From assembly GCA_000004985.1 (NCBI GenBank), contig GG738911.1: a stretch of DNA of 64,000 nucleotides; one strand, written 5' to 3'. The first letter of the stretch is position 1; each line of letters starts with the position of its first letter. The notes under the pieces are model-generated. The model was given only the letters and a program-made list of their open reading frames with translations, made no database searches and had not been told where the DNA came from. Position numbers and translations under genes: made by a program. Below are positions 1-64,000 of the stretch, piece after piece. Source of the DNA: Naegleria gruberi. Its lineage: Eukaryota.

Positions 1-149
1 TCAATCTAATGAGTAGATTCACGTCCCAAACATTTGACTTCTCAAAGTCCATAATTCAAAAGTTAGTACTGACCTGACCTTTAAATATCTATCAATGCAA
101 GAAATGAAACCATCAAATTTACATCATTTATAGATGATAAGAAATATAA

Positions 150-1319
150 TCAATGATATAAATCTTCACTAAGTAATATATTAAATAACCCAAATAAATC
201 AACTCTGAATCCTAACCAAACCCAAACCCCCCCACCCAAACCCAACCCAAACCCAACCCCAAACCCTGAAACATAATCATCACATTGCATATCAGATAAG
301 GTTGAATATTGCATCAAATTCTTAGTTCTGGTTGAGGCAATTTCAAAGGTTTTAACTTGGGCAACCTTTTCAGAGGATGTTTCATTGTGAATGAGTTTAA
401 GCAAATCATCCATTCCCAAATTATTGACCTTCTCTTCTCCCAATTCTTTAATTTTTTTAGCAACAAGATTGTCCATATCTTCATCTTCCACACAACCATT
501 AATCACCAAATTTGGAATCTTATTAGCATCTGTTAAGAGTAAACATTTACCATCAGTTTTAGTTGTCAAATAATCCATAAACAAGGTCAATTGTTGATCA
601 TCCTTAGCTCTTTCACACAAAATTCCATAAAAGACAACATTCTTCTCCTGGAGAGCAGATCCCAATTTGATCCAATCAATGACATTTCCTTGTTGATCCT
701 TACATCCTTCTGGATAGCTATCAGATGATGTTTTCATTCCATGTGGAGGAGCATCAGCAACCCAAACAACAATCTTCTTTCCCTTCTTATTAAATGGCAT
801 TTCATTAATGACATAGAGAGCTGATGCCAAAGCTTCTGGATGATCACCTCCACCTTGAGCTGACATTGTATTGATATAACCCTTTGCCTTATTTAAATCC
901 TTTGTAAATGGGAATTCCTTAACTGCATAATCATCAGTGTGATCTCTATAACTGACAGCTGAAAATCTCAAATCAGATTGAAACTTTTCATGAAGTGTTG
1001 AGATGATAGTAGTGACAGTTCGTTTGGCAACTTCAATTTCACCAGACATTGATCCAGTACAATCCATTACAATAACCAAATCAACAATATTTTCACTGTG
1101 GTCAACCAATTCTTGATCATAACCTTCTTCTTCCAAATGTTTAGCACGAATCCAAGCACCAGGTCTTTGAGAATTGCTGTTGTGTTTGTGTTCATCATCA
1201 TGACGATCCACAATTGACAAATCATCCATTCTTCTTCCTAATTTTTCTTCGACTGGCAACATTTCGTCAAAACAATCATCATCACAATTGTTTAAATCTG
1301 AAGGAATGTAGAGATCCAT
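150..1319 (-). CDS. von Willebrand factor A (vWA) domain protein with Gly-rich C-terminal tail
   Basis: 389-aa ORF. 'DLVIVMDCTGSMSGEIE...SAQGGGDHPEALASAL...KIVVWVADAPPHG' fits the vWA/MIDAS-type Rossmann fold pattern. The tail 'GFGVGFGLGLGGGVWVW' is encoded by the G-rich repeat at 211-266, so the true stop is uncertain. Confidence 0.6.
   Translation of the reverse strand: MDLYIPSDLNNCDDDCFDEMLPVEEKLGRRMDDLSIVDRHDDEHKHNSNSQRPGAWIRAKHLEEEGYDQELVDHSENIVDLVIVMDCTGSMSGEIEVAKRTVTTIISTLHEKFQSDLRFSAVSYRDHTDDYAVKEFPFTKDLNKAKGYINTMSAQGGGDHPEALASALYVINEMPFNKKGKKIVVWVADAPPHGMKTSSDSYPEGCKDQQGNVIDWIKLGSALQEKNVVFYGILCERAKDDQQLTLFMDYLTTKTDGKCLLLTDANKIPNLVINGCVEDEDMDNLVAKKIKELGEEKVNNLGMDDLLKLIHNETSSEKVAQVKTFEIASTRTKNLMQYSTLSDMQCDDYVSGFGVGFGLGLGGGVWVWLGFRVDLFGLFNILLSEDLYH
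211..266. repeat. degenerate C3A2-3 / (GGGTTT)-like G-tract microsatellite, G-rich on minus strand
   Basis: Plus strand reads cctaaccaaacccaaacccccccacccaaacccaacccaaacccaaccccaaaccc. At least 8 G-runs of 3 or more on the minus strand. Confidence 0.6.
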
Positions 1320-1595
1320 TATTTTTGATAGTGTAGGTTATTAAAGTTTCTGTTTTTTTTGATTTTGTTTGGATATGAACTTTTTGTTGGTTTGATTTAA
1401 ACCTTGTGTGAAGAATAGCAAGTTCATTGTTCAAAAGTTTAGTTGGCAATGACGAAGAAGTTCCAATGCACAGGGAGATACAGTTTGCAATTCTAGAATA
1501 AACTCAATATTCAATGAATTAGTACACTTTCGAATAGAATAGAATAGAATAAACGAAACCTGAGAATAAAATCGAATAAAAGTAAACTGATTTAT

Positions 1596-3590
1596 TTACA
1601 AATTATTTTCACTGTAATAACTTGCTTCCAATTGTAATGAATTTGGATTTCCTCTCCTTACTAATCCAGTTGTCTCTTGTGAATATTGCAAATTATTCTT
1701 CTTCTTCCAATAAATTCCACAAGCAAGGAATAAAATTAAAGTTCCAATTAAAGATAATGTCAATAACACAATAGTTACAATAAATCCAGTAATGCTTTGA
1801 CCAAGTAAGTGTTGAGATGAAGAAGATTTCACATTCAATTGAGTGACAGATGGCAGAAGTGTAAATTGGGAGAAACCTTCACTAGGACCCTCAATTGCAA
1901 TGAAATAAATTTGAGAATTTGATGAAGGATTATCCAATGATTGAATGTGATTTGAAAGCATTCTTACTGAATAGTGTTGATTAGTTGGTTTGAAATTTTG
2001 GCCAACCAGCACAATGACATCTTTTCCAGATAAGGTAGAACATGAAAGAGACAATCTTGAATGAGATGGAATGGTTATTTGATAGAGAGCTGATTCTCCT
2101 GATTGGATTTTCTTGGAAATTGTCGAATCTTGAATGAGTGGAATTCCATTTTCTCTTTCGAATGAAGTTATTGGATTTGGTTGAGGAGATGGAATTGGAT
2201 GTGGACCTTTCGAATAACTAGGAATTGGTCTTGGAATAGATGGCGATGGTTTTGGTGGAACAATAGTTGGTTCAGGTTTTGGTGGAATTACAGAAGGTTC
2301 TGGTCTAGGTCTGGAAGGAGATGGAATTGGTTGAGGTGGAACGGATGGAGAAGGAGTTGGAGTTGGAGGAATGAAAATCTTTTTGGCAACAACATATAGT
2401 TGATACGAGTTGACCATCACATTTTCTTGACAATTCAAATGGAAAGAACCATCCTTAAAAGTGGCCTTTTCTGGAGAAATGTGCAAATTGTCCTTTCCAA
2501 ATGCAAATGCGCATGCAAGTGTTGAATTATCTAATTCCTTATCCAAATTTGAAATTGTGAATTCTCTCCAAGATTTCACACCAAAACTCAATAAATTCTG
2601 AGAAATATCGAATGAGTAAATTGAATAATAATCTGATTTGGAAACTGGATCGATAATTAATTGACCAACTGTCTCATTTCTTACTAGCTTGAATGATGGT
2701 TCAACTTCTTGACTGATTTCAGTATTATCAGTGGTCAATTGGAAAGAAAATTCCAATTTATCTTTTTCTAAACTAAACTCTAACATTCTAGAATAATAAA
2801 TGGAATATTCTTGTTCAAAGTTTGCTGAACTACCCTCAAAGGCGCAAATAGCAAATGTATATGAAGTATCCGAACCGGTTCTCGTGTCAATTTCCAATTT
2901 CCAAGGTCCTTCAAATGGTTGATCATCAAATAAAAGTTCAAAGATTTTCGATTTTGTGTGAACTTTGAATATTCTGAATGATTTTGGATCCACATTGAAA
3001 ATTGAACTAGATTTGATAAATTCAACAGTAATGGCATTGAAATCGAAAACATCACTTGTTGATACTGTAATATGATAAAGATCAAATACTCCTAAAATGG
3101 TTAATGGTTGTTGAATAGTATGTGGAAATATAAAATCTTGATATGAACTGACATCTCTATTAGCTAGAGTGAATTGACCCTTAAGGTCACTATTAGGATT
3201 GACTGTCACTTGCAAAATATCCTTATCTGACCAACCTGTCACAAATTTTGACAAGAAAAATGGATCAATTGTAACTGGTTCTCCAAAATTGATAACATGT
3301 TCTTCTCTCTTGAATTTCTTGGAAATGAGCAAAACAATAAATTCAGTAGCTCTGATATCTTCTGAACAATCTAAAAAGTATTTGGAAACCTTGTCAACTG
3401 GATCTTGTGAAAAGGTTGGTTTGTCATCACTGTATTCAATTGTAGAATAGGCACCATTTGAATCCTTAATTAAATAAGCACATGTCATTTCACTGAATTT
3501 GACATCAATGGCATTTCCATTCTTATCAGAAAATGACATTGAAGGAAGGAATTTGAAAATTCTGCCCTCATCATAATTCATAATTTCCAA
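1596..3590 (-). CDS. C-terminal segment of the same membrane protein: ectodomain, Pro-rich stalk, single TM, short cytosolic tail
   Basis: 664-aa ORF with no ATG or signal peptide at its 5' end (the tool used TTG). Pro-rich 'PPTPTPSPSVPPQPIPSPSRPRPEPSVIPPKPEP', then TM 'ITGFIVTIVLLTLSLIGTLILFLACGIYW'. Overlaps the upstream ORF by 13 nt in the -1 frame. No intron signal at the junction. Confidence 0.55.
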   Translation of the reverse strand: MEIMNYDEGRIFKFLPSMSFSDKNGNAIDVKFSEMTCAYLIKDSNGAYSTIEYSDDKPTFSQDPVDKVSKYFLDCSEDIRATEFIVLLISKKFKREEHVINFGEPVTIDPFFLSKFVTGWSDKDILQVTVNPNSDLKGQFTLANRDVSSYQDFIFPHTIQQPLTILGVFDLYHITVSTSDVFDFNAITVEFIKSSSIFNVDPKSFRIFKVHTKSKIFELLFDDQPFEGPWKLEIDTRTGSDTSYTFAICAFEGSSANFEQEYSIYYSRMLEFSLEKDKLEFSFQLTTDNTEISQEVEPSFKLVRNETVGQLIIDPVSKSDYYSIYSFDISQNLLSFGVKSWREFTISNLDKELDNSTLACAFAFGKDNLHISPEKATFKDGSFHLNCQENVMVNSYQLYVVAKKIFIPPTPTPSPSVPPQPIPSPSRPRPEPSVIPPKPEPTIVPPKPSPSIPRPIPSYSKGPHPIPSPQPNPITSFERENGIPLIQDSTISKKIQSGESALYQITIPSHSRLSLSCSTLSGKDVIVLVGQNFKPTNQHYSVRMLSNHIQSLDNPSSNSQIYFIAIEGPSEGFSQFTLLPSVTQLNVKSSSSQHLLGQSITGFIVTIVLLTLSLIGTLILFLACGIYWKKKNNLQYSQETTGLVRRGNPNSLQLEASYYSENNL

Positions 3591-5386
3591 CCTTGATAAT
3601 AATCTAATTTGAAACTTTCCAAAATATTATACGATTCGTCAACTACATTATTAGAATCTCCTTCAAACTTGTCTAAAACATAAAAAGGTCTCGATTGAGT
3701 TTCTGGTCTAATTTCAACTTTTTCAAAATAAACTGTCACATTCAAATTATCCAAATTATGATATTCAATATTTCTTGCATAATTCACAAACACTGCTTCC
3801 CCTAATACGGCAGTACTCTTATCGTAAATCCACAAACCAAATACTAAATTAGTGTTATTGTAAACTGTTGGATCAAATGCCCATTTAGCTTCTCCTAATT
3901 TAGGAATATCAGGTTGGAATAATTCAAAACTATTGGTTGATTCATTAAGAATTGTGACTCTCATTGAGAACGGATCCACATGTGGTTGCAATGAATTAGT
4001 ATACTCAAAATAAATCATATTATCCGAAACATCCAAACGATGTGCTGTAAAATCAATTGAAAATGCAAACTTTAAACTGAGTGGCTTTTGAATTGTCGAA
4101 GGAGCTGCATACTTTGAATAAATTGCAGTATTTTGATTGTTAATCATAAAACTTCCTGACAATTTGGAATTCTTATCAAAACTTGCAATCAAATTGTCAT
4201 ATTGTTCTCCATTTTTGAGTTCATAACTAGCAATCATGTATGAAGTAATTCCACACTCAGTTCCAAATTTGCATACAGCTCTAGTTCTGTCATCATACTT
4301 TCTGGCAAACATGAACAATGTAAAATCAGAAGTCAATTGTCTATCTGAACATGTCAACACAAACGATTGATAACTATTCACACTATTTCTGGAGGTAACT
4401 TCCAAAACTTGAGAGTTTTCATCCACGACTATTTTTCCATTCTCTTCATATGCACAAACTATTGACATTGGGTCAACAAATTTTGCAGTACGATCTAGTG
4501 ATGAATATGAAACAAATCCTGATTTTTTCGAATAATCAAATGAGATGCTCATTCGTTGATGGAGAGGAGTTGTTCCAACATTGAAAACTGACAGATCGAT
4601 GGCAATCAAATTGTAATCATAAGGTTCTGGAATTTTCACACCACCATCATAAGCATACTCTAATTGAATAGCTGGACTGCTGTCAATTTGATCTGGATCA
4701 ATGACAGGAGCATTGTCATATGACAGGAGAAGAATCATTTGTGAACTGTAATAAAACAATTGTCTTTCGATATCTCGTGGATAACTAATTCTAAGTTTTT
4801 GTTTGAAATCTCCTTCAACAATGGCTTTTACATAATATTGGAAAGCAATATAGTTTCTCTTCATGGATTGAAGTGTTGAAAAGGAAATTTCAAAAGAACT
4901 ATCTAAATGGTATAGTCCAGTATTATTGAAAGGAATAGTTTCCTTCTTGACGAAAGGATTCGACAATTTAACTCCGATTAGTTCCATTTCGTATGGATTG
5001 ATATTCTTCATCAATGCTCTGTTGAGCACCACTTGAACACTGCCATCTGTCATTCCACTTGCCAATGTAACATTTGACATGTCGAGAGTGAATATCCATG
5101 AAGCTAAATATTTTTTGGCATCAAATGGCGGAGTTGGATCGAAAATGTACTGCGTTTTAGTGTTGAGTACATAACTTCCTTGCAAATCTTTAAAATTCAA
5201 GCTCATTGCACCATGCAGGTTTGGAGTGGAAAGTTGGTAAATTGGAAGAATCGAATAATCTATCGGATAGGTGTAAGATAAATGTTGAAAGTGTCGGACA
5301 GGTGTTGAGTCAACTAGATGAAACAACGCTGTGAAGAGAAGCTGCACAACTAATAGGATGTGAGCGAAAGTGTGCACTTGTTTCAT
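3578..5386 (-). CDS. secreted / type-I membrane protein, N-terminal segment (signal peptide plus large ectodomain)
   Basis: 602-aa ORF starting with ATG. N-terminus 'MKQVHTFAHILLVVQLLFTALFHLVDS' is a signal peptide. No recognisable domain. Ends at a TGA that overlaps the start of the next ORF in the -1 frame. Confidence 0.6.
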   Translation of the reverse strand: MKQVHTFAHILLVVQLLFTALFHLVDSTPVRHFQHLSYTYPIDYSILPIYQLSTPNLHGAMSLNFKDLQGSYVLNTKTQYIFDPTPPFDAKKYLASWIFTLDMSNVTLASGMTDGSVQVVLNRALMKNINPYEMELIGVKLSNPFVKKETIPFNNTGLYHLDSSFEISFSTLQSMKRNYIAFQYYVKAIVEGDFKQKLRISYPRDIERQLFYYSSQMILLLSYDNAPVIDPDQIDSSPAIQLEYAYDGGVKIPEPYDYNLIAIDLSVFNVGTTPLHQRMSISFDYSKKSGFVSYSSLDRTAKFVDPMSIVCAYEENGKIVVDENSQVLEVTSRNSVNSYQSFVLTCSDRQLTSDFTLFMFARKYDDRTRAVCKFGTECGITSYMIASYELKNGEQYDNLIASFDKNSKLSGSFMINNQNTAIYSKYAAPSTIQKPLSLKFAFSIDFTAHRLDVSDNMIYFEYTNSLQPHVDPFSMRVTILNESTNSFELFQPDIPKLGEAKWAFDPTVYNNTNLVFGLWIYDKSTAVLGEAVFVNYARNIEYHNLDNLNVTVYFEKVEIRPETQSRPFYVLDKFEGDSNNVVDESYNILESFKLDYYQGWKL

Positions 5387-6327
5387 GTTTACTATTTTTT
5401 TTTACAGCGGAAAAACCAAGGAATGCGCTAAAAAATAGTTTTTCCTTGCTCAGTCTCCGGAGAGTTGAACTCCTGTTGTAATGGGCAGATATTTATACTA
5501 TTAAATGAGACTTTTAAGTTTGAACTGTTCAAATAGTCACATCGTTCATGTTAAATGGAAATAGTTTTCAGAATTACTGATCTATTTTCTTTCAACACCT
5601 TGGTCTCCCTCCGATGGTGGTGATAAATCTCAGGGTGGACTTGGGCTTTCATCTCCTGTTGATATAAGTCACGTGGAAAGGATGGCATCTGTCTGTAGGA
5701 TTGTTAATTCCACTCTCCTATTAATCTTGTGTAACCGTACCAATCAAGCCTGTCTCCAACCTAAGAAATGCTATCATTGAAACTCAGCGATACAAAAAAA
5801 TTATCAATGAGTTGGGCCAATGACTACAATTGGCCTAATAGCACTCTCTCCAGGAAACTCTCTCTTGTTTTATTATCAGCAAAGACTCCTCTACTTTAAT
5901 CTCCACCACTCAATTTTACTAAATGTTACTAGGTAATGACAGTATTTGTGAAAATGTAATGTCAAGGAAGATTGGACCCATGTATTCCAAACTTGTCCCA
6001 AATGCAATCCTGAAAAGGATGAACTGTATGCGACATGGGATGCTATCGCCCAGAAATTTAGCCTTAAAAAGATTCGTTTCCCTCCTGATAGCTCAACTAA
6101 GGATAGAATCACAAGATCATTATTGAGGTACATGACAATAACACTAAATTGTATTTGAATTTGAAAAGTGAGCACTGTGAAGCTGGCGATGTTCAAGCAG
6201 TTAGAGATGAGTTTCGTCTTTTGAGTGAGAATTCTTTGGTAATTGCATTTCAGCGACATCCAATAGTCTCGATAAATACCTTAACATGGGCTTTTGAAGA
6301 TAGATTTGATCTAAATAGCTAAAAGAA

Positions 6328-6401
6328 TGCCTCCCTTGGGAATCGAACCCAAGACCTCTGTCTTACTAGGACAGCGCTACTGCCAACTGAGCTAGGAAGG
6401 C
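6328..6401 (-). tRNA. tRNA-Thr (anticodon AGT)
   Basis: Minus-strand read GCCTTCCTAGCTCAGTTGGCAGTAGCGCTGTCCTAGTAAGACAGAGGTCTTGGGTTCGATTCCCAAGGGAGGCA. Anticodon stem CTGTC/GACAG, loop CTAGTAA. T-arm TTGGG/TTCGATT/CCCAA. Acceptor 7 bp with one G-U. T-run downstream. Confidence 0.85.
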
Positions 6402-7617
6402 TTGTCATTCAAGAATAATATATCTTCAATATATTAGGAATTAGATGTTTTGGATAATAATTAAAAGAGGGCATTCGTATGATTTAGCCTATATGATCAC
6501 AGTCTTGAACTGTTGCTTCTTGTAAATTTCCCTCAATTGTTCAACCTTGTCTTCTATTTGAGAAACTAGTTTAGAGAAACTCCATTGCTTTTCTGGCAAA
6601 CCATTTCCAATAATAATAATAATAATATGGTGTAAATAATATATTCCTTCTTTCCAAAATGTATAATCCTATCAATTATTATCAATAAATATCAATTAAT
6701 CATCCTACCTATAACATTACTGTACCGTTGTATTGGTAATAGGATGATCGATGACTGTCGTTCTTCAGGTACTAGAAAATAGCCTGCATGGTACTTGCTT
6801 ATTTTTAAATGTTCGTTTTTGTAAACTGCTAAAAAATATTTGGGATTTGATATTAAATTATTTATTAAAAAATTTGTGAATGAATCATGATGGATACAGT
6901 ATTTGTTGAATGTTGAAGCCATTCCTTCATATAATTTAAAAAGATTTGATGCACAACATGGAAAGACTAGTATAATGTTGGATTTATTGTTTTTTCTTGA
7001 TTTTATGATCATTTGCGGATTTTTAAAGGGAATTTGTAAATTTTGGAAAAGTATTGTTGCGTTGATGAATTAAAACTCTCACCTATAGCTTCTAACATCA
7101 GTTATAGTATAGTAAAGTGGGTGCGATGGTTTTAGTTCGATACCAATTGCATCAAATTATTAATTTCCAATTTTCACCATCATCAAAGTGATAAGAAACA
7201 GAACAAATCGTCAGAGATTGTTCTACATCATCAATAACATCATCATGGAAAGTGGCGATTTTTACTTTCAAGCATTCACATAGTTTAGCAAGGTCACCAT
7301 GGTTAAATTTCAAAAGCAAAATTTACTTTTGAAAACTTGTTTGATTTCTAATTTAGGCCTCACTGGTAATGTTTATTTACTATGTGTATATTCTCCAATC
7401 AATATTTTGCAATAACTTCTAGTGATTGGGGTTGATTTTTACCTTGCACCCGAACCTCTCTAATTCTTTACCCACATGACCAATCACCCTTTCTACAACA
7501 ATAAACACATCTCTAGTATGTCTACTAACTCTCCTATCTGTCTTGTTTCTTCACTTGAAGTATTTCTCCCAACATTCAACAACTCTCTTCATCACATAAT
7601 ATTATTCCAACAAAAAA

Positions 7618-9027
7618 ATGTACAAAACCCTAGCAAGGCAGAATCAAGCCTTGTTTTCCAATCATCACTTTCGGAAGAGAATATCATATTCATCATCTTT
7701 ATCTTGGAATTATAATTCCAACAACAAGAACATTATTCAATCGTTTTCTTCCACGATACAATCATCTTCATCTTCCTCTATTATAAATAATAATAATCCA
7801 TTCTATTCTCATCATCATCCACTTCCAACTTCATCACCATTCAATAGTAGTAATGGAAGTAGTAACAAGAAAAATCAGAGAAAAAACAAGATGAAAATAC
7901 TATTCGGATTATTATGCCTCTCTTGCTTTTTATTTGAATATTCGATGGAGAATTGGAATAACAAGGTGATTAAATCGTATATTGCTTTCAATTCTTTGGA
8001 GAGGAAGAGATTGGAGGAGATGAATTTTGAGCTTTTTGATACAAGGAAATTAATTCCAGATATTATGGAACAAGTGATGAAAACAATACGAGAGAGGATG
8101 ACTTTACGAAATATCGATGAGTTGGATTCTGAGGAAGAGAAGACACAAAATGGATGGGTGAATCGATTGGAAAATTGGCTATTCAATGGTCATGACAATT
8201 GGTGGAGTTCAATTTCTCTTGGATATGTCATCATTCCGAGGAGTGTTGTCCTAACAGCAGGTACATTGCTTTTCCCTCTAGCCTTGTGTTTCACACCTCT
8301 ACATATTCTTACCTATCCACTTGGATTCATTTTGAATGTAGCGATGGAACATGTGGTAAGTGAGGAGGAAAATACCAAGGACAGAGATCAATTTCAAATG
8401 AATTGGAAAATGCAAACATTGGAAGTGATTGCAGATTTAGGACATTTGTATTCCATAATAACGAGAATTCCACAAACATTTTGCGAGCAAGTTGTAAATA
8501 ATTGGCAAGTTCCACAACACGAATGGAAGGAGAAGGAGGATTACCTCTTCTTGAAAATGGCCTACTCCAATCAGGAAAATGAATTATTGAGCCAAGAGGA
8601 AATTCACTCTGTCAACACTTTGATAGGAGATTTGGAATTTTATGATCAATCTCAAAAGTATTGCACTCGATATGATTGGGTCACTCAATCGCCACTCTAC
8701 ATTAACAATAGTACAGAGAGAGCATTTGGTCACTCGTATAATTTGTGGGCCGCTCTTGCATTGAGTAAGAGTGCCATTCTGTGGCTTTGCAATTCTGATT
8801 GTGAAATCAGAGTTGATAAGGACAAGATTGAGGAAAATAAGAAACAACGAAAGAGGAGAATTCAGGTAGCTTTGGAAAATTTTGAAAAGGCAAACAAGAT
8901 TTTTGCATTCATATTGGAAAATCCTTCAAAATCTTTAACAATTGAATCATCCAAAGTGAAGGAACTCAAATCAAAGATTGAGGAAAATATCAAAATTGCC
9001 AATTTTGAATTGGAAAAGCTGGAATAA
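7618..9027 (+). CDS. hypothetical protein with S/N-rich N-terminus, internal hydrophobic segments and K/E-rich C-terminus
   Basis: 469-aa ORF with ATG at 7618. Signal-like 'MKILFGLLCLSCFLFEYS' at aa ~92 could be the true start. TM-like 'VVLTAGTLLFPLALCFTPLHILTYPLGFILNVA'. Confidence 0.5.
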   Translation: MYKTLARQNQALFSNHHFRKRISYSSSLSWNYNSNNKNIIQSFSSTIQSSSSSSIINNNNPFYSHHHPLPTSSPFNSSNGSSNKKNQRKNKMKILFGLLCLSCFLFEYSMENWNNKVIKSYIAFNSLERKRLEEMNFELFDTRKLIPDIMEQVMKTIRERMTLRNIDELDSEEEKTQNGWVNRLENWLFNGHDNWWSSISLGYVIIPRSVVLTAGTLLFPLALCFTPLHILTYPLGFILNVAMEHVVSEEENTKDRDQFQMNWKMQTLEVIADLGHLYSIITRIPQTFCEQVVNNWQVPQHEWKEKEDYLFLKMAYSNQENELLSQEEIHSVNTLIGDLEFYDQSQKYCTRYDWVTQSPLYINNSTERAFGHSYNLWAALALSKSAILWLCNSDCEIRVDKDKIEENKKQRKRRIQVALENFEKANKIFAFILENPSKSLTIESSKVKELKSKIEENIKIANFELEKLE

Positions 9028-9273
9028 ATTGTTTTGCCAAAACATTCCGTTAAATTGTAAAATATTCTAAAGTTTAAAAAAATCTCAAAATGTTGAACTG
9101 TAAAACCATACTAACAAAACAGGAGACCATCTCTCTTTCATGAGCCATCATTACACTAATTCCACCATTATAAATTACATTAAAAAAGCAAACAACACGG
9201 TAAACCTTTCGAATAGTAAATACATCAACAACTAAACTAAAATATTAGAAAGTTTTATTATTTAATATCATCA

Positions 9274-12200
9274 ATGATACATACAACACCTTCATCTGGA
9301 ACAAGTGAAACCTCTCACTATTTACTTCCGAACCAAGGTAATGAGAACAATCGAATATTTTCCTCTCCTTCATCATTAGAATATTCTCTTTCATCTCTGG
9401 GAAGTCATAGTCCGCAGTTCTATCACAGTCCACCTACGAGTCCTGAATCTTTGAATTTAATGGAAAATCATAATGAAAATCATCGACTAGTTCAAGATCA
9501 ACATGAAGATTTAAAATATTTGGACGATAATAGTGGACAACATCAATATTCAATGGAAACTGGTCAGAGTTCAATAACAACAGAGAATCATCATAATAAT
9601 TGTGATAGTTATGAAGTTTCGTTGAATATTGATGATGGACACATGAATGGACATGAGACAGATGAGTTTAGAGTAGACACAGGTATTCGGTCAGTGCTTA
9701 GACGATTTTCGTGGCTTACACTTGGGTCCTCTTCGAGTACTACTCCAAGGAGTCGTCATTCCATTGGATTACCCACAACCAACAATTTATTTAGTCCACC
9801 CATTACAGAGACGAGAAAGTTCAGTATTGGGCAAAAGCAACATCCAAATACGGCATTCGTTTTGATGAGTCCACAAAGTCCACGAACCACCACTCCATCA
9901 CCAACTACAAGCTCATCAAGTATGGCTCATGAATTGGAGCAGCAAAATCATGAATCTGTGGAAACTCCAGTGTCTTCATTGGTTGACCAAGATATTGCTC
10001 AATCAGGAGATGTTACTCCAGTTCAGTCCAACAATTATCGAGCAAATACATATTCTCCACCTCCATTCACCAGAACTATTTCTGTAGTCTTAAACGACAT
10101 TACGAATTCACCTGTTGGTGTCGAGAGAAGGAGACGAGATTCAATTGCCTCGAATAAGAAAGTTAATGAACGAGCTAATAGTATTGCATACCGTACTTCG
10201 AATATCACCAATCTGATTAATAACACGTCATTCCACAGCACAAAGAAGCAACTTGAAAAGGAAAAGAAGAGGAGAGGAGAATCATGTTCCAAATTTTGTC
10301 ATTCCTTCTTTACCATTTCAAATATTTTGATGGGAATTTTCATTTTGCAAGCAATTGTTTGCTTGATTTTTGGAATTTCAATTATGAGAGCTGGTGGTGC
10401 CATTTTGGATGTGAAAATTCGTGAATATCAATTCTTACAAATCAGGGCATTTGTAGAGGAACGTATCAGTAGCTTCACCTCAAAATACACAACCATGACT
10501 AATCACATGATGGAAGGTTTGAAGGGAATTCCCATCAATGATAATGTTGCCCTTCTGAGATTCTTTGATTATGTAGCAATTACCTTTGGAACTGATACCT
10601 CACTGAATCGAATGGAATTCTATAGAATGGATGATTCATTCTCCATGCTTAGAGATTTCAATAATGGAAAATCTGTAATTTCAATCAATTCCATTTCGAA
10701 TCCATCCATGTTTTCGACCTATTTGTGGCCTAAGACTCTTACTTTTGTGGAGAACCCAAATGGATACTATGCCTCTTCAAGTGATACTTCCTATTCGATT
10801 TATAAGAATTACATGTATGGACCCATACTCGAATTGAACGAAATATTTAACAATTCGGCCGTGCTCAATAATTTTATTCTCAACAATCAGGAAGTATTTT
10901 GTAAATCACTCTCTAGCAATATTCCATCTAATTACAACAATTTCAAATGGGTACCAAGCAAATCCATTCAAAATTCGAGTATTTTCCTGCATTATCCAGT
11001 TTATATCAGTAACAATTACAATCATACCATTGTGTCTCCCAATACGAGAAAGATGTTCATTGTAAATTCAGATCAAAATTTGGAGAATAGCTACTTGTTT
11101 GGAGTTTTCAGTTTGCACTTTTCAATTGATAGATTTACAACCTTGTTAAATGTTCAGAATGAGAGATTCTACTTGCAATCCGAGTATTCTTCAAATACAA
11201 GTTTTATCATGAATACGTGGGGTGATATTTTGGCTACTAGAGGAGATGGAAACGAATCTCTACACAATATTCAACTCATTTACAAAACCATCATGAAACA
11301 TGGTCTTAAAAAGAATTGTGAAGTTGAGAGTGAAGTTATAGACATTCCAAATACTAGATTGACTGCTAGATTGTCGTATACTTGTGATGGTCATGGATTG
11401 AATTTGGTATTGGTTGTTGAAATGGACAATTCAGATTCTTTCATTCCTCTATTATTGGCAAATAATTCAATTCTTTCGTTTGTGGCATCATTTTTGCTGA
11501 TTATCGTGTCTATCATTGTAATGATTGCAGTTCTGAGAGCTCTCAATACATCAATGGAACGAATGTCGAAGAAATTACACAGAATTACAAGACTAAAACA
11601 AAGGGAAAGCGAGGGAGGCAAATCATTCAGTCAAATCATTTCAGATTTCTTCCCAAACACGTCAATGACTGTTTTCTATGAAGTGAGAGAAATTGAAAAT
11701 CTAATCATGTTATTGGGTCAAGGAATGGATGCTTTGAAAAAGTTTCTTCCCGAACCGTTTGTTAAAGAGATTATACTATCAAAACCACTGCCTTTCAATG
11801 TTGCAACAAAGAAGCACTTGACAATCTTGTTTTGTGAGCTGGCAGGTTGTGATAAGATGGCAGATACTATTGATATTCCTCTCTTTTTGGAAATGATTAC
11901 AGAGTACAGTTCAATAATGTGTAAAATCATTCAGGATCATAAGGGTATGATTGATCGATTTGATGGAGGAACAGCCATGTGCTTATTCTCCTTCCAGGAT
12001 AACACTTTAATTCCAACTGAACAAAATCAAGAAGTAAATGCATGTCATGCTGCCATGGATATCATTTACATGATGGAGGATTTCAAAACCAAGTGGCAAA
12101 AACGTACAGGGCATCCAATTCACATTGAGATTGGAATTAATTCTGGAGAGATTTATTATGGAAATTTCAATTGCACTGATTCTAGATCAAGTTATTCAGT

Positions 12201-12657
12201 GCTCGGTGCAAGCTTAGATATTGCCTCTACTTTGCAACGTTTCAATTTTTCATACTCTACACAGGTTCTCATTGGAGAGGAGACATTCTTGAAAGTTAAG
12301 GATATTTTCGTGTGTTATTTTGTGGATTTGGTGAGATTTTCTGGCTACAAGAAAAGGAGGGGAATGAAAATATATTCATTAGAATGTCCAGTTCGAGAGA
12401 GCACCGATTTGGAGAGGAAGATTGCACTGGATTTGGAACAAGTTCAGCAAAAAATCATGGAAAAGAGTTATGCCTCTGCTTTGAGTTTATGTGGACAAGT
12501 CATGCTGTTCAATGATAGACCACAAGTGAGTTATTTGCACAATCGATTGAGCCATGCAAAAGAAGAGAGCGAAAAGGTGATTCCCAATGATAATGATCTT
12601 TTTTCTACAGTGGCAAACTTTGGTATTGATCCAGAGGAGATTTTATCATTCTTGTAA
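9274..12657 (+). CDS. receptor-like membrane protein with class III adenylyl/guanylyl cyclase homology domain (catalytic residues divergent)
   Basis: 1127 aa. Low-complexity N-terminus, then TM1 'FFTISNILMGIFILQAIVCLIFGISIM', a sensor-like domain of ~350 aa, TM2 'LLLANNSILSFVASFLLIIVSIIVMIAVL', and a C-terminal segment 'TILFCELAGCD...DRFDGGTAMCLF...IHIEIGINSGEIYYGNFN...VLGASLDIASTLQ' that aligns with cyclase catalytic-domain motifs. Confidence 0.7.
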   Translation: MIHTTPSSGTSETSHYLLPNQGNENNRIFSSPSSLEYSLSSLGSHSPQFYHSPPTSPESLNLMENHNENHRLVQDQHEDLKYLDDNSGQHQYSMETGQSSITTENHHNNCDSYEVSLNIDDGHMNGHETDEFRVDTGIRSVLRRFSWLTLGSSSSTTPRSRHSIGLPTTNNLFSPPITETRKFSIGQKQHPNTAFVLMSPQSPRTTTPSPTTSSSSMAHELEQQNHESVETPVSSLVDQDIAQSGDVTPVQSNNYRANTYSPPPFTRTISVVLNDITNSPVGVERRRRDSIASNKKVNERANSIAYRTSNITNLINNTSFHSTKKQLEKEKKRRGESCSKFCHSFFTISNILMGIFILQAIVCLIFGISIMRAGGAILDVKIREYQFLQIRAFVEERISSFTSKYTTMTNHMMEGLKGIPINDNVALLRFFDYVAITFGTDTSLNRMEFYRMDDSFSMLRDFNNGKSVISINSISNPSMFSTYLWPKTLTFVENPNGYYASSSDTSYSIYKNYMYGPILELNEIFNNSAVLNNFILNNQEVFCKSLSSNIPSNYNNFKWVPSKSIQNSSIFLHYPVYISNNYNHTIVSPNTRKMFIVNSDQNLENSYLFGVFSLHFSIDRFTTLLNVQNERFYLQSEYSSNTSFIMNTWGDILATRGDGNESLHNIQLIYKTIMKHGLKKNCEVESEVIDIPNTRLTARLSYTCDGHGLNLVLVVEMDNSDSFIPLLLANNSILSFVASFLLIIVSIIVMIAVLRALNTSMERMSKKLHRITRLKQRESEGGKSFSQIISDFFPNTSMTVFYEVREIENLIMLLGQGMDALKKFLPEPFVKEIILSKPLPFNVATKKHLTILFCELAGCDKMADTIDIPLFLEMITEYSSIMCKIIQDHKGMIDRFDGGTAMCLFSFQDNTLIPTEQNQEVNACHAAMDIIYMMEDFKTKWQKRTGHPIHIEIGINSGEIYYGNFNCTDSRSSYSVLGASLDIASTLQRFNFSYSTQVLIGEETFLKVKDIFVCYFVDLVRFSGYKKRRGMKIYSLECPVRESTDLERKIALDLEQVQQKIMEKSYASALSLCGQVMLFNDRPQVSYLHNRLSHAKEESEKVIPNDNDLFSTVANFGIDPEEILSFL

Positions 12658-12682
12658 AAGAGAAATAAAACTAAAATGAATC

Positions 12683-12754
12683 CTCCCGTGCCGGGAATTG
12701 AACCCGGATCTCCTGGGTGAGAGCCAGGTATCTTAGCCATTGGACCACACGGGA
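12683..12754 (-). tRNA. tRNA-Glu (anticodon CTC)
   Basis: Minus-strand read TCCCGTGTGGTCCAATGGCTAAGATACCTGGCTCTCACCCAGGAGATCCGGGTTCAATTCCCGGCACGGGAG. Anticodon stem CCTGG/CCAGG, loop CTCTCAC. T-arm CCGGG/TTCAATT/CCCGG. T-run downstream. The 88-aa ORF 12531..12797 is the tRNA translated and is not a gene. Confidence 0.85.
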
Positions 12755-12946
12755 TTCTTGTTAACTTCTTGAAAATATTGTTCATAACCACATCCATGAC
12801 CTAAGGCACTAAGGTAGCTCAGTTAATGTTGTTTCCAATTCATAACTGTGTTGTGCTGATTGACAAGTAAATCATCTTTGGAGTATGTAATCAACCGCCA
12901 AAATCACCCGCCAAAATCTTAAACAATAAAATAAAAAAAAAAATTG

Positions 12947-13788
12947 ATGAGCACATCAACTAGGAACGACAGAGGATGTCCAGAACAAATAGGAAAATCC
13001 TCTTCAAGGAGTAACTATACGGCATCTATTGATGAGATGGCAACAGCAAGTAAACCTCATTCCTCTCTACATCGGAGTAGCAGCGTTCCAAAACGATCTT
13101 CTCCTCTTGTGGAGCAGCAACTATCATCATCTTCAAATCAAAGATCATCTTCTGGAAATCATCATCGGAAATCATCATCAGCAACACCAGTAACACCATC
13201 ACCATCGGAAGATCACCAATTAACCTACGAGGAAGCAGTTAAAAAATTAGATGAATTATCGCCCAAATCTAAAGGAATACTCAAATCAATAATGAAAATG
13301 ATGAGTCCTTCAAATAATAATGCAATAGAAAATGGAAATAATAATATTAATGCAAATCAAAATAATAATAACAAAAATAATATTGTAACTTCAACAACTA
13401 GGGAACAAAATAGAGAAAAACAACAACCAAATAGAGAACCACCATCATCTAGGACAATTAATAATTTAAATGAAATTGAAAAAATGGCAACAGTGAATTT
13501 TGCTAATGAACCACAATCATCATCTTCTAGAGGAGTAATTACAGGAGAAGAAAAACCAAGTTTGAGGAGGACTGTTTCATCAATACCCGAAGTAACAAAA
13601 CCAAAGAGGACTTCAAGTAATCGGGTAGTGACGCTTAATGTTGGAGGTCAAATATTTCAAACTACAAGCAAGACACTACGAGGGTGCGAATCACTTTTTT
13701 CATTAGTATTTTCGGAGAAGGATACAGTGCTGAGAGATGACAATGGTCATGTATTTATAGATAGAGATCCAAAATATTTTAGATACAT
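12947..13788 (+). CDS. KCTD-like BTB/POZ (K+-channel tetramerisation, T1-type) domain protein, exon 1
   Basis: Low-complexity N-terminus, then 'VVTLNVGGQIFQTTSKTLRGCESLFSLVF...DNGHVFIDRDPKYFRY', the canonical T1/BTB_2 motif. Exon ends AT|GTAGGT, phase 2. Confidence 0.8.
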
Positions 13789-13866
13789 GTAGGTTTTGAA
13801 TTAAGGAAAATCAATAATAATTAATATTTATTTTACCTTCAAATAATGAATAATAATTTAACACAG

Positions 13867-14521
13867 ATTAAATTACATACGAGATGGAAAGTTAATTGGA
13901 AAATGGAATGAAATTACTTCCGATACGCTGGAAAAAATTACTCATGAAGCTAAATACTTTAAATTACCTGGAATAATTAATGATATTGAAGAGTGTCGAG
14001 TATTGAATGCAAGTTTTGATCCAAGAACATTGGAAGAGGAATGTCAACTTCGATTCTACAATCAAGAGGTTGTTAAAAAATCAGAGTCAGGTTCTCTATT
14101 TGCCTGCCTCGATTATCACATTAATAAGCAGCTAGTCGAGTGTTGCAAAGATCCATTCAGATATTTTGTGAAATTCCTGCTGAGATATGGAGAATCCAGT
14201 AATTTAGCAATTGGAGTTACTTGCAAACAGACCAATCGTTGGAACCGTTTTGAAGTAATGAAAAAGATTAAGGAAAAGGATACAATTGCAATTTGGTACA
14301 ATTACCAAACAGAACATCTGGTTCTTTACTGGAACGACGTGGAAGTTCAACGAAAGACCTTCAAAATCAACTCACACGACTGGGTCTTTCATGTGGAAAT
14401 GTTTGCCGATGATAATTTCTGTGGTTTGAGATTGGTTCAACATCAAGGAATTCATCCCTCACAAATAGTACATCAACATGAGGAATCTGAAGAAGAAGAT
14501 GCTGAAGAGCATTCTCAATAA
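13867..14521 (+). CDS. KCTD-like BTB protein, exon 2 (after 78-nt intron 13789..13866)
   Basis: The intron runs GTAGGT...ACAG. Splicing restores 'FIDRDPKYFRYILNYIRDGKLIGKW', which is a textbook T1-domain continuation. Acidic C-terminus. Confidence 0.8.
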
Positions 14522-14765
14522 TAAACTAATGCCAAACACTTCATTATTGCCAGTTGGCTGGGCAGAGCTCCATTTAAATAAGGTCTCTTAAAGACCAAAT
14601 AAGGAGATTGCTTCCGTTATGAATATTGAAAAACTTTGTTGCATCTCGGCATCACACATAACGAAGAATAGCAATATTCTTCACCTGAAAAAAACCGTAA
14701 ATTTGTTTGAGGGCAAAACTGTACATTTCTCTCCCTCTCTGAAACCAACATCAATTTTCATCTCT

Positions 14766-14783
14766 CAACAACAACAACAACAG
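14766..14783. repeat. (CAA)n microsatellite in 5' flank of the ankyrin gene
   Basis: Sequence caacaacaacaacaacag. Confidence 0.7.
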
Positions 14784-14996
14784 TAACAACTCTGCGATTA
14801 CTCTTCTATAACACCTTTGTTCTAGTATTAAAAGAGAAGATTTATAACAATATTAGCTTTTATTAGTAAGAAGAAGAAGAATTTCAAATTGTCGAACCAG
14901 AACAACAATCATCATCCGAATCACAACAACACTCTCATTACAGTATTATAATATAATGCAAATAACAACAACTCATAGAAGAAATATAATAACATC

Positions 14997-16967
14997 ATGA
15001 TAAAACCAACATCTTATTCCGCTCCGGCAGCATTTGAGGTGGTAATTCCACCTCCCCTCAATCTATTGAATAGAAGAGAGTCTTGCATTGAGAATTGTTA
15101 TGGAAGTAATCAAAACTCTGCTCGATCCAACAAGTCAGTGAAGAGAGCATCAGAACATCCAACATATAATTCTAGCAAATCTTCAGAAGCTGATGATACC
15201 AATAATCAAGCTCAAGCCAGGGGAATACCCAGGAGGAAGTTGTTAGTTCTCAATATTCTGCAACATCAATTGGCAGAAACGAGACAGAAACGATTGGAGG
15301 AACAACAGCAAGAATACATTAAGAATGTATATCATCAACAACAACACAAACCAAACAAGATGACTATTAATCATGACTTGATTGTGGATGAAAAACAAGT
15401 GAATAATGGAATGTTTTCAGAATTGAAGAGTTTTCTGCATGATGATTCGGTGCAGTTTCCATTGCTTAATACACATTCGCAACCAGTCATTGGTCAACAA
15501 CAACAATTGTCAACTCCACCACCACTCCTCTCCACTCAATCTCTCAATCAAGTCATTGGAAATTCAACAATGGCAGCATCAACTTCCAATATAGAACCAA
15601 CAAAAGCTCCAATTCTTCCATTCAATATTGATTTGGATCTCAATCCAAAAAAGCAAGAAAAGAAACACAAACAATCCAAAGAATTCTGCGCCAAAATTAT
15701 TGGTGTGCCCTCAAGTTACACAATTTCCGACATTCATGACCTAGTTCTGGAAAGATGTAGTATTATTTGTAATCAAATATGTATTAAGGAGAAACGAGGA
15801 AAACGAACAGCCATTCTGGATATGAAATCTAAAAAAGAGGCACAAGAAGTGAAAAAGAATATTGAAGGAATTAAGGTTGAACTTCATGAATTGAAAGTGA
15901 GAGTAATCATGAAGAAGAAGAATCAAGCAGCCAATTCCTCATTATCAACTACCGAAAACACCAAACAATCAAATAATTTACAAATTGATTACAAAATTAC
16001 CGAATCTGTAGAGGATATTATTGGATATACATTCTCTAACAAGTCCTATCTTATGATTGCCCTCACTCATGGTCATCCAACCTCTCAAACATGGATACCC
16101 TTAGGAAAGAAACTCTTACATACCTATTTGGATGAAAATATTTTCGAGGAGAGTTCGTCCTTTAGTAAACTTGTTGCTGAGAAGAATGACATTGAGCAGG
16201 GAGTAATACTATCTACACTGATGAGACTTCACACCATCAATAGATATCTCCGAAAGCATGGAACCAATTATCAAGTAGTTTCTGCAACAGACATGGCAGA
16301 TTGCTTTCTCTCACTCATGTACTCTATTAAGGAAGATTGTCATGGAGCTGAAGAGGAGATTAAAATTTCACTCATGAGAATGTATCACCCATTGGGATGT
16401 CTTGTTTGTGCAAACATTACCGAGGAAGAAATTGAGAAATTGAAAAGAGGAGCCACAGCTGATTTCAAACCAAGTGTTTCTGCTCTTCCAAAAGATGTGG
16501 GAAATCTCTTAACTTTAGGAAATGAAATTAATTACGAGTTACTAATCTCTGAGGAGTATTTAGGAAAAGGATTACATTTTGCTGCGAGAAAAACCAATTC
16601 ACCCTCTTCCATCAAGACCATTATAAGGAAGGGTGCTGATCCAGATTATAGAATTGGAGGATACACCCCTCTCATGGTTGCCAAATCTCCTGCCCATTTG
16701 AAGGTTCTCATACAAGCAGGAGCTAGACTCGAGGAAGTTTCACAACCACACAAACTTTCAGTTATGGCCTGTGCTGTGGAAAGAAAGAGTCACTCCATTG
16801 TGAAATATCTAATCAATCACCATGATTATGCTGTGGATGATCAGGTGAGACCAGCTTGTGAGCATGCATTAAGTATGCTTTCAAAAATGACGGATGAAAA
16901 GAAGAAGAGTAAAATGTCTCTAATCATCGAGACATTACAATCTTTTCTCTCAGATAGAGAGTTGTAA
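14997..16967 (+). CDS. ankyrin-repeat protein with Q-rich N-terminal region
   Basis: 656 aa. C-terminal ANK repeats 'RKGADPDYRIGGYTPLMVAKSPAHLKVLIQAGARLEEVSQPHKLSVMACAVERKSHSIVKYLINH'. Confidence 0.7.
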   Translation: MIKPTSYSAPAAFEVVIPPPLNLLNRRESCIENCYGSNQNSARSNKSVKRASEHPTYNSSKSSEADDTNNQAQARGIPRRKLLVLNILQHQLAETRQKRLEEQQQEYIKNVYHQQQHKPNKMTINHDLIVDEKQVNNGMFSELKSFLHDDSVQFPLLNTHSQPVIGQQQQLSTPPPLLSTQSLNQVIGNSTMAASTSNIEPTKAPILPFNIDLDLNPKKQEKKHKQSKEFCAKIIGVPSSYTISDIHDLVLERCSIICNQICIKEKRGKRTAILDMKSKKEAQEVKKNIEGIKVELHELKVRVIMKKKNQAANSSLSTTENTKQSNNLQIDYKITESVEDIIGYTFSNKSYLMIALTHGHPTSQTWIPLGKKLLHTYLDENIFEESSSFSKLVAEKNDIEQGVILSTLMRLHTINRYLRKHGTNYQVVSATDMADCFLSLMYSIKEDCHGAEEEIKISLMRMYHPLGCLVCANITEEEIEKLKRGATADFKPSVSALPKDVGNLLTLGNEINYELLISEEYLGKGLHFAARKTNSPSSIKTIIRKGADPDYRIGGYTPLMVAKSPAHLKVLIQAGARLEEVSQPHKLSVMACAVERKSHSIVKYLINHHDYAVDDQVRPACEHALSMLSKMTDEKKKSKMSLIIETLQSFLSDREL

Positions 16968-17055
16968 TGAAATTAAACCCAATTAATGTATATATTTAAC
17001 TATTTTTTATTATATTTAATTTGTTAATATGGTACAGAGCTACTAATGAATTAGG

Positions 17056-18126
17056 TCACTTCTTAAATTTAACAATCAATGCAACGACAATACAAATAAA
17101 CAATGTTGCAAACATAACCAAATCATACATGATAATAAAATAAAGAGACTTTTTGGCATATTTTGAGAATTTTCGATGTTTTTGATTGTGTGAATTCTTG
17201 AAATTGGCAAAAACCATCACCAATGGTAAAACCGACAAGCAAGGAACAAACCAAAACATAATTGCACAAATCATACTCAAACAATAGAACAATTTGGCAC
17301 GATTACTCTTCTTGAAAAGCAATTTGGAAAGTTTAGATTGCTTTCCATCATTGTAATCCTCCTGTGGAACGAGCAATAGTGAATCCAATCGATGATCTTC
17401 AAATTGAGGAGAAATCAAACTATCCATCGAATAGAGTTGCGGAGTTTGATTTCCAACACTCTTTTGTGTTGTAATGGATGGCATGCTGTTTCTTCTGGTT
17501 TCGTACATTTCCTTAAGTGAGGTCAGAGTTTTAATGTTGTGATAGGGAAATCCTTGAGGCATGGTTTCTAATTCAATTTCAATTTCTTCTGGATTTACAT
17601 TTTTCAAAGGTTTGTAAACGTGATGATCGTGAATTGAGTGAGATGTTTGAGGTTTTAGGTTTGAGGAAGAGAAGGCACCAGTGCTTTCATTGGAATCTTG
17701 TTTTGGAAGAAAGGGTTTCGTCAAATCATTCGAGTTTCCAATAGATTGATATTTTGGAAAGTTATCTGAAAGAATTGGTTCCTTCTTACGATCGAGATAT
17801 TGAAAGTCATTGACGAAATCTTCTCGTTCATCAGTGTAATCGATTTGAATTTCTTCCAATTCTCTATTGTCTTCTTCAATTCTTTCTGGTTGGAAAAAAT
17901 TCGAAACCTTTCCAACAGTTTCTTCTGGTTGAGAATGAAACTCATCGAGAGTAGTCAGGATTTTATTCTCCTCATCTTGTTTACTTTGATCAGATTCGTG
18001 TTGGTTCAGTGCTTCTATTTGTTGATTCGAAATGTTTAGTTTCGAATAATATTGAGAAGGATTCGAAGAGGCAGGTTGGGCAGGTTGATGATTCTCAAGA
18101 AGATTCGAGGTTTCATTAACTGACAT
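17056..18126 (-). CDS. hypothetical acidic protein with two C-terminal transmembrane helices
   Basis: First ATG is at 18126 (the tool ORF starts at TTG 18159). TMs 'LFYCLSMICAIMFWFVPCLSVLPLVMVFANF' and 'LYFIIMYDLVMFATLFICIVVALIV'. Confidence 0.5.
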   Translation of the reverse strand: MSVNETSNLLENHQPAQPASSNPSQYYSKLNISNQQIEALNQHESDQSKQDEENKILTTLDEFHSQPEETVGKVSNFFQPERIEEDNRELEEIQIDYTDEREDFVNDFQYLDRKKEPILSDNFPKYQSIGNSNDLTKPFLPKQDSNESTGAFSSSNLKPQTSHSIHDHHVYKPLKNVNPEEIEIELETMPQGFPYHNIKTLTSLKEMYETRRNSMPSITTQKSVGNQTPQLYSMDSLISPQFEDHRLDSLLLVPQEDYNDGKQSKLSKLLFKKSNRAKLFYCLSMICAIMFWFVPCLSVLPLVMVFANFKNSHNQKHRKFSKYAKKSLYFIIMYDLVMFATLFICIVVALIVKFKK

Positions 18127-18570
18127 TTTTTGGAGTGTTTTGATTTGCTCTCCAATCAAATTTAGCCAGAATTTAACATTTGCCTATCTTTGGATATTTT
18201 CCAAATTTGGAGAGTGGATTTTTGAAATTTTAAACGTTCACTTGAATTTTTTTAATATTTTACAAATTACTTGATAGCTTTTATAAGGAAATGTTGGTTA
18301 AATTGGAAAATATTCGAATAAATTATGGAATTTTTGAAACTTGATTTTTGTAATTACATGAATTACAAAGTTTACAATAAATATCTGATCAATTTTAATG
18401 TAATTTAATTTTTCCATATGATAGATCTCCTATTAGAAACTTTGTTAGACACTTGTCCCAGAAACTATTAGAAACTGTCCTATTTCTTTACAGTTCCAAA
18501 ATTAAACTTTACAAAACCTGAGATTCATGATAAATTTGTGGAGTAGCAGTTTAATAATGTACAAAATAAT

Positions 18571-18905
18571 TTAATTGAATGGAGTAACGGTCAATCCTTT
18601 TTGAACTGCAGGTCTTTCACCAACTCTATCAATGTAGGCCTTAATGTGTGGATAGGTTTCCCATTTGAATTGTTCAACAACTGGTTCACCATAGAATGGC
18701 AACACTCTCAACCATGGGAAAATAGCCATATCAGCAATGGTGTATTCATCTCCAATAATATACTTCTTGTCTCCTTCAGCCAAATGCTTTTCCAAAACTC
18801 CCCACAATCGTTGAGTTTCTTTCAAGTATCTTTCCTTTCCAACTGGAACATCAGTTGGGCAGTATTTGTGGAAGAATCCCATTTGTCCAGACATTGGTCC
18901 CAATC
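18571..18905 (-). CDS. Nu-class GST, exon 2 (after 128-nt intron 18906..19033)
   Basis: Splicing gives 'WQIAGLGPMSGQMGFFHKY'; the GLGPM motif is a hallmark of Nu-class GSTs. The C-terminal alpha domain follows. Spliced CDS is 642 nt, 213 aa. Confidence 0.85.
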
Positions 18906-19033
18906 CTATTATTCATCAATTGATCATTCATATCAGTGCGTAGGATTAAATGTATTGAATATTGTAAAATTATTGAAAATTATTGTAAAATATTAAATAT
19001 TAATCCAAATTGATCAAGTGATTCAAAACATAC

Positions 19034-19340
19034 CAGCAATTTGCCAAGCTAACCATTGCAAACATTGATAATATTCCTTTGATCCTTTTGGAGGAATAAA
19101 CTTTCCACTTTTATCAGCCAAATATTGCAAAATTGCTCCCGATTCAAACAATGCCAATCCATTTTCCTGATCAACAATTGCTGGGATCTTATTATTTGGA
19201 GAAATCTTTAAGAATTCTGGAGAAAATTGTTCTCCTTTTCTAATATCAATGGTGTGTGCCTTATATTCGAGTCCCATTTCTTCCAAAGCAATGGCAATCT
19301 TATGACCATTTGGAGTAGCAAGTGAGTAGAGATCGATCAT
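19034..19340 (-). CDS. Nu-class glutathione S-transferase (E. coli YfcG-like), exon 1
   Basis: Starts 'MIDLYSLATPNGHKIAIALEEMGLEY...ISPNNKIPAIVD...FESGAILQYLA', near-collinear with YfcG. ATG at 19340; the tool ORF starts upstream at a TTG. Exon ends G|GTATGT. Confidence 0.85.
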
Positions 19341-19972
19341 TTTGTTTCTATATTGTTGTTGGTGTTGTTGATTTTGTAGCAGAGAGCTTTGAGTTTTATT
19401 GCTTCCGATTGCAAATTTCTTGATCAAATTTCTTGATGGCTTAATTTTTGAATTTTTTTTTGATTTTGAAAAATAAACAAATTCCGTGATGAGGACATTT
19501 TAAAGGAAAAATTGAACGCACGCAAAATGTCCTCTGAAATTTGCAACATTGTAAGTTTTGTTGTAAAGTGAAAGAAAATGCATCCTTATGGAGGATGAAT
19601 TGTTCAAAGAGCTTGGCCAGAGGAAGAGCCCAAAGAGGTACATTGAAGATTAGGAAGTTTCTCAACAATCTATGAAGCTTTTGAATAAACATTGAGTTCA
19701 ATGTTGTGCATGGTATTACTATCAATTAAAATAAAAGTGCTGTTAATAATTTGAATCCTTCATCACACCAATTCAGAAATATCGAGTGAAGGGAATTGTT
19801 TAATTTCACTTCGAAACTAGTGGACAAACAAAAAGGACTCATGATTAGAATTATCAACGATTATAAATCATCATTCCCGCCATTTTCTTCTTCAGTTCAT
19901 TATTTCAGTGCTCTTTCGAATAATCGCAACAGCTGACATGTTGAAAGTTTTCCAATAAAAAAAATTCACAAG

Positions 19973-22309
19973 ATGACAACAGACAGCCATCATCACTCGC
20001 TTCTCATACGACAATACATCTTTCTATCCTCCATTCTTCTTCTCCTTTTCGTCTTTTCACAAGTTTCGTCTCAAGATTATTACATTTCGAATACGGGATT
20101 TTTAGCTCCACAACCAGATGGAATAACATACAATGCAGGGAGTTTATATGTAGCCCTGAATGCTACCAATAGAATAGTCAAGTTTGACCTCACCTCGCAA
20201 CAAGTTTCGTATATTGCTGGAACTGGCCAGGAAGGTTTCGGTGGAGAAAACGAAATTGCGACCGAATCTCCTCTCCGAGCTCCATCAATTGCAAAACTGG
20301 CCTCTGATGGTACCATTTACATTACCGATTGTTCAAATGATAGAATTAGAAAGATTGTTGCTGGCAATGTTTCGACTCTAGTTTCGTCTATTTCATTGAG
20401 TCGACCTTTCGGATTAGATATTCATCCAATAAGTGGTGATTTGTACATTTCAGAATTAACTTCACGAATTGTCAAATTGACACCAAGTTCTGGAATAGCA
20501 GAAGCTTTGACTTTGAATGGAAATGGTTACAATGGAGATCAAATTCTAGCAATTTCTGCCAATGTCAACAATCCATTGCATATCCACGTGAAAAGTAATG
20601 GAGAATATTACTTTTTGGATTATGGAAATAATGCTATTCGAAAGGTGGATCTAAATGGATATATTTCTACAATAGTTTTGGGTGCATTTACTGCTATTGG
20701 TGGCGATCCTTTAATTAGTAATGAATTTTATTATGGAGGAGTTGGACAAATTTTCAAATATTCGAATGGATCATCTGTTCTAATTGCTGGTGGAGGAGTT
20801 TTGGATGTGGATGATGTTGATGCTAAAACTGTAATGTTTGGCCAAGTTTTTGGAATTACTTTGGGAGTGAGTGGTGAGGTTTACTTTTCAGATTATGGAA
20901 ATGGAAGAATTAGAAAGTTGGTGACATGTAGTGCAGGAACTTCCTATTCTGGCTATACTCATTCGTGTGTTTCTTGTTTTGGAGCAAGTGGTGCAGGGGC
21001 ATGTTCTGGAAATGGTGTTTGCATTAATAATGATGTTTGCGCATGTACTGTTTCAGGTTTTAGTGGAACTTATTGCAATGTTTCCGTTACTACTTGTTTT
21101 AACATTACAAGCGATCAGCCAACTACTTGTTCAGGTCATGGATCTTGCGTTTCTTTGAATAATTGTTCGTGTCTTTCTGGATATGATGCAATCGATTGCT
21201 CTGTCAACATTTCACCATTTGCAATGAGTACCAGTATTTCTTCAACCTCAGTTTCAGACTCTTCAGCAATTGGCATTCAAGCAATTTACTCTTCAGATGT
21301 TAATCCAACTTATTTCATTTGGGCTTGTACGAATTGTATCTATAAGGATTCGAATAATCAATTGCAATTTAGCAATATATCAAATACTGCCATTATTGAT
21401 GGTTCATTACTCAGTGTAGGAACTTATTCATTTACTGTTTATGGTATTTATGATAATGGACCTTCGTATCCAGCCAGAGTTTCGAATGTTGCCAATTTCC
21501 AAATCACAGTAATCAAATCAGTATTTTCTTCATCTTCGTTGGAGATTTATGGATTGCCATCGGTTGTGGTGGCTACAAACGCATCAAGCTCTCTCAACAT
21601 TATCATTCCACGACTTTCTCTCGATCAAACTCTCATTAATCAATTCTTGTCATGCAGTAACAGCTCAACAACATGTGGATTGTTAATTTCCTACAATGCT
21701 GCTCTGTCAATTACCAAGAACTCAATTACCTCCGTCATTTCAAGTTACAACGGTTACACCATGGCCAGTACAAATTTCATGAATAATACCATCACCTTTA
21801 CTCCATCTTTGAATTTTAAGGATAGTAATGCATATTCTGGCACTGAAATGATTCTCAATTTGGAGCTTACTGGTGCCACCAATTTGACCTTCTCTACTTC
21901 AGTACCAATTTATTCTTCAGCCACTCCACCACAAAGTACATCTGCAAATTCGACAGGTGGCGTGTTGGTTGATGTTTTGGGAATAGTGTCTCCATCATCA
22001 GGTAGAGCCCTCTCTGATCTTTTCACAATTACTTTTTCATCATGGACTGCAGCAGCTCAATTATTACCTTTGAAATATTCTGTTGGATTTGTAGATCCTG
22101 TTACTTCGAATGTGGTGAGAGTTACCGATTATACAGAGACCACTTCAGCTAATTTCATTCTTCCTTATCTTTCTTCGGTTTCTAATAGTAGAGGCCTTTT
22201 AGCTACTAGCTCGGTATCTGTAGTTGTTTTTGTGAATGATTCTATGGGAAATCAATATTCAAGTACTGTTCTCCCTATGCAGGAACAACGACAGAGTTGG
22301 TTTCTCTAA
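19973..22309 (+). CDS. adhesion-GPCR-like protein, ectodomain segment: signal peptide, NHL-type beta-propeller repeats, EGF-like repeats, S/T-rich region
   Basis: Signal peptide 'MTTDSHHHSLLIRQYIFLSSILLLLFVFSQVSSQ'. Repeats of the form 'YIAGTGQEGFGGE...DGTIYITDCSNDRIRKI'. EGF-like 'CSGNGVCINNDVCACTVSGFSGTYC', 'CSGHGSCVSLNNCSCLSGYDAIDC'. Confidence 0.75.
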   Translation: MTTDSHHHSLLIRQYIFLSSILLLLFVFSQVSSQDYYISNTGFLAPQPDGITYNAGSLYVALNATNRIVKFDLTSQQVSYIAGTGQEGFGGENEIATESPLRAPSIAKLASDGTIYITDCSNDRIRKIVAGNVSTLVSSISLSRPFGLDIHPISGDLYISELTSRIVKLTPSSGIAEALTLNGNGYNGDQILAISANVNNPLHIHVKSNGEYYFLDYGNNAIRKVDLNGYISTIVLGAFTAIGGDPLISNEFYYGGVGQIFKYSNGSSVLIAGGGVLDVDDVDAKTVMFGQVFGITLGVSGEVYFSDYGNGRIRKLVTCSAGTSYSGYTHSCVSCFGASGAGACSGNGVCINNDVCACTVSGFSGTYCNVSVTTCFNITSDQPTTCSGHGSCVSLNNCSCLSGYDAIDCSVNISPFAMSTSISSTSVSDSSAIGIQAIYSSDVNPTYFIWACTNCIYKDSNNQLQFSNISNTAIIDGSLLSVGTYSFTVYGIYDNGPSYPARVSNVANFQITVIKSVFSSSSLEIYGLPSVVVATNASSSLNIIIPRLSLDQTLINQFLSCSNSSTTCGLLISYNAALSITKNSITSVISSYNGYTMASTNFMNNTITFTPSLNFKDSNAYSGTEMILNLELTGATNLTFSTSVPIYSSATPPQSTSANSTGGVLVDVLGIVSPSSGRALSDLFTITFSSWTAAAQLLPLKYSVGFVDPVTSNVVRVTDYTETTSANFILPYLSSVSNSRGLLATSSVSVVVFVNDSMGNQYSSTVLPMQEQRQSWFL

Positions 22310-24927
22310 TCGGTTCATATGCCAGCTCTTCTCTTCTCACTGTTTTCAGTTATGACACCTCTCTTTCCGCTGCCAATTCTACTTCCTCAAGTGATGTTGC
22401 ATTGGAAATTGTGAAGAGTGTAGTAATTGATCCAAAGAATCCTACCACAGCTCTCACAGCCATTCAACAAGCTACCTCAAATCCAGAGGCTGTCGATTCT
22501 CGTGTCATTACTGAATTAACTAACAAGATTAATAATTTTGTAGCAACTCTCAATACTAATTACAAAGAAGAGAGAGCTCTTTATGGATTTGTCAAATCTA
22601 AATTGGCAACTGCTGACACAACAAGAACAACAGAAATTATTTCAAATGTTTTGGCAAGTGGAAGAGGAAATCAACAATCTAAGGGAATGGCAGATAATTT
22701 GACCAATTTATTAATTTTGGGAGAAATTGCCACATTATTAACTGGTCAGGATCAATCATCAGATGTTAACGAGTTGACCAAAGTTTCCTTCACATCTTCT
22801 CAATTGGATATTGCTGTTGCCGTCTTTACTTTGGATAAAGAAATGAATGGAACCAATCAAATGATTGGAGGTGATAATTCTGTAACCATGCCATTGTCAC
22901 AAATCACGAAACAATACAATGGATTCTCTAAAGAATCTGCCACTACCATGATCACCTATGATCAAAATATTTACTCTCAATCCAATGTTAGCGTCCTAAC
23001 TTCAACAGTGACTGATTTTAAATATTATCAAAATCAACAAGTTGTAACATTGGAGAATTTATCACAAAATATTGAACTCAAATTCAAAATTACAAATTCT
23101 ACAATTGTAATGGAAAAGATTATGGAATATATCAATAGTACAACTCAATTCAATTCAACCTCAAACAGCACCCAATCCAATTCTACTCTAGTGATGGCTT
23201 GCAAATATTGGGATGAATCTGCACTTGCTTGGAGCAGTAGAGGATGCTATCTGAAAGGATACAATTTGACAAGTCAAGAAATTCTCTGTTCTTGTTCTCA
23301 CACGACAATGTTCACAACCTTTGTGGAACAAAACACTTCGACAATTCCTGCTTCAGTGAAGGAAACAGTTGCTGCCTTTTATTATGGTCAAATTGCGTTG
23401 GGAATTTTCTATTTCTTGACTTCCATTGTCATTCTTTGTTTGTTGATTATTTTCAAGAATGAACAACCAATTTCATCTCGTTTGATTACTCCATACTTGG
23501 GAATGATTGCATTGATTGTGGAATCTCTTCTCGTTTACATTACACAAAGAGGTATTTTAGTGAGACAGTTGACTTCTACTTCAACTCAAATGTGGGAATC
23601 TGGAGATACTGATGCCAACACAATTGCAAACATTGTTCTCATATTTGCGAATACCATTAATTTGACAGCCATTTTATCTTATGTCATGCAAGTGTTGAGA
23701 TTCCAAGTTATGAAATACTTGTACGATTTATTGGCCTCCAGTAGAAATAATGAAAAGAAGAGCGATAGAATTTTGACAGTTTTGAGATTCTTGACATCTT
23801 CCTCATTGTTTTCCGCTATTTTAATTGTATTTGCAGTTATTAATGTATGCTATTGGGTCTTGTGGGTTGTTTTGAGAAGAACTGGAGTCCTTCCACCAGC
23901 AACATACACCTACATTGTTTCCATTTCGTATACGGTTATCATTTTCACATTTGGTGTCATTATTACATTGGTAGCAATCTTTGACTGGGTTGGATCTTCA
24001 GCCAAAGCAGGAATCAAAGCCAAGAGAAACTCCTCACTCACCAGAGAATCCAAATTCAAAATTGAAGAAGAAATTCAGAAGGAAATGGAAAAGTTTGATA
24101 TTTTCGAAAAGATTTACACAATTCTAGTAGGAATTGATGAACCATTGTATTTCAGAACTGAAATGATTATTTATGTGATTAGTTTCGTATTTTTAATCTT
24201 AAATCAAGTTATTGGATTGGTAGGAAATGAACTTAGATATGGAAATGAAGCCTCGTACAAGAAGGCGCTAATATTCGACTCCATTTCATTTATTTTCGAA
24301 GTTCTCTACGTGTTTACCTATTTATTTGTCTTTGGAGGATACTCTCTCATTCTATTACTCATTAGCAAGGTGAAAACATACAGAAATAACAAGGAAATGA
24401 AAAAATCTGCCAAGAAAAACATCAGCCAAGGTAGAGAAATCAACGAGGACATGTCACTTGTCTTTTCCAGCGATGAAGCCACTGAATTATTCGCCAGTTT
24501 CTGCGTTAAGGAATTCTCCTCTGAAAACTTTTATCTCTACTCAGATTTGAAAGAAAATACAGACATTATCGAAGGTAATAACATGCGAAAATTGCATCCA
24601 TATCTTCACTACATTCACGACACGTATGTGAAAGATGGCGCCAACTATCAAGTGAATATTCCAAACAAGTGCAGAACTAGTTTTATGAATCTGTTCAACA
24701 AGTATGCGAATGAGGTTTTGGAAATGTTGGATTCACAACTCAGTGAAAAGATCTCAACGGAAATAAGGAGTAGTTTTGAAATTCTAGTTCAGCAAATATT
24801 TGTCAATTTGGGAGATACCTTTTCAAGATTTGTATTTACTGTGGAATTTAAGGTTTTTAAGAAAGCATATGAACTTAGACAGGATATTTTGGAGGAATCT
24901 AATGTTGTTTTAATTGATGATGAGTAA
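22297..24927 (+). CDS. adhesion-GPCR-like protein, GAIN/GPS + 7TM + C-terminal RGS-domain segment, frame-shifted -1 from the previous ORF
   Basis: GPS motif 'CKYWDESALAWSSRGCYLKGYNLTSQEILCSCSHTTMFTTF'. Seven hydrophobic helices. RGS domain 'ELFASFCVKEFSSENFYLYSDLKE...QVNIPNKCRTSFMNLF...DTFSRFVFTVEFKVF'. This frame is open from 22240, so the break lies within 22240-22307. Confidence 0.75.
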   Translation: MVSLIGSYASSSLLTVFSYDTSLSAANSTSSSDVALEIVKSVVIDPKNPTTALTAIQQATSNPEAVDSRVITELTNKINNFVATLNTNYKEERALYGFVKSKLATADTTRTTEIISNVLASGRGNQQSKGMADNLTNLLILGEIATLLTGQDQSSDVNELTKVSFTSSQLDIAVAVFTLDKEMNGTNQMIGGDNSVTMPLSQITKQYNGFSKESATTMITYDQNIYSQSNVSVLTSTVTDFKYYQNQQVVTLENLSQNIELKFKITNSTIVMEKIMEYINSTTQFNSTSNSTQSNSTLVMACKYWDESALAWSSRGCYLKGYNLTSQEILCSCSHTTMFTTFVEQNTSTIPASVKETVAAFYYGQIALGIFYFLTSIVILCLLIIFKNEQPISSRLITPYLGMIALIVESLLVYITQRGILVRQLTSTSTQMWESGDTDANTIANIVLIFANTINLTAILSYVMQVLRFQVMKYLYDLLASSRNNEKKSDRILTVLRFLTSSSLFSAILIVFAVINVCYWVLWVVLRRTGVLPPATYTYIVSISYTVIIFTFGVIITLVAIFDWVGSSAKAGIKAKRNSSLTRESKFKIEEEIQKEMEKFDIFEKIYTILVGIDEPLYFRTEMIIYVISFVFLILNQVIGLVGNELRYGNEASYKKALIFDSISFIFEVLYVFTYLFVFGGYSLILLLISKVKTYRNNKEMKKSAKKNISQGREINEDMSLVFSSDEATELFASFCVKEFSSENFYLYSDLKENTDIIEGNNMRKLHPYLHYIHDTYVKDGANYQVNIPNKCRTSFMNLFNKYANEVLEMLDSQLSEKISTEIRSSFEILVQQIFVNLGDTFSRFVFTVEFKVFKKAYELRQDILEESNVVLIDDE

Positions 24928-24953
24928 TAAAATGATTTCTTATGGAAAGCAGA

Positions 24954-25955
24954 TTAGTCATGTTTATTGGCTATTTCGATTGGATTTTCTTCAAGTGGTT
25001 GGGAAGAAAGTTCATTGCGAATAGTTTCGTCTTCATTTACTTTACTTTCGTCTTCGCTGGTTTCCGTAGTTTCTTTGGATTCTTCTTGTGTTGCTTTTTC
25101 AGGAGAGTTTTCCACATTTTCTTGTTCGTTCTCTTCCCTTGTTTCTTCCCTATTATCTGAGCTTTCAATTTCAACATTCGAATTTTCCATTTTGGCTAAT
25201 ATTAAAGTTTCATGGTATGAATTTCGATTATCAGGATCTAATTCCTTTACTTTCGAATGATCATGAACTGCCTTTTCATTTTGATTCAACTTTTGGAAAG
25301 CAAATCCTCTATAATAAAAAGCATGAACATTATTCGAATCTAATTCAATAACATCGGACAAATCTTGCACTGATTTTTCATTCTCTTCTAACAATGCATA
25401 GAATTTACCTCTCTTTTCCAGAGAAACCTTGAACAGGTCATCATTTTCATTCGAAAGTTCAATAACTCTTGTCAAATCAGAAATGGCATCTGAAAGATTA
25501 TCCAAAATTCGGTTCGTAAGTCCTCTATGAAACAGAGCTTGAACATGATCAGGCTCTTTCTCAATAAAAACGTTCAAATCATCGAGAGCTTCATTTTCCT
25601 TTCGAATTCTAATTCTGGAAATTCCTCGATATAGAAATACCATATCTGTTCCACCAAATTCGATAACTTTAGAAAAATCAGAATCTGCCTTCTTAAAATC
25701 CTCAATTTTGAAAAGATTCAATCCTCTATACAAGTAAGCATCCAGAAAAGTTTCGTCTAATTCAATAACTTTCGAATAATCATCAATTGCTTTCTTTCTA
25801 TCAAGTAGACATCCGAAAGCAGTCGCTCTTTGATAATAATTCATTGCATTTTCTTCCAGTTCAATAACTTTGGTAAAATATTCTACAGCTTTCGAATAAT
25901 CTTGCTCATTAAAAAACTTTCGTCCACTTTCTTTCAACGATTGAATGTTTTCCAT
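24954..25955 (-). CDS. TPR-repeat protein with acidic C-terminal tail
   Basis: 333 aa with ATG. About 7 TPR-like units, e.g. 'YSKAVEYFTKVIELEENAMNYYQRATAF...KAIDDYSKVIELD'. E/S-rich tail. Confidence 0.8.
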   Translation of the reverse strand: MENIQSLKESGRKFFNEQDYSKAVEYFTKVIELEENAMNYYQRATAFGCLLDRKKAIDDYSKVIELDETFLDAYLYRGLNLFKIEDFKKADSDFSKVIEFGGTDMVFLYRGISRIRIRKENEALDDLNVFIEKEPDHVQALFHRGLTNRILDNLSDAISDLTRVIELSNENDDLFKVSLEKRGKFYALLEENEKSVQDLSDVIELDSNNVHAFYYRGFAFQKLNQNEKAVHDHSKVKELDPDNRNSYHETLILAKMENSNVEIESSDNREETREENEQENVENSPEKATQEESKETTETSEDESKVNEDETIRNELSSQPLEENPIEIANKHD

Positions 25956-26276
25956 TTTTTTTTATCGTAATTTTTTCCAAACCTTTCAACCTTAATGACC
26001 AATCAATTCAATCATCCCAAACCATCAACATTGTAAACATTCTAGTGCCCTTCCAATTTCTGCCTTAAATAACTCTATCAATTCTGGCCTTTCGAAAATT
26101 CTTCCAATTCAAAAAGAATTAGGCGCCAAAGAGCAAATCAATAAAAAAAAACATTAAAAAAAAATTAGCGTTAAAACTCGGCAGCGATTTTTTGCGTGTT
26201 GAAAAAAAACCTTGCTTGTGTGATCATCACGAATTTTCATCATCAAAATTAATTTATTTATTAGCGTCTTTGAAAA

Positions 26277-27041
26277 ATGACTTTAACTCATACAAATCAA
26301 CCAAGTTATGGAGCAACTCAATACGGACAACAACCACAATATATGCCTCCACAAGGTTATCCACAACAACCACAATATGCACAACAACCGCAAATGGGAT
26401 ATCAACAACCAATGATGGCTCAAACAACAGTCATTTCAACTCCATCCAATTTACAACAATATCCAAATGGTGGACCTGTTATGGAGACAATTATTGACAC
26501 ACGAATTTCTTCTGGTACTTTCCTCTCTTTGAATTTATCACCACAACTCTTGTCGAACACTTTGGGAGCTTATGGTTTTCCAAATGCTGCCAATGCTCCA
26601 GCCGATATTGAAAATAACATTATTAGACCAATCAATAATTTATTCACTCAATTCTACAACAAATCATCCAATTATGATACCTACTACATGATCTCGTTTA
26701 TTATCTTGATGATTTTAATCATTTTAACAGCTGGTTTGGGTGTAGTATTCATTTTCATCATCTTCGTCTTCCCATATTTGAAGAATAGACACATTTCATC
26801 CTTCAATGAAACTACTCAGATTCAAGTGAGAAACCTTTTACAAAAGGAAAATCAAAACAAGTATATGCCACACGGTTTGGAATGGGTTATTCTCTATGAA
26901 GTGAAACCAGGAACTAGTTCTCTCTTTACTGGTTTCACCTGTATGCAAGAAGCCAGTTTGAAACTCATTCGTGTCAGTAGACAAGTCCCAACTGTCACTA
27001 CAACTGTCACACAACAACAAGACACTTTGGTAATGAACTAA
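26277..27041 (+). CDS. single-TM protein with Q/P/Y-rich N-terminus; member 1 of a three-paralogue family
   Basis: 254 aa. Motifs 'YPNGGPVMETI', 'DIENNIIRPINNLFTQFY', TM 'YYMISFIILMILIILTAGLGVVFIFIIFVFPYL', and 'LLQKENQNKYMPHGLEWVILY'. The same motifs occur in 31559..32609 and 32724..33743. Confidence 0.6.
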   Translation: MTLTHTNQPSYGATQYGQQPQYMPPQGYPQQPQYAQQPQMGYQQPMMAQTTVISTPSNLQQYPNGGPVMETIIDTRISSGTFLSLNLSPQLLSNTLGAYGFPNAANAPADIENNIIRPINNLFTQFYNKSSNYDTYYMISFIILMILIILTAGLGVVFIFIIFVFPYLKNRHISSFNETTQIQVRNLLQKENQNKYMPHGLEWVILYEVKPGTSSLFTGFTCMQEASLKLIRVSRQVPTVTTTVTQQQDTLVMN

Positions 27042-27182
27042 AATTGTAAATATGTATTAAATAATTTATTTATTCCTAGTAGATTTCCTAGATTCTTTTA
27101 GATCAATTCGATTCTCAGTTAAAATTATAAATAATAATTTATAATAATTTATAATATCAATTATCAATTATCATTAATTTGA

Positions 27183-27800
27183 TTAAAATTGATAATTATT
27201 ACGATTAATAGATTGCATCAATTTAGGTTTCACAATCATATCAATAATAATCATCATGACCATCCAAATATCACTCTTTCCAATAAAATTCAACCAAGTA
27301 ATAGTTGAAGAATATTCATTCGAAAAATCCAGCACCGAATTAAATTCCTTCTCACCCTGTGCAGTCTCCATATATAATGCTCTATGAACAAGTACTCCAA
27401 TCATGATCTTTTCCATCAAACTCGACAAGACGAAAAGTCCAAACAAGAGATTGACCCAGAGTGCTCTCTTATCAAATCTCCAAAATAATTTAACAAAGGC
27501 CACAACTATAAACAAGGCTACTCCTTGATACATCATATGATGATACCTTCCTTCTTCTCCCATTTGATGAAGTAAACTCCAAACCTTCTCCGATGACATC
27601 CATCCCCATCCAAATCTCGTTCCCAACGTTAAATGTATCCACGATGATTCATATATTTGTACATAATGATAGAAAGCATATGGAAGGGAGAGAATTAAAC
27701 CAAGAAACCAATAAAACAAGGAATTGGATCTTAAATTGGTTAAAATTGATTTCTTATTGTTGGATTTTACATATCCACTTGATGATGATGATGATGACAT
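27183..27800 (-). CDS. multi-pass membrane protein (3-4 TM), unassigned family
   Basis: ATG at 27800; the tool ORF starts at TTG 27860. TM segments 'LFYWFLGLILSLPYAFYHYV', 'VALFIVVAFVKLFW', 'LWVNLLFGLFVLSSLMEKIMIGVLV'. Confidence 0.5.
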   Translation of the reverse strand: MSSSSSSSGYVKSNNKKSILTNLRSNSLFYWFLGLILSLPYAFYHYVQIYESSWIHLTLGTRFGWGWMSSEKVWSLLHQMGEEGRYHHMMYQGVALFIVVAFVKLFWRFDKRALWVNLLFGLFVLSSLMEKIMIGVLVHRALYMETAQGEKEFNSVLDFSNEYSSTITWLNFIGKSDIWMVMMIIIDMIVKPKLMQSINRNNYQF

Positions 27801-27918
27801 AGTCGAGAATAATTTATTGGATGATGCAAAAGTTGAAGTGGAAGGCAAGGTTGTCGGCAACGTTTGTAATTCGAATATTTTTTAAAAATAATAATAAAAT
27901 ATTATTTTTCATTCCGTG

Positions 27919-29607
27919 ATGAAAATCAAATTAGGAAAGGGGAATAATTTCCATCATTTCAAAGAAAAAAAAAAGCGCCAACTAAGCAAATTATTTGCTT
28001 TGAAAAAGTCGGCTAAAAGAATTGATAATATACTCATAGTAGATTTGTTGAATCCAATCATCATGATCAGTTTATTTATTGCTGCCTTGTTCGGATCAAA
28101 TAGCAGAAATTTAGATAAAACTTCCAATCAACAATTATTTGGCTATGAACAACAACAACCAGTAAATCATCATCATCCTCCTCATCAACAACAACAGCCT
28201 CCACAACAACCACAACAACAATATTATGTAAATAATCCGCAGCCTCTACCACCAAATTATCAACCTTCAATTCCGCCACCCAATCATAGAAATTCAATCA
28301 TTAGTAATAATAATATTAATAATAATAATAATTATCATCTACAACAACAACCAGTAAATCAACAACCTCCTTCTTCTACCTCTAATTCTTTCAAAGTTAA
28401 TAATAATAATTATCCTAATGTAATAACATATCCGCCACAACAGCAACAAGCAAATACTACCAATGGTTATCCACAATCACAAATTGTAGATCACAATCAA
28501 CAACAACAACAACCTTTCTGTCCTCCTACACACCATGATCCAAATTATAATGCAATTTCTTTGGAAAGACCTAATTTACAACCTATTGATACAGATAGTA
28601 AACCATCAGCTCCTACGGAATCATTTTGTAATGGAAAACCTTCTCTCAATGAAACAATTAATGGAAATTTGAATTTTGTACCAACATTTAATGAGCATTA
28701 CCAAATTCCACCACAACAAGAATCAATTCAATTTCAACAAAATCAACAAACAATTACTCCTCCACCTCAACAAACTCAGCCAACCATGCAAACTATCAAC
28801 ATGAATATTGCAGGTATTCCACTAACTTTGCAAAAACCACTAGCTCAACCAACAGGACAACCAAACGCTCAACCTGTTACAATGAATGCTACTGTTTCTG
28901 GAGGAAATTTCAATGGTTTTGGACTTCAACCATCCAATAATGTCGACATTACAAAACCATTTACTCCAATTTCTAACACACAAATCATTTCAACAACACC
29001 AGGATTTGGACAAACATTGTGTTATCAACAAGGATATAATAATGGAATTAGAGTTAATCAGAGAGTAGTTCAAACAGGTGATCAATGGTCAACTGAACAT
29101 GAATACGGAACTTATAATGTTTGTTTTAGAATTTCACCAAAATCAGGAGAACATGCCAATAATCCATTTAGTGGACTCGTTCTAGGAGTTACTGGTATTG
29201 CAAATCATAAACCTCCTGCAGGCCATACTCACTTTATCGTATTCAACAATGTACAGCAACGAATTGAAAAGAGAGCATATCCTAATGATTGTCGCCCAGC
29301 AATAGCCGGAGCCAGATACATGCTCATGGAAAGTGTTGCCATTCCTTATAATCTAATTGCATCCTTTGAGGTTGATTGTGTTGGAGGAAGAGTCAATAAG
29401 CAAAGTCTTTCATGTGTAATTTGCATGCTAACAAATGGACATTCAATCAGAATCAACCAAGACGAAATGGATACAGTCTCATTGTCAGCAGAGAAGGCCA
29501 AATGGTTGTATCAGGCTCTGAATTATAGTCTAGCCATGTTAAAACACAAACAACAGCAACAACAAAATAATACTATACTCTCTCAAGACAATATTCAAAA
29601 TATTTAA
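27919..29607 (+). CDS. Q/N/P-rich (prion-like) protein with a ~200-aa C-terminal globular domain
   Basis: ATG at 27919; the tool ORF starts at GTG 27916. Hydrophobic 'IIMISLFIAALFG' near the N-terminus. Long CAA/AAT tracts. Non-repetitive C-terminus 'GIRVNQRVVQTGDQWSTEHEYGTYNVCFRISPKSGEHANNPFSGLVLGVTGIANHKPP...'. Confidence 0.5.
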   Translation: MKIKLGKGNNFHHFKEKKKRQLSKLFALKKSAKRIDNILIVDLLNPIIMISLFIAALFGSNSRNLDKTSNQQLFGYEQQQPVNHHHPPHQQQQPPQQPQQQYYVNNPQPLPPNYQPSIPPPNHRNSIISNNNINNNNNYHLQQQPVNQQPPSSTSNSFKVNNNNYPNVITYPPQQQQANTTNGYPQSQIVDHNQQQQQPFCPPTHHDPNYNAISLERPNLQPIDTDSKPSAPTESFCNGKPSLNETINGNLNFVPTFNEHYQIPPQQESIQFQQNQQTITPPPQQTQPTMQTINMNIAGIPLTLQKPLAQPTGQPNAQPVTMNATVSGGNFNGFGLQPSNNVDITKPFTPISNTQIISTTPGFGQTLCYQQGYNNGIRVNQRVVQTGDQWSTEHEYGTYNVCFRISPKSGEHANNPFSGLVLGVTGIANHKPPAGHTHFIVFNNVQQRIEKRAYPNDCRPAIAGARYMLMESVAIPYNLIASFEVDCVGGRVNKQSLSCVICMLTNGHSIRINQDEMDTVSLSAEKAKWLYQALNYSLAMLKHKQQQQQNNTILSQDNIQNI

Positions 29608-29748
29608 TTCTTTATTCTTTTGAATAAAGGAAATTTTCTGTAATGTGGAGACAGTCTAAATACTCATAGTTGAACATAAGACTTTGAGATATTTTTGTAA
29701 TGAGTTCAACCTGATGTAAACAGTTAAGAAGAAAGAAAACAAAAAAAA

Positions 29749-29892
29749 ATGTCTGGTGATCAACTCAATGCCGAGTTTGAAACTGCCTGTAGGAGAGGAA
29801 ATTTAAATGGTTTTCTAACAATAATGAATATTATTTCCAATCAAGAAGATAGATTTACCTTGATTAACACACCAGTTTTTAGAAATTTTTCT
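29749..29892 (+). CDS. small ankyrin-repeat protein, exon 1
   Basis: Starts 'MSGDQLNAEFETACRRGNLNGFLTIMNIISNQEDRFTLINTP...'. Donor TCT|GTAGGT at 29893. An alternative donor CCA|GTTTTT at 29875 is also in frame. Confidence 0.55.
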
Positions 29893-29938
29893 GTAGGTTT
29901 TGAAAATTAAAATTAGGATCGGAATTGACCATTGACAG

Positions 29939-30040
29939 CCACCACCAATGTATACAGTTTGGAATGGACACTTTTCAATGTTTTCCTATTTGATAGATCA
30001 TAATTTGGTAAATTTTGAAATGACTGATGAAACTGGAAAT
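29939..30040 (+). CDS. small ankyrin-repeat protein, exon 2
   Basis: Acceptor ttgacag|CC. Encodes 'PPPMYTVWNGHFSMFSYLIDHNLVNFEMTDETGN', an ANK consensus. Donor AAT|GTGAGT at 30041. Confidence 0.6.
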
Positions 30041-30095
30041 GTGAGTTTTTAAGAATTGAATTAGAGAAATGAAATGTTTCGAAAATACTTAATAG

Positions 30096-30350
30096 ACATA
30101 TCTGCATATTGCTGCATTGAAAGGAGATTTGAATTTCATTAACAAGCTACTCAATTTAGATGAAGCTGATGTTCTTGTTAATAAGAAAGATTTTGTGGGA
30201 AAAACTGCTTTCGAATTGGCAGAACAACGAAACCGAATGGACATTGCAACCATGATTCGTTCCATCAAATATTCAAAGAAACTCCATACAGCTTTATTTA
30301 ACCAATTTTCAAAAGGAAATTTATCAGATATTCAATTTATTGTGGAATAA
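30096..30350 (+). CDS. small ankyrin-repeat protein, exon 3 (intron 30041..30095, 55 nt)
   Basis: Acceptor aatag|ACA. Encodes 'TYLHIAALKGDLNFINKLLNLDEADVLVNKKDFVGKTAFELAEQRNRMDIATMI...', in frame with tool ORF 30117..30350. Confidence 0.65.
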   Translation, partial: TYLHIAALKGDLNFINKLLNLDEADVLVNKKDFVGKTAFELAEQRNRMDIATMIRSIKYSKKLHTALFNQFSKGNLSDIQFIVE

Positions 30351-30911
30351 TTTTTATGGAAATTAGGATTTTGAAAATAAATCGAGAGTAAATTTACATC
30401 AATTAAGAGGATTTCCTGCATTGGTGGTAAGTTTCATCAACTATACATCACAAACAAGAGGATTTTCAAAAATTAGCAAAAATTATTGAAACCACTTTTG
30501 ATCTCCAAAAATTCTAAAAATGAAATTCCCAATTCTCAATCCAATTAATCTTGTCCGATGATATGATTCCTCATCAGACAAATTTAATTTCTGGAGACTA
30601 TCAATTCGTTTACACAAATTATGGAAAGTCATATGATAACAAGGAGTCTGATGTTTATGTCTTTGTGAAACGACCAAAATTCAAATTTTCATTCGAAACT
30701 TGTTATGATATTCATCAAATTTATTTTCTACATGTCGAATATGGGAATTATTTCGAAACTAGTTTCTATTTTTCAAACTTAACGCGTATGATAAGAAAAT
30801 TTTGATTTGGACTCATAAGAAATAAACAATACTTTCTGCCAATGAGCACCAACACAACACAATTAAGCAAAATCTTGAATTAATTATGTCCTCGTTTCTC
30901 CTTAATGTGAA

Positions 30912-30992
30912 GCAGGGGTTCCCGAGTGGTCAAAGGGGGTAGACTCAAGTTCTACTGCGCAAGCTTCGTGGGTTCAAATCCCACCTTCTGCA
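30912..30992 (+). tRNA. tRNA-Leu (anticodon CAA), type II with long variable arm
   Basis: GCAGGGGTTCCCGAGTGGTCAAAGGGGGTAGACTCAAGTTCTACTGCGCAAGCTTCGTGGGTTCAAATCCCACCTTCTGCA. Anticodon stem GTAGA/TCTAC, loop CTCAAGT. T-arm GTGGG/TTCAAAT/CCCAC. The decoded codon UUG matches the most used Leu codon in this window. Confidence 0.85.
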
Positions 30993-30993
30993 G

Positions 30994-31011
30994 TTTTGCT
31001 TTTAATTTTTT
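30994..31011 (+). terminator. pol III T-run terminator downstream of tRNA-Leu
   Basis: Sequence ttttgcttttaatttttt immediately 3' of the tRNA. Confidence 0.4.
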
Positions 31012-31338
31012 ACCTTAATGAGTTAATATAATTTTTGAATTAAAATATCTTGAATATAATGTCTACTAGATACCTCGAAAAGATGGAATTTTCTTTTCAA
31101 ATGTTCAAAGAGTAAATCAACAATGATGACATGGTCCTCTCCATGCCAAGCTAAAAATATCAGTAAAAAGTTTAATAATTCTTTCGACTTGTTACATACC
31201 ATAATAGGATTGTTCTTTAACTGTTCCTTTATCATTGATTGTTCGAGTTGAACTTCAAGTTTAAATGTTAATAAATAAAGCTAAAATCTATTAGCAAATG
31301 TATATGCCATTTGTATTATCTTAAGGTAATGGATGTAA

Positions 31339-31411
31339 GGGGACTTGGCGCAGTCGGTAGCGCGTAGGTCTCATAATCCTAAGGTCGTGAGTTCGATCCT
31401 CACAGTCCCCA
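31339..31411 (+). tRNA. tRNA-Met elongator (anticodon CAT)
   Basis: GGGGACTTGGCGCAGTCGGTAGCGCGTAGGTCTCATAATCCTAAGGTCGTGAGTTCGATCCTCACAGTCCCCA. G1:C72 and a TTCGATC T-loop mark it as elongator, not initiator. T-run follows. Confidence 0.85.
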
Positions 31412-31558
31412 AGATTTTGCTCTTTTGAAAATCCTTATTCATTCCTACTCCAATATCACCTTGTTGCCTTAAAAAAAATTTAACAATAAAAAATTACCAG
31501 GCTCAAAGTAGCTGCTACTTGGGCGATTCACAAATAACCAATTACTTTTAAATTTAGC

Positions 31559-31810
31559 ATGCTGATGATGAATTCCTCATCACCCACTACTTCCTCACAA
31601 CTCGTAGTAGATGATCATGAGGGATCGACACCAAATTCCAGCACTGAAATTAACTTCCTCTCACCTACCACTCTCTCGGATGGTCCATTTACTTCATCTA
31701 CATTAACTTCCCCAACAAATTCTCTATCTATTCTTTCCAGTCAGCAACTAACTTCACAACAATTAATTGCCTCATCAAATTCTTCAACCTCTGATCAACA
31801 ACATATCTGA
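31559..31810 (+). CDS. family member 2, S/T-rich N-terminal segment (frame 1)
   Basis: ATG at 31559, 'MLMMNSSSPTTSSQLVVDDHEGSTPNSSTEINFLSPTTLSDGPFTSSTLTSPTN...'. Overlaps the next ORF by 44 nt in the +1 frame. Confidence 0.5.
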   Translation: MLMMNSSSPTTSSQLVVDDHEGSTPNSSTEINFLSPTTLSDGPFTSSTLTSPTNSLSILSSQQLTSQQLIASSNSSTSDQQHI

Positions 31811-32609
31811 GAGACTTCCCAGAACAAGTTTTATAGCTCAACGAAAGGAAGAATCAGAGAGACCATATGTTCTCTCTCCACACTCAACAGTGTTGATTCA
31901 TGAATATCCGAATGGTCCTATCAGGGAGAAATTAGTTGAAATGGTTTATTCTCCATTGGATACTCAACAATATTTGAGATTTGCTGGTGGGAGAGCAATT
32001 GAGAATATGAAGGGAACTCTACGACATTATGGATATTCGAGGGATATGCATTCGATTGTGGAAGATGTGGAAACTAATTTAGTATTTCCATTAAATAGAA
32101 TATTGGAGAGACATCAATTGATTAGTTCTCACTATGAAATGTATTTTAAAATGTTGCTAAATTCATTAATATTTATTGCAATCATTACTTTGGGATGTGG
32201 ATTGGTGTTCTTTCCATGTTTGTTACTAATTCAATATTTACATTGGAAACATGTGAAAAATTATGATAAGAATGTGAAAGAGAGAATCCACAGAATTTTA
32301 GAAAGAGAAAATAAGAAGTATCTTCCTTATGGTTTCGAATGGATTATCAAATATAGCATAATCAATTCTGACAAGAAGAGGACATGTGTAGGAATAAGGA
32401 CAGAATTGGCATGTGTCCAAGAGGTTGTTCTTTCGCTCATCCATGTTCGATCTAATCCCTTCTCTTCCAAAATAGGGTCACCTCCATTGTCAAGTTTCAG
32501 CTCTGTAATTTCATCTTCTTCAAGCATTGTGAAGGAAACACCATCGTCAATTAATGGAAATCCTGCTCTTTCAGAAGAAACCACTCCTTCAACAAGTAAT
32601 CAACTTTAA
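31767..32609 (+). CDS. family member 2, main segment (conserved motifs plus TM); no in-frame ATG before the conserved region
   Basis: Motifs 'EYPNGPIREKLVEMV', 'DVETNLVFPLNRILERH', TM 'YFKMLLNSLIFIAIITLGCGLVFFPCLLLIQYL', 'ILERENKKYLPYGFEWIIKY'. The first in-frame ATG lies downstream of 'YPNGPIRE', so the N-terminus must come from the 31559 frame. Confidence 0.6.
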   Translation: MPHQILQPLINNISERLPRTSFIAQRKEESERPYVLSPHSTVLIHEYPNGPIREKLVEMVYSPLDTQQYLRFAGGRAIENMKGTLRHYGYSRDMHSIVEDVETNLVFPLNRILERHQLISSHYEMYFKMLLNSLIFIAIITLGCGLVFFPCLLLIQYLHWKHVKNYDKNVKERIHRILERENKKYLPYGFEWIIKYSIINSDKKRTCVGIRTELACVQEVVLSLIHVRSNPFSSKIGSPPLSSFSSVISSSSSIVKETPSSINGNPALSEETTPSTSNQL

Positions 32610-32723
32610 ACTTAATTCAAACATGTATTATATATCTCTTTGAAAAAAAAGCAATTGCTTGCTACAGGATTGTACTGTATCATGAATTCCCTCCAATAAA
32701 TCTTTCTAAGAAATAATGAACGA

Positions 32724-33743
32724 ATGGTCGTATCCAAATATGGCAAATTACTTTCCATTCAAGATTGCAGCAATCCAACAAACGGCGCGCTCATTAATTA
32801 TCAAACAATAAAAAAAACCACCACAACCTCCATCCCAAGAGGATTGCATCCCTACTACTCCTCGTTATCCTCATATTGTTGGATTCTCTTCAACTTGCTA
32901 ACCTCCTCAACCACCCTTAATAACAGTAGAGCACAGAAACGTAAAATGCAGCAGAGGTCTTCATCAATATATTGTGTAAATTCAGTCTCAGTGATCTCTC
33001 CACAAACTACTAATCAGACAAATAATCAGAGTTTCAGATCTCCATCGCGGAATGTTTATAAAACTTCGTCATCTTCTTCTCCCTCAGTAAATCCACATCG
33101 ACACGAATCAACAATTCGAATACCAAAACCATCCTATGTGGTCGTTCAGCAACAGGATACGACCACCACAATTTTAACCGAGTCTCAATTTCCCAATGAT
33201 GGTCCTAAAGTGGAAGTTTTATTGCAAACGAAAATTGGAATGAAAGGTCCTAATTTTTCGATTAGTAATTCTGGGTCATTGATTGGGTGTTTGGAACAGT
33301 GTGGAATGTCAAATTCGATAGAAATGGTGACGGATATTGAGTCTTCTATTTTAAAACCTTTAAATTCTCTATTTTTGGAATACTATGCCAAATTTAGAAA
33401 ATATGAAATGCTGTATTTAATAATGATACTTGTAGCAGTAGGAATTATAATCATGACAATGGGATTAGGCCTTGCCTTTGCTTTAATAATATTCATCCCA
33501 AAAATTTTGAAAAATCGACAATTTGCCAATTTTGGAAAAATTAAAGAAAAAATTCGACTACTTTTAGAAAGAGAAAATCAAACCAAATATTTACCCTACC
33601 ACATGGAATGGGTTATTCAATACGGAATTTCTCCTCCAGAAAACAATCCAGACGATCAAACACTCGATGGAAGATGCATCCAAAATGCTACTTTACAATT
33701 ATTAAGAGTTAAAATCGAATCAGAATTGGAAGAAATTATTTAA
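32724..33743 (+). CDS. family member 3 (single TM, S/T-rich N-terminus)
   Basis: 339 aa. Motifs 'FPNDGPKVEVLL', 'DIESSILKPLNSLFLEYY', TM 'LYLIMILVAVGIIIMTMGLGLAFALIIFIP', 'LLERENQTKYLPYHMEWVIQY'. Confidence 0.6.
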   Translation: MVVSKYGKLLSIQDCSNPTNGALINYQTIKKTTTTSIPRGLHPYYSSLSSYCWILFNLLTSSTTLNNSRAQKRKMQQRSSSIYCVNSVSVISPQTTNQTNNQSFRSPSRNVYKTSSSSSPSVNPHRHESTIRIPKPSYVVVQQQDTTTTILTESQFPNDGPKVEVLLQTKIGMKGPNFSISNSGSLIGCLEQCGMSNSIEMVTDIESSILKPLNSLFLEYYAKFRKYEMLYLIMILVAVGIIIMTMGLGLAFALIIFIPKILKNRQFANFGKIKEKIRLLLERENQTKYLPYHMEWVIQYGISPPENNPDDQTLDGRCIQNATLQLLRVKIESELEEII

Positions 33744-33843
33744 TAAAAATTCTAAAACTATTTCAAAAATTATTTACTAAAAATTCTCAAAGTTTGTTTT
33801 CTATTTTTCTAGAAATAAGTTTAAAATTAATTTTTAAAAAAAA

Positions 33844-35439
33844 ATGGAATCACCTCTGAAAAAGAAGAAACTCAATCACGCTGCGGAAGAAAAAGAGAAA
33901 AATATTGATTCCGATGATGATGATCAGAATAATGATGAAAATGTAAAAATAATATTATCTAATGATGATGGTTTAATGGAAAGTATTCTATTGAAGAAGA
34001 AACTTGGAGGAAACAAAATTAGAACTCTCAATACAAAGATCACACTCTCCGAGGTTTCTATTGATTGTCTTGCAAATGATGATGTGCAGATTCGAATATG
34101 TCACCAGAAAAAGTTATTGTTTCTTAGTTGTTGCAAAAATATTCACATTTACAATTATGAGGAAGATTTGAAACTTGTTAGGAAAATTAATGTGAAATTT
34201 GATAGTTTTGAAGTCGATAGTGTTGGTGAACACTTGTTTGTAATCTCAATTAGTGGCATGTCAAAATATAGACTTGATGACATGTCAGAATTGTGGACTT
34301 TTAGAGAAAACGTGTATTGTTTTACTATTAGTGAATCCAGAAATGAAATTTTCATTCCCAATAATTTGGAAGTTAACGTTTTGGATATGAATGATGGCTC
34401 AGTCAAGAGGAAAATTCCATTTCAATTAAGCCAAGGTTATTGCGCAGATATTGTCTATGATGAAGAGGAGGAAACCATTTATCTATCAGTTAATGTTGAT
34501 AGTTTTGAAGTTTATGACTTCAAATTATTAATAGTTTCAGAAAAAACTAGAACACAAACTGAACTTGTTTGTGATCAGAGATTTAGCCATCTCTTCTTCT
34601 ATGAAAGATATCTTGTATATATCACAGTAGTGGAAGTAGTCTATCTTTTTGAAAAGAAAACTAATAATTTATTATTAACATTTAAATTGGATAAAATTAG
34701 ATATTACAATTCCTATTTTGATAGATTAACCAATACTTTAATATATCTAAATAGACAGAAAATATGTTTTAAAAAGTTACACATTGAGGAAAATATTATT
34801 GAAACTCCACTCAACAAGGAGATTTGTCTTGCACTTGAGAAATTTGGAGGCAAATTACCATCTTTCATTCCAAAAGTTCAAGTTTTAAACGAATTTGTTA
34901 TTCCAGAATGTTTACAATATCTATGGAGAGTTGAGTTTGAAAATTCAAAGTTTTGGTATATTGAGAAAGAGATTGCAAAATATGTTTCTTTTCGAGATTG
35001 TAACTTTGGATACATTACTGAAAGATGGATGGGAAAAGATGATATTCTCTTAATTGGAGATTGTCCAACAAGTTCAGAATTGGAAAATAACAAGTTTGCC
35101 CTCTGTATCTTTGTAAAGAAAGAGGAAGTTTCCAAGGTATCAAATGGCGACTTTTCAATTTATTTGCGTTACTTTGATGAATCTTCTTATGATTATATTA
35201 TTCAGAGTTTCAAATTTTCAGAATTTGTTTCAAAATTGAGTGTTGCAGAACTTGTAAAATTAGAAGACTTTTCAGAATATTTGATTCATTTTGAAAAGAN
35301 NNNNNNNNNNNNNNNNNNNNNNNNNNNNNNNNNNNNNNNNNNNNNNNNNNNNNNNNNNNNNNNNNNNNTAAGAAAGATTAACAATATACTGTTACAGATG
35401 GTTTGGCATCAAATAAAGAAAAATTGGAATGAAAATTGA
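33844..35439 (+). CDS. clustered lineage-specific family, copy 1 (interrupted by the assembly gap)
   Basis: Starts 'MESPLKKKKLNH...DENVKII...LKKKLGGNKI...FEVDSVGEHLF...LDMNDGSVKRKI...IIETPLNKEICLALEKFGGKLPSFIPKVQ...VIPECLQYLWRVEFENSKFWYIEKEI...DFSIYLRY'. These motifs are shared with 46395..48092, 48179..49867 and 49911..51740. The N-run falls in the C-terminal part, so the C-terminus is unreliable. Confidence 0.6.
   Translation: MESPLKKKKLNHAAEEKEKNIDSDDDDQNNDENVKIILSNDDGLMESILLKKKLGGNKIRTLNTKITLSEVSIDCLANDDVQIRICHQKKLLFLSCCKNIHIYNYEEDLKLVRKINVKFDSFEVDSVGEHLFVISISGMSKYRLDDMSELWTFRENVYCFTISESRNEIFIPNNLEVNVLDMNDGSVKRKIPFQLSQGYCADIVYDEEEETIYLSVNVDSFEVYDFKLLIVSEKTRTQTELVCDQRFSHLFFYERYLVYITVVEVVYLFEKKTNNLLLTFKLDKIRYYNSYFDRLTNTLIYLNRQKICFKKLHIEENIIETPLNKEICLALEKFGGKLPSFIPKVQVLNEFVIPECLQYLWRVEFENSKFWYIEKEIAKYVSFRDCNFGYITERWMGKDDILLIGDCPTSSELENNKFALCIFVKKEEVSKVSNGDFSIYLRYFDESSYDYIIQSFKFSEFVSKLSVAELVKLEDFSEYLIHFEKXXXXXXXXXXXXXXXXXXXXXXXXRKINNILLQMVWHQIKKNWNEN
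35300..35368. other. assembly gap (69 N)
   Basis: A run of n characters. This is a draft scaffold join of unknown true length. Confidence 0.95.
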
Positions 35440-35957
35440 TTGTAAATTATTTATTGAAGATTATTGAAAGAACATGAGTGAATTTCAATTTTGAATTATA
35501 CATACGTTGAATTGAAAGAACTACGTTTATTGAAAGAGCAATGTGAAATCAATGTGAAATTAACGCTATGATAAATGGAGCTGAGAGTCATGTTACTAAC
35601 TTATGCTTCATAATTATGTGTTCTTGGAATAAACTATCATTGTTGCTCCACAAGGCTTTGCATAGGTGTCATATTTAGATATTACTGATGTCAAATTCAT
35701 AGAAACCTTGCTTTCAGTATCAGAAACGCTTTGCAAATTACTAGTTGGAGTTGACACATGAAACTAGAAACTGTAATATTAATGAGAAGATTTGTATGAA
35801 CTTGTTGGTAAATCGGTTGAAGAATAACGATCTTACAGTATTAAATATAAATAATACCCAGACAATTAATTGAAAAGGTAAGCTGTATTTAAGGCTTATT
35901 TATTTTTATTTCAAGAACCCCTTACTGACAGAGTTCAGTAAATTTTTATAAGTGTAA

Positions 35958-36010
35958 GGGACCATGGTCTAGTGGTATGATTCTCGCTTTGGGTGCGAGA
36001 GGCCGTGGGA
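35958..36010 (+). pseudogene. tRNA-Pro(TGG)-like 5' two-thirds fragment (acceptor 5' strand, D-arm, anticodon arm), lacking T-arm and 3' acceptor
   Basis: GGGACCATGGTCTAGTGGTATGATTCTCGCTTTGGGTGCGAGAGGCCGTGGG. Anticodon stem CTCGC/GCGAG, loop TTTGGGT. Nearly identical to eukaryotic tRNA-Pro up to the variable loop, then runs into a minus-strand Glu-like sequence. Confidence 0.5.
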
Positions 36011-36061
36011 ATCGATCTCCTGGGTGAGAGCCAGGTATCTTAGCCATTGGACCACACGGGT
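36011..36061 (-). pseudogene. tRNA-Glu(CTC)-like 5' fragment, truncated in the T-arm; copy of the intact gene at 12683..12754
   Basis: Minus-strand read ACCCGTGTGGTCCAATGGCTAAGATACCTGGCTCTCACCCAGGAGATCGATTCCCAC. About 46 nt identical to the intact tRNA-Glu, but the first base is T->A and the 5' half of the T-stem is deleted. Confidence 0.5.
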
Positions 36062-37400
36062 TAGACCAGTCTTTCACAAATATTTATTATTTTGGTTGTC
36101 CTTAAATAGATAAAAAGACTACAACACCACAGGTTCCCAAGTTGTCTCCAACCTCAGTACTGATGCTCGACGATGCTTAACTTCTCAAATCGGACGGGAT
36201 GAGGTGTATTCATCGTGATATGGCCGTAGCCATTCATTTAATGAAAATATGGACCATAAATCTAATATCAAACGTATTGCTAACTTTGGCAATAAAACAA
36301 CATAAGTAGTCAAAAATTCTATCATATCTTTTATACCATCTTAAAGATTTTCAACTATTCTAATTGCATGCACACGGCAATATTCATCATTCAGTGTTAC
36401 TCATTCAATAACAGTAAATAGCACCCAAATGGATACGAATCAAGAAAAACAATCCTACTGTAATGCATGTATTCCGTTACAATAGGTAAAATATCTAATA
36501 TTTCATTCTTGTCATTGTAAAATTAACTGTAATATGATTGTGATCTTGTAAGGTTGTTTTATGGGTAATAATCATGAAAAACTCCACATCTCCTATTATT
36601 GTAACCAACGTTTTATTCTCCCAGTTCCAAATCAAGAACTGTTTTATTAAGTCACTCACTTATTGACATTTAACATGTAGCAATTCAAAGAACACCAAAC
36701 TCAATTCCAATTCCTCTCCATTCCATTCCTTAATAACACACCTCAATAATTTCAATTTTTTATTGTAAATCTTTGTAAACTATTGAAAGATTCTCAAGCA
36801 AGGAATCTTTCCATACTGTAATTCAAAAGTAAAAACGCGAAACAGCAAAATTTCCAAAAGCAACAACGCGAATCACTATAAACAAGTTCACTCCCTTTGT
36901 TGAATGTGTTAAAATCGCCATATTTCAAAGACCCTGGACCAAAATCAAAGGATGGTTTGTTTGGCAATTCAACCAAACGCGAAAATCATTGCATGAAATG
37001 GAATCACCTTAATGGAGAGGAGTGTAGTGATTTACTGTTGAAATTTTTGGTAATTTTTCACATGAATTGAAGGGAATGAAAGGAGTGCAGTTGAAGAATT
37101 GAAGAAAAAGCCAACAATTTTCCAAGAAATGTCAATCAGTAAAAACAATCCTTACTTTTTCAGACACCTGTGCTACCAAATTTCATTTTCACTTTTCCTT
37201 TTCATCAAGTAATTGTGCTTTCCCGCTCCAGAAACCCAATCACACCTTCAAGCCAATCCATCCTGAAAATCTAAAGAGGAAACGGAAGAAGAACTCCGAT
37301 AAAAAAATGGGCGCTAAAAATAATGAGCCTTCACTTTGCTTGTCAAGACCTCATAAAAAACATCTTTTGATTTTTTTTAGCCTTTAAAAAAAATACAAAT

Positions 37401-37532
37401 ATGCAATTTAAATACGTTATTGCCGCCCTTATGGTGATGGTATGCCTCTTGGCTCCAACCATGATGGTTAAAGCTGAAAAGTCAGTTATGGGATGTGAAA
37501 TCTGTGAATGGTTGGTTGCTACCGCCGAAGGT
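37401..37532 (+). CDS. multi-saposin (SapB domain x5) amoebapore/saposin-like secreted protein, exon 1
   Basis: 'MQFKYVIAALMVMVCLLAPTMMVKA' is a signal peptide, then 'EKSVMGCEICEWLVATAEG'. Donor GGT|GTAGGT. Confidence 0.75.
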
Positions 37533-37649
37533 GTAGGTATTTTCTTGTAATTTTTATGATCTCTAATGATGATGCTGATGAAATATTGTTGTATTATTAA
37601 TATCTTGGTGATGATGATGATTTTATTATAATGCGCAAAATATCTTCAG

Positions 37650-37908
37650 TTGGTTAACAAGACCAAGCCACAAATCGAACAAGAATTGTTGCAAGTCTGC
37701 TCCAAGTTGGGTCCATATGAACAACTCTGTGACCAAATGGTCTTGATGGAATTGCCAGATATTATCGATGCTATTATTGCTAAGGAACCACCAGCAATTG
37801 TCTGTGCTCAAGTTAAGATCTGTGCCAACTCTTCTGCTCCAGCTATTGCTACTGCTCCAAAGGACTCTGGTATCTGTAACATGTGTCAATTGGTTGTTAC
37901 TCAAGTTG
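37650..37908 (+). CDS. saposin-like protein, exon 2 (intron 1 = 37533..37649, 117 nt)
   Basis: Acceptor cttcag|TTG. Encodes 'LVNKTKPQIEQELLQVCSKLGPYEQLCDQMVLMELPDIIDAIIAKEPPAIVCAQVKIC...GICNMCQLVVTQV'. Donor G|GTATGT, phase 1. Confidence 0.75.
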
Positions 37909-38072
37909 GTATGTTTTATAACCGTTAATTGTTGTTTTTGTGTATTAACTAATTAATTCTTTTAATATTTGATAATGATGAAAATAATTATCACATGATT
38001 ATTCATGATTATTATCCAAACACTTGATGCGCTATTTGACGTTTTAAAAATCGATATCATTCACAATAATAG

Positions 38073-38806
38073 AAAACTGGGTTGAAAGCAATGATACTAT
38101 CATGACTTTGGAAAAGAAGTTGGAACAAGTCTGTAATGTTATTCCAGGACAATACTCCACTCTCTGTACTTATGCTGTTGAACAATACTTGCCAACTTTC
38201 ATTCACCAAGTTGAACAACAATACTCTCCATTGGTCATTTGTCAAGATGTTAGTTTGTGCTCAAAGCAAGAAGCTCCAAAGGTTGTTGCTCCACAACCAG
38301 CTGCTGCTGAATTGTGCCCAATCTGTAAGGCTGCTGTCGGTTTCTTGAAGTCCAAGATCTCCACTGTTGATGTCCCAACCATCAAGAAGCAATTGGAATT
38401 CGCTTGTACTTTCTTCCAAGTTGAAGATTGTCAACAATTGGTTGATAAGGCTGCTGATATTGCTCAAGCCATCCAAACTGAAGATGCTAATACCATCTGT
38501 TCATCTGTTGTTGATGTCTGCCCAAAGGAACAAGTTACCTTGAAGGCTCAATGGAATCCATTCAAGAAGTTCCTCGAAGCTAAGAATGCCAAGTATTGTC
38601 CAACTTGTTTGGCCATTACCCAATATTTGGAAAATGCCATCACTTCTGATGTTGCTGTTGCTGAACTCATCAAGATTGCTGACCTCGGTTGTGCCAAGTT
38701 GGGTTCTTTGGAATCTCTCTGTACCAAGTTTGTTCCTCTTGCTGTTGACGAATTGAAGAAGTCATCCTCGAAAAGGTTACCCCACAAAAGGTCTGTTCCA
38801 CTTTGA
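38073..38806 (+). CDS. saposin-like protein, exon 3, first frame (intron 2 = 37909..38072, 164 nt)
   Basis: Acceptor aatag|AA gives 'QVENWVESNDTIMTLEKKLEQVCNVIPG...', with the 6-Cys SapB spacing repeated. The frame closes at 38806 inside the fourth SapB domain. Confidence 0.7.
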
Positions 38807-39156
38807 AGATGTGTGATGCTGCTGATAAGATGTCTCTTGCTGCTCCAGTTATTGCTGCTAAGGTTGAAGATTCCTCAATGTGTCTTGGTTGTGAATATGT
38901 TATTGGTGTTGCTGACAACTGGTTGATTGCTAACAATACTCAACAATCTGTTGAATCCACTTTGGATATGGTCTGTAACGACTTTGTTCCATCTGTCTAC
39001 AAGTCTCAATGTGTTGCTTTGGTTGCTCAATACACTCCACAACTCGTCCAACTCTTCGAAGCTAAGGTCTTTAACCCACAAACTGTCTGTAAGGCTATTG
39101 GTGTCTGTACCTCTGCTAAGAGACAAGCTATCAACAAGCAAATCCAAATGAACTAA
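38803..39156 (+). CDS. saposin-like protein, continuation after a frame break (last 1.5 SapB domains)
   Basis: 'MCDAADK...MCLGCEYVIGVADNWLIANNTQQSVESTLDMVCNDFVPSVYKSQCVALVAQYTPQLVQLFEAKVFNPQTVCKAIGVC'. The Cys spacing continues only if the frame changes between ~38750 and 38806. Confidence 0.7.
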   Translation: MKMCDAADKMSLAAPVIAAKVEDSSMCLGCEYVIGVADNWLIANNTQQSVESTLDMVCNDFVPSVYKSQCVALVAQYTPQLVQLFEAKVFNPQTVCKAIGVCTSAKRQAINKQIQMN

Positions 39157-39234
39157 ATGTTTAGTTTTTAATTTATATTTTCATTCTATTTCTTCTTGAA
39201 GTGCATTTTACAAAATGAACAAATTGAAAAAAAT

Positions 39235-40590
39235 ATGAACAAATCTCAAGATATTCTTCATAAACAACATTCTGTGGTGGCGAATTTATTACAGAAAGCC
39301 TATCACCAGAGTAATAACAGCATTGGAGGAGGAGAATCGGAGAAGAATTGTTTTAAAAAGGTTTTAATGAATCATCATGATGAGAATTTCAAAAAGACTT
39401 GTGGAAATGATCAACAAGCAATATTTGAATTTAATTATGAATTTTATTTGGAAAGTGATGGTGTAATTAATGCAGTCTATTTTATATGGATCAAGAGGAA
39501 AGAAAATGATTCTTCATCTTTTCAATTTGACGATTGTTCATTCATTTACAATGAAAAATGTCAAGATAAAAGTGAAATGGAGCTAGTTCTTAAGGTGAAC
39601 ACTTTACATGATTCGTGGGCAAGGTCCAAAACAATGAATGAAGTTTCCATCATGCAATTTTTAAAGAGTGAAAACTTTCCAGTTCCTCAAATATTTGATT
39701 ACGAGCTGTCGTGTGAAAATCTGCTTGGATTTGAATATATTCTCATGGAGAAGGTGAAGGGAGTTCCATTGAGACAGCTCTGCACTCGAATGGATGTTGA
39801 TGAGAGGAGTTTTTGGATTGATGAGATTGGAAAATACTTGAAGGAAATTTACAAAATGAATTTTGTGATTGATTCAGTTTCTTTTGATTTATCAAATGAT
39901 GAAATGGATAGGAGTGAATATATTGTAAAGGAAGTGGATAATACTGATGCAGGTAAATTGTGGCTTGGTGGAAGTTTTCACAGTTTACAAAGGAGAGGCG
40001 ATGCAATTCATGTTAAAATTGGCCCCTATGTTGATAGTAAGAGAGGTCCATTTGAATCCATTGTTGATTATTGGAAATCTTTGGTAGAGTTTAGATATCC
40101 AATATTTGAAACTCTGGAAGAGGGTCGATTTGCTAAATACATTCCACTCATGAAAAAGTATGTGGATAAATATTTTGGAAATGAGTCACCTCTCAGAGAG
40201 GAGTGTAAAATGGAGAATTGCAAGTTATTCCTCTGTCATGGTGATTTATCAACAAGTAATGTCATTGTCTGTGCAGAAACGAAAACAATCAAAGCAATTA
40301 TTGATTTTGAATGGGCCAAGCTCTCTGTCATTGAGGAAGACATGAGAAATATATTGGAAGATTGGTGTCTTGGATTGCACTCACTCGAAGGTCATTTAAA
40401 AACATTAATGAAAGATCAAACATCCTCATTCTACGAGAGGGTTCTCTTCCATTTCAAATTTATTGACTTGTTGAGTTGTGTGGAAAATTACAAACAATTT
40501 CACTCACCTGAACAACAAGAGAACGATGCAAAGGAATTTATTGAGATGATCATTGATGAATTGGATGAGGTATTGGAGCAAAGATTATAG
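39235..40590 (+). CDS. protein-kinase-like fold, aminoglycoside-phosphotransferase/choline-kinase (APH) family protein
   Basis: 'LFLCHGDLSTSNVIVCAETKTIKAIIDFEWA' matches the HGDxxxxN...DxE Brenner motifs of APH/ChoK-type kinases. Confidence 0.65.
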   Translation: MNKSQDILHKQHSVVANLLQKAYHQSNNSIGGGESEKNCFKKVLMNHHDENFKKTCGNDQQAIFEFNYEFYLESDGVINAVYFIWIKRKENDSSSFQFDDCSFIYNEKCQDKSEMELVLKVNTLHDSWARSKTMNEVSIMQFLKSENFPVPQIFDYELSCENLLGFEYILMEKVKGVPLRQLCTRMDVDERSFWIDEIGKYLKEIYKMNFVIDSVSFDLSNDEMDRSEYIVKEVDNTDAGKLWLGGSFHSLQRRGDAIHVKIGPYVDSKRGPFESIVDYWKSLVEFRYPIFETLEEGRFAKYIPLMKKYVDKYFGNESPLREECKMENCKLFLCHGDLSTSNVIVCAETKTIKAIIDFEWAKLSVIEEDMRNILEDWCLGLHSLEGHLKTLMKDQTSSFYERVLFHFKFIDLLSCVENYKQFHSPEQQENDAKEFIEMIIDELDEVLEQRL

Positions 40591-40598
40591 AAATTTAT

Positions 40599-43500
40599 TT
40601 ATCGGTGATTTTTTGGGGCAGTCTTAGTTGGTGATGTTACTTTTCCTAACTGTGTAATTGGTGAGAGTGTTTCTGATAAATCTTCACAACTGACTCGTTT
40701 GATTGGAGCTGATTTAATTCTAGAACGCTCTCTTGCAGGTGATTTTGATTTGGAATGGGAAGTATGAGGAATTGGAGGAATGATTTTCTTAGGAGATTCA
40801 GTCTTTTCAGGCTTTTGATAGGCAAATACTTGGCTGTGATCGAGCTTGGAAAGTTCCTTTTCCATGAGATGAATTTTCTCTTCTTCCTTCCTTGCTCTCA
40901 TGTCGTTCTTTTCTCTTTCTTTTTGGTAGAGAGTTTTCTTAGGTATTTCAATGACTGGGAATAAATCCATATCAGATTGATTTGATGAATTCGTTGCTGT
41001 TGTATTTGAAGAACCAGAGTCAATGAATTTTTGAGTGACAGATTTCCTCTTGGTCTTTTTCTTTTCCTTCTTTGGTGAATTGTCGATTTCTATAGGTTGT
41101 TGAACAGGTTGAGGAACCTCCTTCTTGTAGTCCTCTTCCAACTTCCTTCTCACCTTCTTTTGCTTGCTGCTCGCATCCTTTTTCTTTCTATCTGGACTCT
41201 CCAACTTTTGTGGATCTTGTGGGTCGTACTCAGTTTTCATAGAACTCAGTCCACTAAAACCATCTTCCTCAAAATCATCATCGAAATAGTTGGTTATTTC
41301 TTCATCCTCAAAATCAGAAGAATCACTATGATTACTGTTTTGTTGTTGCTTTTCTGTTACAGGTTTCAAATTGATTTCTCCATTACTGAAGGAACGTGAT
41401 TGCCACATTGAATTCTTTCTTAAAAAGATGGAAATATCCTTCTGACTATTGTATCCCTTCTTTGGTTTTACAACATCCAATGGTTTCTTTTCCTTCATTT
41501 CTTGAGAGAGTTCAGTATGAATTTTTGGCCCACCATGTGGAGGCTCATCAAAACTCTCATCATACTTATGTTCTGGTTCAGGAGGGAAAGGAGAAGCAGA
41601 ACCAGAGGATGGAGTGAATGCATTGATACAATCATCGTCAGATGGACTGCAAACAGCAGGTGAGCTCACTGAATCTGTTCCTTCATCATCACTCTCATCT
41701 GTTTGTAGAATCCATGGATCATTTAATAGATCATCTACTGTTGCTCTCAGATTGGGATCTCTGATAAAGCATTTGTACAAGAACTTTTTACACCCTTCAG
41801 AAACAAACTCTGGGAAGGATGGCATCTCTGTCGATGCAGCAATATGGAACATGACTGCAGCTGCTGTTGTAAATTCAGTGAATGGTGGTTTACCAGTATA
41901 CATTTCAACAACTGTACAACCAATACTCCAAATATCCGCAGATCTACCATGACCAGTTTGCATGATAACTTCTGGAGCCATAAAGTGAGGAGTTCCCAGT
42001 AAACTCTTAAATTCAGTTGAGAGAGTCATGATATCTTGAATTTTCCTTGAAGCACCAAAGTCTGCCAATTTAATGGCTCCTTCCACACTCACTAGAATGT
42101 TTGCACCTTTAATATCACGATGGACAATTCTATTCTCATGCAAATATTTCAAACCTTTAAGAATTTGAGTGGTGTAGTGACGAACAACATCCTCTGACAA
42201 TCTGCCATATCTTCTCAGTAAGGAGGAAACAGAACCACCTGGAACATATTCCAAGAAGATGTTAAGGGTTGTTCCTGTCACTTCTGCTCCATAATATTGT
42301 ACAATATTTTCATGACAAAGTTCCTTCATCAAGTTAATTTCTCTTTGGAGACTTTCTAATTTCAATTCCAAAATGTCCTCAGGTACACTGTCGAAAGTAC
42401 ATTCCTTGATTGCAAAGAATTTACCATCGTCCAAATTATATCCCAAAAATACTTTTCCACTTGCTCCTGAACCAATAAAATCTCCCTTCTTGTAATTCTT
42501 GATTGTTTTTTCCTTCTTTTTAGCTGACTTGGATCCCTTTCTTGTTGAGCTAGAAGCTGTGCTAACTTTTGAGGATGGCTCGCTAGAATTTGATCTTTTG
42601 GAGGAGGCACTACTAACTTGAGAAACGAGAGTAGAACTAGTATCATTATTGGTCGTTGTTGTTGCTGTGGTGACGTTTGTTGAGACTGTCGATACTGCAG
42701 AGGAACCTGTTGATTCTTCAACTGTATTTGTGGCTTGTTTGGGAATTCTTGGACTATTGTGAGATTGGCTCGGATGTTCTTCTTTTCTTTGGATTGGAGG
42801 TAAATGTTTGTTTTGAGAAACATTAACCTTAGGTGTTGTTTCCTTTCCATATTTTGCGTCATTAACTGGCGTGTCATTGACCATGATTGCTGTTGGTGTT
42901 GGTGCTCTGGATATTTTACTCGAGTGTGATGGTGTGTTGACTTTCTTATTCTTGAAATACAAGTGATGAGATGGAGAAGGTTGAGAACTGAATGTATGAA
43001 TTGACATTGGCTGTGGAGTATTCTGCTGACTATTTACATTGGCAGAACCCTTATCGGAAGAAGCTGATGGAAGAAAGAAGACGTTTGAAACTCCAGTCAC
43101 CAATGAATTGTTTAAACTACTATTATTTGATGACGAAGAAAAGTTTGAACTTTGAGAATTGATCGGTGATGGTACTCTAAATGATGCTTGCTGGTTTTTA
43201 GCTGGTGAAGTGTTGAAATCGGTATGTGGTCCAACAAAATTATTAGATTGAGTAAGATCACTCTTATTGATACTAAGATTTTGTGGCCTTTTCTTTGCTA
43301 GATTAGATTGCCTATTGCTGTTGTTTCCTACAGAAAGGTGGTTACTAGAGGAAGCAGCGGCTGGATTTTTGGTAGGTGTTGATGAGAGAGAGTTTTGAGA
43401 GATAACACTGAGGTGTTTGATTGGTGAAGAAGAACCTGTGGAGGTTGGTGTATCTCTTGACTGTGTTGAGTAGCAGTGAAGAGCAACATCAATACATTTG

Positions 43501-43640
43501 ATGGCAGAAGATTGATGAGTAAGGACATGATGAAAATGATGATAATGGTTAAATTTGTGTTCAACATTGTGATAATATTCAATACATTTAAATTTGTGCA
43601 AATATTCAGTGTTGAAGTGTTTGGGTATTAAATAGATCAT
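40599..43640 (-). CDS. STE11/MEKK-like serine/threonine protein kinase with long low-complexity N- and C-terminal extensions
   Basis: 1013 aa with ATG. Kinase core 'IGSGASGKVFLG...AIKE...HENIVQYYG...HRDIKGANILV...KLADFGAS...GTPHFMAPEV...DIWSIGCTVVEMYTGKPPF'. Confidence 0.85.
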   Translation of the reverse strand: MIYLIPKHFNTEYLHKFKCIEYYHNVEHKFNHYHHFHHVLTHQSSAIKCIDVALHCYSTQSRDTPTSTGSSSPIKHLSVISQNSLSSTPTKNPAAASSSNHLSVGNNSNRQSNLAKKRPQNLSINKSDLTQSNNFVGPHTDFNTSPAKNQQASFRVPSPINSQSSNFSSSSNNSSLNNSLVTGVSNVFFLPSASSDKGSANVNSQQNTPQPMSIHTFSSQPSPSHHLYFKNKKVNTPSHSSKISRAPTPTAIMVNDTPVNDAKYGKETTPKVNVSQNKHLPPIQRKEEHPSQSHNSPRIPKQATNTVEESTGSSAVSTVSTNVTTATTTTNNDTSSTLVSQVSSASSKRSNSSEPSSKVSTASSSTRKGSKSAKKKEKTIKNYKKGDFIGSGASGKVFLGYNLDDGKFFAIKECTFDSVPEDILELKLESLQREINLMKELCHENIVQYYGAEVTGTTLNIFLEYVPGGSVSSLLRRYGRLSEDVVRHYTTQILKGLKYLHENRIVHRDIKGANILVSVEGAIKLADFGASRKIQDIMTLSTEFKSLLGTPHFMAPEVIMQTGHGRSADIWSIGCTVVEMYTGKPPFTEFTTAAAVMFHIAASTEMPSFPEFVSEGCKKFLYKCFIRDPNLRATVDDLLNDPWILQTDESDDEGTDSVSSPAVCSPSDDDCINAFTPSSGSASPFPPEPEHKYDESFDEPPHGGPKIHTELSQEMKEKKPLDVVKPKKGYNSQKDISIFLRKNSMWQSRSFSNGEINLKPVTEKQQQNSNHSDSSDFEDEEITNYFDDDFEEDGFSGLSSMKTEYDPQDPQKLESPDRKKKDASSKQKKVRRKLEEDYKKEVPQPVQQPIEIDNSPKKEKKKTKRKSVTQKFIDSGSSNTTATNSSNQSDMDLFPVIEIPKKTLYQKEREKNDMRARKEEEKIHLMEKELSKLDHSQVFAYQKPEKTESPKKIIPPIPHTSHSKSKSPARERSRIKSAPIKRVSCEDLSETLSPITQLGKVTSPTKTAPKNHR

Positions 43641-43756
43641 TATTAAGGGTATTAAAAGTAACGAAAATTAATCAGTTAATTTGGTCCATTCATAATTTGA
43701 ATCATAATATTATCAATTATAATTAATATTATTATTAATGATGAATATAATAATAA

Positions 43757-44512
43757 TTAAATATTGTTATATTTCAAAAAACAAACCTGTTCCAAAGAAT
43801 CAATACTTTCCATAATTTCATCACCCTCATAATCAGTCATGGGTGAACGTCCTACTTTATGTGGTGTTAATCCCTGCTCATCAGGCGTTAAATAGCCATT
43901 TGCATTATAATTATCCAAATCTTCAATATCTTCCTCAATATCAGTCGTTCCGGTACAACTCGTATCGACAGAATACCTCATATCATCATTACTAAACGAA
44001 CCTTTCGACTTCATGCCGCCTCCTGGTATAATAACTTTCAGATTTTGTTGTTGTTGTTGTTGTTGAGGTGTTTGCAAATAGCTGGCGAGAGAGAGGCTTG
44101 ATGGAACTTGTTGCTGCTTAATAAAAACTCCCCCAAAGTTTTGATTATTTTTTAGGGTAGAAGAAAAATTTTGTTGATTTCCCGCCAAAGAAGATGATGA
44201 TGAAGAAGACTGTGAGGAACAACTGCTTGGAGTTTGTAGGTGGATATTCGGAGGAGGATTTGAGTAATAGTTATTATTGTTATTGCTGTTATTATTATAA
44301 TTAGAGTTATTGTTGCTGTTGTTATTGAGGGAAGCTAAGGAAACGAGACTTCCTAATTGTTGCTGTTGTTGAATGTAATAATTATTTGATGATGATGATG
44401 ATGAATTTATATTATTATTATTATTATTATTATTCATATTATTATTTGAAAATATTATTAGTGAGGTTGATAGTGGCTGGAGGAGTAATAAGCAATGGCA
44501 AATTATTGCCAT
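43757..44512 (-). CDS. N/Q/S-rich low-complexity protein with acidic C-terminus (segment 2)
   Basis: Poly-N tracts and a C-terminal 'DIEEDIEDLDNYNANGYLTPDEQGLTPHKVGRSPMTDYEGDEIMESIDSLEQ'. Confidence 0.45.
   Translation of the reverse strand: MAIICHCLLLLQPLSTSLIIFSNNNMNNNNNNNNINSSSSSSNNYYIQQQQQLGSLVSLASLNNNSNNNSNYNNNSNNNNNYYSNPPPNIHLQTPSSCSSQSSSSSSSLAGNQQNFSSTLKNNQNFGGVFIKQQQVPSSLSLASYLQTPQQQQQQQNLKVIIPGGGMKSKGSFSNDDMRYSVDTSCTGTTDIEEDIEDLDNYNANGYLTPDEQGLTPHKVGRSPMTDYEGDEIMESIDSLEQVCFLKYNNI
44411..44434. repeat. (ATT)8 microsatellite (AAT on coding strand; poly-Asn)
   Basis: Sequence attattattattattattattatt. Confidence 0.7.
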
Positions 44513-44732
44513 TATTATAATTATTATTATTATAATTATTAGTGTTTCCTCCTCCGAACATCATATTGTTTGTATTATTGGAAAGGTTTGAATAATTATT
44601 GTTGGGATTTCGTTCGCCAACGAGAATTATATTATTGGTGGCATTGGTCGTGCTGGTCATGTAATTGTTGTTATTGGTTTGTATGGGAGTGAGTCTCTTT
44701 TTAAAGAGTTGAGCTCGATTGTTATTGTTCAT
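44442..44732 (-). CDS. N-rich low-complexity ORF (segment 1), probably the N-terminus of 43757..44512 with a +1 frame break in the overlap
   Basis: The two ORFs overlap by 71 nt within an (AAT)n-rich region. Confidence 0.4.
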   Translation of the reverse strand: MNNNNRAQLFKKRLTPIQTNNNNYMTSTTNATNNIILVGERNPNNNYSNLSNNTNNMMFGGGNTNNYNNNNYNNGNNLPLLITPPATINLTNNIFK

Positions 44733-45062
44733 TTCTTCTAGTTTCGACGAAAGTATTCGAAAGATGAAGATGTGTAAGTGCGTTAAAGGTGTAGTACTTC
44801 AAGAATATATTAATGGGAGATGAAGGGTGTGAGCATGTTGCAATTTTTTTTAAAGTTGTAAATGACATTTGGCGGGCTGCTTGATTTTTATTCGAAAGTT
44901 TGTGAGAATTTGTCAACCCTTGTATTTGCTAGATCTTGATTCTAAAAACATAGTAATGGTTACTTAAGAAGAAGTAGCCGATACTTTCCCTACTAAGGTT
45001 GGAGATATTCAAAGTTTCATCTACATTCTTGCATCTCAATTATGCTCATTATTCAACATTTC

Positions 45063-46016
45063 TCAATATTCATCTGCATATTCTGTCTCATCAAATAAAT
45101 TTCCTTCACTTTCAACAGTGAATTTTCCCAATTCATGAATTGCCTGGACCATATCATACGAAATATTATTTCCTCTAATAGAAAGAACTTTCAAATTTTC
45201 CAATCCACAAAGGTCTTCAGCACCATCATCTCCAATTTCATTACTATCCATATAGAGGTGAGTTAATTGTTTCATTTGGCTAATGTGTTTGGCACCATCT
45301 GCATGTAAATAATTCACACAAAGGTTGAGACATGTGACTTTTTCCAATTGACTTATTGATTTTGCTCCTTCTTCTCTAATATTATTACTGCAACAATAGA
45401 GACATGTTAAATTGGTCAATTGGCTAATTGACTTGGCTCCTTCATTTCCAAAATCGCAACCACCAATATCAAGTTCAGTTAATTGACTCAATCCACTTAT
45501 ATTCTCGATTCCTTCATTTCCAATCCTGTTGGAACCTACATTAAGAATTATCAATTGTTTCATTTCTTTAAATGGAATCATTCCATTAGATGTGATTTGA
45601 TTATACGAAATATTGAGGTTGGTTAATTGTTTCAACTGACATATAATTTTGGCTCCTTCATCTCCTATATTATTAAGACTGATATCAAGGTGGGTTAGTC
45701 TTGTCATGTTGCTAATAGAATGAGCTCCCTCTACACCAACACTGTTATTTTTAATATTGAGACTGGTCAACTGTTTCATTGTACTAATAGATTTGGCACC
45801 AGTTGGACCAATTTCATTATTTTCAACTCCTAATGAAGTTAATTGTTTAAATTGACTTATTTTATGAGCACTTTCATCACCGAGTTGGTTACATTCAAGA
45901 GAAAGTTCAGTCAACTGGCTCATCATTTCAAGAATGGAAAACCACCTTTCATCATTCACAATACAATATCCGAAATTAACCTTTCGGAAATTATTTAAAA
46001 ATTCAGATTGGATCAT
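45063..46016 (-). CDS. leucine-rich-repeat protein, RNI-like (ribonuclease-inhibitor type LRR)
   Basis: ~24-28-aa repeats such as 'LTSLGVENNEIGPTGAKSISTMKQLTSLNIKNNSVGVEGAHSISNMTRLTHLDISLNNIGDEGAKII'. First ATG at 46016; the tool ORF starts at TTG 46025. Confidence 0.75.
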   Translation of the reverse strand: MIQSEFLNNFRKVNFGYCIVNDERWFSILEMMSQLTELSLECNQLGDESAHKISQFKQLTSLGVENNEIGPTGAKSISTMKQLTSLNIKNNSVGVEGAHSISNMTRLTHLDISLNNIGDEGAKIICQLKQLTNLNISYNQITSNGMIPFKEMKQLIILNVGSNRIGNEGIENISGLSQLTELDIGGCDFGNEGAKSISQLTNLTCLYCCSNNIREEGAKSISQLEKVTCLNLCVNYLHADGAKHISQMKQLTHLYMDSNEIGDDGAEDLCGLENLKVLSIRGNNISYDMVQAIHELGKFTVESEGNLFDETEYADEY

Positions 46017-46270
46017 TACATTCAACCTTTCCGAATCGAGTTTACTTTTAATTTCAATATCAAGTTTCGAATGGTTTTTAATAACATTTAAAAATTGTTT
46101 GGAAATTAACGATCAATTCAAGATAATAAATTTCCAATCTTGTTGATTATCCACAAAGGACAAGATTTCCCAACAAATGTCATCGGGAATTGTGGACCCC
46201 ATCATATGATTTCAAATTTGTTATTTTTTTAAAAATAATAAATTCAAAAGTTCCCAAAGTTTAAAAGGAA

Positions 46271-46343
46271 TGCTGACGGACGGGATCGAACCGGCGACCA
46301 ATGGCTTATTAGACCAACGCTCTACCGACTGAGCTACGCCAGC
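46271..46343 (-). tRNA. tRNA-Ile (anticodon AAT), with one mismatch each in the anticodon and T stems
   Basis: Minus-strand read GCTGGCGTAGCTCAGTCGGTAGAGCGTTGGTCTAATAAGCCATTGGTCGCCGGTTCGATCCCGTCCGTCAGCA. Acceptor GCTGGCG/CGTCAGC, loop CTAATAA. T-run downstream. Confidence 0.65.
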
Positions 46344-46394
46344 TTCACATGGATATAAAGAAAAACATTAAGAATACACACACAACGTATATCT

Positions 46395-48092
46395 TTAGAT
46401 TTTTATAAGGCAATGCTCACTACATAATTCAGATAAAGTAATTAAATCAATCTTTTTGAAATCCATATTATCAAAAGTAATTGTTGAATTTTGGAAATGT
46501 TTCATTAAAGCTTCATATGTTATAGTTCTTCGATTAATAATGATTTGATAATGTTCCAATAGAATAGATTGATCAATTTCTCTCGTTTCTGGATTGATAA
46601 TTCTTTTCAATAATAATTCTTCATAAATCATTTCAAAGTTAATCAAATATTCGTATCTATCATTCACTTTGATATGCTCTGCAACTCTCAATTTAGAAAT
46701 AAACTCTGAGAGGTTAAAACTCTTAATTATATATTCATCTTTTGATTCGTTTTGATAGCGTAAATAAATTGAAAAATCATCATTTGAAATTTCTGATTTC
46801 TTGACAACCAGACAGTTTGAAAACTTGCCTTGATCTGAACCTCCAATCAAGAATGCCCCATTTTCTTCCATCCATGTAATATCAAGTGAACAGTCACATC
46901 CAAAAGAAAAGTATTTTGCAATGTTTTCATCAATATACCAAAATTTTGAATTTTCAAACTTAACACTCAATAGATATTGTAAACATTCTGGAATAACATA
47001 TTCGTTATCATTTTGAACCTTTGGAATGAAAGATGGTAATTTGCCTCCCAATTTCTCAAGTGCAAGACAAATCTCCTTGTTGAGTGGTCTTTCAATGATA
47101 TTTTCCTCAATGTCGTTGTGAAATGTTGTTAAATTAAATGTATTATGATAATATTGTTGAAATACATTAGTTGAGTTATCAAAATATGAAATACCACTAT
47201 ATCCAAGGCCATCTTTAAATTTAAACAATAAATCATTTGTTTTCTTATCATAAACAAATACTTCTCCAAATGTTGTTGAACAAATAAAGTAGTTTCGATA
47301 GGACAGAAAGAAACCAACTTGGTCCTCAACCCAGATACTAGACCTTGTGTCATTTTTTTCATCAATAATTACAACAATATGCTCTGAAGTATAAGTACAG
47401 TTCTCATCAATAATGGACACATAAACATGGTCCTCTTTTTCATTATAGGTAATGAACGATAACAAAGGTGAGTGGTAGAAGCTATATTCTCTTAGAATTG
47501 TCCTTTTGGTTGATCCATCATTCATATCCAAAATACTAACTTTCAAGTCAGTAGAGTTACACCAAGCAGTGTACAATTCATTCTTAGATTCACAAATTGT
47601 AAAACAACAACTATTATACCCAGACAATGAAACAGTCCACACTAATGATAAATCATCGAGTCTCTTTTTCCTCAATTCCTCATCACTAAATTCATACAAA
47701 TGCTCTCCAACACTGTCCACTTCAAAATAGTTATTACTATTTAGTTTAATTTTTCGAATCAAACTCGAACTCTTCATATCATAAATACGAATATGTTTTT
47801 CACCTCTACAATAAAGAAGAAGCCACTCTTTATGTGGACACACTCTTACTCGCTCCAAAGATTGATAGGGAGATAAATCTGGTACAGTAAACTCCGTAAG
47901 ACAAGTCCTTGTTTGAGAAATTAATTTAATTTTGTTTCCTCCTAGTTGTTTCTTCAACATTAAACTTTCCAACCTATCATCAAATATTATTTTTACATTT
48001 TCGTCATTGTGATGATTATTTTCTTCCTTCACAATGCTGCCAAAGCAGACATCATCATGGGGAATCTTTTTCTTCTTGCGAAGTGGTTCCAT
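46395..48092 (-). CDS. clustered lineage-specific family, copy 2
   Basis: ATG at 48092, 'MEPLRKKKKIPHDD...DENVKII...LKKQLGGNKI...FEVDSVGEHLY...LDMNDGSTKR...IIERPLNKEICLALEKLGGKLPSFIPKVQ...VIPECLQYLLSVKFENSKFWYIDENI...DFSIYLRY...YEYLINFEMI'. The tool ORF extends to 48155 via TTG. Confidence 0.65.
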   Translation of the reverse strand: MEPLRKKKKIPHDDVCFGSIVKEENNHHNDENVKIIFDDRLESLMLKKQLGGNKIKLISQTRTCLTEFTVPDLSPYQSLERVRVCPHKEWLLLYCRGEKHIRIYDMKSSSLIRKIKLNSNNYFEVDSVGEHLYEFSDEELRKKRLDDLSLVWTVSLSGYNSCCFTICESKNELYTAWCNSTDLKVSILDMNDGSTKRTILREYSFYHSPLLSFITYNEKEDHVYVSIIDENCTYTSEHIVVIIDEKNDTRSSIWVEDQVGFFLSYRNYFICSTTFGEVFVYDKKTNDLLFKFKDGLGYSGISYFDNSTNVFQQYYHNTFNLTTFHNDIEENIIERPLNKEICLALEKLGGKLPSFIPKVQNDNEYVIPECLQYLLSVKFENSKFWYIDENIAKYFSFGCDCSLDITWMEENGAFLIGGSDQGKFSNCLVVKKSEISNDDFSIYLRYQNESKDEYIIKSFNLSEFISKLRVAEHIKVNDRYEYLINFEMIYEELLLKRIINPETREIDQSILLEHYQIIINRRTITYEALMKHFQNSTITFDNMDFKKIDLITLSELCSEHCLIKI

Positions 48093-48178
48093 TTTTTTTG
48101 GTTGTTGTTGCAGTTTAAAATTGAAAAGCGCGGGAATATTCAATATGAGGAACAATTTTTAAAAAAAAAATAAAAAAA
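48093..48178. promoter_or_regulatory. short (~86 bp) divergent intergenic region shared by the head-to-head paralogues at 46395..48092 (-) and 48179..49867 (+)
   Basis: Inferred only from the divergent gene arrangement. Contains A/T homopolymers. No motif was verified. Confidence 0.3.
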
Positions 48179-49867
48179 ATGGAATCACCACTGAAGAAAA
48201 CCAAATTCAATCACCAGAAGTCTTGTGTTGTTCATCATGGGGAGGAGGAAGAGGCTGATCATCATACAATCATTTTATCGGATCATCTTTCGAATAATTT
48301 TTTAAAGCAACAATTAAGAGGAAAGACAATACGAAACTTTCAATTCCATATTTACTCTGAAAATAATGATTTGATGAATCCACAGTTTGATGAATTTGGG
48401 AGGGAAAATATATTTAGTGCTACGAGATGTGCGGAATTGGATTTATCATTTGTTGCTTTTCGAAATTTTAAAACTAATTCGATTGCAATATTCGAAAGGA
48501 ATCAATTATTGAAGATAATTAAAATGAATGATGATTTTGAATCATTTCAAGTGGATAGTACGGGAGAATTTGCTTTCTTATTGAATTCAAAAAGTGAATT
48601 GATTAAGGTGAAACTAGACGAATCTGCAAAATCTATTTGGAAAGTAAATGGTGTTTTACAATTTTGTTTGTGTAATTCAAAGAGTGAAATATACACAGTA
48701 AGCAAGTACGATAACAAAAATGTGACAGTAAGAATTTGGGAAGATTCTAATGGAATACTGAAGCGTGAATTAGTAATTAAAGATTGCAAAAAGTTGTCTG
48801 ATTTTGATTTGATAAATATGAAACGAGATGATAAGAAACGTTTACTATTTCTATTCAGAAATGATCTGAGAACAAGGTTAAACAGTAAGATCGTTTTGTA
48901 TGATGAGATAAGAAATCAGTCAATTAAGATGAAAATGACTGAAATATCTATGGTAGATTTCACAAAAGAAGGCTACTTGCTTTTTTATTCAGGCGTAGAT
49001 CTAGCATATATTTATGATGATAAGAGTGGACTTGTACTTTTGGAAATGTTATTGCCCTGTAGTTTCAATTCAGTTTCCTATTTTGAAACAATTTCGAATA
49101 CTCTCTGCCGCTTTGGTATTTGTCCAGTAGAAAAGGATAGGATTGAAATTTTATCAAATGTTGTTAACATGCCACTTAAAGAAGAAACATGCCAATCTTT
49201 ACAGAGGCTAGGATGCCAACTACCAATAAGCATTCAAGTCGATTTTGAATGGCTTGGCTTTTTCATTCCTGATTATTTACAAATGTTACTAACAACCAAC
49301 TATGGAAATATGCAATTTTGGTATCAAGATGATGAGCTAGCTGCACGATTCAAATTTATCACTACTCCACATTCTCTCAATTTTGAAGATCATGTCGTTA
49401 TAAGTGATTCAGATGATAACTTGACTGTGTCTGTAAAGAAATCAGACCTTTCAATTCATAATAATTTCAGTGGTGATTTTCCCATTTACTTGTCTTTTAT
49501 TGATTCTAAAAAGGGAATTTCGATCAAGAGTTTTACATTATCAGAATTTATTCCAAAATTGCTAATTGTAGAATGTGGTAAAAAAGTATTATCATTTACT
49601 ATTTGCTTTGCAAAGATATTTGAAGAATTATTAGAGATTGGAATAATCGATTCGAAAAGAAACATTAATCCTACCACTCTATTAGAAAGATATCAAGAAA
49701 TAATTTGTAGTTCCATGCAGGAAAATATGAATATTAATTTATTGGGAGAATACTTTGGACATTCAACTATTCGTCTTGACGAAAGAATATACAAAAAGAT
49801 GGATCTGATTGTATTGGCCAAATATTGTCCAAAGTATTTAAAATTATTTGGACAAATCATTTTTTGA
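48179..49867 (+). CDS. clustered lineage-specific family, copy 3
   Basis: 'MESPLKKTKFNH...' plus the shared central and C-terminal motifs in diverged form: 'MPLKEETCQSLQRLGCQLP', 'FIPDYLQMLLTTNYGNMQFWYQDDEL', 'DFPIYLSF'. Confidence 0.65.
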   Translation: MESPLKKTKFNHQKSCVVHHGEEEEADHHTIILSDHLSNNFLKQQLRGKTIRNFQFHIYSENNDLMNPQFDEFGRENIFSATRCAELDLSFVAFRNFKTNSIAIFERNQLLKIIKMNDDFESFQVDSTGEFAFLLNSKSELIKVKLDESAKSIWKVNGVLQFCLCNSKSEIYTVSKYDNKNVTVRIWEDSNGILKRELVIKDCKKLSDFDLINMKRDDKKRLLFLFRNDLRTRLNSKIVLYDEIRNQSIKMKMTEISMVDFTKEGYLLFYSGVDLAYIYDDKSGLVLLEMLLPCSFNSVSYFETISNTLCRFGICPVEKDRIEILSNVVNMPLKEETCQSLQRLGCQLPISIQVDFEWLGFFIPDYLQMLLTTNYGNMQFWYQDDELAARFKFITTPHSLNFEDHVVISDSDDNLTVSVKKSDLSIHNNFSGDFPIYLSFIDSKKGISIKSFTLSEFIPKLLIVECGKKVLSFTICFAKIFEELLEIGIIDSKRNINPTTLLERYQEIICSSMQENMNINLLGEYFGHSTIRLDERIYKKMDLIVLAKYCPKYLKLFGQIIF

Positions 49868-49910
49868 AAGAGTACATCAAAATTATTTATTTCCTTAATT
49901 TCCTAAAAAA

Positions 49911-51740
49911 ATGCCATCACAATACAATCAAAATCCCTTTGCTAATTATCCTAATGCTATCTTGGGGACTAGGGAAAATAATTCTCACGACGAAGAGCGC
50001 GTTAAATTAATACTTCTTGAAGGTCTTGATACAAATACTAAATTAATAAGGGAAAATAATTCATTAAGCAGAAAACTTTCTGAAGGACTGGAAGCGAAAC
50101 TTACAGGAAAGAAGGTAAGAAAGGTTAAAGGAATGTTTATCAACTCGGAAAGGTTGGTTGAATATGTAAACAAACAGGTATTGTGTATGGATACATGTCA
50201 TGCTTTGAATTTATTATTTGTTGGGTTGTATAGTTTGGGATTTTATATGATTTCCATATTCGAAAATGGTGTATTGAAGAGAACGATGGAAATTTCTGAT
50301 CGTTTTGTTTCGTTCCAAGTAGATGAACAAGCAGAGTTTATTTATCTATTAAGCAATGGTAATTGTGGAAGGTTAACGAAAATGAAACTTGACGATACTT
50401 CAATAGTTTGGCATTTTAATAGCATTAACAGTTTTTGCTTGGCTGGTAATGAGATTTATGTTGGATTCTCATGCAAAACATACTTGACAGTCCATATATT
50501 AGATACTATCGATGGTTCACAAAAAAAGCAATTCACAGTTGATAAGGGAATGAATACATTCATCTTGAAACAAATGAAATATTATGAAAGAAAGCTCTAT
50601 CTTCTATTTCACAAATGTGGAACAAGGAATATTGTTCATCACTCAAATCTTTTTATGATTGTTGATTTAATAACCGAAAAGACACAACCGATTAAGCTAG
50701 AGAAGACACTTTCGACTATTGGAATTACTACAGGAGGTCTTTTGATTTTTTTTGGTTTATGGGATGTAGACGTGTATGATATTAATAGCAGGTTGCTTCT
50801 TGGTATTAATTATTCTCAATTTCAGTCGAAATGTTTTTTGTCTGCTTGTGCCAATCACTTTGATAAACATTCGAATAGATACTACATTCATCAATTTGAA
50901 GAGCAAAAGAATCAAAAAGATGAAATTATTCAAATTAGTTCAAGCATAGTATCTGAACAATTGGAAATAAGTATGAATGTTGTAGATGCGCCACTGAATT
51001 CTAAAATATGGCAAGCAATTGAAAAATTGGGAGGTCAATTACCACAATATATTCCACAAGATAAGATTAGTTACAGAAATTTAAACTTTGAAGATTCACA
51101 ATATTCCATCTATCCAGACTGTTTAGAATATTTATTAAGGGTTGATTTTGGACAAGTTGGCTTTTGGTATAAAGATAAAGAAATTACCAAGAATTTCACA
51201 TTTGAAAAGGAAGCTTATGTAGATTGGGTACGAAAGAAAAGAGATAATGAACTTTTTTTTGCTACACCATTCTTTCACAATCAAGGAATGTTTCTTTATG
51301 TAAAGAAAGAAGAGCTTTCTAATAATGATGATTTTCCAGTACATCTCCTCTATCAGACTAACGATGAAAATAACCAACATGAAGAAAAGGTAATGAGTTT
51401 GCTTGAATTCCTTTCAAGATTGAGTCTTGCTGAACATGTCATTTTAAATACTGGTTTCGAATATTTCATCAACTTTGAAATGATTTGTAAGGAATTATTG
51501 GAAAAGAACATAATTGATCCAGAAACAAGACAATTAGATATCGAATATTTAATCAAAAATTTTGAGGGAGCTAATATGTATTTGAAAATTTATTTCAACA
51601 ATTCAAAATTCCGTTTTGGAAATTCCATTTATGAAAAGCTTTTTTTGATTCTAACAGCAAACGATTGTTCAAAAAATTGCCTTATTGAAATGGAATCAGA
51701 AGTTGATTCAGATGATGATGATGAATATTGTATTTTGTAA
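49911..51740 (+). CDS. clustered lineage-specific family, copy 4 (tandem, 43 bp after copy 3)
   Basis: '...VDAPLNSKIWQAIEKLGGQLPQYIPQD...IYPDCLEYLLRVDFGQVGFWYKDKEI...DFPVHLLY...FEYFINFEMI'. Acidic C-terminal tail. Confidence 0.65.
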   Translation: MPSQYNQNPFANYPNAILGTRENNSHDEERVKLILLEGLDTNTKLIRENNSLSRKLSEGLEAKLTGKKVRKVKGMFINSERLVEYVNKQVLCMDTCHALNLLFVGLYSLGFYMISIFENGVLKRTMEISDRFVSFQVDEQAEFIYLLSNGNCGRLTKMKLDDTSIVWHFNSINSFCLAGNEIYVGFSCKTYLTVHILDTIDGSQKKQFTVDKGMNTFILKQMKYYERKLYLLFHKCGTRNIVHHSNLFMIVDLITEKTQPIKLEKTLSTIGITTGGLLIFFGLWDVDVYDINSRLLLGINYSQFQSKCFLSACANHFDKHSNRYYIHQFEEQKNQKDEIIQISSSIVSEQLEISMNVVDAPLNSKIWQAIEKLGGQLPQYIPQDKISYRNLNFEDSQYSIYPDCLEYLLRVDFGQVGFWYKDKEITKNFTFEKEAYVDWVRKKRDNELFFATPFFHNQGMFLYVKKEELSNNDDFPVHLLYQTNDENNQHEEKVMSLLEFLSRLSLAEHVILNTGFEYFINFEMICKELLEKNIIDPETRQLDIEYLIKNFEGANMYLKIYFNNSKFRFGNSIYEKLFLILTANDCSKNCLIEMESEVDSDDDDEYCIL

Positions 51741-52561
51741 ACATTGTTCAATCATTAATAGAACTTTAAAGTTAAATATTAAAATCTTCCATTTTGAGGA
51801 AATTTTAAAAATTGCAATTTTAAAAAAAATGTGTGATGACGATAAATTATTTATATGACAATTTTGCTTTTAGATGATAAATTTATTTCCAATATATGTA
51901 ACCTCAAAGGAAATTATTCGTAAAATTACTACATAATCTATATTTTAATTTTTTAATATTAAAGGAGGCTGAATACGGGTGATGATGCAAAGCCTTTGGT
52001 TCGGAATACAACAAAGGATGACGAAATCATGTTAATCACAATAATATAATTGCTATTATGGAAGCTCGACCGAATTATTCAACCTTTAAACTGTAGATGT
52101 TTTGTAAATATTATCTATTTGTACAAAGGGTTGTACGGACATGGATTTCCACACCTCCGTAATTGCAATCCAAAAGTTCTTGATGACATGAACTACTGCT
52201 GCTGCTAACACACTATGTTGTGATGACTTTTGATGAGATACTGTGTATGAATCTGCTCCTTCTAAATTGGTTTTTTGATGGTCAACCAATTACTCAATCT
52301 ACATACTCTTTTGGCAATTGAATTATCGACAAACACAATGCTACAAAATCATGATACAATAAGAGAATCTCCATTGTTCATGACTCTTAGCACTTAATAT
52401 TGTGTTTGGAAGGATGAGTTAATCAAGACACAGTTGACTAGGGGCGAAAAATACTTAATATTGGACTGGACATGCCATTTCAAACGATTCTTTTGACACT
52501 TTTCAAAATGGTAAAAGCGTTGCTTTTGAACATGAATTGTGGACTCCATCACTTTAAAAAA

Positions 52562-53078
52562 ATGAAATCAGTTCTATCGTTTGAGCTTGGACTCTTACTG
52601 CTGATATTGGCATGTTTGATGAACTCTCAGTTTGTCAACACTCAAGCTATCAAATCTCGCATTGTTTCAACATTGATGAATAAGAAGGATGTGAATCGTC
52701 CACAAGATTTAATTGAAATGGGGCAAGTGTATGCAACTACATTTCGTAAAGGAAGTAATGGAGAAGAAGATTCTTTGTTGTTTATTGATTCAGGAAATTT
52801 GAAAATGTATGGATTGGTCAGCAAGAATTTCACAACTCTCTATTCATCTATTTATTACGTATCTTTTCAAATGCCTTTGAATCCATTGAACAACGACGAA
52901 TTGGTATTCCATCATAACGCTCAATTGTTAAAGTTGAATATCAAAACTTTGACAACTGAAAGATTGGCAGGTACAGGTGTATTTGGTTACAATGGAGACA
53001 ATATCAACGCTACATCCGCCCTCATTCAACCAGTTCAAGCCATTAATTACAATTCAAATAATGAGTTGGTCTTTGCAG
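52562..53078 (+). CDS. secreted NHL-repeat + EGF-like protein (paralogue of the GPCR ectodomain), exon 1
   Basis: Signal peptide 'MKSVLSFELGLLLLILACLMNSQFVNTQA'. NHL-type 'LAGTGVFGYNGDNINATSALIQPVQAINYNSNNELVFA'. Donor G|GTAAGT, phase 1. Upstream in-frame ATG/TTG also exist in tool ORF 52472..53095. Confidence 0.7.
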
Positions 53079-53123
53079 GTAAGTTTTCATGTTAGAAATT
53101 GTTTTTGATTCACACAACAACAG

Positions 53124-53855
53124 ACAGTTATAGAATCAGAAAAATTCTATTGAATGGTACCATTGTAACCATTGCTGGTCTTTCAACAGCATGTGATGGA
53201 GTGACTAGTGTTTTAAGCAATATTCCAGCAACATCAGCTTCTATTTGTTCTGTAACATCAATCCTTTTTGTGAAATTTGCAGGTTATCCAGAAGAGTGGC
53301 TCTATTTCAGAGATCAAGTTGGTGTGAAACGTATTGATCCAACCACTGGAGTATTATCCATTGTTTTTGTGTACTCTTCCTACTATGCCTTTTATTTGAA
53401 TCCTGTTCAATCTGACAGATCTAGGTTGATTCCAGATGATTTATGGCTTGGATATGGCTCGTATGCTGTTGAAATATTGAAAAATAATGGCCTTGGTCAG
53501 GTTATTATTGGTGGGGGTCAAAATCAGACCTTTTTAGTGGCAGACGCAAAGTCTGTTTCCTTGTCCACAATAACAAGTTTTGCCTACGATCAAGAAAAGA
53601 ACGAATTGTACATTGGTACTTATGGATCGGTTGTTAAATATGTTAGATCAGATAGAACTATTAGACATATTGTTGGTTGTGCATCAAGTAATTGCTTGTT
53701 GAGAGGAGTCAATATTGATGCTCAATATGCTAGTATGTCTTCCGCTAAACCAAGTGTATTTTTTGATAATGGTCAATTGTACTTAGCAGATAGCATAATC
53801 ATTAAGGGTATTGATTTGAAGAGTAGATTAATCAAGAATTATATTTCCCATGAAT
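53124..53855 (+). CDS. NHL+EGF protein, exon 2 (intron 53079..53123, 45 nt)
   Basis: Acceptor caacag|AC restores 'VFADSYRIRKILLNGTIVTIAG', the same 'D..N.RIRKI' NHL motif as in 19973..22309. Donor T|GTAAGT. Confidence 0.75.
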
Positions 53856-53899
53856 GTAAGTAGATGAGAAATCTTCATGTTCTAACAATATTATTTCAG

Positions 53900-56670
53900 C
53901 TATGGATTCTATCAATTACATGACCTACAAGAATGGTTTAATCTATTTACATGAGGGTTCTTACTCATCCACCTTGTTGAAATTTAATCAAACTTCTTCA
54001 GTTGTGGCTAAAATTGCTGGATATTATTATTACTCAGAAGGTGGTTTAGCAATGAGTAATTCTGTCGATTCACTTTCCTCCTTTTCCTTCAACTCAAAGA
54101 ATGAGATTATCATGTCAATTGGCGATCAAATTAAGACTATCAGAAATGATAGAATATACACAATTGTACCAAGCTCTTCATATTATGCATCTGCAGACAA
54201 TGCATCATTCGCAGAGGCAAGACTTTATGGACCTTCTCAATTAATTTCTCATCCAACAAGGGATAATGAAATGTATTTCATGGAAACAAGCAGAAATATC
54301 ATTAGAAAGATGGATTTTACAACTAGTAGAGTATTGACTGTTGCTGGTAAAAGTAATGGATTTGCAGGAGATGGATATTTGGCCACCGAGAGTGCCATTA
54401 AAGTTAACTGTTTTACTATGGATGAATACGGAAATATTTACTTTACTGATGGTGCCAAATTGAGAAAGATTGACCAATCAGATTCTAGAATTTCCACATT
54501 AACTTCGTCTACTTCGGGCTACAGTTCAGATGGTACTGATCTATCGTCTCTTTCGCTCTCAGCATCTAGCTGTGTCCTCTCTGTCAAGAATAATGTCATT
54601 TATTTTGTTGAGGATAAATCTGTTAGAAAGATTCATCCAACATGTGAAAGTGGTTACATTCTTAATACCAACAGCAATGGATGTGTTGCTTGTCCTTCAG
54701 GATTGACCAACGATGAATATTTTTATGAATGTGTTCCTCAATGCTTTGGAAAGATCAATCCAAATGCTTGCTCCAAGAACGGTAAATGTACATCTAACAA
54801 TGTCTGTACATGTAATCTAGGATGGACAGGAGCTGAATGTTCTCAGACTACCTGCTTTGGAATTACCAACTCTGATTCTAATGTTTGCTCAGGAAGAGGT
54901 TCATGTCAAGGATTAGACACATGTAAATGTTTGGATGGTTTCAGAGGAAGAAATTGTGAATTTACAGCTTGGAAAGATGGTGATGTGACTGTTCAAACAG
55001 ATCAGGATGAATATGTGTATCGTAGTACAGAGCCAATGGTCTATGTCAAATTCAATACTACTTATTCGAGATCAGTTACATTGAAAATGGAACAGAGATC
55101 ATCTTATTATAACATAATTAGAAGTACGATTTATAAGAATTTGACAGCTGCCGAGTTGACCACTGTTTATTCTCAAAAATTCATTAATTTCAACCTCCAA
55201 TATGGTCACATATTTGACGTTACAGTATTTGACGCTGAGACTGGTGTGCAATTATCAAACCCAGCTTCCAAAGATGTCAGTGTTATTACTTGTGCCACTT
55301 GTCAAGTTGCCAATCTAATTCCTCAATATTTACAAATGGCCTACAACAATACTAGACCAAATCCTGGAGATACAGTCAGTGTTAAGATTAGCATGTTGCA
55401 ATATTTCTATTATGTGTATACATTTGATATCACCGTTACGTTTAACAATGTCACCTATTACAAGCAAGCTATTTCAACAGTGGGTCAAGAAGTTACAATT
55501 TATATCCCTCCAGTTTTCGAAAATGGTACCTTTAGAACCTATGTTTCAGTATATGGCCAACCATATTACAAAAATTCAACCTATTTGATGCTTAGTGCTT
55601 CTACTAGTGAACTGGCAGTTTACAATCAAACTCTATTTGTTGAGGACAGTTGGATTAGTTCTAGTTTCAGTGTTGATAAGATCCCTTACAAGAGTACCTA
55701 CACTACTAGTACATTGGATATGAAAATTGCTCATATTGACTTCACATCTCTATTTAAATACAAGCAATTGACTGCCAATGTGAGCATATTCTTGATTGAT
55801 GAATTTGGAAATAGAAAAAATCAAATCTATGCTAATTCTCTTCAATTCTTGGGCAGTAATCCAGTTCTGTCAATTCAAGTTCCAAAAACCGCTTTCAGCA
55901 TTCGTTCTGATTGGACTTTGGATGGATTTATTACCATTCTCAATAATGGAACAATAGTTTCGAATGTGAAAAAGACAATCAAACCAATTACTTTTTATTG
56001 TCCGTCCTCTTACTTTGGACCTCAATGTGATTTGACAATTTGCAACGGAGTTTATTCCAATTCTACAAATGTTTGCTCTGGAAATGGTATTTGTTCTTAT
56101 TCCTATTGTTATTGTAATCAAAATTACAAGGGATCAAATTGTGAAATGCCAGCATTGAAATCCTCTTCTGTCATTACAAAACTCGATGCACCTTACAAAG
56201 TCAAAGGTTCACTTACATTATCCAACTTGACAATTGCTATTAATGCAAGTGATTCTGAATTCTTCTCCTATTATAGAAACAAATCGTTGATTTGCTATGT
56301 CTATGCTCAATCAACAACCTCAAATTATATTGGATATATTACATTGGACAAAACTAATGATTTTACTGTTTCCGTTAAACTTCCAGATACATTACTCCTT
56401 GGAACCTATACATTCAGACTCAACATTCAATCAAGTAGTGTAATAATCTTGGACACTGGCTCTTTTTATTATTCAACCATTTCGTATACAGTTGGTTCTC
56501 AACCGTTACCTCCTGCAGTGGTGAGCAACAATAACCAACCAAGCAAACCAAAAGTTTCGACTAATGGACCTAACAGAGAAACTACATTGAGTGAGGGTAC
56601 ACCTAACTCAGTAATGATTGGAATTAACTTGTGGATTTTACTCGTATTGACATTCTTAATAAATTATTAA
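53900..56670 (+). CDS. NHL+EGF protein, exon 3 (intron 53856..53899, 44 nt); EGF-like repeats and C-terminal hydrophobic tail
   Basis: Acceptor tttcag|CT. EGF-like 'CSKNGKCTSNNVCTCNLGWTGAECSQTTC...CSGRGSCQGLDTCKCLDGFRGRNCE', 'CSGNGICSYSYCYCNQNYKGSNCE'. C-terminus 'NSVMIGINLWILLVLTFLINY' is a GPI-signal or TM candidate. Confidence 0.75.
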
Positions 56671-56821
56671 CTGTAATGTTTTCTTTATTTAAACAGATGA
56701 AATGATTCAAAAACAGCTGATCTTGTTGTGGCGAGGTATTTCCTGTTAGGCCTAGTTGAATTGTGTGATGTGCAAATTACTAAATTTCCTAAATATTACC
56801 TCAACAAACACGCTTAAAAAA

Positions 56822-58501
56822 ATGAAACGAAATCCACATCCAAACCGTGACCGTTTTGAGGAAGAACCATTATCAAAGTCAATGTACCAGCCTCCTCAAC
56901 AAGAAACAATTCATTCCGAAAAGAGTGAAACAGAAGAAGAATATACAATTAGAAAATTTAATGAAAATTTTCATAATTTTGAGCTTGAGTCTATTGTTGG
57001 CGCTCAAGTAAAGTTTGTTAAGGCTGGTGCCTCCTCTGCTCTTTATTATTTTGTTAGCAAACCAAATGAATTGTTTCAGGTTAATAATTTCCCAGAATTG
57101 AACGCATTTGCCTCCCAATGTGCCGAACATTACCAAGGAGGTATTATTAAGTGTTTTTATCATGTTTTTATAACTGGATTCGTGAGAACAGGAAAGACAA
57201 CCACGGCTCGATATCTTTTCCCCTATCTCCATTCTATTCATTGCTGTAGGAGATTTAATTACATTGGCTATGAGGTTCAATATCTTGATATACAAGATTT
57301 TCCAAAGCACGAACAAGAAGAAGAATATTATTACGCTAATAGAATTATTAGAAGCTTTGTTGGTGAAGGAGCAACTGTAGTAGACTGTATGCAAGATTCA
57401 ACTCAATACAATCCCATCACTGAGTATTTGGAAAAAAGAAGCGATAAGATGGTATACTTTGTCTTGGACGAAATTCAACTATTATCTCCGACCACTTTGA
57501 ACTATCTCAAGAAGGTATTTAAATCACCTACTCTAAAGAGTTCTTCAAATTTCCTTAGTATTTGGACAGGAAGTACCCAATCACTTCTATTCAGAAAGTT
57601 GAGAGAAGTACTTCCATATGGATTCTCATTTTCGGATAATGAGATGACCTACAACATTCCACACTCGAGTGCAACTGCAAATTTAAGGGAGGTTGCCATA
57701 TTCCAAAACTACATTATGAAAAGAAAATTTGTCGACACACAAGTTCTAAGAACCATCAAGGATTCATTAGAGGTGCACCACTGCAGTTATGTTGACCAAA
57801 TTATTTCTCAACGCAAAACCAAGACTCTCCAACAATCCATTTCTCATCTCATTCAACAAATCTTCTCCATTTATGATAGAGATATTGGCAATATTGTTAA
57901 AGGACTAACGAGAGAGGAAGCTTGGATAATAATCAAAACCAAAGCTGTTCCAGCCTATATAACGAGTATAGCTCTGTGTGGCTCTGGGATTACTGATGGT
58001 TCTATGTTTGTAAAATTCAACCGAGAGACCCAAAAGTATGAGCTTAGAGACTCATTGCTCTGTTCTTATATCATGTTTAGATGGGATAGTCTTTGTAGCT
58101 CAATGAGAGCTGCTGATGTTGAGTATCATTTTCACTTATTGTTACCATTCCAATTTTTGGGTGAGTCCATCAATTTAATTGAATCATCACTCATTGAAAC
58201 TCTTGGAATGGCTGATCATGATCACAAACAGTTTGCTGCGGTACTTAATAATGGATTAATTGACAATTCTATTCAAAACAAAATTGAAATAATAGAGGAT
58301 GAGGAAAAACTTGTCAAAACAATCATCAAGGCAATCAGACATATTTCAAGTCAATCTTCTGATTGTAAAACCCTCTATCAAGAAATTGTAAAATATTGGT
58401 GCAACAATGAACCAAGAAATTTCATCAGAATTGCTGAGAAAATCAGGGAAGTGGTTGTTATTACAAACTGGAACCATGAATCAAAATTTGTAAAATATTA
58501 A
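56822..58501 (+). CDS. P-loop NTPase (Walker A/B), unassigned family
   Basis: 'FITGFVRTGKTTTARYLF' is a Walker A motif. 'VYFVLDEIQLL' is a Walker B-like hhhhDE. ATG at 56822; the tool ORF begins at TTG 56756. Confidence 0.5.
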   Translation: MKRNPHPNRDRFEEEPLSKSMYQPPQQETIHSEKSETEEEYTIRKFNENFHNFELESIVGAQVKFVKAGASSALYYFVSKPNELFQVNNFPELNAFASQCAEHYQGGIIKCFYHVFITGFVRTGKTTTARYLFPYLHSIHCCRRFNYIGYEVQYLDIQDFPKHEQEEEYYYANRIIRSFVGEGATVVDCMQDSTQYNPITEYLEKRSDKMVYFVLDEIQLLSPTTLNYLKKVFKSPTLKSSSNFLSIWTGSTQSLLFRKLREVLPYGFSFSDNEMTYNIPHSSATANLREVAIFQNYIMKRKFVDTQVLRTIKDSLEVHHCSYVDQIISQRKTKTLQQSISHLIQQIFSIYDRDIGNIVKGLTREEAWIIIKTKAVPAYITSIALCGSGITDGSMFVKFNRETQKYELRDSLLCSYIMFRWDSLCSSMRAADVEYHFHLLLPFQFLGESINLIESSLIETLGMADHDHKQFAAVLNNGLIDNSIQNKIEIIEDEEKLVKTIIKAIRHISSQSSDCKTLYQEIVKYWCNNEPRNFIRIAEKIREVVVITNWNHESKFVKY

Positions 58502-58553
58502 AAAGCAAAATGTTCCACACAAGTTCAATAGTTTACAAAAAACATCAAAAAAA

Positions 58554-60179
58554 ATGCCACAACAAGAAATCTTCTCCTCTCTCCCGCTCGCTCTTATTCT
58601 CCGACTTGAACGAGCAGAGCCTAAACTTGCCAAGTTTATTCTCTCATGTGATGACAATTTTTCTAGTCAATTATTGGAACACCGTAGAAAATATAAACCC
58701 TCTCATGTAGTTCTCCTATTAAAATATCATCATCGTCATGAGTATAGTTATGGAGGAGTGGCCATTTTGGAGTTGAATAGAATTGGAGTTGAATTAAAAT
58801 GTAAAAGTAATGAAACAAACAAGATGGATGATCAAGGAAGATTGATTAGAATTAATGATGAAAATGGAAAGCCACTTGGATTGTTTGCTGATGAGGGAAG
58901 TGTGAATGAAACTCATCAAGTGGTGATTAGTGAGTGGAATGATAGGGAAATGATTTTTTCACAATCGATGGATTTGAAGGAAAGAAAATTTTTGAAATTC
59001 AAGTTGAATCAGAAAAAGGTGGAAGAATCGTTTGTGGAAAGGGTTCATGTTGAAGTTTCTCATCAACTTTCGCATAGCCTTTATCGTGCTGATCATCCAT
59101 TGAATGTTCCTGTAATTGGTAAAGCTCAGAATGTTCTTTTAACACATCTGGCATTTGATAGATTTTCTCAAAAGAGTAATTTAGCAATTTTCAACATTGA
59201 AAAGAATGAAAATCATTCATTGAAAATTAGTCAAAAATTCTCCACCGAGGAAGACACCCACGCTTTCTATATTGCCCTCATGGAGAGTAATCTAGGTCAG
59301 AAATATATTCTAAAATATGCCTTTCAAAAACCTTCCTATTCATCCATTGGTTATGTGAGTTTGAATAACACCAAAAAGTTCTCATATACTCCAATACGAG
59401 TGGATGGTTTTGAGGGAATATTTCAGAAGAATACCTGCAAGATGAGCCAAATTTTGTGTCATACTCAATTGAGTGAAGGAAAGTATCTATTCATGACATA
59501 TTCGAAATCATCCAAAAGAATCAGTTCTGATTTCCAACATTATTTCACAAATGAAATTGTTTGGATATTAGTAGATGTCAATGAGAAGAGAACCAAAAGA
59601 GTTTATCCAAGAGTTTATAACATTGCAGCCAATACAACAACAGGTCACGAAAGAACATTTCTAAATCAGTCGAATCAAGACGAAACCAGCTTTCAAACAG
59701 TGCAAAAGAAGAAGAGAGGTGGAAAAATTCAAAAGAAATTCCACACTGATGAAGAACATTTATATTTGGACGGTGATTTGAATGGTGGCTATTCAGATTC
59801 TTCTCTTTTAAAGAAAATTAATGGAATTACAAATTCTTCAATTGACCAAACATCCACATCCGTCATGATTCCAATCTTGAAAGAAGATATCACCAATAAT
59901 GATGTAACCATGAGAGCGTTTAGACCATTTTTCAGTAATCCAGATATTTTCCAAGTATTAGTTTTCTTTTCCAAGGTTGTGGAAGATGGTGTTGATTTCA
60001 ATCCTCATTTTGGTAAAATGTTTAGTTACTTCTTCCAGTTCAAGAATGAAACTAAGGTAAAGGTAAGAAAGGTTGGAAGAAGATTCTCAGATGTTAATAT
60101 TATCACATGCTCAACAAGCAAAGTAGGAACAGCTGGTGGTAGTAATAGACAGTTTAGTAAAGTGTTGGCCTTTCAATGA
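58554..60179 (+). CDS. hypothetical protein (541 aa), no recognised domain
   Basis: ATG-initiated ORF. Codon usage is like its neighbours. No motif was assigned. Confidence 0.5.
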   Translation: MPQQEIFSSLPLALILRLERAEPKLAKFILSCDDNFSSQLLEHRRKYKPSHVVLLLKYHHRHEYSYGGVAILELNRIGVELKCKSNETNKMDDQGRLIRINDENGKPLGLFADEGSVNETHQVVISEWNDREMIFSQSMDLKERKFLKFKLNQKKVEESFVERVHVEVSHQLSHSLYRADHPLNVPVIGKAQNVLLTHLAFDRFSQKSNLAIFNIEKNENHSLKISQKFSTEEDTHAFYIALMESNLGQKYILKYAFQKPSYSSIGYVSLNNTKKFSYTPIRVDGFEGIFQKNTCKMSQILCHTQLSEGKYLFMTYSKSSKRISSDFQHYFTNEIVWILVDVNEKRTKRVYPRVYNIAANTTTGHERTFLNQSNQDETSFQTVQKKKRGGKIQKKFHTDEEHLYLDGDLNGGYSDSSLLKKINGITNSSIDQTSTSVMIPILKEDITNNDVTMRAFRPFFSNPDIFQVLVFFSKVVEDGVDFNPHFGKMFSYFFQFKNETKVKVRKVGRRFSDVNIITCSTSKVGTAGGSNRQFSKVLAFQ

Positions 60180-60251
60180 GTAAACTTAATTGTAATAGTT
60201 TCGAATAAAAAGTTACCAATCTTATAATTCCAAGACAAACAATGAATACAA

Positions 60252-61769
60252 TTAAGAGGACTCTGTAAATTGCCAATGATAATACTTTTGCAAAATATCT
60301 TGAGGTTTTCTAAATTGACATTCATCAACAAGGTGAAGAAAATATTTCACAAATTGAGGAATATTCTTAATAATCATATCATTGTCAAAGTTTACCATCT
60401 GTGCATAATAAACTCCATAAGTTTGTTCCAATAAACTTGCTTGTTCCCAGAAACCTTGATAGAAAAATCCACCACTCGGCAATATTTCCAAAACTGCCAA
60501 TTTTCTTGGTGCGAATCTAGAATTGTAAAAAGCTGCTCCATGTGGTCCAAATATTGCCTTTACATTGGCAAAGAATTTTACAATTTCACTCAAATTGGCG
60601 AAATCTCTGCTATCAAATGTCACCAATTCTTCATTCAAATTTCGTTTCAGCAATTCCACTTTTAAATGTTCCAAAACAGCATCCTCATTAAGTATCATTC
60701 TTCCTCCATTTTGACTGTCGCCATTACTTCTTGTAAAGTAGACAATTTTCTTTCTATCTTTGAATGGAATATCGAATGACAAGTTCAATTGAAAAAGTAT
60801 TTCATTTGAAATTCGTTGAGTGGTGAATGGATGAACGAGTGGACTTCTGCAGGAGTAGATTACTTTCTTGGCATAAATTGCACGTTTATGGAAATGATTG
60901 TGTGCAATAATTTGATAAATTTCATTGACAAATTGGTTGGTAGGCTCTTTTCCAGCAAGTATTGAAGATTTTCTTCCTGCTGTCTCAGAATTTTCCAATG
61001 TTGCTTGTCCCCATACTACAGTAACTCTATCCAGAAAGTGTTGGAAACTGAACGAATCTGGACTTGTTGAAATAATCAAAGAATCGACCGATTCATATGT
61101 TTGCAACGGAGTTGGATTCGTTTTTAGAAATTTTAAATGAGAATTCGATTGACCAACACAATTATTCTCACTCCATTCATCACTGTCAACAATTGGATCA
61201 ATATAAACATTATTAAAAACTAAAATTTGACCATTGATTGATGGGTAAATTGCCCATTCATTATCTGGACTCCATTTCATTAGAATAGAATCTCTAGATT
61301 GTTCCATCCATATTTTCTTTTGCTTTTCATTGAAAAATTTAGGAGCTTTGATTTTGAATGAGTGGTAGATTAGTTCAATTCCTTTTTCTATATTCGAATC
61401 TTGATTTTGTAAACATGGAGCTGAGAATTTGTACATTCCACTTTGACAATCCTCAATTTTAATTGGCATCCACTGCGAAATGGTCAATTCTTGATAATCT
61501 ACATCTTTTTCCAGCTCAAAATTCGTTTCTTCTAGTTTCGTATTCCACAGAAATTCATCACTTTCATAAAATAGGTCAGCATGTTTTGTCGAGTTGGATG
61601 GTGTTGGTGTAATCTTTCGTAATATCCTCAACAAAATCATTGTTGTCAACATGAACATCACAACACATATTAAAACTGCCAATTTAATTCTTCCATAACT
61701 TTTTGATGGACTGCTGACAGGTACATTGTAGATTGGAAGAGAGTAATGGTGAAGAGCTTGCTGTGCCAT
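60252..61769 (-). CDS. type-II membrane glycosyltransferase, GT61/DUF563-like
   Basis: N-terminal signal anchor 'IKLAVLICVVMFMLTTMILLRIL'. C-terminal 'IFGPHGAAFYNSRFAPRKLAVLEILPSGGFF' resembles the GT61 'G.HGAGLTN..F.P....V.EL.P' motif. Confidence 0.55.
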   Translation of the reverse strand: MAQQALHHYSLPIYNVPVSSPSKSYGRIKLAVLICVVMFMLTTMILLRILRKITPTPSNSTKHADLFYESDEFLWNTKLEETNFELEKDVDYQELTISQWMPIKIEDCQSGMYKFSAPCLQNQDSNIEKGIELIYHSFKIKAPKFFNEKQKKIWMEQSRDSILMKWSPDNEWAIYPSINGQILVFNNVYIDPIVDSDEWSENNCVGQSNSHLKFLKTNPTPLQTYESVDSLIISTSPDSFSFQHFLDRVTVVWGQATLENSETAGRKSSILAGKEPTNQFVNEIYQIIAHNHFHKRAIYAKKVIYSCRSPLVHPFTTQRISNEILFQLNLSFDIPFKDRKKIVYFTRSNGDSQNGGRMILNEDAVLEHLKVELLKRNLNEELVTFDSRDFANLSEIVKFFANVKAIFGPHGAAFYNSRFAPRKLAVLEILPSGGFFYQGFWEQASLLEQTYGVYYAQMVNFDNDMIIKNIPQFVKYFLHLVDECQFRKPQDILQKYYHWQFTESS

Positions 61770-62197
61770 AGGTTGTGGTAGTTTTTTTTCGTTCTATTTC
61801 TTCTACTAAACCTTTCATCATGTCAATGAGACTTGACATTTGGCGTTTGAAAAGTGAAATATTGGTTTAGTAGGTGCGACAAAAAAGACGAACACAAATT
61901 CCAAACTCAGTCAATGGTTCCTATCAAGTAAATACTGTTCTTCTTTCCCAGAGATAAAATTTTAAACTATTTACCAGTTGAGTAGTTTGTAGAATAGAAG
62001 AAGATGAAACTCCAAAAACTTTACAGCATCATGTCAACATGACTTTCTTACTATTGCTAATTGCAATTTTCATTGGAGAATTCTCATTATGAAATTGGAG
62101 TTTATTTTTCATCTCAAATTTTATTGTAATCATCCAATTTATGATTCAAAATGTTTTTCTCAAGAAGAGAGGTAGATTTCGAAGAATTATCTGAAAA

Positions 62198-63667
62198 TTA
62201 CAAATTCGATTGAATAAATTCACCAAATTTTCTAATGAAAATTTCAGGATTTCTTAATAAGCCAATAGCTCTGTTTCTTCCCTTTTCGGTCATAATGTCC
62301 GCAGCTTTTTGTCCTTTAACCTCAATGATTTCCTTCTTTCCAATTAGACCATTAATACTTCCCAAACTCAATTCAAATTTTCCTGATTTTTCCTTATTTT
62401 TTAACATTGAGGCAGTTGAGGAAAATTGTGGAGCTACCTTTTTGATTTGCTGAATGAAATTTGACATTTTGACAATATTTGTACCAACAGTGATACCTTC
62501 TCTGACTGCTGAACCTGCCAATTTTTCGTATGGAAGATCTGTCACATCACCAAGTGAGAAAATATTTGGATGGTTGACAGTTTGATAGAAATCATTAACT
62601 TGAATGAAACCTTGAGAATTTCTTGCAATATGACTTCCTTCCAACCATTCAGTATTTGGAATCATGCCTCCACACCAAAATATCATACTTGCTTTTGGAA
62701 GTTCAATAACTTGTTCACTAGTCAATTCTGCATTTGGAATATTCGGTTTTAAAACAATTTCCTTCTTAATCAATGGATTAGTTTCCTCCCCAGACGAAAC
62801 CAATTGAGAAACATCCTTATAAAAAGCTCTCTTTCCCATAAAAACTTCAACTCCATTCTTCACCAAATGGTTATAGATATAATTGTGTGCAGTTTCAGAA
62901 TTTGATCGATCTCTCAACAACTTTCTACTATGAACGAGAGTTATTTTGAATGGTTCCAATCCGTGCTTTCCTCTCCATTGATTGACATCAATTAATTCAC
63001 CTGCCAATTGAATTCCCAAAGCTCCTCCTCCAACAATGACAACATGATCATTTTCCTTAGAGGTAATCTTGTCATAGAATTGATGAAATTCGTGTAATCT
63101 TGATTGAGGAGTGACAGATTCAATCTTTTCAATGTTTGCCTTAATATAGTCTGTCTTGTATCTGCAGCCATTTGCCAAGATTAGGTAATCGTATTCGATA
63201 GTTTCTTCTCCCTTAATGGAATTTCCATCCAATTGTTGAATTGTAATCTTGGAATGCTCGGTATCGAGTTTGGAAGCTTGGGAATGACTAATCATTTTGA
63301 CAGAATATCCATTTCTCTTGTCAAAAGTCTTTTCAAGTTCATCCAACAAGACATGTGAATTTTCATGATGATATTCTTGTGGATTGACCATATAACGTAA
63401 AGTAAAGATAGATGACTCGGTGAAATTCTTCTTTTCAATCAATGTAATGTTAAATGTTTGACTTTTGGCAACAAAATGTGAGGTCAAAGTTGATAGAACT
63501 GATAATCCAGCAACTCCTCCTCCAACAATAACTACTCTTGGTTGTGTACTCATGATGATGATGTATTCTTGATGTTTGAATATTTGTTTTTGAATTGGAA
63601 ACAATGTTGAGCTATGTGAAAGTGCGTTCTTAAAGAATTTAACATAATGGAGGAGGAATTTGCGCAT
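62198..63667 (-). CDS. FAD/NAD(P)-dependent pyridine-nucleotide-disulfide oxidoreductase, AIF/AMID(FSP1)-like
   Basis: Two Rossmann motifs, 'RVVIVGGGVAGLS' and 'HVVIVGGGALGIQLAGEL'. The 38-aa basic N-terminal extension from ATG 63667 could be a mitochondrial presequence. An alternative ATG is at 63553. Confidence 0.7.
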   Translation of the reverse strand: MRKFLLHYVKFFKNALSHSSTLFPIQKQIFKHQEYIIIMSTQPRVVIVGGGVAGLSVLSTLTSHFVAKSQTFNITLIEKKNFTESSIFTLRYMVNPQEYHHENSHVLLDELEKTFDKRNGYSVKMISHSQASKLDTEHSKITIQQLDGNSIKGEETIEYDYLILANGCRYKTDYIKANIEKIESVTPQSRLHEFHQFYDKITSKENDHVVIVGGGALGIQLAGELIDVNQWRGKHGLEPFKITLVHSRKLLRDRSNSETAHNYIYNHLVKNGVEVFMGKRAFYKDVSQLVSSGEETNPLIKKEIVLKPNIPNAELTSEQVIELPKASMIFWCGGMIPNTEWLEGSHIARNSQGFIQVNDFYQTVNHPNIFSLGDVTDLPYEKLAGSAVREGITVGTNIVKMSNFIQQIKKVAPQFSSTASMLKNKEKSGKFELSLGSINGLIGKKEIIEVKGQKAADIMTEKGRNRAIGLLRNPEIFIRKFGEFIQSNL

Positions 63668-63877
63668 ATTTAAAGTTATTACCCCAATAATAACAATAGT
63701 GGGCCAAGGAGATCGTCATTATTAAATCACGCAATTCCTTGGTTACAAGGTTCACTCTTGTTTTAAATATCCTTCATTTTGTCCAATCGTCTTTTTTGTT
63801 ATAATTTCAAAAATGGTAATTTTCAAACTCTGTAATTTTAATGAGTATTCTTTGATGATGAAAATTGTGGAATGATA

Positions 63878-64000
63878 TTAAATACCATAGACAACGTTGG
63901 CCTTCTCAATGATTTGCATTTGAACATCTCTCACTGCCTTGAAATTAACATAATCTGGTGTGAAAACAAATCGAGAGAAGGTATCTCCCAAATTCATAAC
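63878..64000 (-). CDS. RGS-domain protein, C-terminal end only (gene continues beyond window)
   Basis: Minus-strand translation '...MNLGDTFSRFVFTPDYVNFKAVRDVQMQIIEKANVVYGI*'. 'NLGDTFSRFVFT' is nearly identical to the RGS C-terminus 'NLGDTFSRFVFTVEF' of 22297..24927. Confidence 0.5.
   Translation of the reverse strand, partial: VMNLGDTFSRFVFTPDYVNFKAVRDVQMQIIEKANVVYGI

Follow-up and report, generated by a model that had tools for sequence, protein, structure and literature searches.

The locus at positions 52562 to 56670 of the window (the whole stretch of Naegleria gruberi DNA that was analysed, 64,000 nucleotides of contig GG738911.1) contains three consecutive open reading frames separated by gaps of 45 and 44 nt. 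It raises the question of whether these frames constitute one functional gene and, if so, what kind of protein the gene encodes and how that protein is held at the cell. The reading we prefer, with a probability of about 0.72, is a functional and apparently unannotated N. gruberi gene encoding a 1339-amino-acid secretory glycoprotein, most likely GPI-anchored, of the Naegleria family of NHL-EGF surface proteins.

Gene model

Joining of the three exons (52562-53078, 53124-53855, and 53900-56670) gives a 4020-nt coding sequence for 1339 amino acids without an internal stop codon. The exons and introns are as follows.

52562..53078, + strand: exon 1, codons 1-172 and the first base of codon 173; open frame from 52562
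53079..53123, + strand: intron 1, 45 nt, phase 1, GTAAGT...AACAG; in-frame TAG at 53093-53095
53124..53855, + strand: exon 2, remainder of codon 173 to the first base of codon 417
53856..53899, + strand: intron 2, 44 nt, phase 1, GTAAGT...TTTCAG; CTAAC branch-like element at 53882-53886
53900..56670, + strand: exon 3, remainder of codon 417 to codon 1339; TAA stop at 56668-56670

The start ATG at 52562 stands in the context aaaaaaATG, which is also the start context of the annotated neighbour NAEGRDRAFT_74127. Two in-frame ATGs further upstream, at 52472 and 52508, are possible alternative starts. The in-frame codon bias of exons 1, 2, and 3 is 0.276, 0.255, and 0.232 bit/codon, respectively; this range (0.23-0.28) is comparable to that of the annotated neighbours (0.22-0.41 bit/codon), and the bias is negative in both other frames of all three exons. 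At the local base composition, the open frame of 922 codons in exon 3 has a chance probability of ~1e-31. The gene model joined from the three exons is confirmed as real: the initial annotation had proposed three exons with two short introns, and both the model and the introns are borne out by the intact 1339-codon frame, the codon bias, and the homology at junction 1 (described below).

Overall architecture of the protein

Kyte-Doolittle analysis located hydrophobic segments only at residues 1-27 and 1318-1339. The former agrees with the N-terminal signal sequence expected for the secreted protein that had been predicted at this locus. Between the two termini, the protein is divided into the following regions.

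52562..52648, + strand: signal peptide, residues 1-29 (MKSVLSFELGLLLLILACLMNSQFVNTQA / IK), a hydrophobic segment with putative cleavage by the -3/-1 small-residue rule
52649..54636, + strand: degenerate NHL-repeat region, residues 30-662, spanning both introns, with ~12 blade-end motifs
54643..54960, + strand: Cys-rich module (4 Cys, residues 665-694) and two six-Cys EGF modules (residues 698-730 and 735-769)
54961..55989, + strand: orphan beta-rich region of ~340 amino acids, residues 771-1113
55990..56148, + strand: half-EGF and third complete EGF module, residues 1114-1166
56149..56505, + strand: family-specific membrane-proximal beta-sandwich (Ig-like) domain, residues 1167-1285, as modelled
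56506..56589, + strand: Pro/Ser/Thr/Asn-rich stalk, residues 1286-1313, as read from the sequence
56590..56667, + strand: candidate GPI-type C-terminal signal, with the omega site at S1314-E-G, spacer TPNS, and tail V1321-I1337, ending in -NY

The NHL region is matched by an N. lovaniensis NHL-EGF protein (phmmer E 1.8e-109) and by bacterial NHL proteins (E down to ~1e-44), and the phmmer alignments with NHL proteins cover as much as 50% of the query. In the PDB, it matches a teneurin-like NHL (1e-11) and the NHL domain of SOQ1 (4e-08). The repeats are strongly degenerate, with two RIRK-type motifs versus 9-11 in the relatives. The Pfam model TEN_NHL scored 24.4, below its gathering cut-off of 27.1, and PF01436 (NHL) gave no hit. 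A blade HMM built from the Naegleria relatives found eight blades, and the ~12 blade-end motifs, a count made by eye, suggest two six-bladed propellers.

Three complete EGF modules of the teneurin/tenascin type, with six Cys each, are present at residues 698-730, 735-769, and 1131-1164. The N-terminal pair passes the Pfam thresholds for EGF_Teneurin (45.9, cut-off 24.3) and EGF_2 (31.4, cut-off 22.1), and its region aligns with the EGF modules of the N. gruberi paralogue P0004 and of a receptor ORF located elsewhere in the window. The segment containing the third module also passes the EGF_Teneurin threshold (27.0, cut-off 24.3), and attracts nearly all matches in the representative-sequence search. 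Homology and the Pfam EGF models thus agree with the composition of NHL repeats and tenascin-like EGF modules described in the initial annotation. The protein has 19 N-glycosylation sequons.

The region between the two EGF groups is empty in Pfam even at E 5, and an exhaustive HMMER search gave essentially zero homologues. It shows weak collinear matches to a profile of the membrane-proximal domain, and the best domain score was equalled in 4 of 500 shuffles. This is suggestive that the orphan region may comprise three degenerate copies of the Ig-like domain of the family. The membrane-proximal domain itself, which is modelled as an Ig-like sandwich, aligns with P0001, P0002, P0259, P0285, P0307, and P0321, and is common to the Naegleria relatives, including the 7TM-RGS protein P0285. 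Modelling of the C-terminal half from a single sequence gave an uninformative result (pLDDT 31).

Comparison with Naegleria relatives and other NHL and EGF proteins

The top four database matches are Naegleria proteins and, judged by its sequence, the protein is an ordinary member of a large Naegleria family of NHL-EGF surface proteins. This family was already catalogued by Herman et al. 2021, under the labels 'NHL and EGF domain protein', 'NHL repeat protein', 'teneurin', and 'tenascin' (PMC8296547, Additional file 17). The current understanding is unchanged; one divergent member joins a family already catalogued. The relatives P0004 from N. gruberi ('predicted protein', 974 aa), P0001 from N. 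lovaniensis (C9374_014632), and P0002 from N. fowleri (FDP41_011322) share with it the signal peptide, the NHL repeats, the CFG...C-type EGF modules, the Ig-like membrane-proximal domain, and the C-terminal anchor, in the same order.

The differences from these relatives are considerable. The identity to any of them is 24-31%, every long alignment remaining at or below ~31%, and the NHL blades are far more degenerate. Three complete EGF modules contrast with up to 26 or more in the relatives, the ~340-aa orphan insert between the EGF groups is a further difference, and the protein is outside the annotated proteome. The searched proteomes of N. fowleri and N. lovaniensis yielded no orthologue, the best identity being 24-30%. 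This would also suit a copy that is decaying or evolving very fast.

Among the Pfam models, the teneurin ones fit best in the EGF part as well as in the NHL part, and 'teneurin-like proteins' (PDB 9pt5 and 9ifo) match the NHL repeats with an E value of 1e-11. However, metazoan teneurins are type II proteins in which the EGF modules are N-terminal to the NHL propeller, with a YD shell and then a toxin-like domain after it. In the Naegleria protein, the NHL region precedes the EGF modules, there is a signal peptide and a C-terminal anchor, and Pfam was negative for YD and Tox-GHH even at E 5. We therefore rejected its assignment as a teneurin on topology, domain order, and the YD/Tox-GHH result. 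Tenascins have compact six-Cys EGF repeats of the same tenascin/teneurin type, but an assignment as tenascin was likewise rejected, because Pfam gave no match to FN3 or the fibrinogen globe and the protein has NHL blades. Surface proteins of bacteria with NHL repeats (annotated in metagenomes as 'sugar lactone lactonase YvrE' and 'trimeric autotransporter adhesin', among others) have homologous blades (E down to ~1e-44) but lack the eukaryotic EGF modules, the signal/GPI organisation, and the introns; their relation is confined to the propeller.

C-terminal anchor

The C-terminal hydrophobic segment reaches the end of the protein (...VLTFLINY) without charged cytoplasmic residues. The same class of tail, hydrophobic at the extreme end, is found in P0004, P0308, and others. 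The initial annotation had described a hydrophobic tail that was either a GPI signal or a TM segment. The tail is indeed present, and the evidence points to a GPI-type signal rather than a TM segment followed by a tail, so that the protein probably stays lipid-anchored at the cell surface via GPI. In the literature consulted, GPI-anchored proteins of the genus are mentioned only in passing.

We consider it unlikely that the ectodomain is as described but is held by a true TM anchor (type I, with a two-residue cytoplasmic tail), or that the C-terminal stretch is cleaved off, the protein being shed or secreted. Such an arrangement would fit the short polar spacer of 4-6 residues between the hydrophobic tail and the candidate omega site, which was guessed from the sequence, and genuine type I TM proteins are numerous among the relatives. 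In all of these TM-class relatives, however, the TM segment is followed by KKK and a tail of 20-40 further residues, whereas the hydrophobic segment here ends two residues from the C-terminus without basic stop-transfer residues. The small residues (S-E-G) before the tail and the presence of a signal peptide also favour the GPI-type signal.

Proposed organization at the cell surface

On the preferred reading, the two short canonical GT-AG introns (45 and 44 nt) would be removed to give a three-exon mRNA, the signal peptide would be cleaved, and the mature protein would most likely be held at the outer face of the plasma membrane by GPI near S1314. Outward from the membrane, the predicted order is the Pro/Ser/Thr-rich stalk, the Ig-like domain, one EGF module, and the ~340-aa beta-rich spacer, beyond which two EGF modules and the Cys-rich module would lead to approximately twelve degenerate NHL blades at the tip. 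This tip, probably two six-bladed propellers, would be the ligand-binding part. By analogy with other NHL/EGF surface proteins, we infer a function in surface adhesion or recognition, possibly towards a substrate, prey, or other cells. Because a cytoplasmic domain is absent, any signalling would have to occur via a membrane-spanning partner.

Absence from public protein collections

A near-identical protein is absent among ~15 billion public sequences, as examined by word-indexed, exhaustive representative, and exact look-up searches, and the gene therefore appears to be unannotated. The annotated neighbours are present in the same public collections. A 4-kb gene of 1339 codons is thus missing from the N. 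gruberi reference annotation and from all public protein collections searched, and any inventory of surface and adhesion proteins of Naegleria that is based on this annotation is consequently incomplete. Adhesion factors of N. fowleri were termed 'mysterious' by Herman et al. 2021 (PMC8296547).

The missing annotation would be explained if the locus were a decaying or silent NHL-EGF duplicate, that is, a young pseudogene. The absence from the public set of N. gruberi proteins, the degenerate NHL motifs that stay below the Pfam threshold, the absence of a close orthologue from the other Naegleria proteomes, and the failure to find a related locus in the metagenome contigs searched are all compatible with decay. 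Nevertheless, this is improbable, because 4020 nt are free of stop codons after removal of two consensus introns (the frame of exon 3 alone having the chance probability given above), the codon bias matches that of the annotated neighbours in each exon, and all three complete EGF domains retain their six cysteines. The start context is also intact, as are the signals at both ends of the protein (the signal peptide and the C-terminal signal).

Introns

The letters of intron 1 are GTAAGTTTTCATGTTAGAAATTGTTTTTGATTCACACAACAACAG and those of intron 2 are GTAAGTAGATGAGAAATCTTCATGTTCTAACAATATTATTTCAG. The GC content of intron 1 is 0.29, versus 0.35 for the exons. If intron 2 is kept in, the frame shifts and a stop is reached at 53861-53863; no other GT..AG pair with a consensus donor connects the frames of exons 2 and 3. 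The hexamer GTAAGT occurs 10 times in the window on both strands, versus ~44 expected, and two of these occurrences are located exactly at the two ORF breaks.

Joining of the exons reproduced the junction peptides 'VFADSYRIRKILLNG' and 'SHES|MDSINY' of the initial annotation, as well as the Asp codon split G|AC at intron 1. Junction 1 restores ELVFADSYRIRKILLNGTIVTIAG, which aligns with the blade motif of P0004 without a gap problem (ELVFADSY--RIRKI-LLNGTIVTIAG versus ELYIAESYGHRIRKV-LTNGTIITIAG in P0004). Junction 2 sits in a divergent blade, where the frame is restored and homology support is absent. A second possible pair for intron 1, also 45 nt long, has its donor GTTTTC at 53083 and an acceptor ACAG ending at 53127 and would give ..VFAGNSYRIRK..; the donor of this pair is far weaker.

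Short introns with a GTAAGT donor are nothing unusual in Naegleria. Both introns conform to the GT donor/AG acceptor consensus of the genus, starting with GTAAGT and ending with CAG, and GTAAGT donors are also found in annotated introns of N. fowleri and N. lovaniensis. Removal of a 52-nt GTAAGT intron yields the N. fowleri homologue P0002 exactly as annotated, and a 55-nt GTAAGT intron is present in another gene near the P0002 locus. Herman et al. 2021 chose a minimum intron length of 30 bp after assessing predicted genes (PMC8296547), and RNA-seq data of N. gruberi have been deposited under PRJEB23822 (PMC6142364).

That the three ORFs are separate, unspliced genes or fragments is highly improbable: the third starts with an ATG at 53902, which is two bases inside exon 3, but ORFs 2 and 3 alone would have no signal peptide, ORF 1 alone would break off partway through an NHL blade, and the gaps are bounded precisely by GTAAGT and YAG, their removal restoring both the frame and the blade motif.

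Organism, and relation to the 7TM-RGS receptor

Four ORFs of the window, at 56822-58498, 60255-61769(-), 62198-63553(-), and 9274-12654, exactly match the proteins NAEGRDRAFT_74127, 74129, 74130, and 53252, respectively, all of which belong to one 261,328-bp scaffold of N. gruberi NEG-M. Because these neighbouring ORFs are identical to its annotated proteins, the window is from N. gruberi NEG-M, Heterolobosea (Discoba). The initial annotation had been misled by intron length and AT-richness into a different amoebozoan lineage; the identical neighbours refute that call, and a comparison of intron length with D. discoideum is irrelevant in view of the 52- and 55-nt introns of Naegleria.

The product of the receptor gene at 19973-24927 combines a GPS motif with seven hydrophobic segments and an RGS domain. 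Its ectodomain shows 28% identity to the present protein over 381 aa (E 5e-22) and ranks approximately 16th among the relatives compared. It had been proposed that the protein is a paralogue of this GPCR ectodomain, which holds as homology but only loosely, as membership in the same domain family. The description of the two genes as paired fails, since they are 28 kb apart with ~15 genes in between. That the gene comes from an unspecified non-Dictyostelium amoebozoan with short introns, as a direct paralogue and partner of the receptor, is scarcely credible: the AT-rich genome (~34% GC), domain types like those of social-amoeba adhesion genes, and the significant similarity of the receptor ectodomain would suit it, but the organism is settled by the neighbouring ORFs, introns of similar length exist in Naegleria, at least 15 other proteins are closer than the receptor ectodomain, and the two genes are widely separated.

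The proposed reuse of an NHL/EGF module stands insofar as Naegleria has the module in anchored proteins as well as in 7TM-RGS proteins, but the idea is already published (PMC8296547, Additional files 17 and 18), and the N. gruberi 7TM-RGS receptors with NHL/EGF-GPS organisation are listed there with ids 80427, 72726, and 63528 (Additional file 18). These adhesion-GPCR-like receptors have an NHL and EGF ectodomain homologous to that of the present protein, which in contrast lacks the GPS motif, the seven-helix bundle, and the RGS domain and has a GPI-type tail instead. It is not itself an adhesion GPCR, as no GPS hit was obtained and the hydrophobic segments are terminal only. The NHL/EGF/Ig-like ectodomain kit is reused on GPI tails, single-pass anchors, and GPS-7TM-RGS receptors, and the family is therefore a reasonable hunting ground for ligand-receptor pairs in a deep-branching eukaryote.

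It is conceivable, though very unlikely, that the presumably GPI-anchored protein serves as a ligand or cis co-receptor for the homologous receptors of the NHL/EGF-GPS-7TM-RGS type that the same scaffold encodes. The basis of this idea is confined to the domains and the membrane-proximal module that they have in common and to a loose proximity in the genome. If it were true, Naegleria would possess an independently assembled, non-metazoan counterpart of adhesion signalling of the teneurin-latrophilin type, in which a propeller/EGF surface protein would address a 7TM receptor containing a GPS, and the RGS tail of this receptor would act directly on G-alpha.

Gene structure

Three long plus-strand ORFs are present in the ORF listing of 52000-57200 (52472-53095, 53099-63 as printed, and 53902-56670). 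The break between ORFs 1 and 2 is a single in-frame TAG, and that between ORFs 2 and 3 is a frame shift. Joining three segments of this region yields a 4020-nt CDS that encodes 1339 amino acids and contains no internal stop.

Exons and introns of the gene (window coordinates)
52562-53078, +, exon 1
between 53078 and 53124, +, intron 1, 45 nt, GTAAGT...AACAG
53124-53855, +, exon 2
between 53855 and 53900, +, intron 2, 44 nt, GTAAGT...TTTCAG, with CTAAC inside
53900-56670, +, exon 3

The initial annotation had proposed exactly such a three-exon gene with 45- and 44-nt introns, and the open 1339-aa frame confirms it; the junction peptides quoted there and the split Asp codon (G|AC) were both recovered exactly after joining. 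Several features argue that this gene model did not arise by chance. The whole window contains 10 copies of GTAAGT on both strands (~44 are expected from the base composition), and two of these copies are located exactly at the two ORF breaks. The blade motif restored at junction 1 aligns residue for residue with that of a N. gruberi paralogue (ELVFADSY--RIRKI-LLNGTIVTIAG versus ELYIAESYGHRIRKV-LTNGTIITIAG). The in-frame codon bias is 0.23-0.28 bit/codon in all three exons, compared with 0.22-0.41 in the annotated neighbours, with negative values for both off-frames. The introns are richer in AT than the exons, and the chance probability of a 922-codon open frame at this base composition is ~1e-31. 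It is quite improbable that this locus, with its uninterrupted joined frame, is a young pseudogene, and the reading of the three ORFs as separate, unspliced genes was rejected as barely tenable.

The predicted junction 2 is placed by frame restoration and consensus sites and has no support from homology. For intron 1, an alternative 45-nt pair consists of a poor donor (GTTTTC at 53083) and an acceptor ending at 53127, which would change D to GN. The start codon has the same context (aaaaaaATG) as the one annotated for the gene downstream; in-frame ATGs further upstream, at 52472 and 52508, are possible alternative starts. A search of the gene for tandem DNA repeats was negative. The approximately four-fold depletion of GTAAGT in the window agrees with selection to avoid cryptic donors in a genome dense with genes.

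Source organism and intron length

A N. gruberi predicted protein matches the ORF at 62198-63667 (-) with 100% identity. Exact look-ups of the window ORFs gave four matches, all on one 261,328-bp scaffold.

Window ORFs with exact matches
9274-12654, NAEGRDRAFT_53252
56822-58498, NAEGRDRAFT_74127
60255-61769, -, NAEGRDRAFT_74129
62198-63553, -, NAEGRDRAFT_74130 (P0121)

The GC content of the window (~0.33-0.35) agrees with the 33% reported for N. gruberi NEG-M (PMC8296547). Together with the neighbour matches, this identifies the organism as a heterolobosean (Discoba). The DNA had initially been attributed to an amoebozoan other than Dictyostelium, an origin that the four exact N. gruberi matches refute.

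The shortness of the introns had been taken as a further hint of a different lineage. The mean intron length is 203 bp in N. gruberi and 126-144 bp in N. fowleri, and the minimum was set at 30 bp by the authors of that study "based on an assessment of predicted genes" (PMC8296547). We found no length distribution of N. gruberi introns in the literature, only the 203-bp mean (PMC8296547). The annotated introns in two related loci were rebuilt, with exact recovery of the annotated product as the criterion. The N. fowleri homologue FDP41_011322 (P0002) has one phase 1 intron with a GTAAGT donor, whose removal reproduces the annotated protein exactly.

Intron of the N. fowleri homologue
10398-10449 of locus L002 (N. 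fowleri VFQX01000009.1), 52 nt, at TIA|G|TG

A nearby gene in the same N. fowleri locus has a 55-nt GTAAGT intron, and others there are 94 and 278 nt long; the rebuilt N. lovaniensis introns are 94 and 102 nt. These introns indicate that GTAAGT is the consensus of the genus and that a short class of ~50 nt exists. The 44- and 45-nt introns lie at the short end of this class and are not really odd for Naegleria, so the hint of a different lineage was not borne out. The P0002 intron occupies a blade position that differs from those of both introns studied here. Intron positions are thus not conserved between the two genes and cannot be used to support the gene model. A scan of the window by ORF geometry for other short introns was ambiguous except for a likely 78-nt intron (GTAGGT...ACAG) at 13789-13866 (+), which joins a BTB-domain ORF (12944-13792) to an ORF block (13862-14519).

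Domain architecture

The best match of the 1339-aa product is N. lovaniensis C9374_014632 (E = 1.8e-109), followed by N. fowleri FDP41_011322 (E = 1.8e-82), another N. fowleri protein, a N. gruberi predicted protein, and then many bacterial NHL-repeat proteins. Because the Pfam TEN_NHL score (24.4 bits) is below the cut-off of 27.1, the assignment of the NHL region is based on these homology searches, on eight blades detected by an HMM made from blades of Naegleria relatives, and on PDB matches to a teneurin-like NHL (1e-11) and the SOQ1 NHL domains. EGF modules were detected by Pfam above the cut-offs (EGF_Teneurin, 45.9 bits against 24.3; EGF_2, 31.4 against 22.1). The NHL and EGF composition originally read from the sequence therefore holds. 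Reading the sequence by eye gave twelve blade-end motifs (hydrophobic-Y/F-x-D/E...R/K-K-I) in residues 72-662, which suggests two six-bladed propellers.

Modules following the blades (residues)
665-694, four-Cys module
698-730 and 735-769, two complete six-Cys EGFs
1114-1166, half-EGF and third EGF
1167-1285, 120-aa Ig-like membrane-proximal domain, common to Naegleria relatives including the 7TM-RGS protein P0285

The 343-aa region between the EGF groups has no homologue in Pfam or the databases. In residues 776-1113 (window 54976-55989), S/D-x-F-x-x-Y-Y-like motifs recur, and a profile of the membrane-proximal domain matches weakly and in collinear order; the best domain score was reached by 4 of 500 shuffles. 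It is possible that this region represents three degenerate copies of the Ig-like domain of the family. A profile search with a seven-sequence alignment of the membrane-proximal domain found no sequence at E <= 0.01 among 5.8e9, a database for which this domain is too short and divergent. An AF2 model of residues 660-1310 made with no alignment had a pLDDT of 31 and was unusable. Orthology to teneurin or tenascin was rejected, since the defining parts of these proteins are absent.

Termini and membrane anchoring

The only hydrophobic segments are residues 1-27, a typical signal peptide (...FVNTQA|IK), and residues 1318-1339, the C-terminal tail for which the initial annotation had left GPI and TM anchoring open. 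The latter segment ends two residues from the C-terminus, is followed by no basic residues, and is preceded by S-E-G-T-P-N-S. This shape resembles a GPI-attachment signal, with S1314 as the candidate omega site and a short spacer. The retrieved EGF-containing relatives fall into two anchor classes. Members of the first, which includes this protein, the 974-aa N. gruberi predicted protein P0004, P0308 and others, end in a hydrophobic tail, and in the second a TM segment precedes KKK and a cytoplasmic tail of 20-40 aa. A TM-anchored or shed form is an unlikely, though not negligible, alternative to the putative GPI anchor.

In the TM-anchored relatives (P0001, P0002, P0003 and P0307), KKK follows the helix, and the short tails often end in D/N-V-E-L/M-x-x-x (DVELANGC, VDVEIEQGF, VELRNV, VDVELIY), which may serve in sorting or endocytosis.

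The protein contains 19 N-glycosylation sequons. The most likely mechanism is that of a GPI-anchored surface glycoprotein, in which an EGF/Ig-like stalk would hold the NHL propellers off the membrane. Such a protein would act in adhesion or recognition and leave signalling, if any, to a transmembrane partner. Of this picture, the domain architecture and the family membership are shown by the sequence, whereas the type of anchor, the number of propellers, the role and any partner are inferred.

Relationship to the 7TM-RGS receptor and the Naegleria family

The adhesion-GPCR-like gene at 19973-24927 (+), 28 kb from the gene described here, consists of ORF1 (NHL and EGF) and ORF2 (GPS, CSCSHTTMF; seven hydrophobic segments; RGS). 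Because these ORFs overlap in different frames (22240-22307), they can be joined only by a very short GT..AG intron or a frameshift; the candidate introns are 26-50 nt, and none has a GTAAGT donor. The NHL-EGF protein shares 28% identity with the receptor ectodomain over 381 aa (E = 5e-22) and 35% over 135 aa. However, a ranking of the compared relatives by BLASTP places this ectodomain only ~16th; P0308 and P0004 (~26% identity, ~700 aa) head the list. The receptor is therefore a member of the same superfamily but not a close paralogue, and the initial annotation, which regarded the two as paralogues, holds here only in this loose sense. Taken as a whole, its interpretation is partly supported.

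Herman et al. 2021 (PMC8296547) listed many N. gruberi "NHL repeat", "NHL and EGF domain", "tenascin" and "teneurin" proteins, as well as predicted adhesion GPCRs of the composition "GPCR, RGS, NHL", and flagged a tenascin-like protein as a "potential GPCR ligand". That an NHL/EGF module is shared between anchored proteins and receptors was thus already known in outline from that work. The present protein is a divergent new addition to this catalogued family.

Annotation status and local gene content

The flanking N. gruberi genes are represented among the ~15 billion public proteins searched, but no near-identical entry for the 1339-aa product was found there. An exact look-up of the 922-aa exon-3 ORF likewise failed, whereas neighbouring genes were found. 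A word-indexed search of 5.8e9 clusters gave no match of >30% identity over an alignment of >1/5 of the query, and exhaustive HMMER of residues 771-1339 against 1.84e9 representatives gave only EGF-driven matches (~40% identity). The repeat-protein table of Herman et al. 2021 contains no ids of the 7412x series around the locus, and a metagenome scan found no related loci. The gene is apparently unannotated, and its practical value, which is modest, lies in pointing to what seems to be a gap in the reference gene set.

Three plus-strand ORFs of 541-609 aa (48179-49867, 49911-51740 and 58554-60179) have no Pfam domain above the cut-off, and their exact sequences are absent from the protein collection; they are either annotated with other boundaries or further orphan genes. 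Herman et al. 2021 (PMC8296547) also listed JGI ids 74131 ("RGS and GPS domains") and 74132 ("tenascin"). The window closes with genes 74129 and 74130, so that, judging from id order, 74131 and 74132 probably follow on the scaffold, beyond 64000. This would suggest that adhesion-type genes are loosely clustered here.
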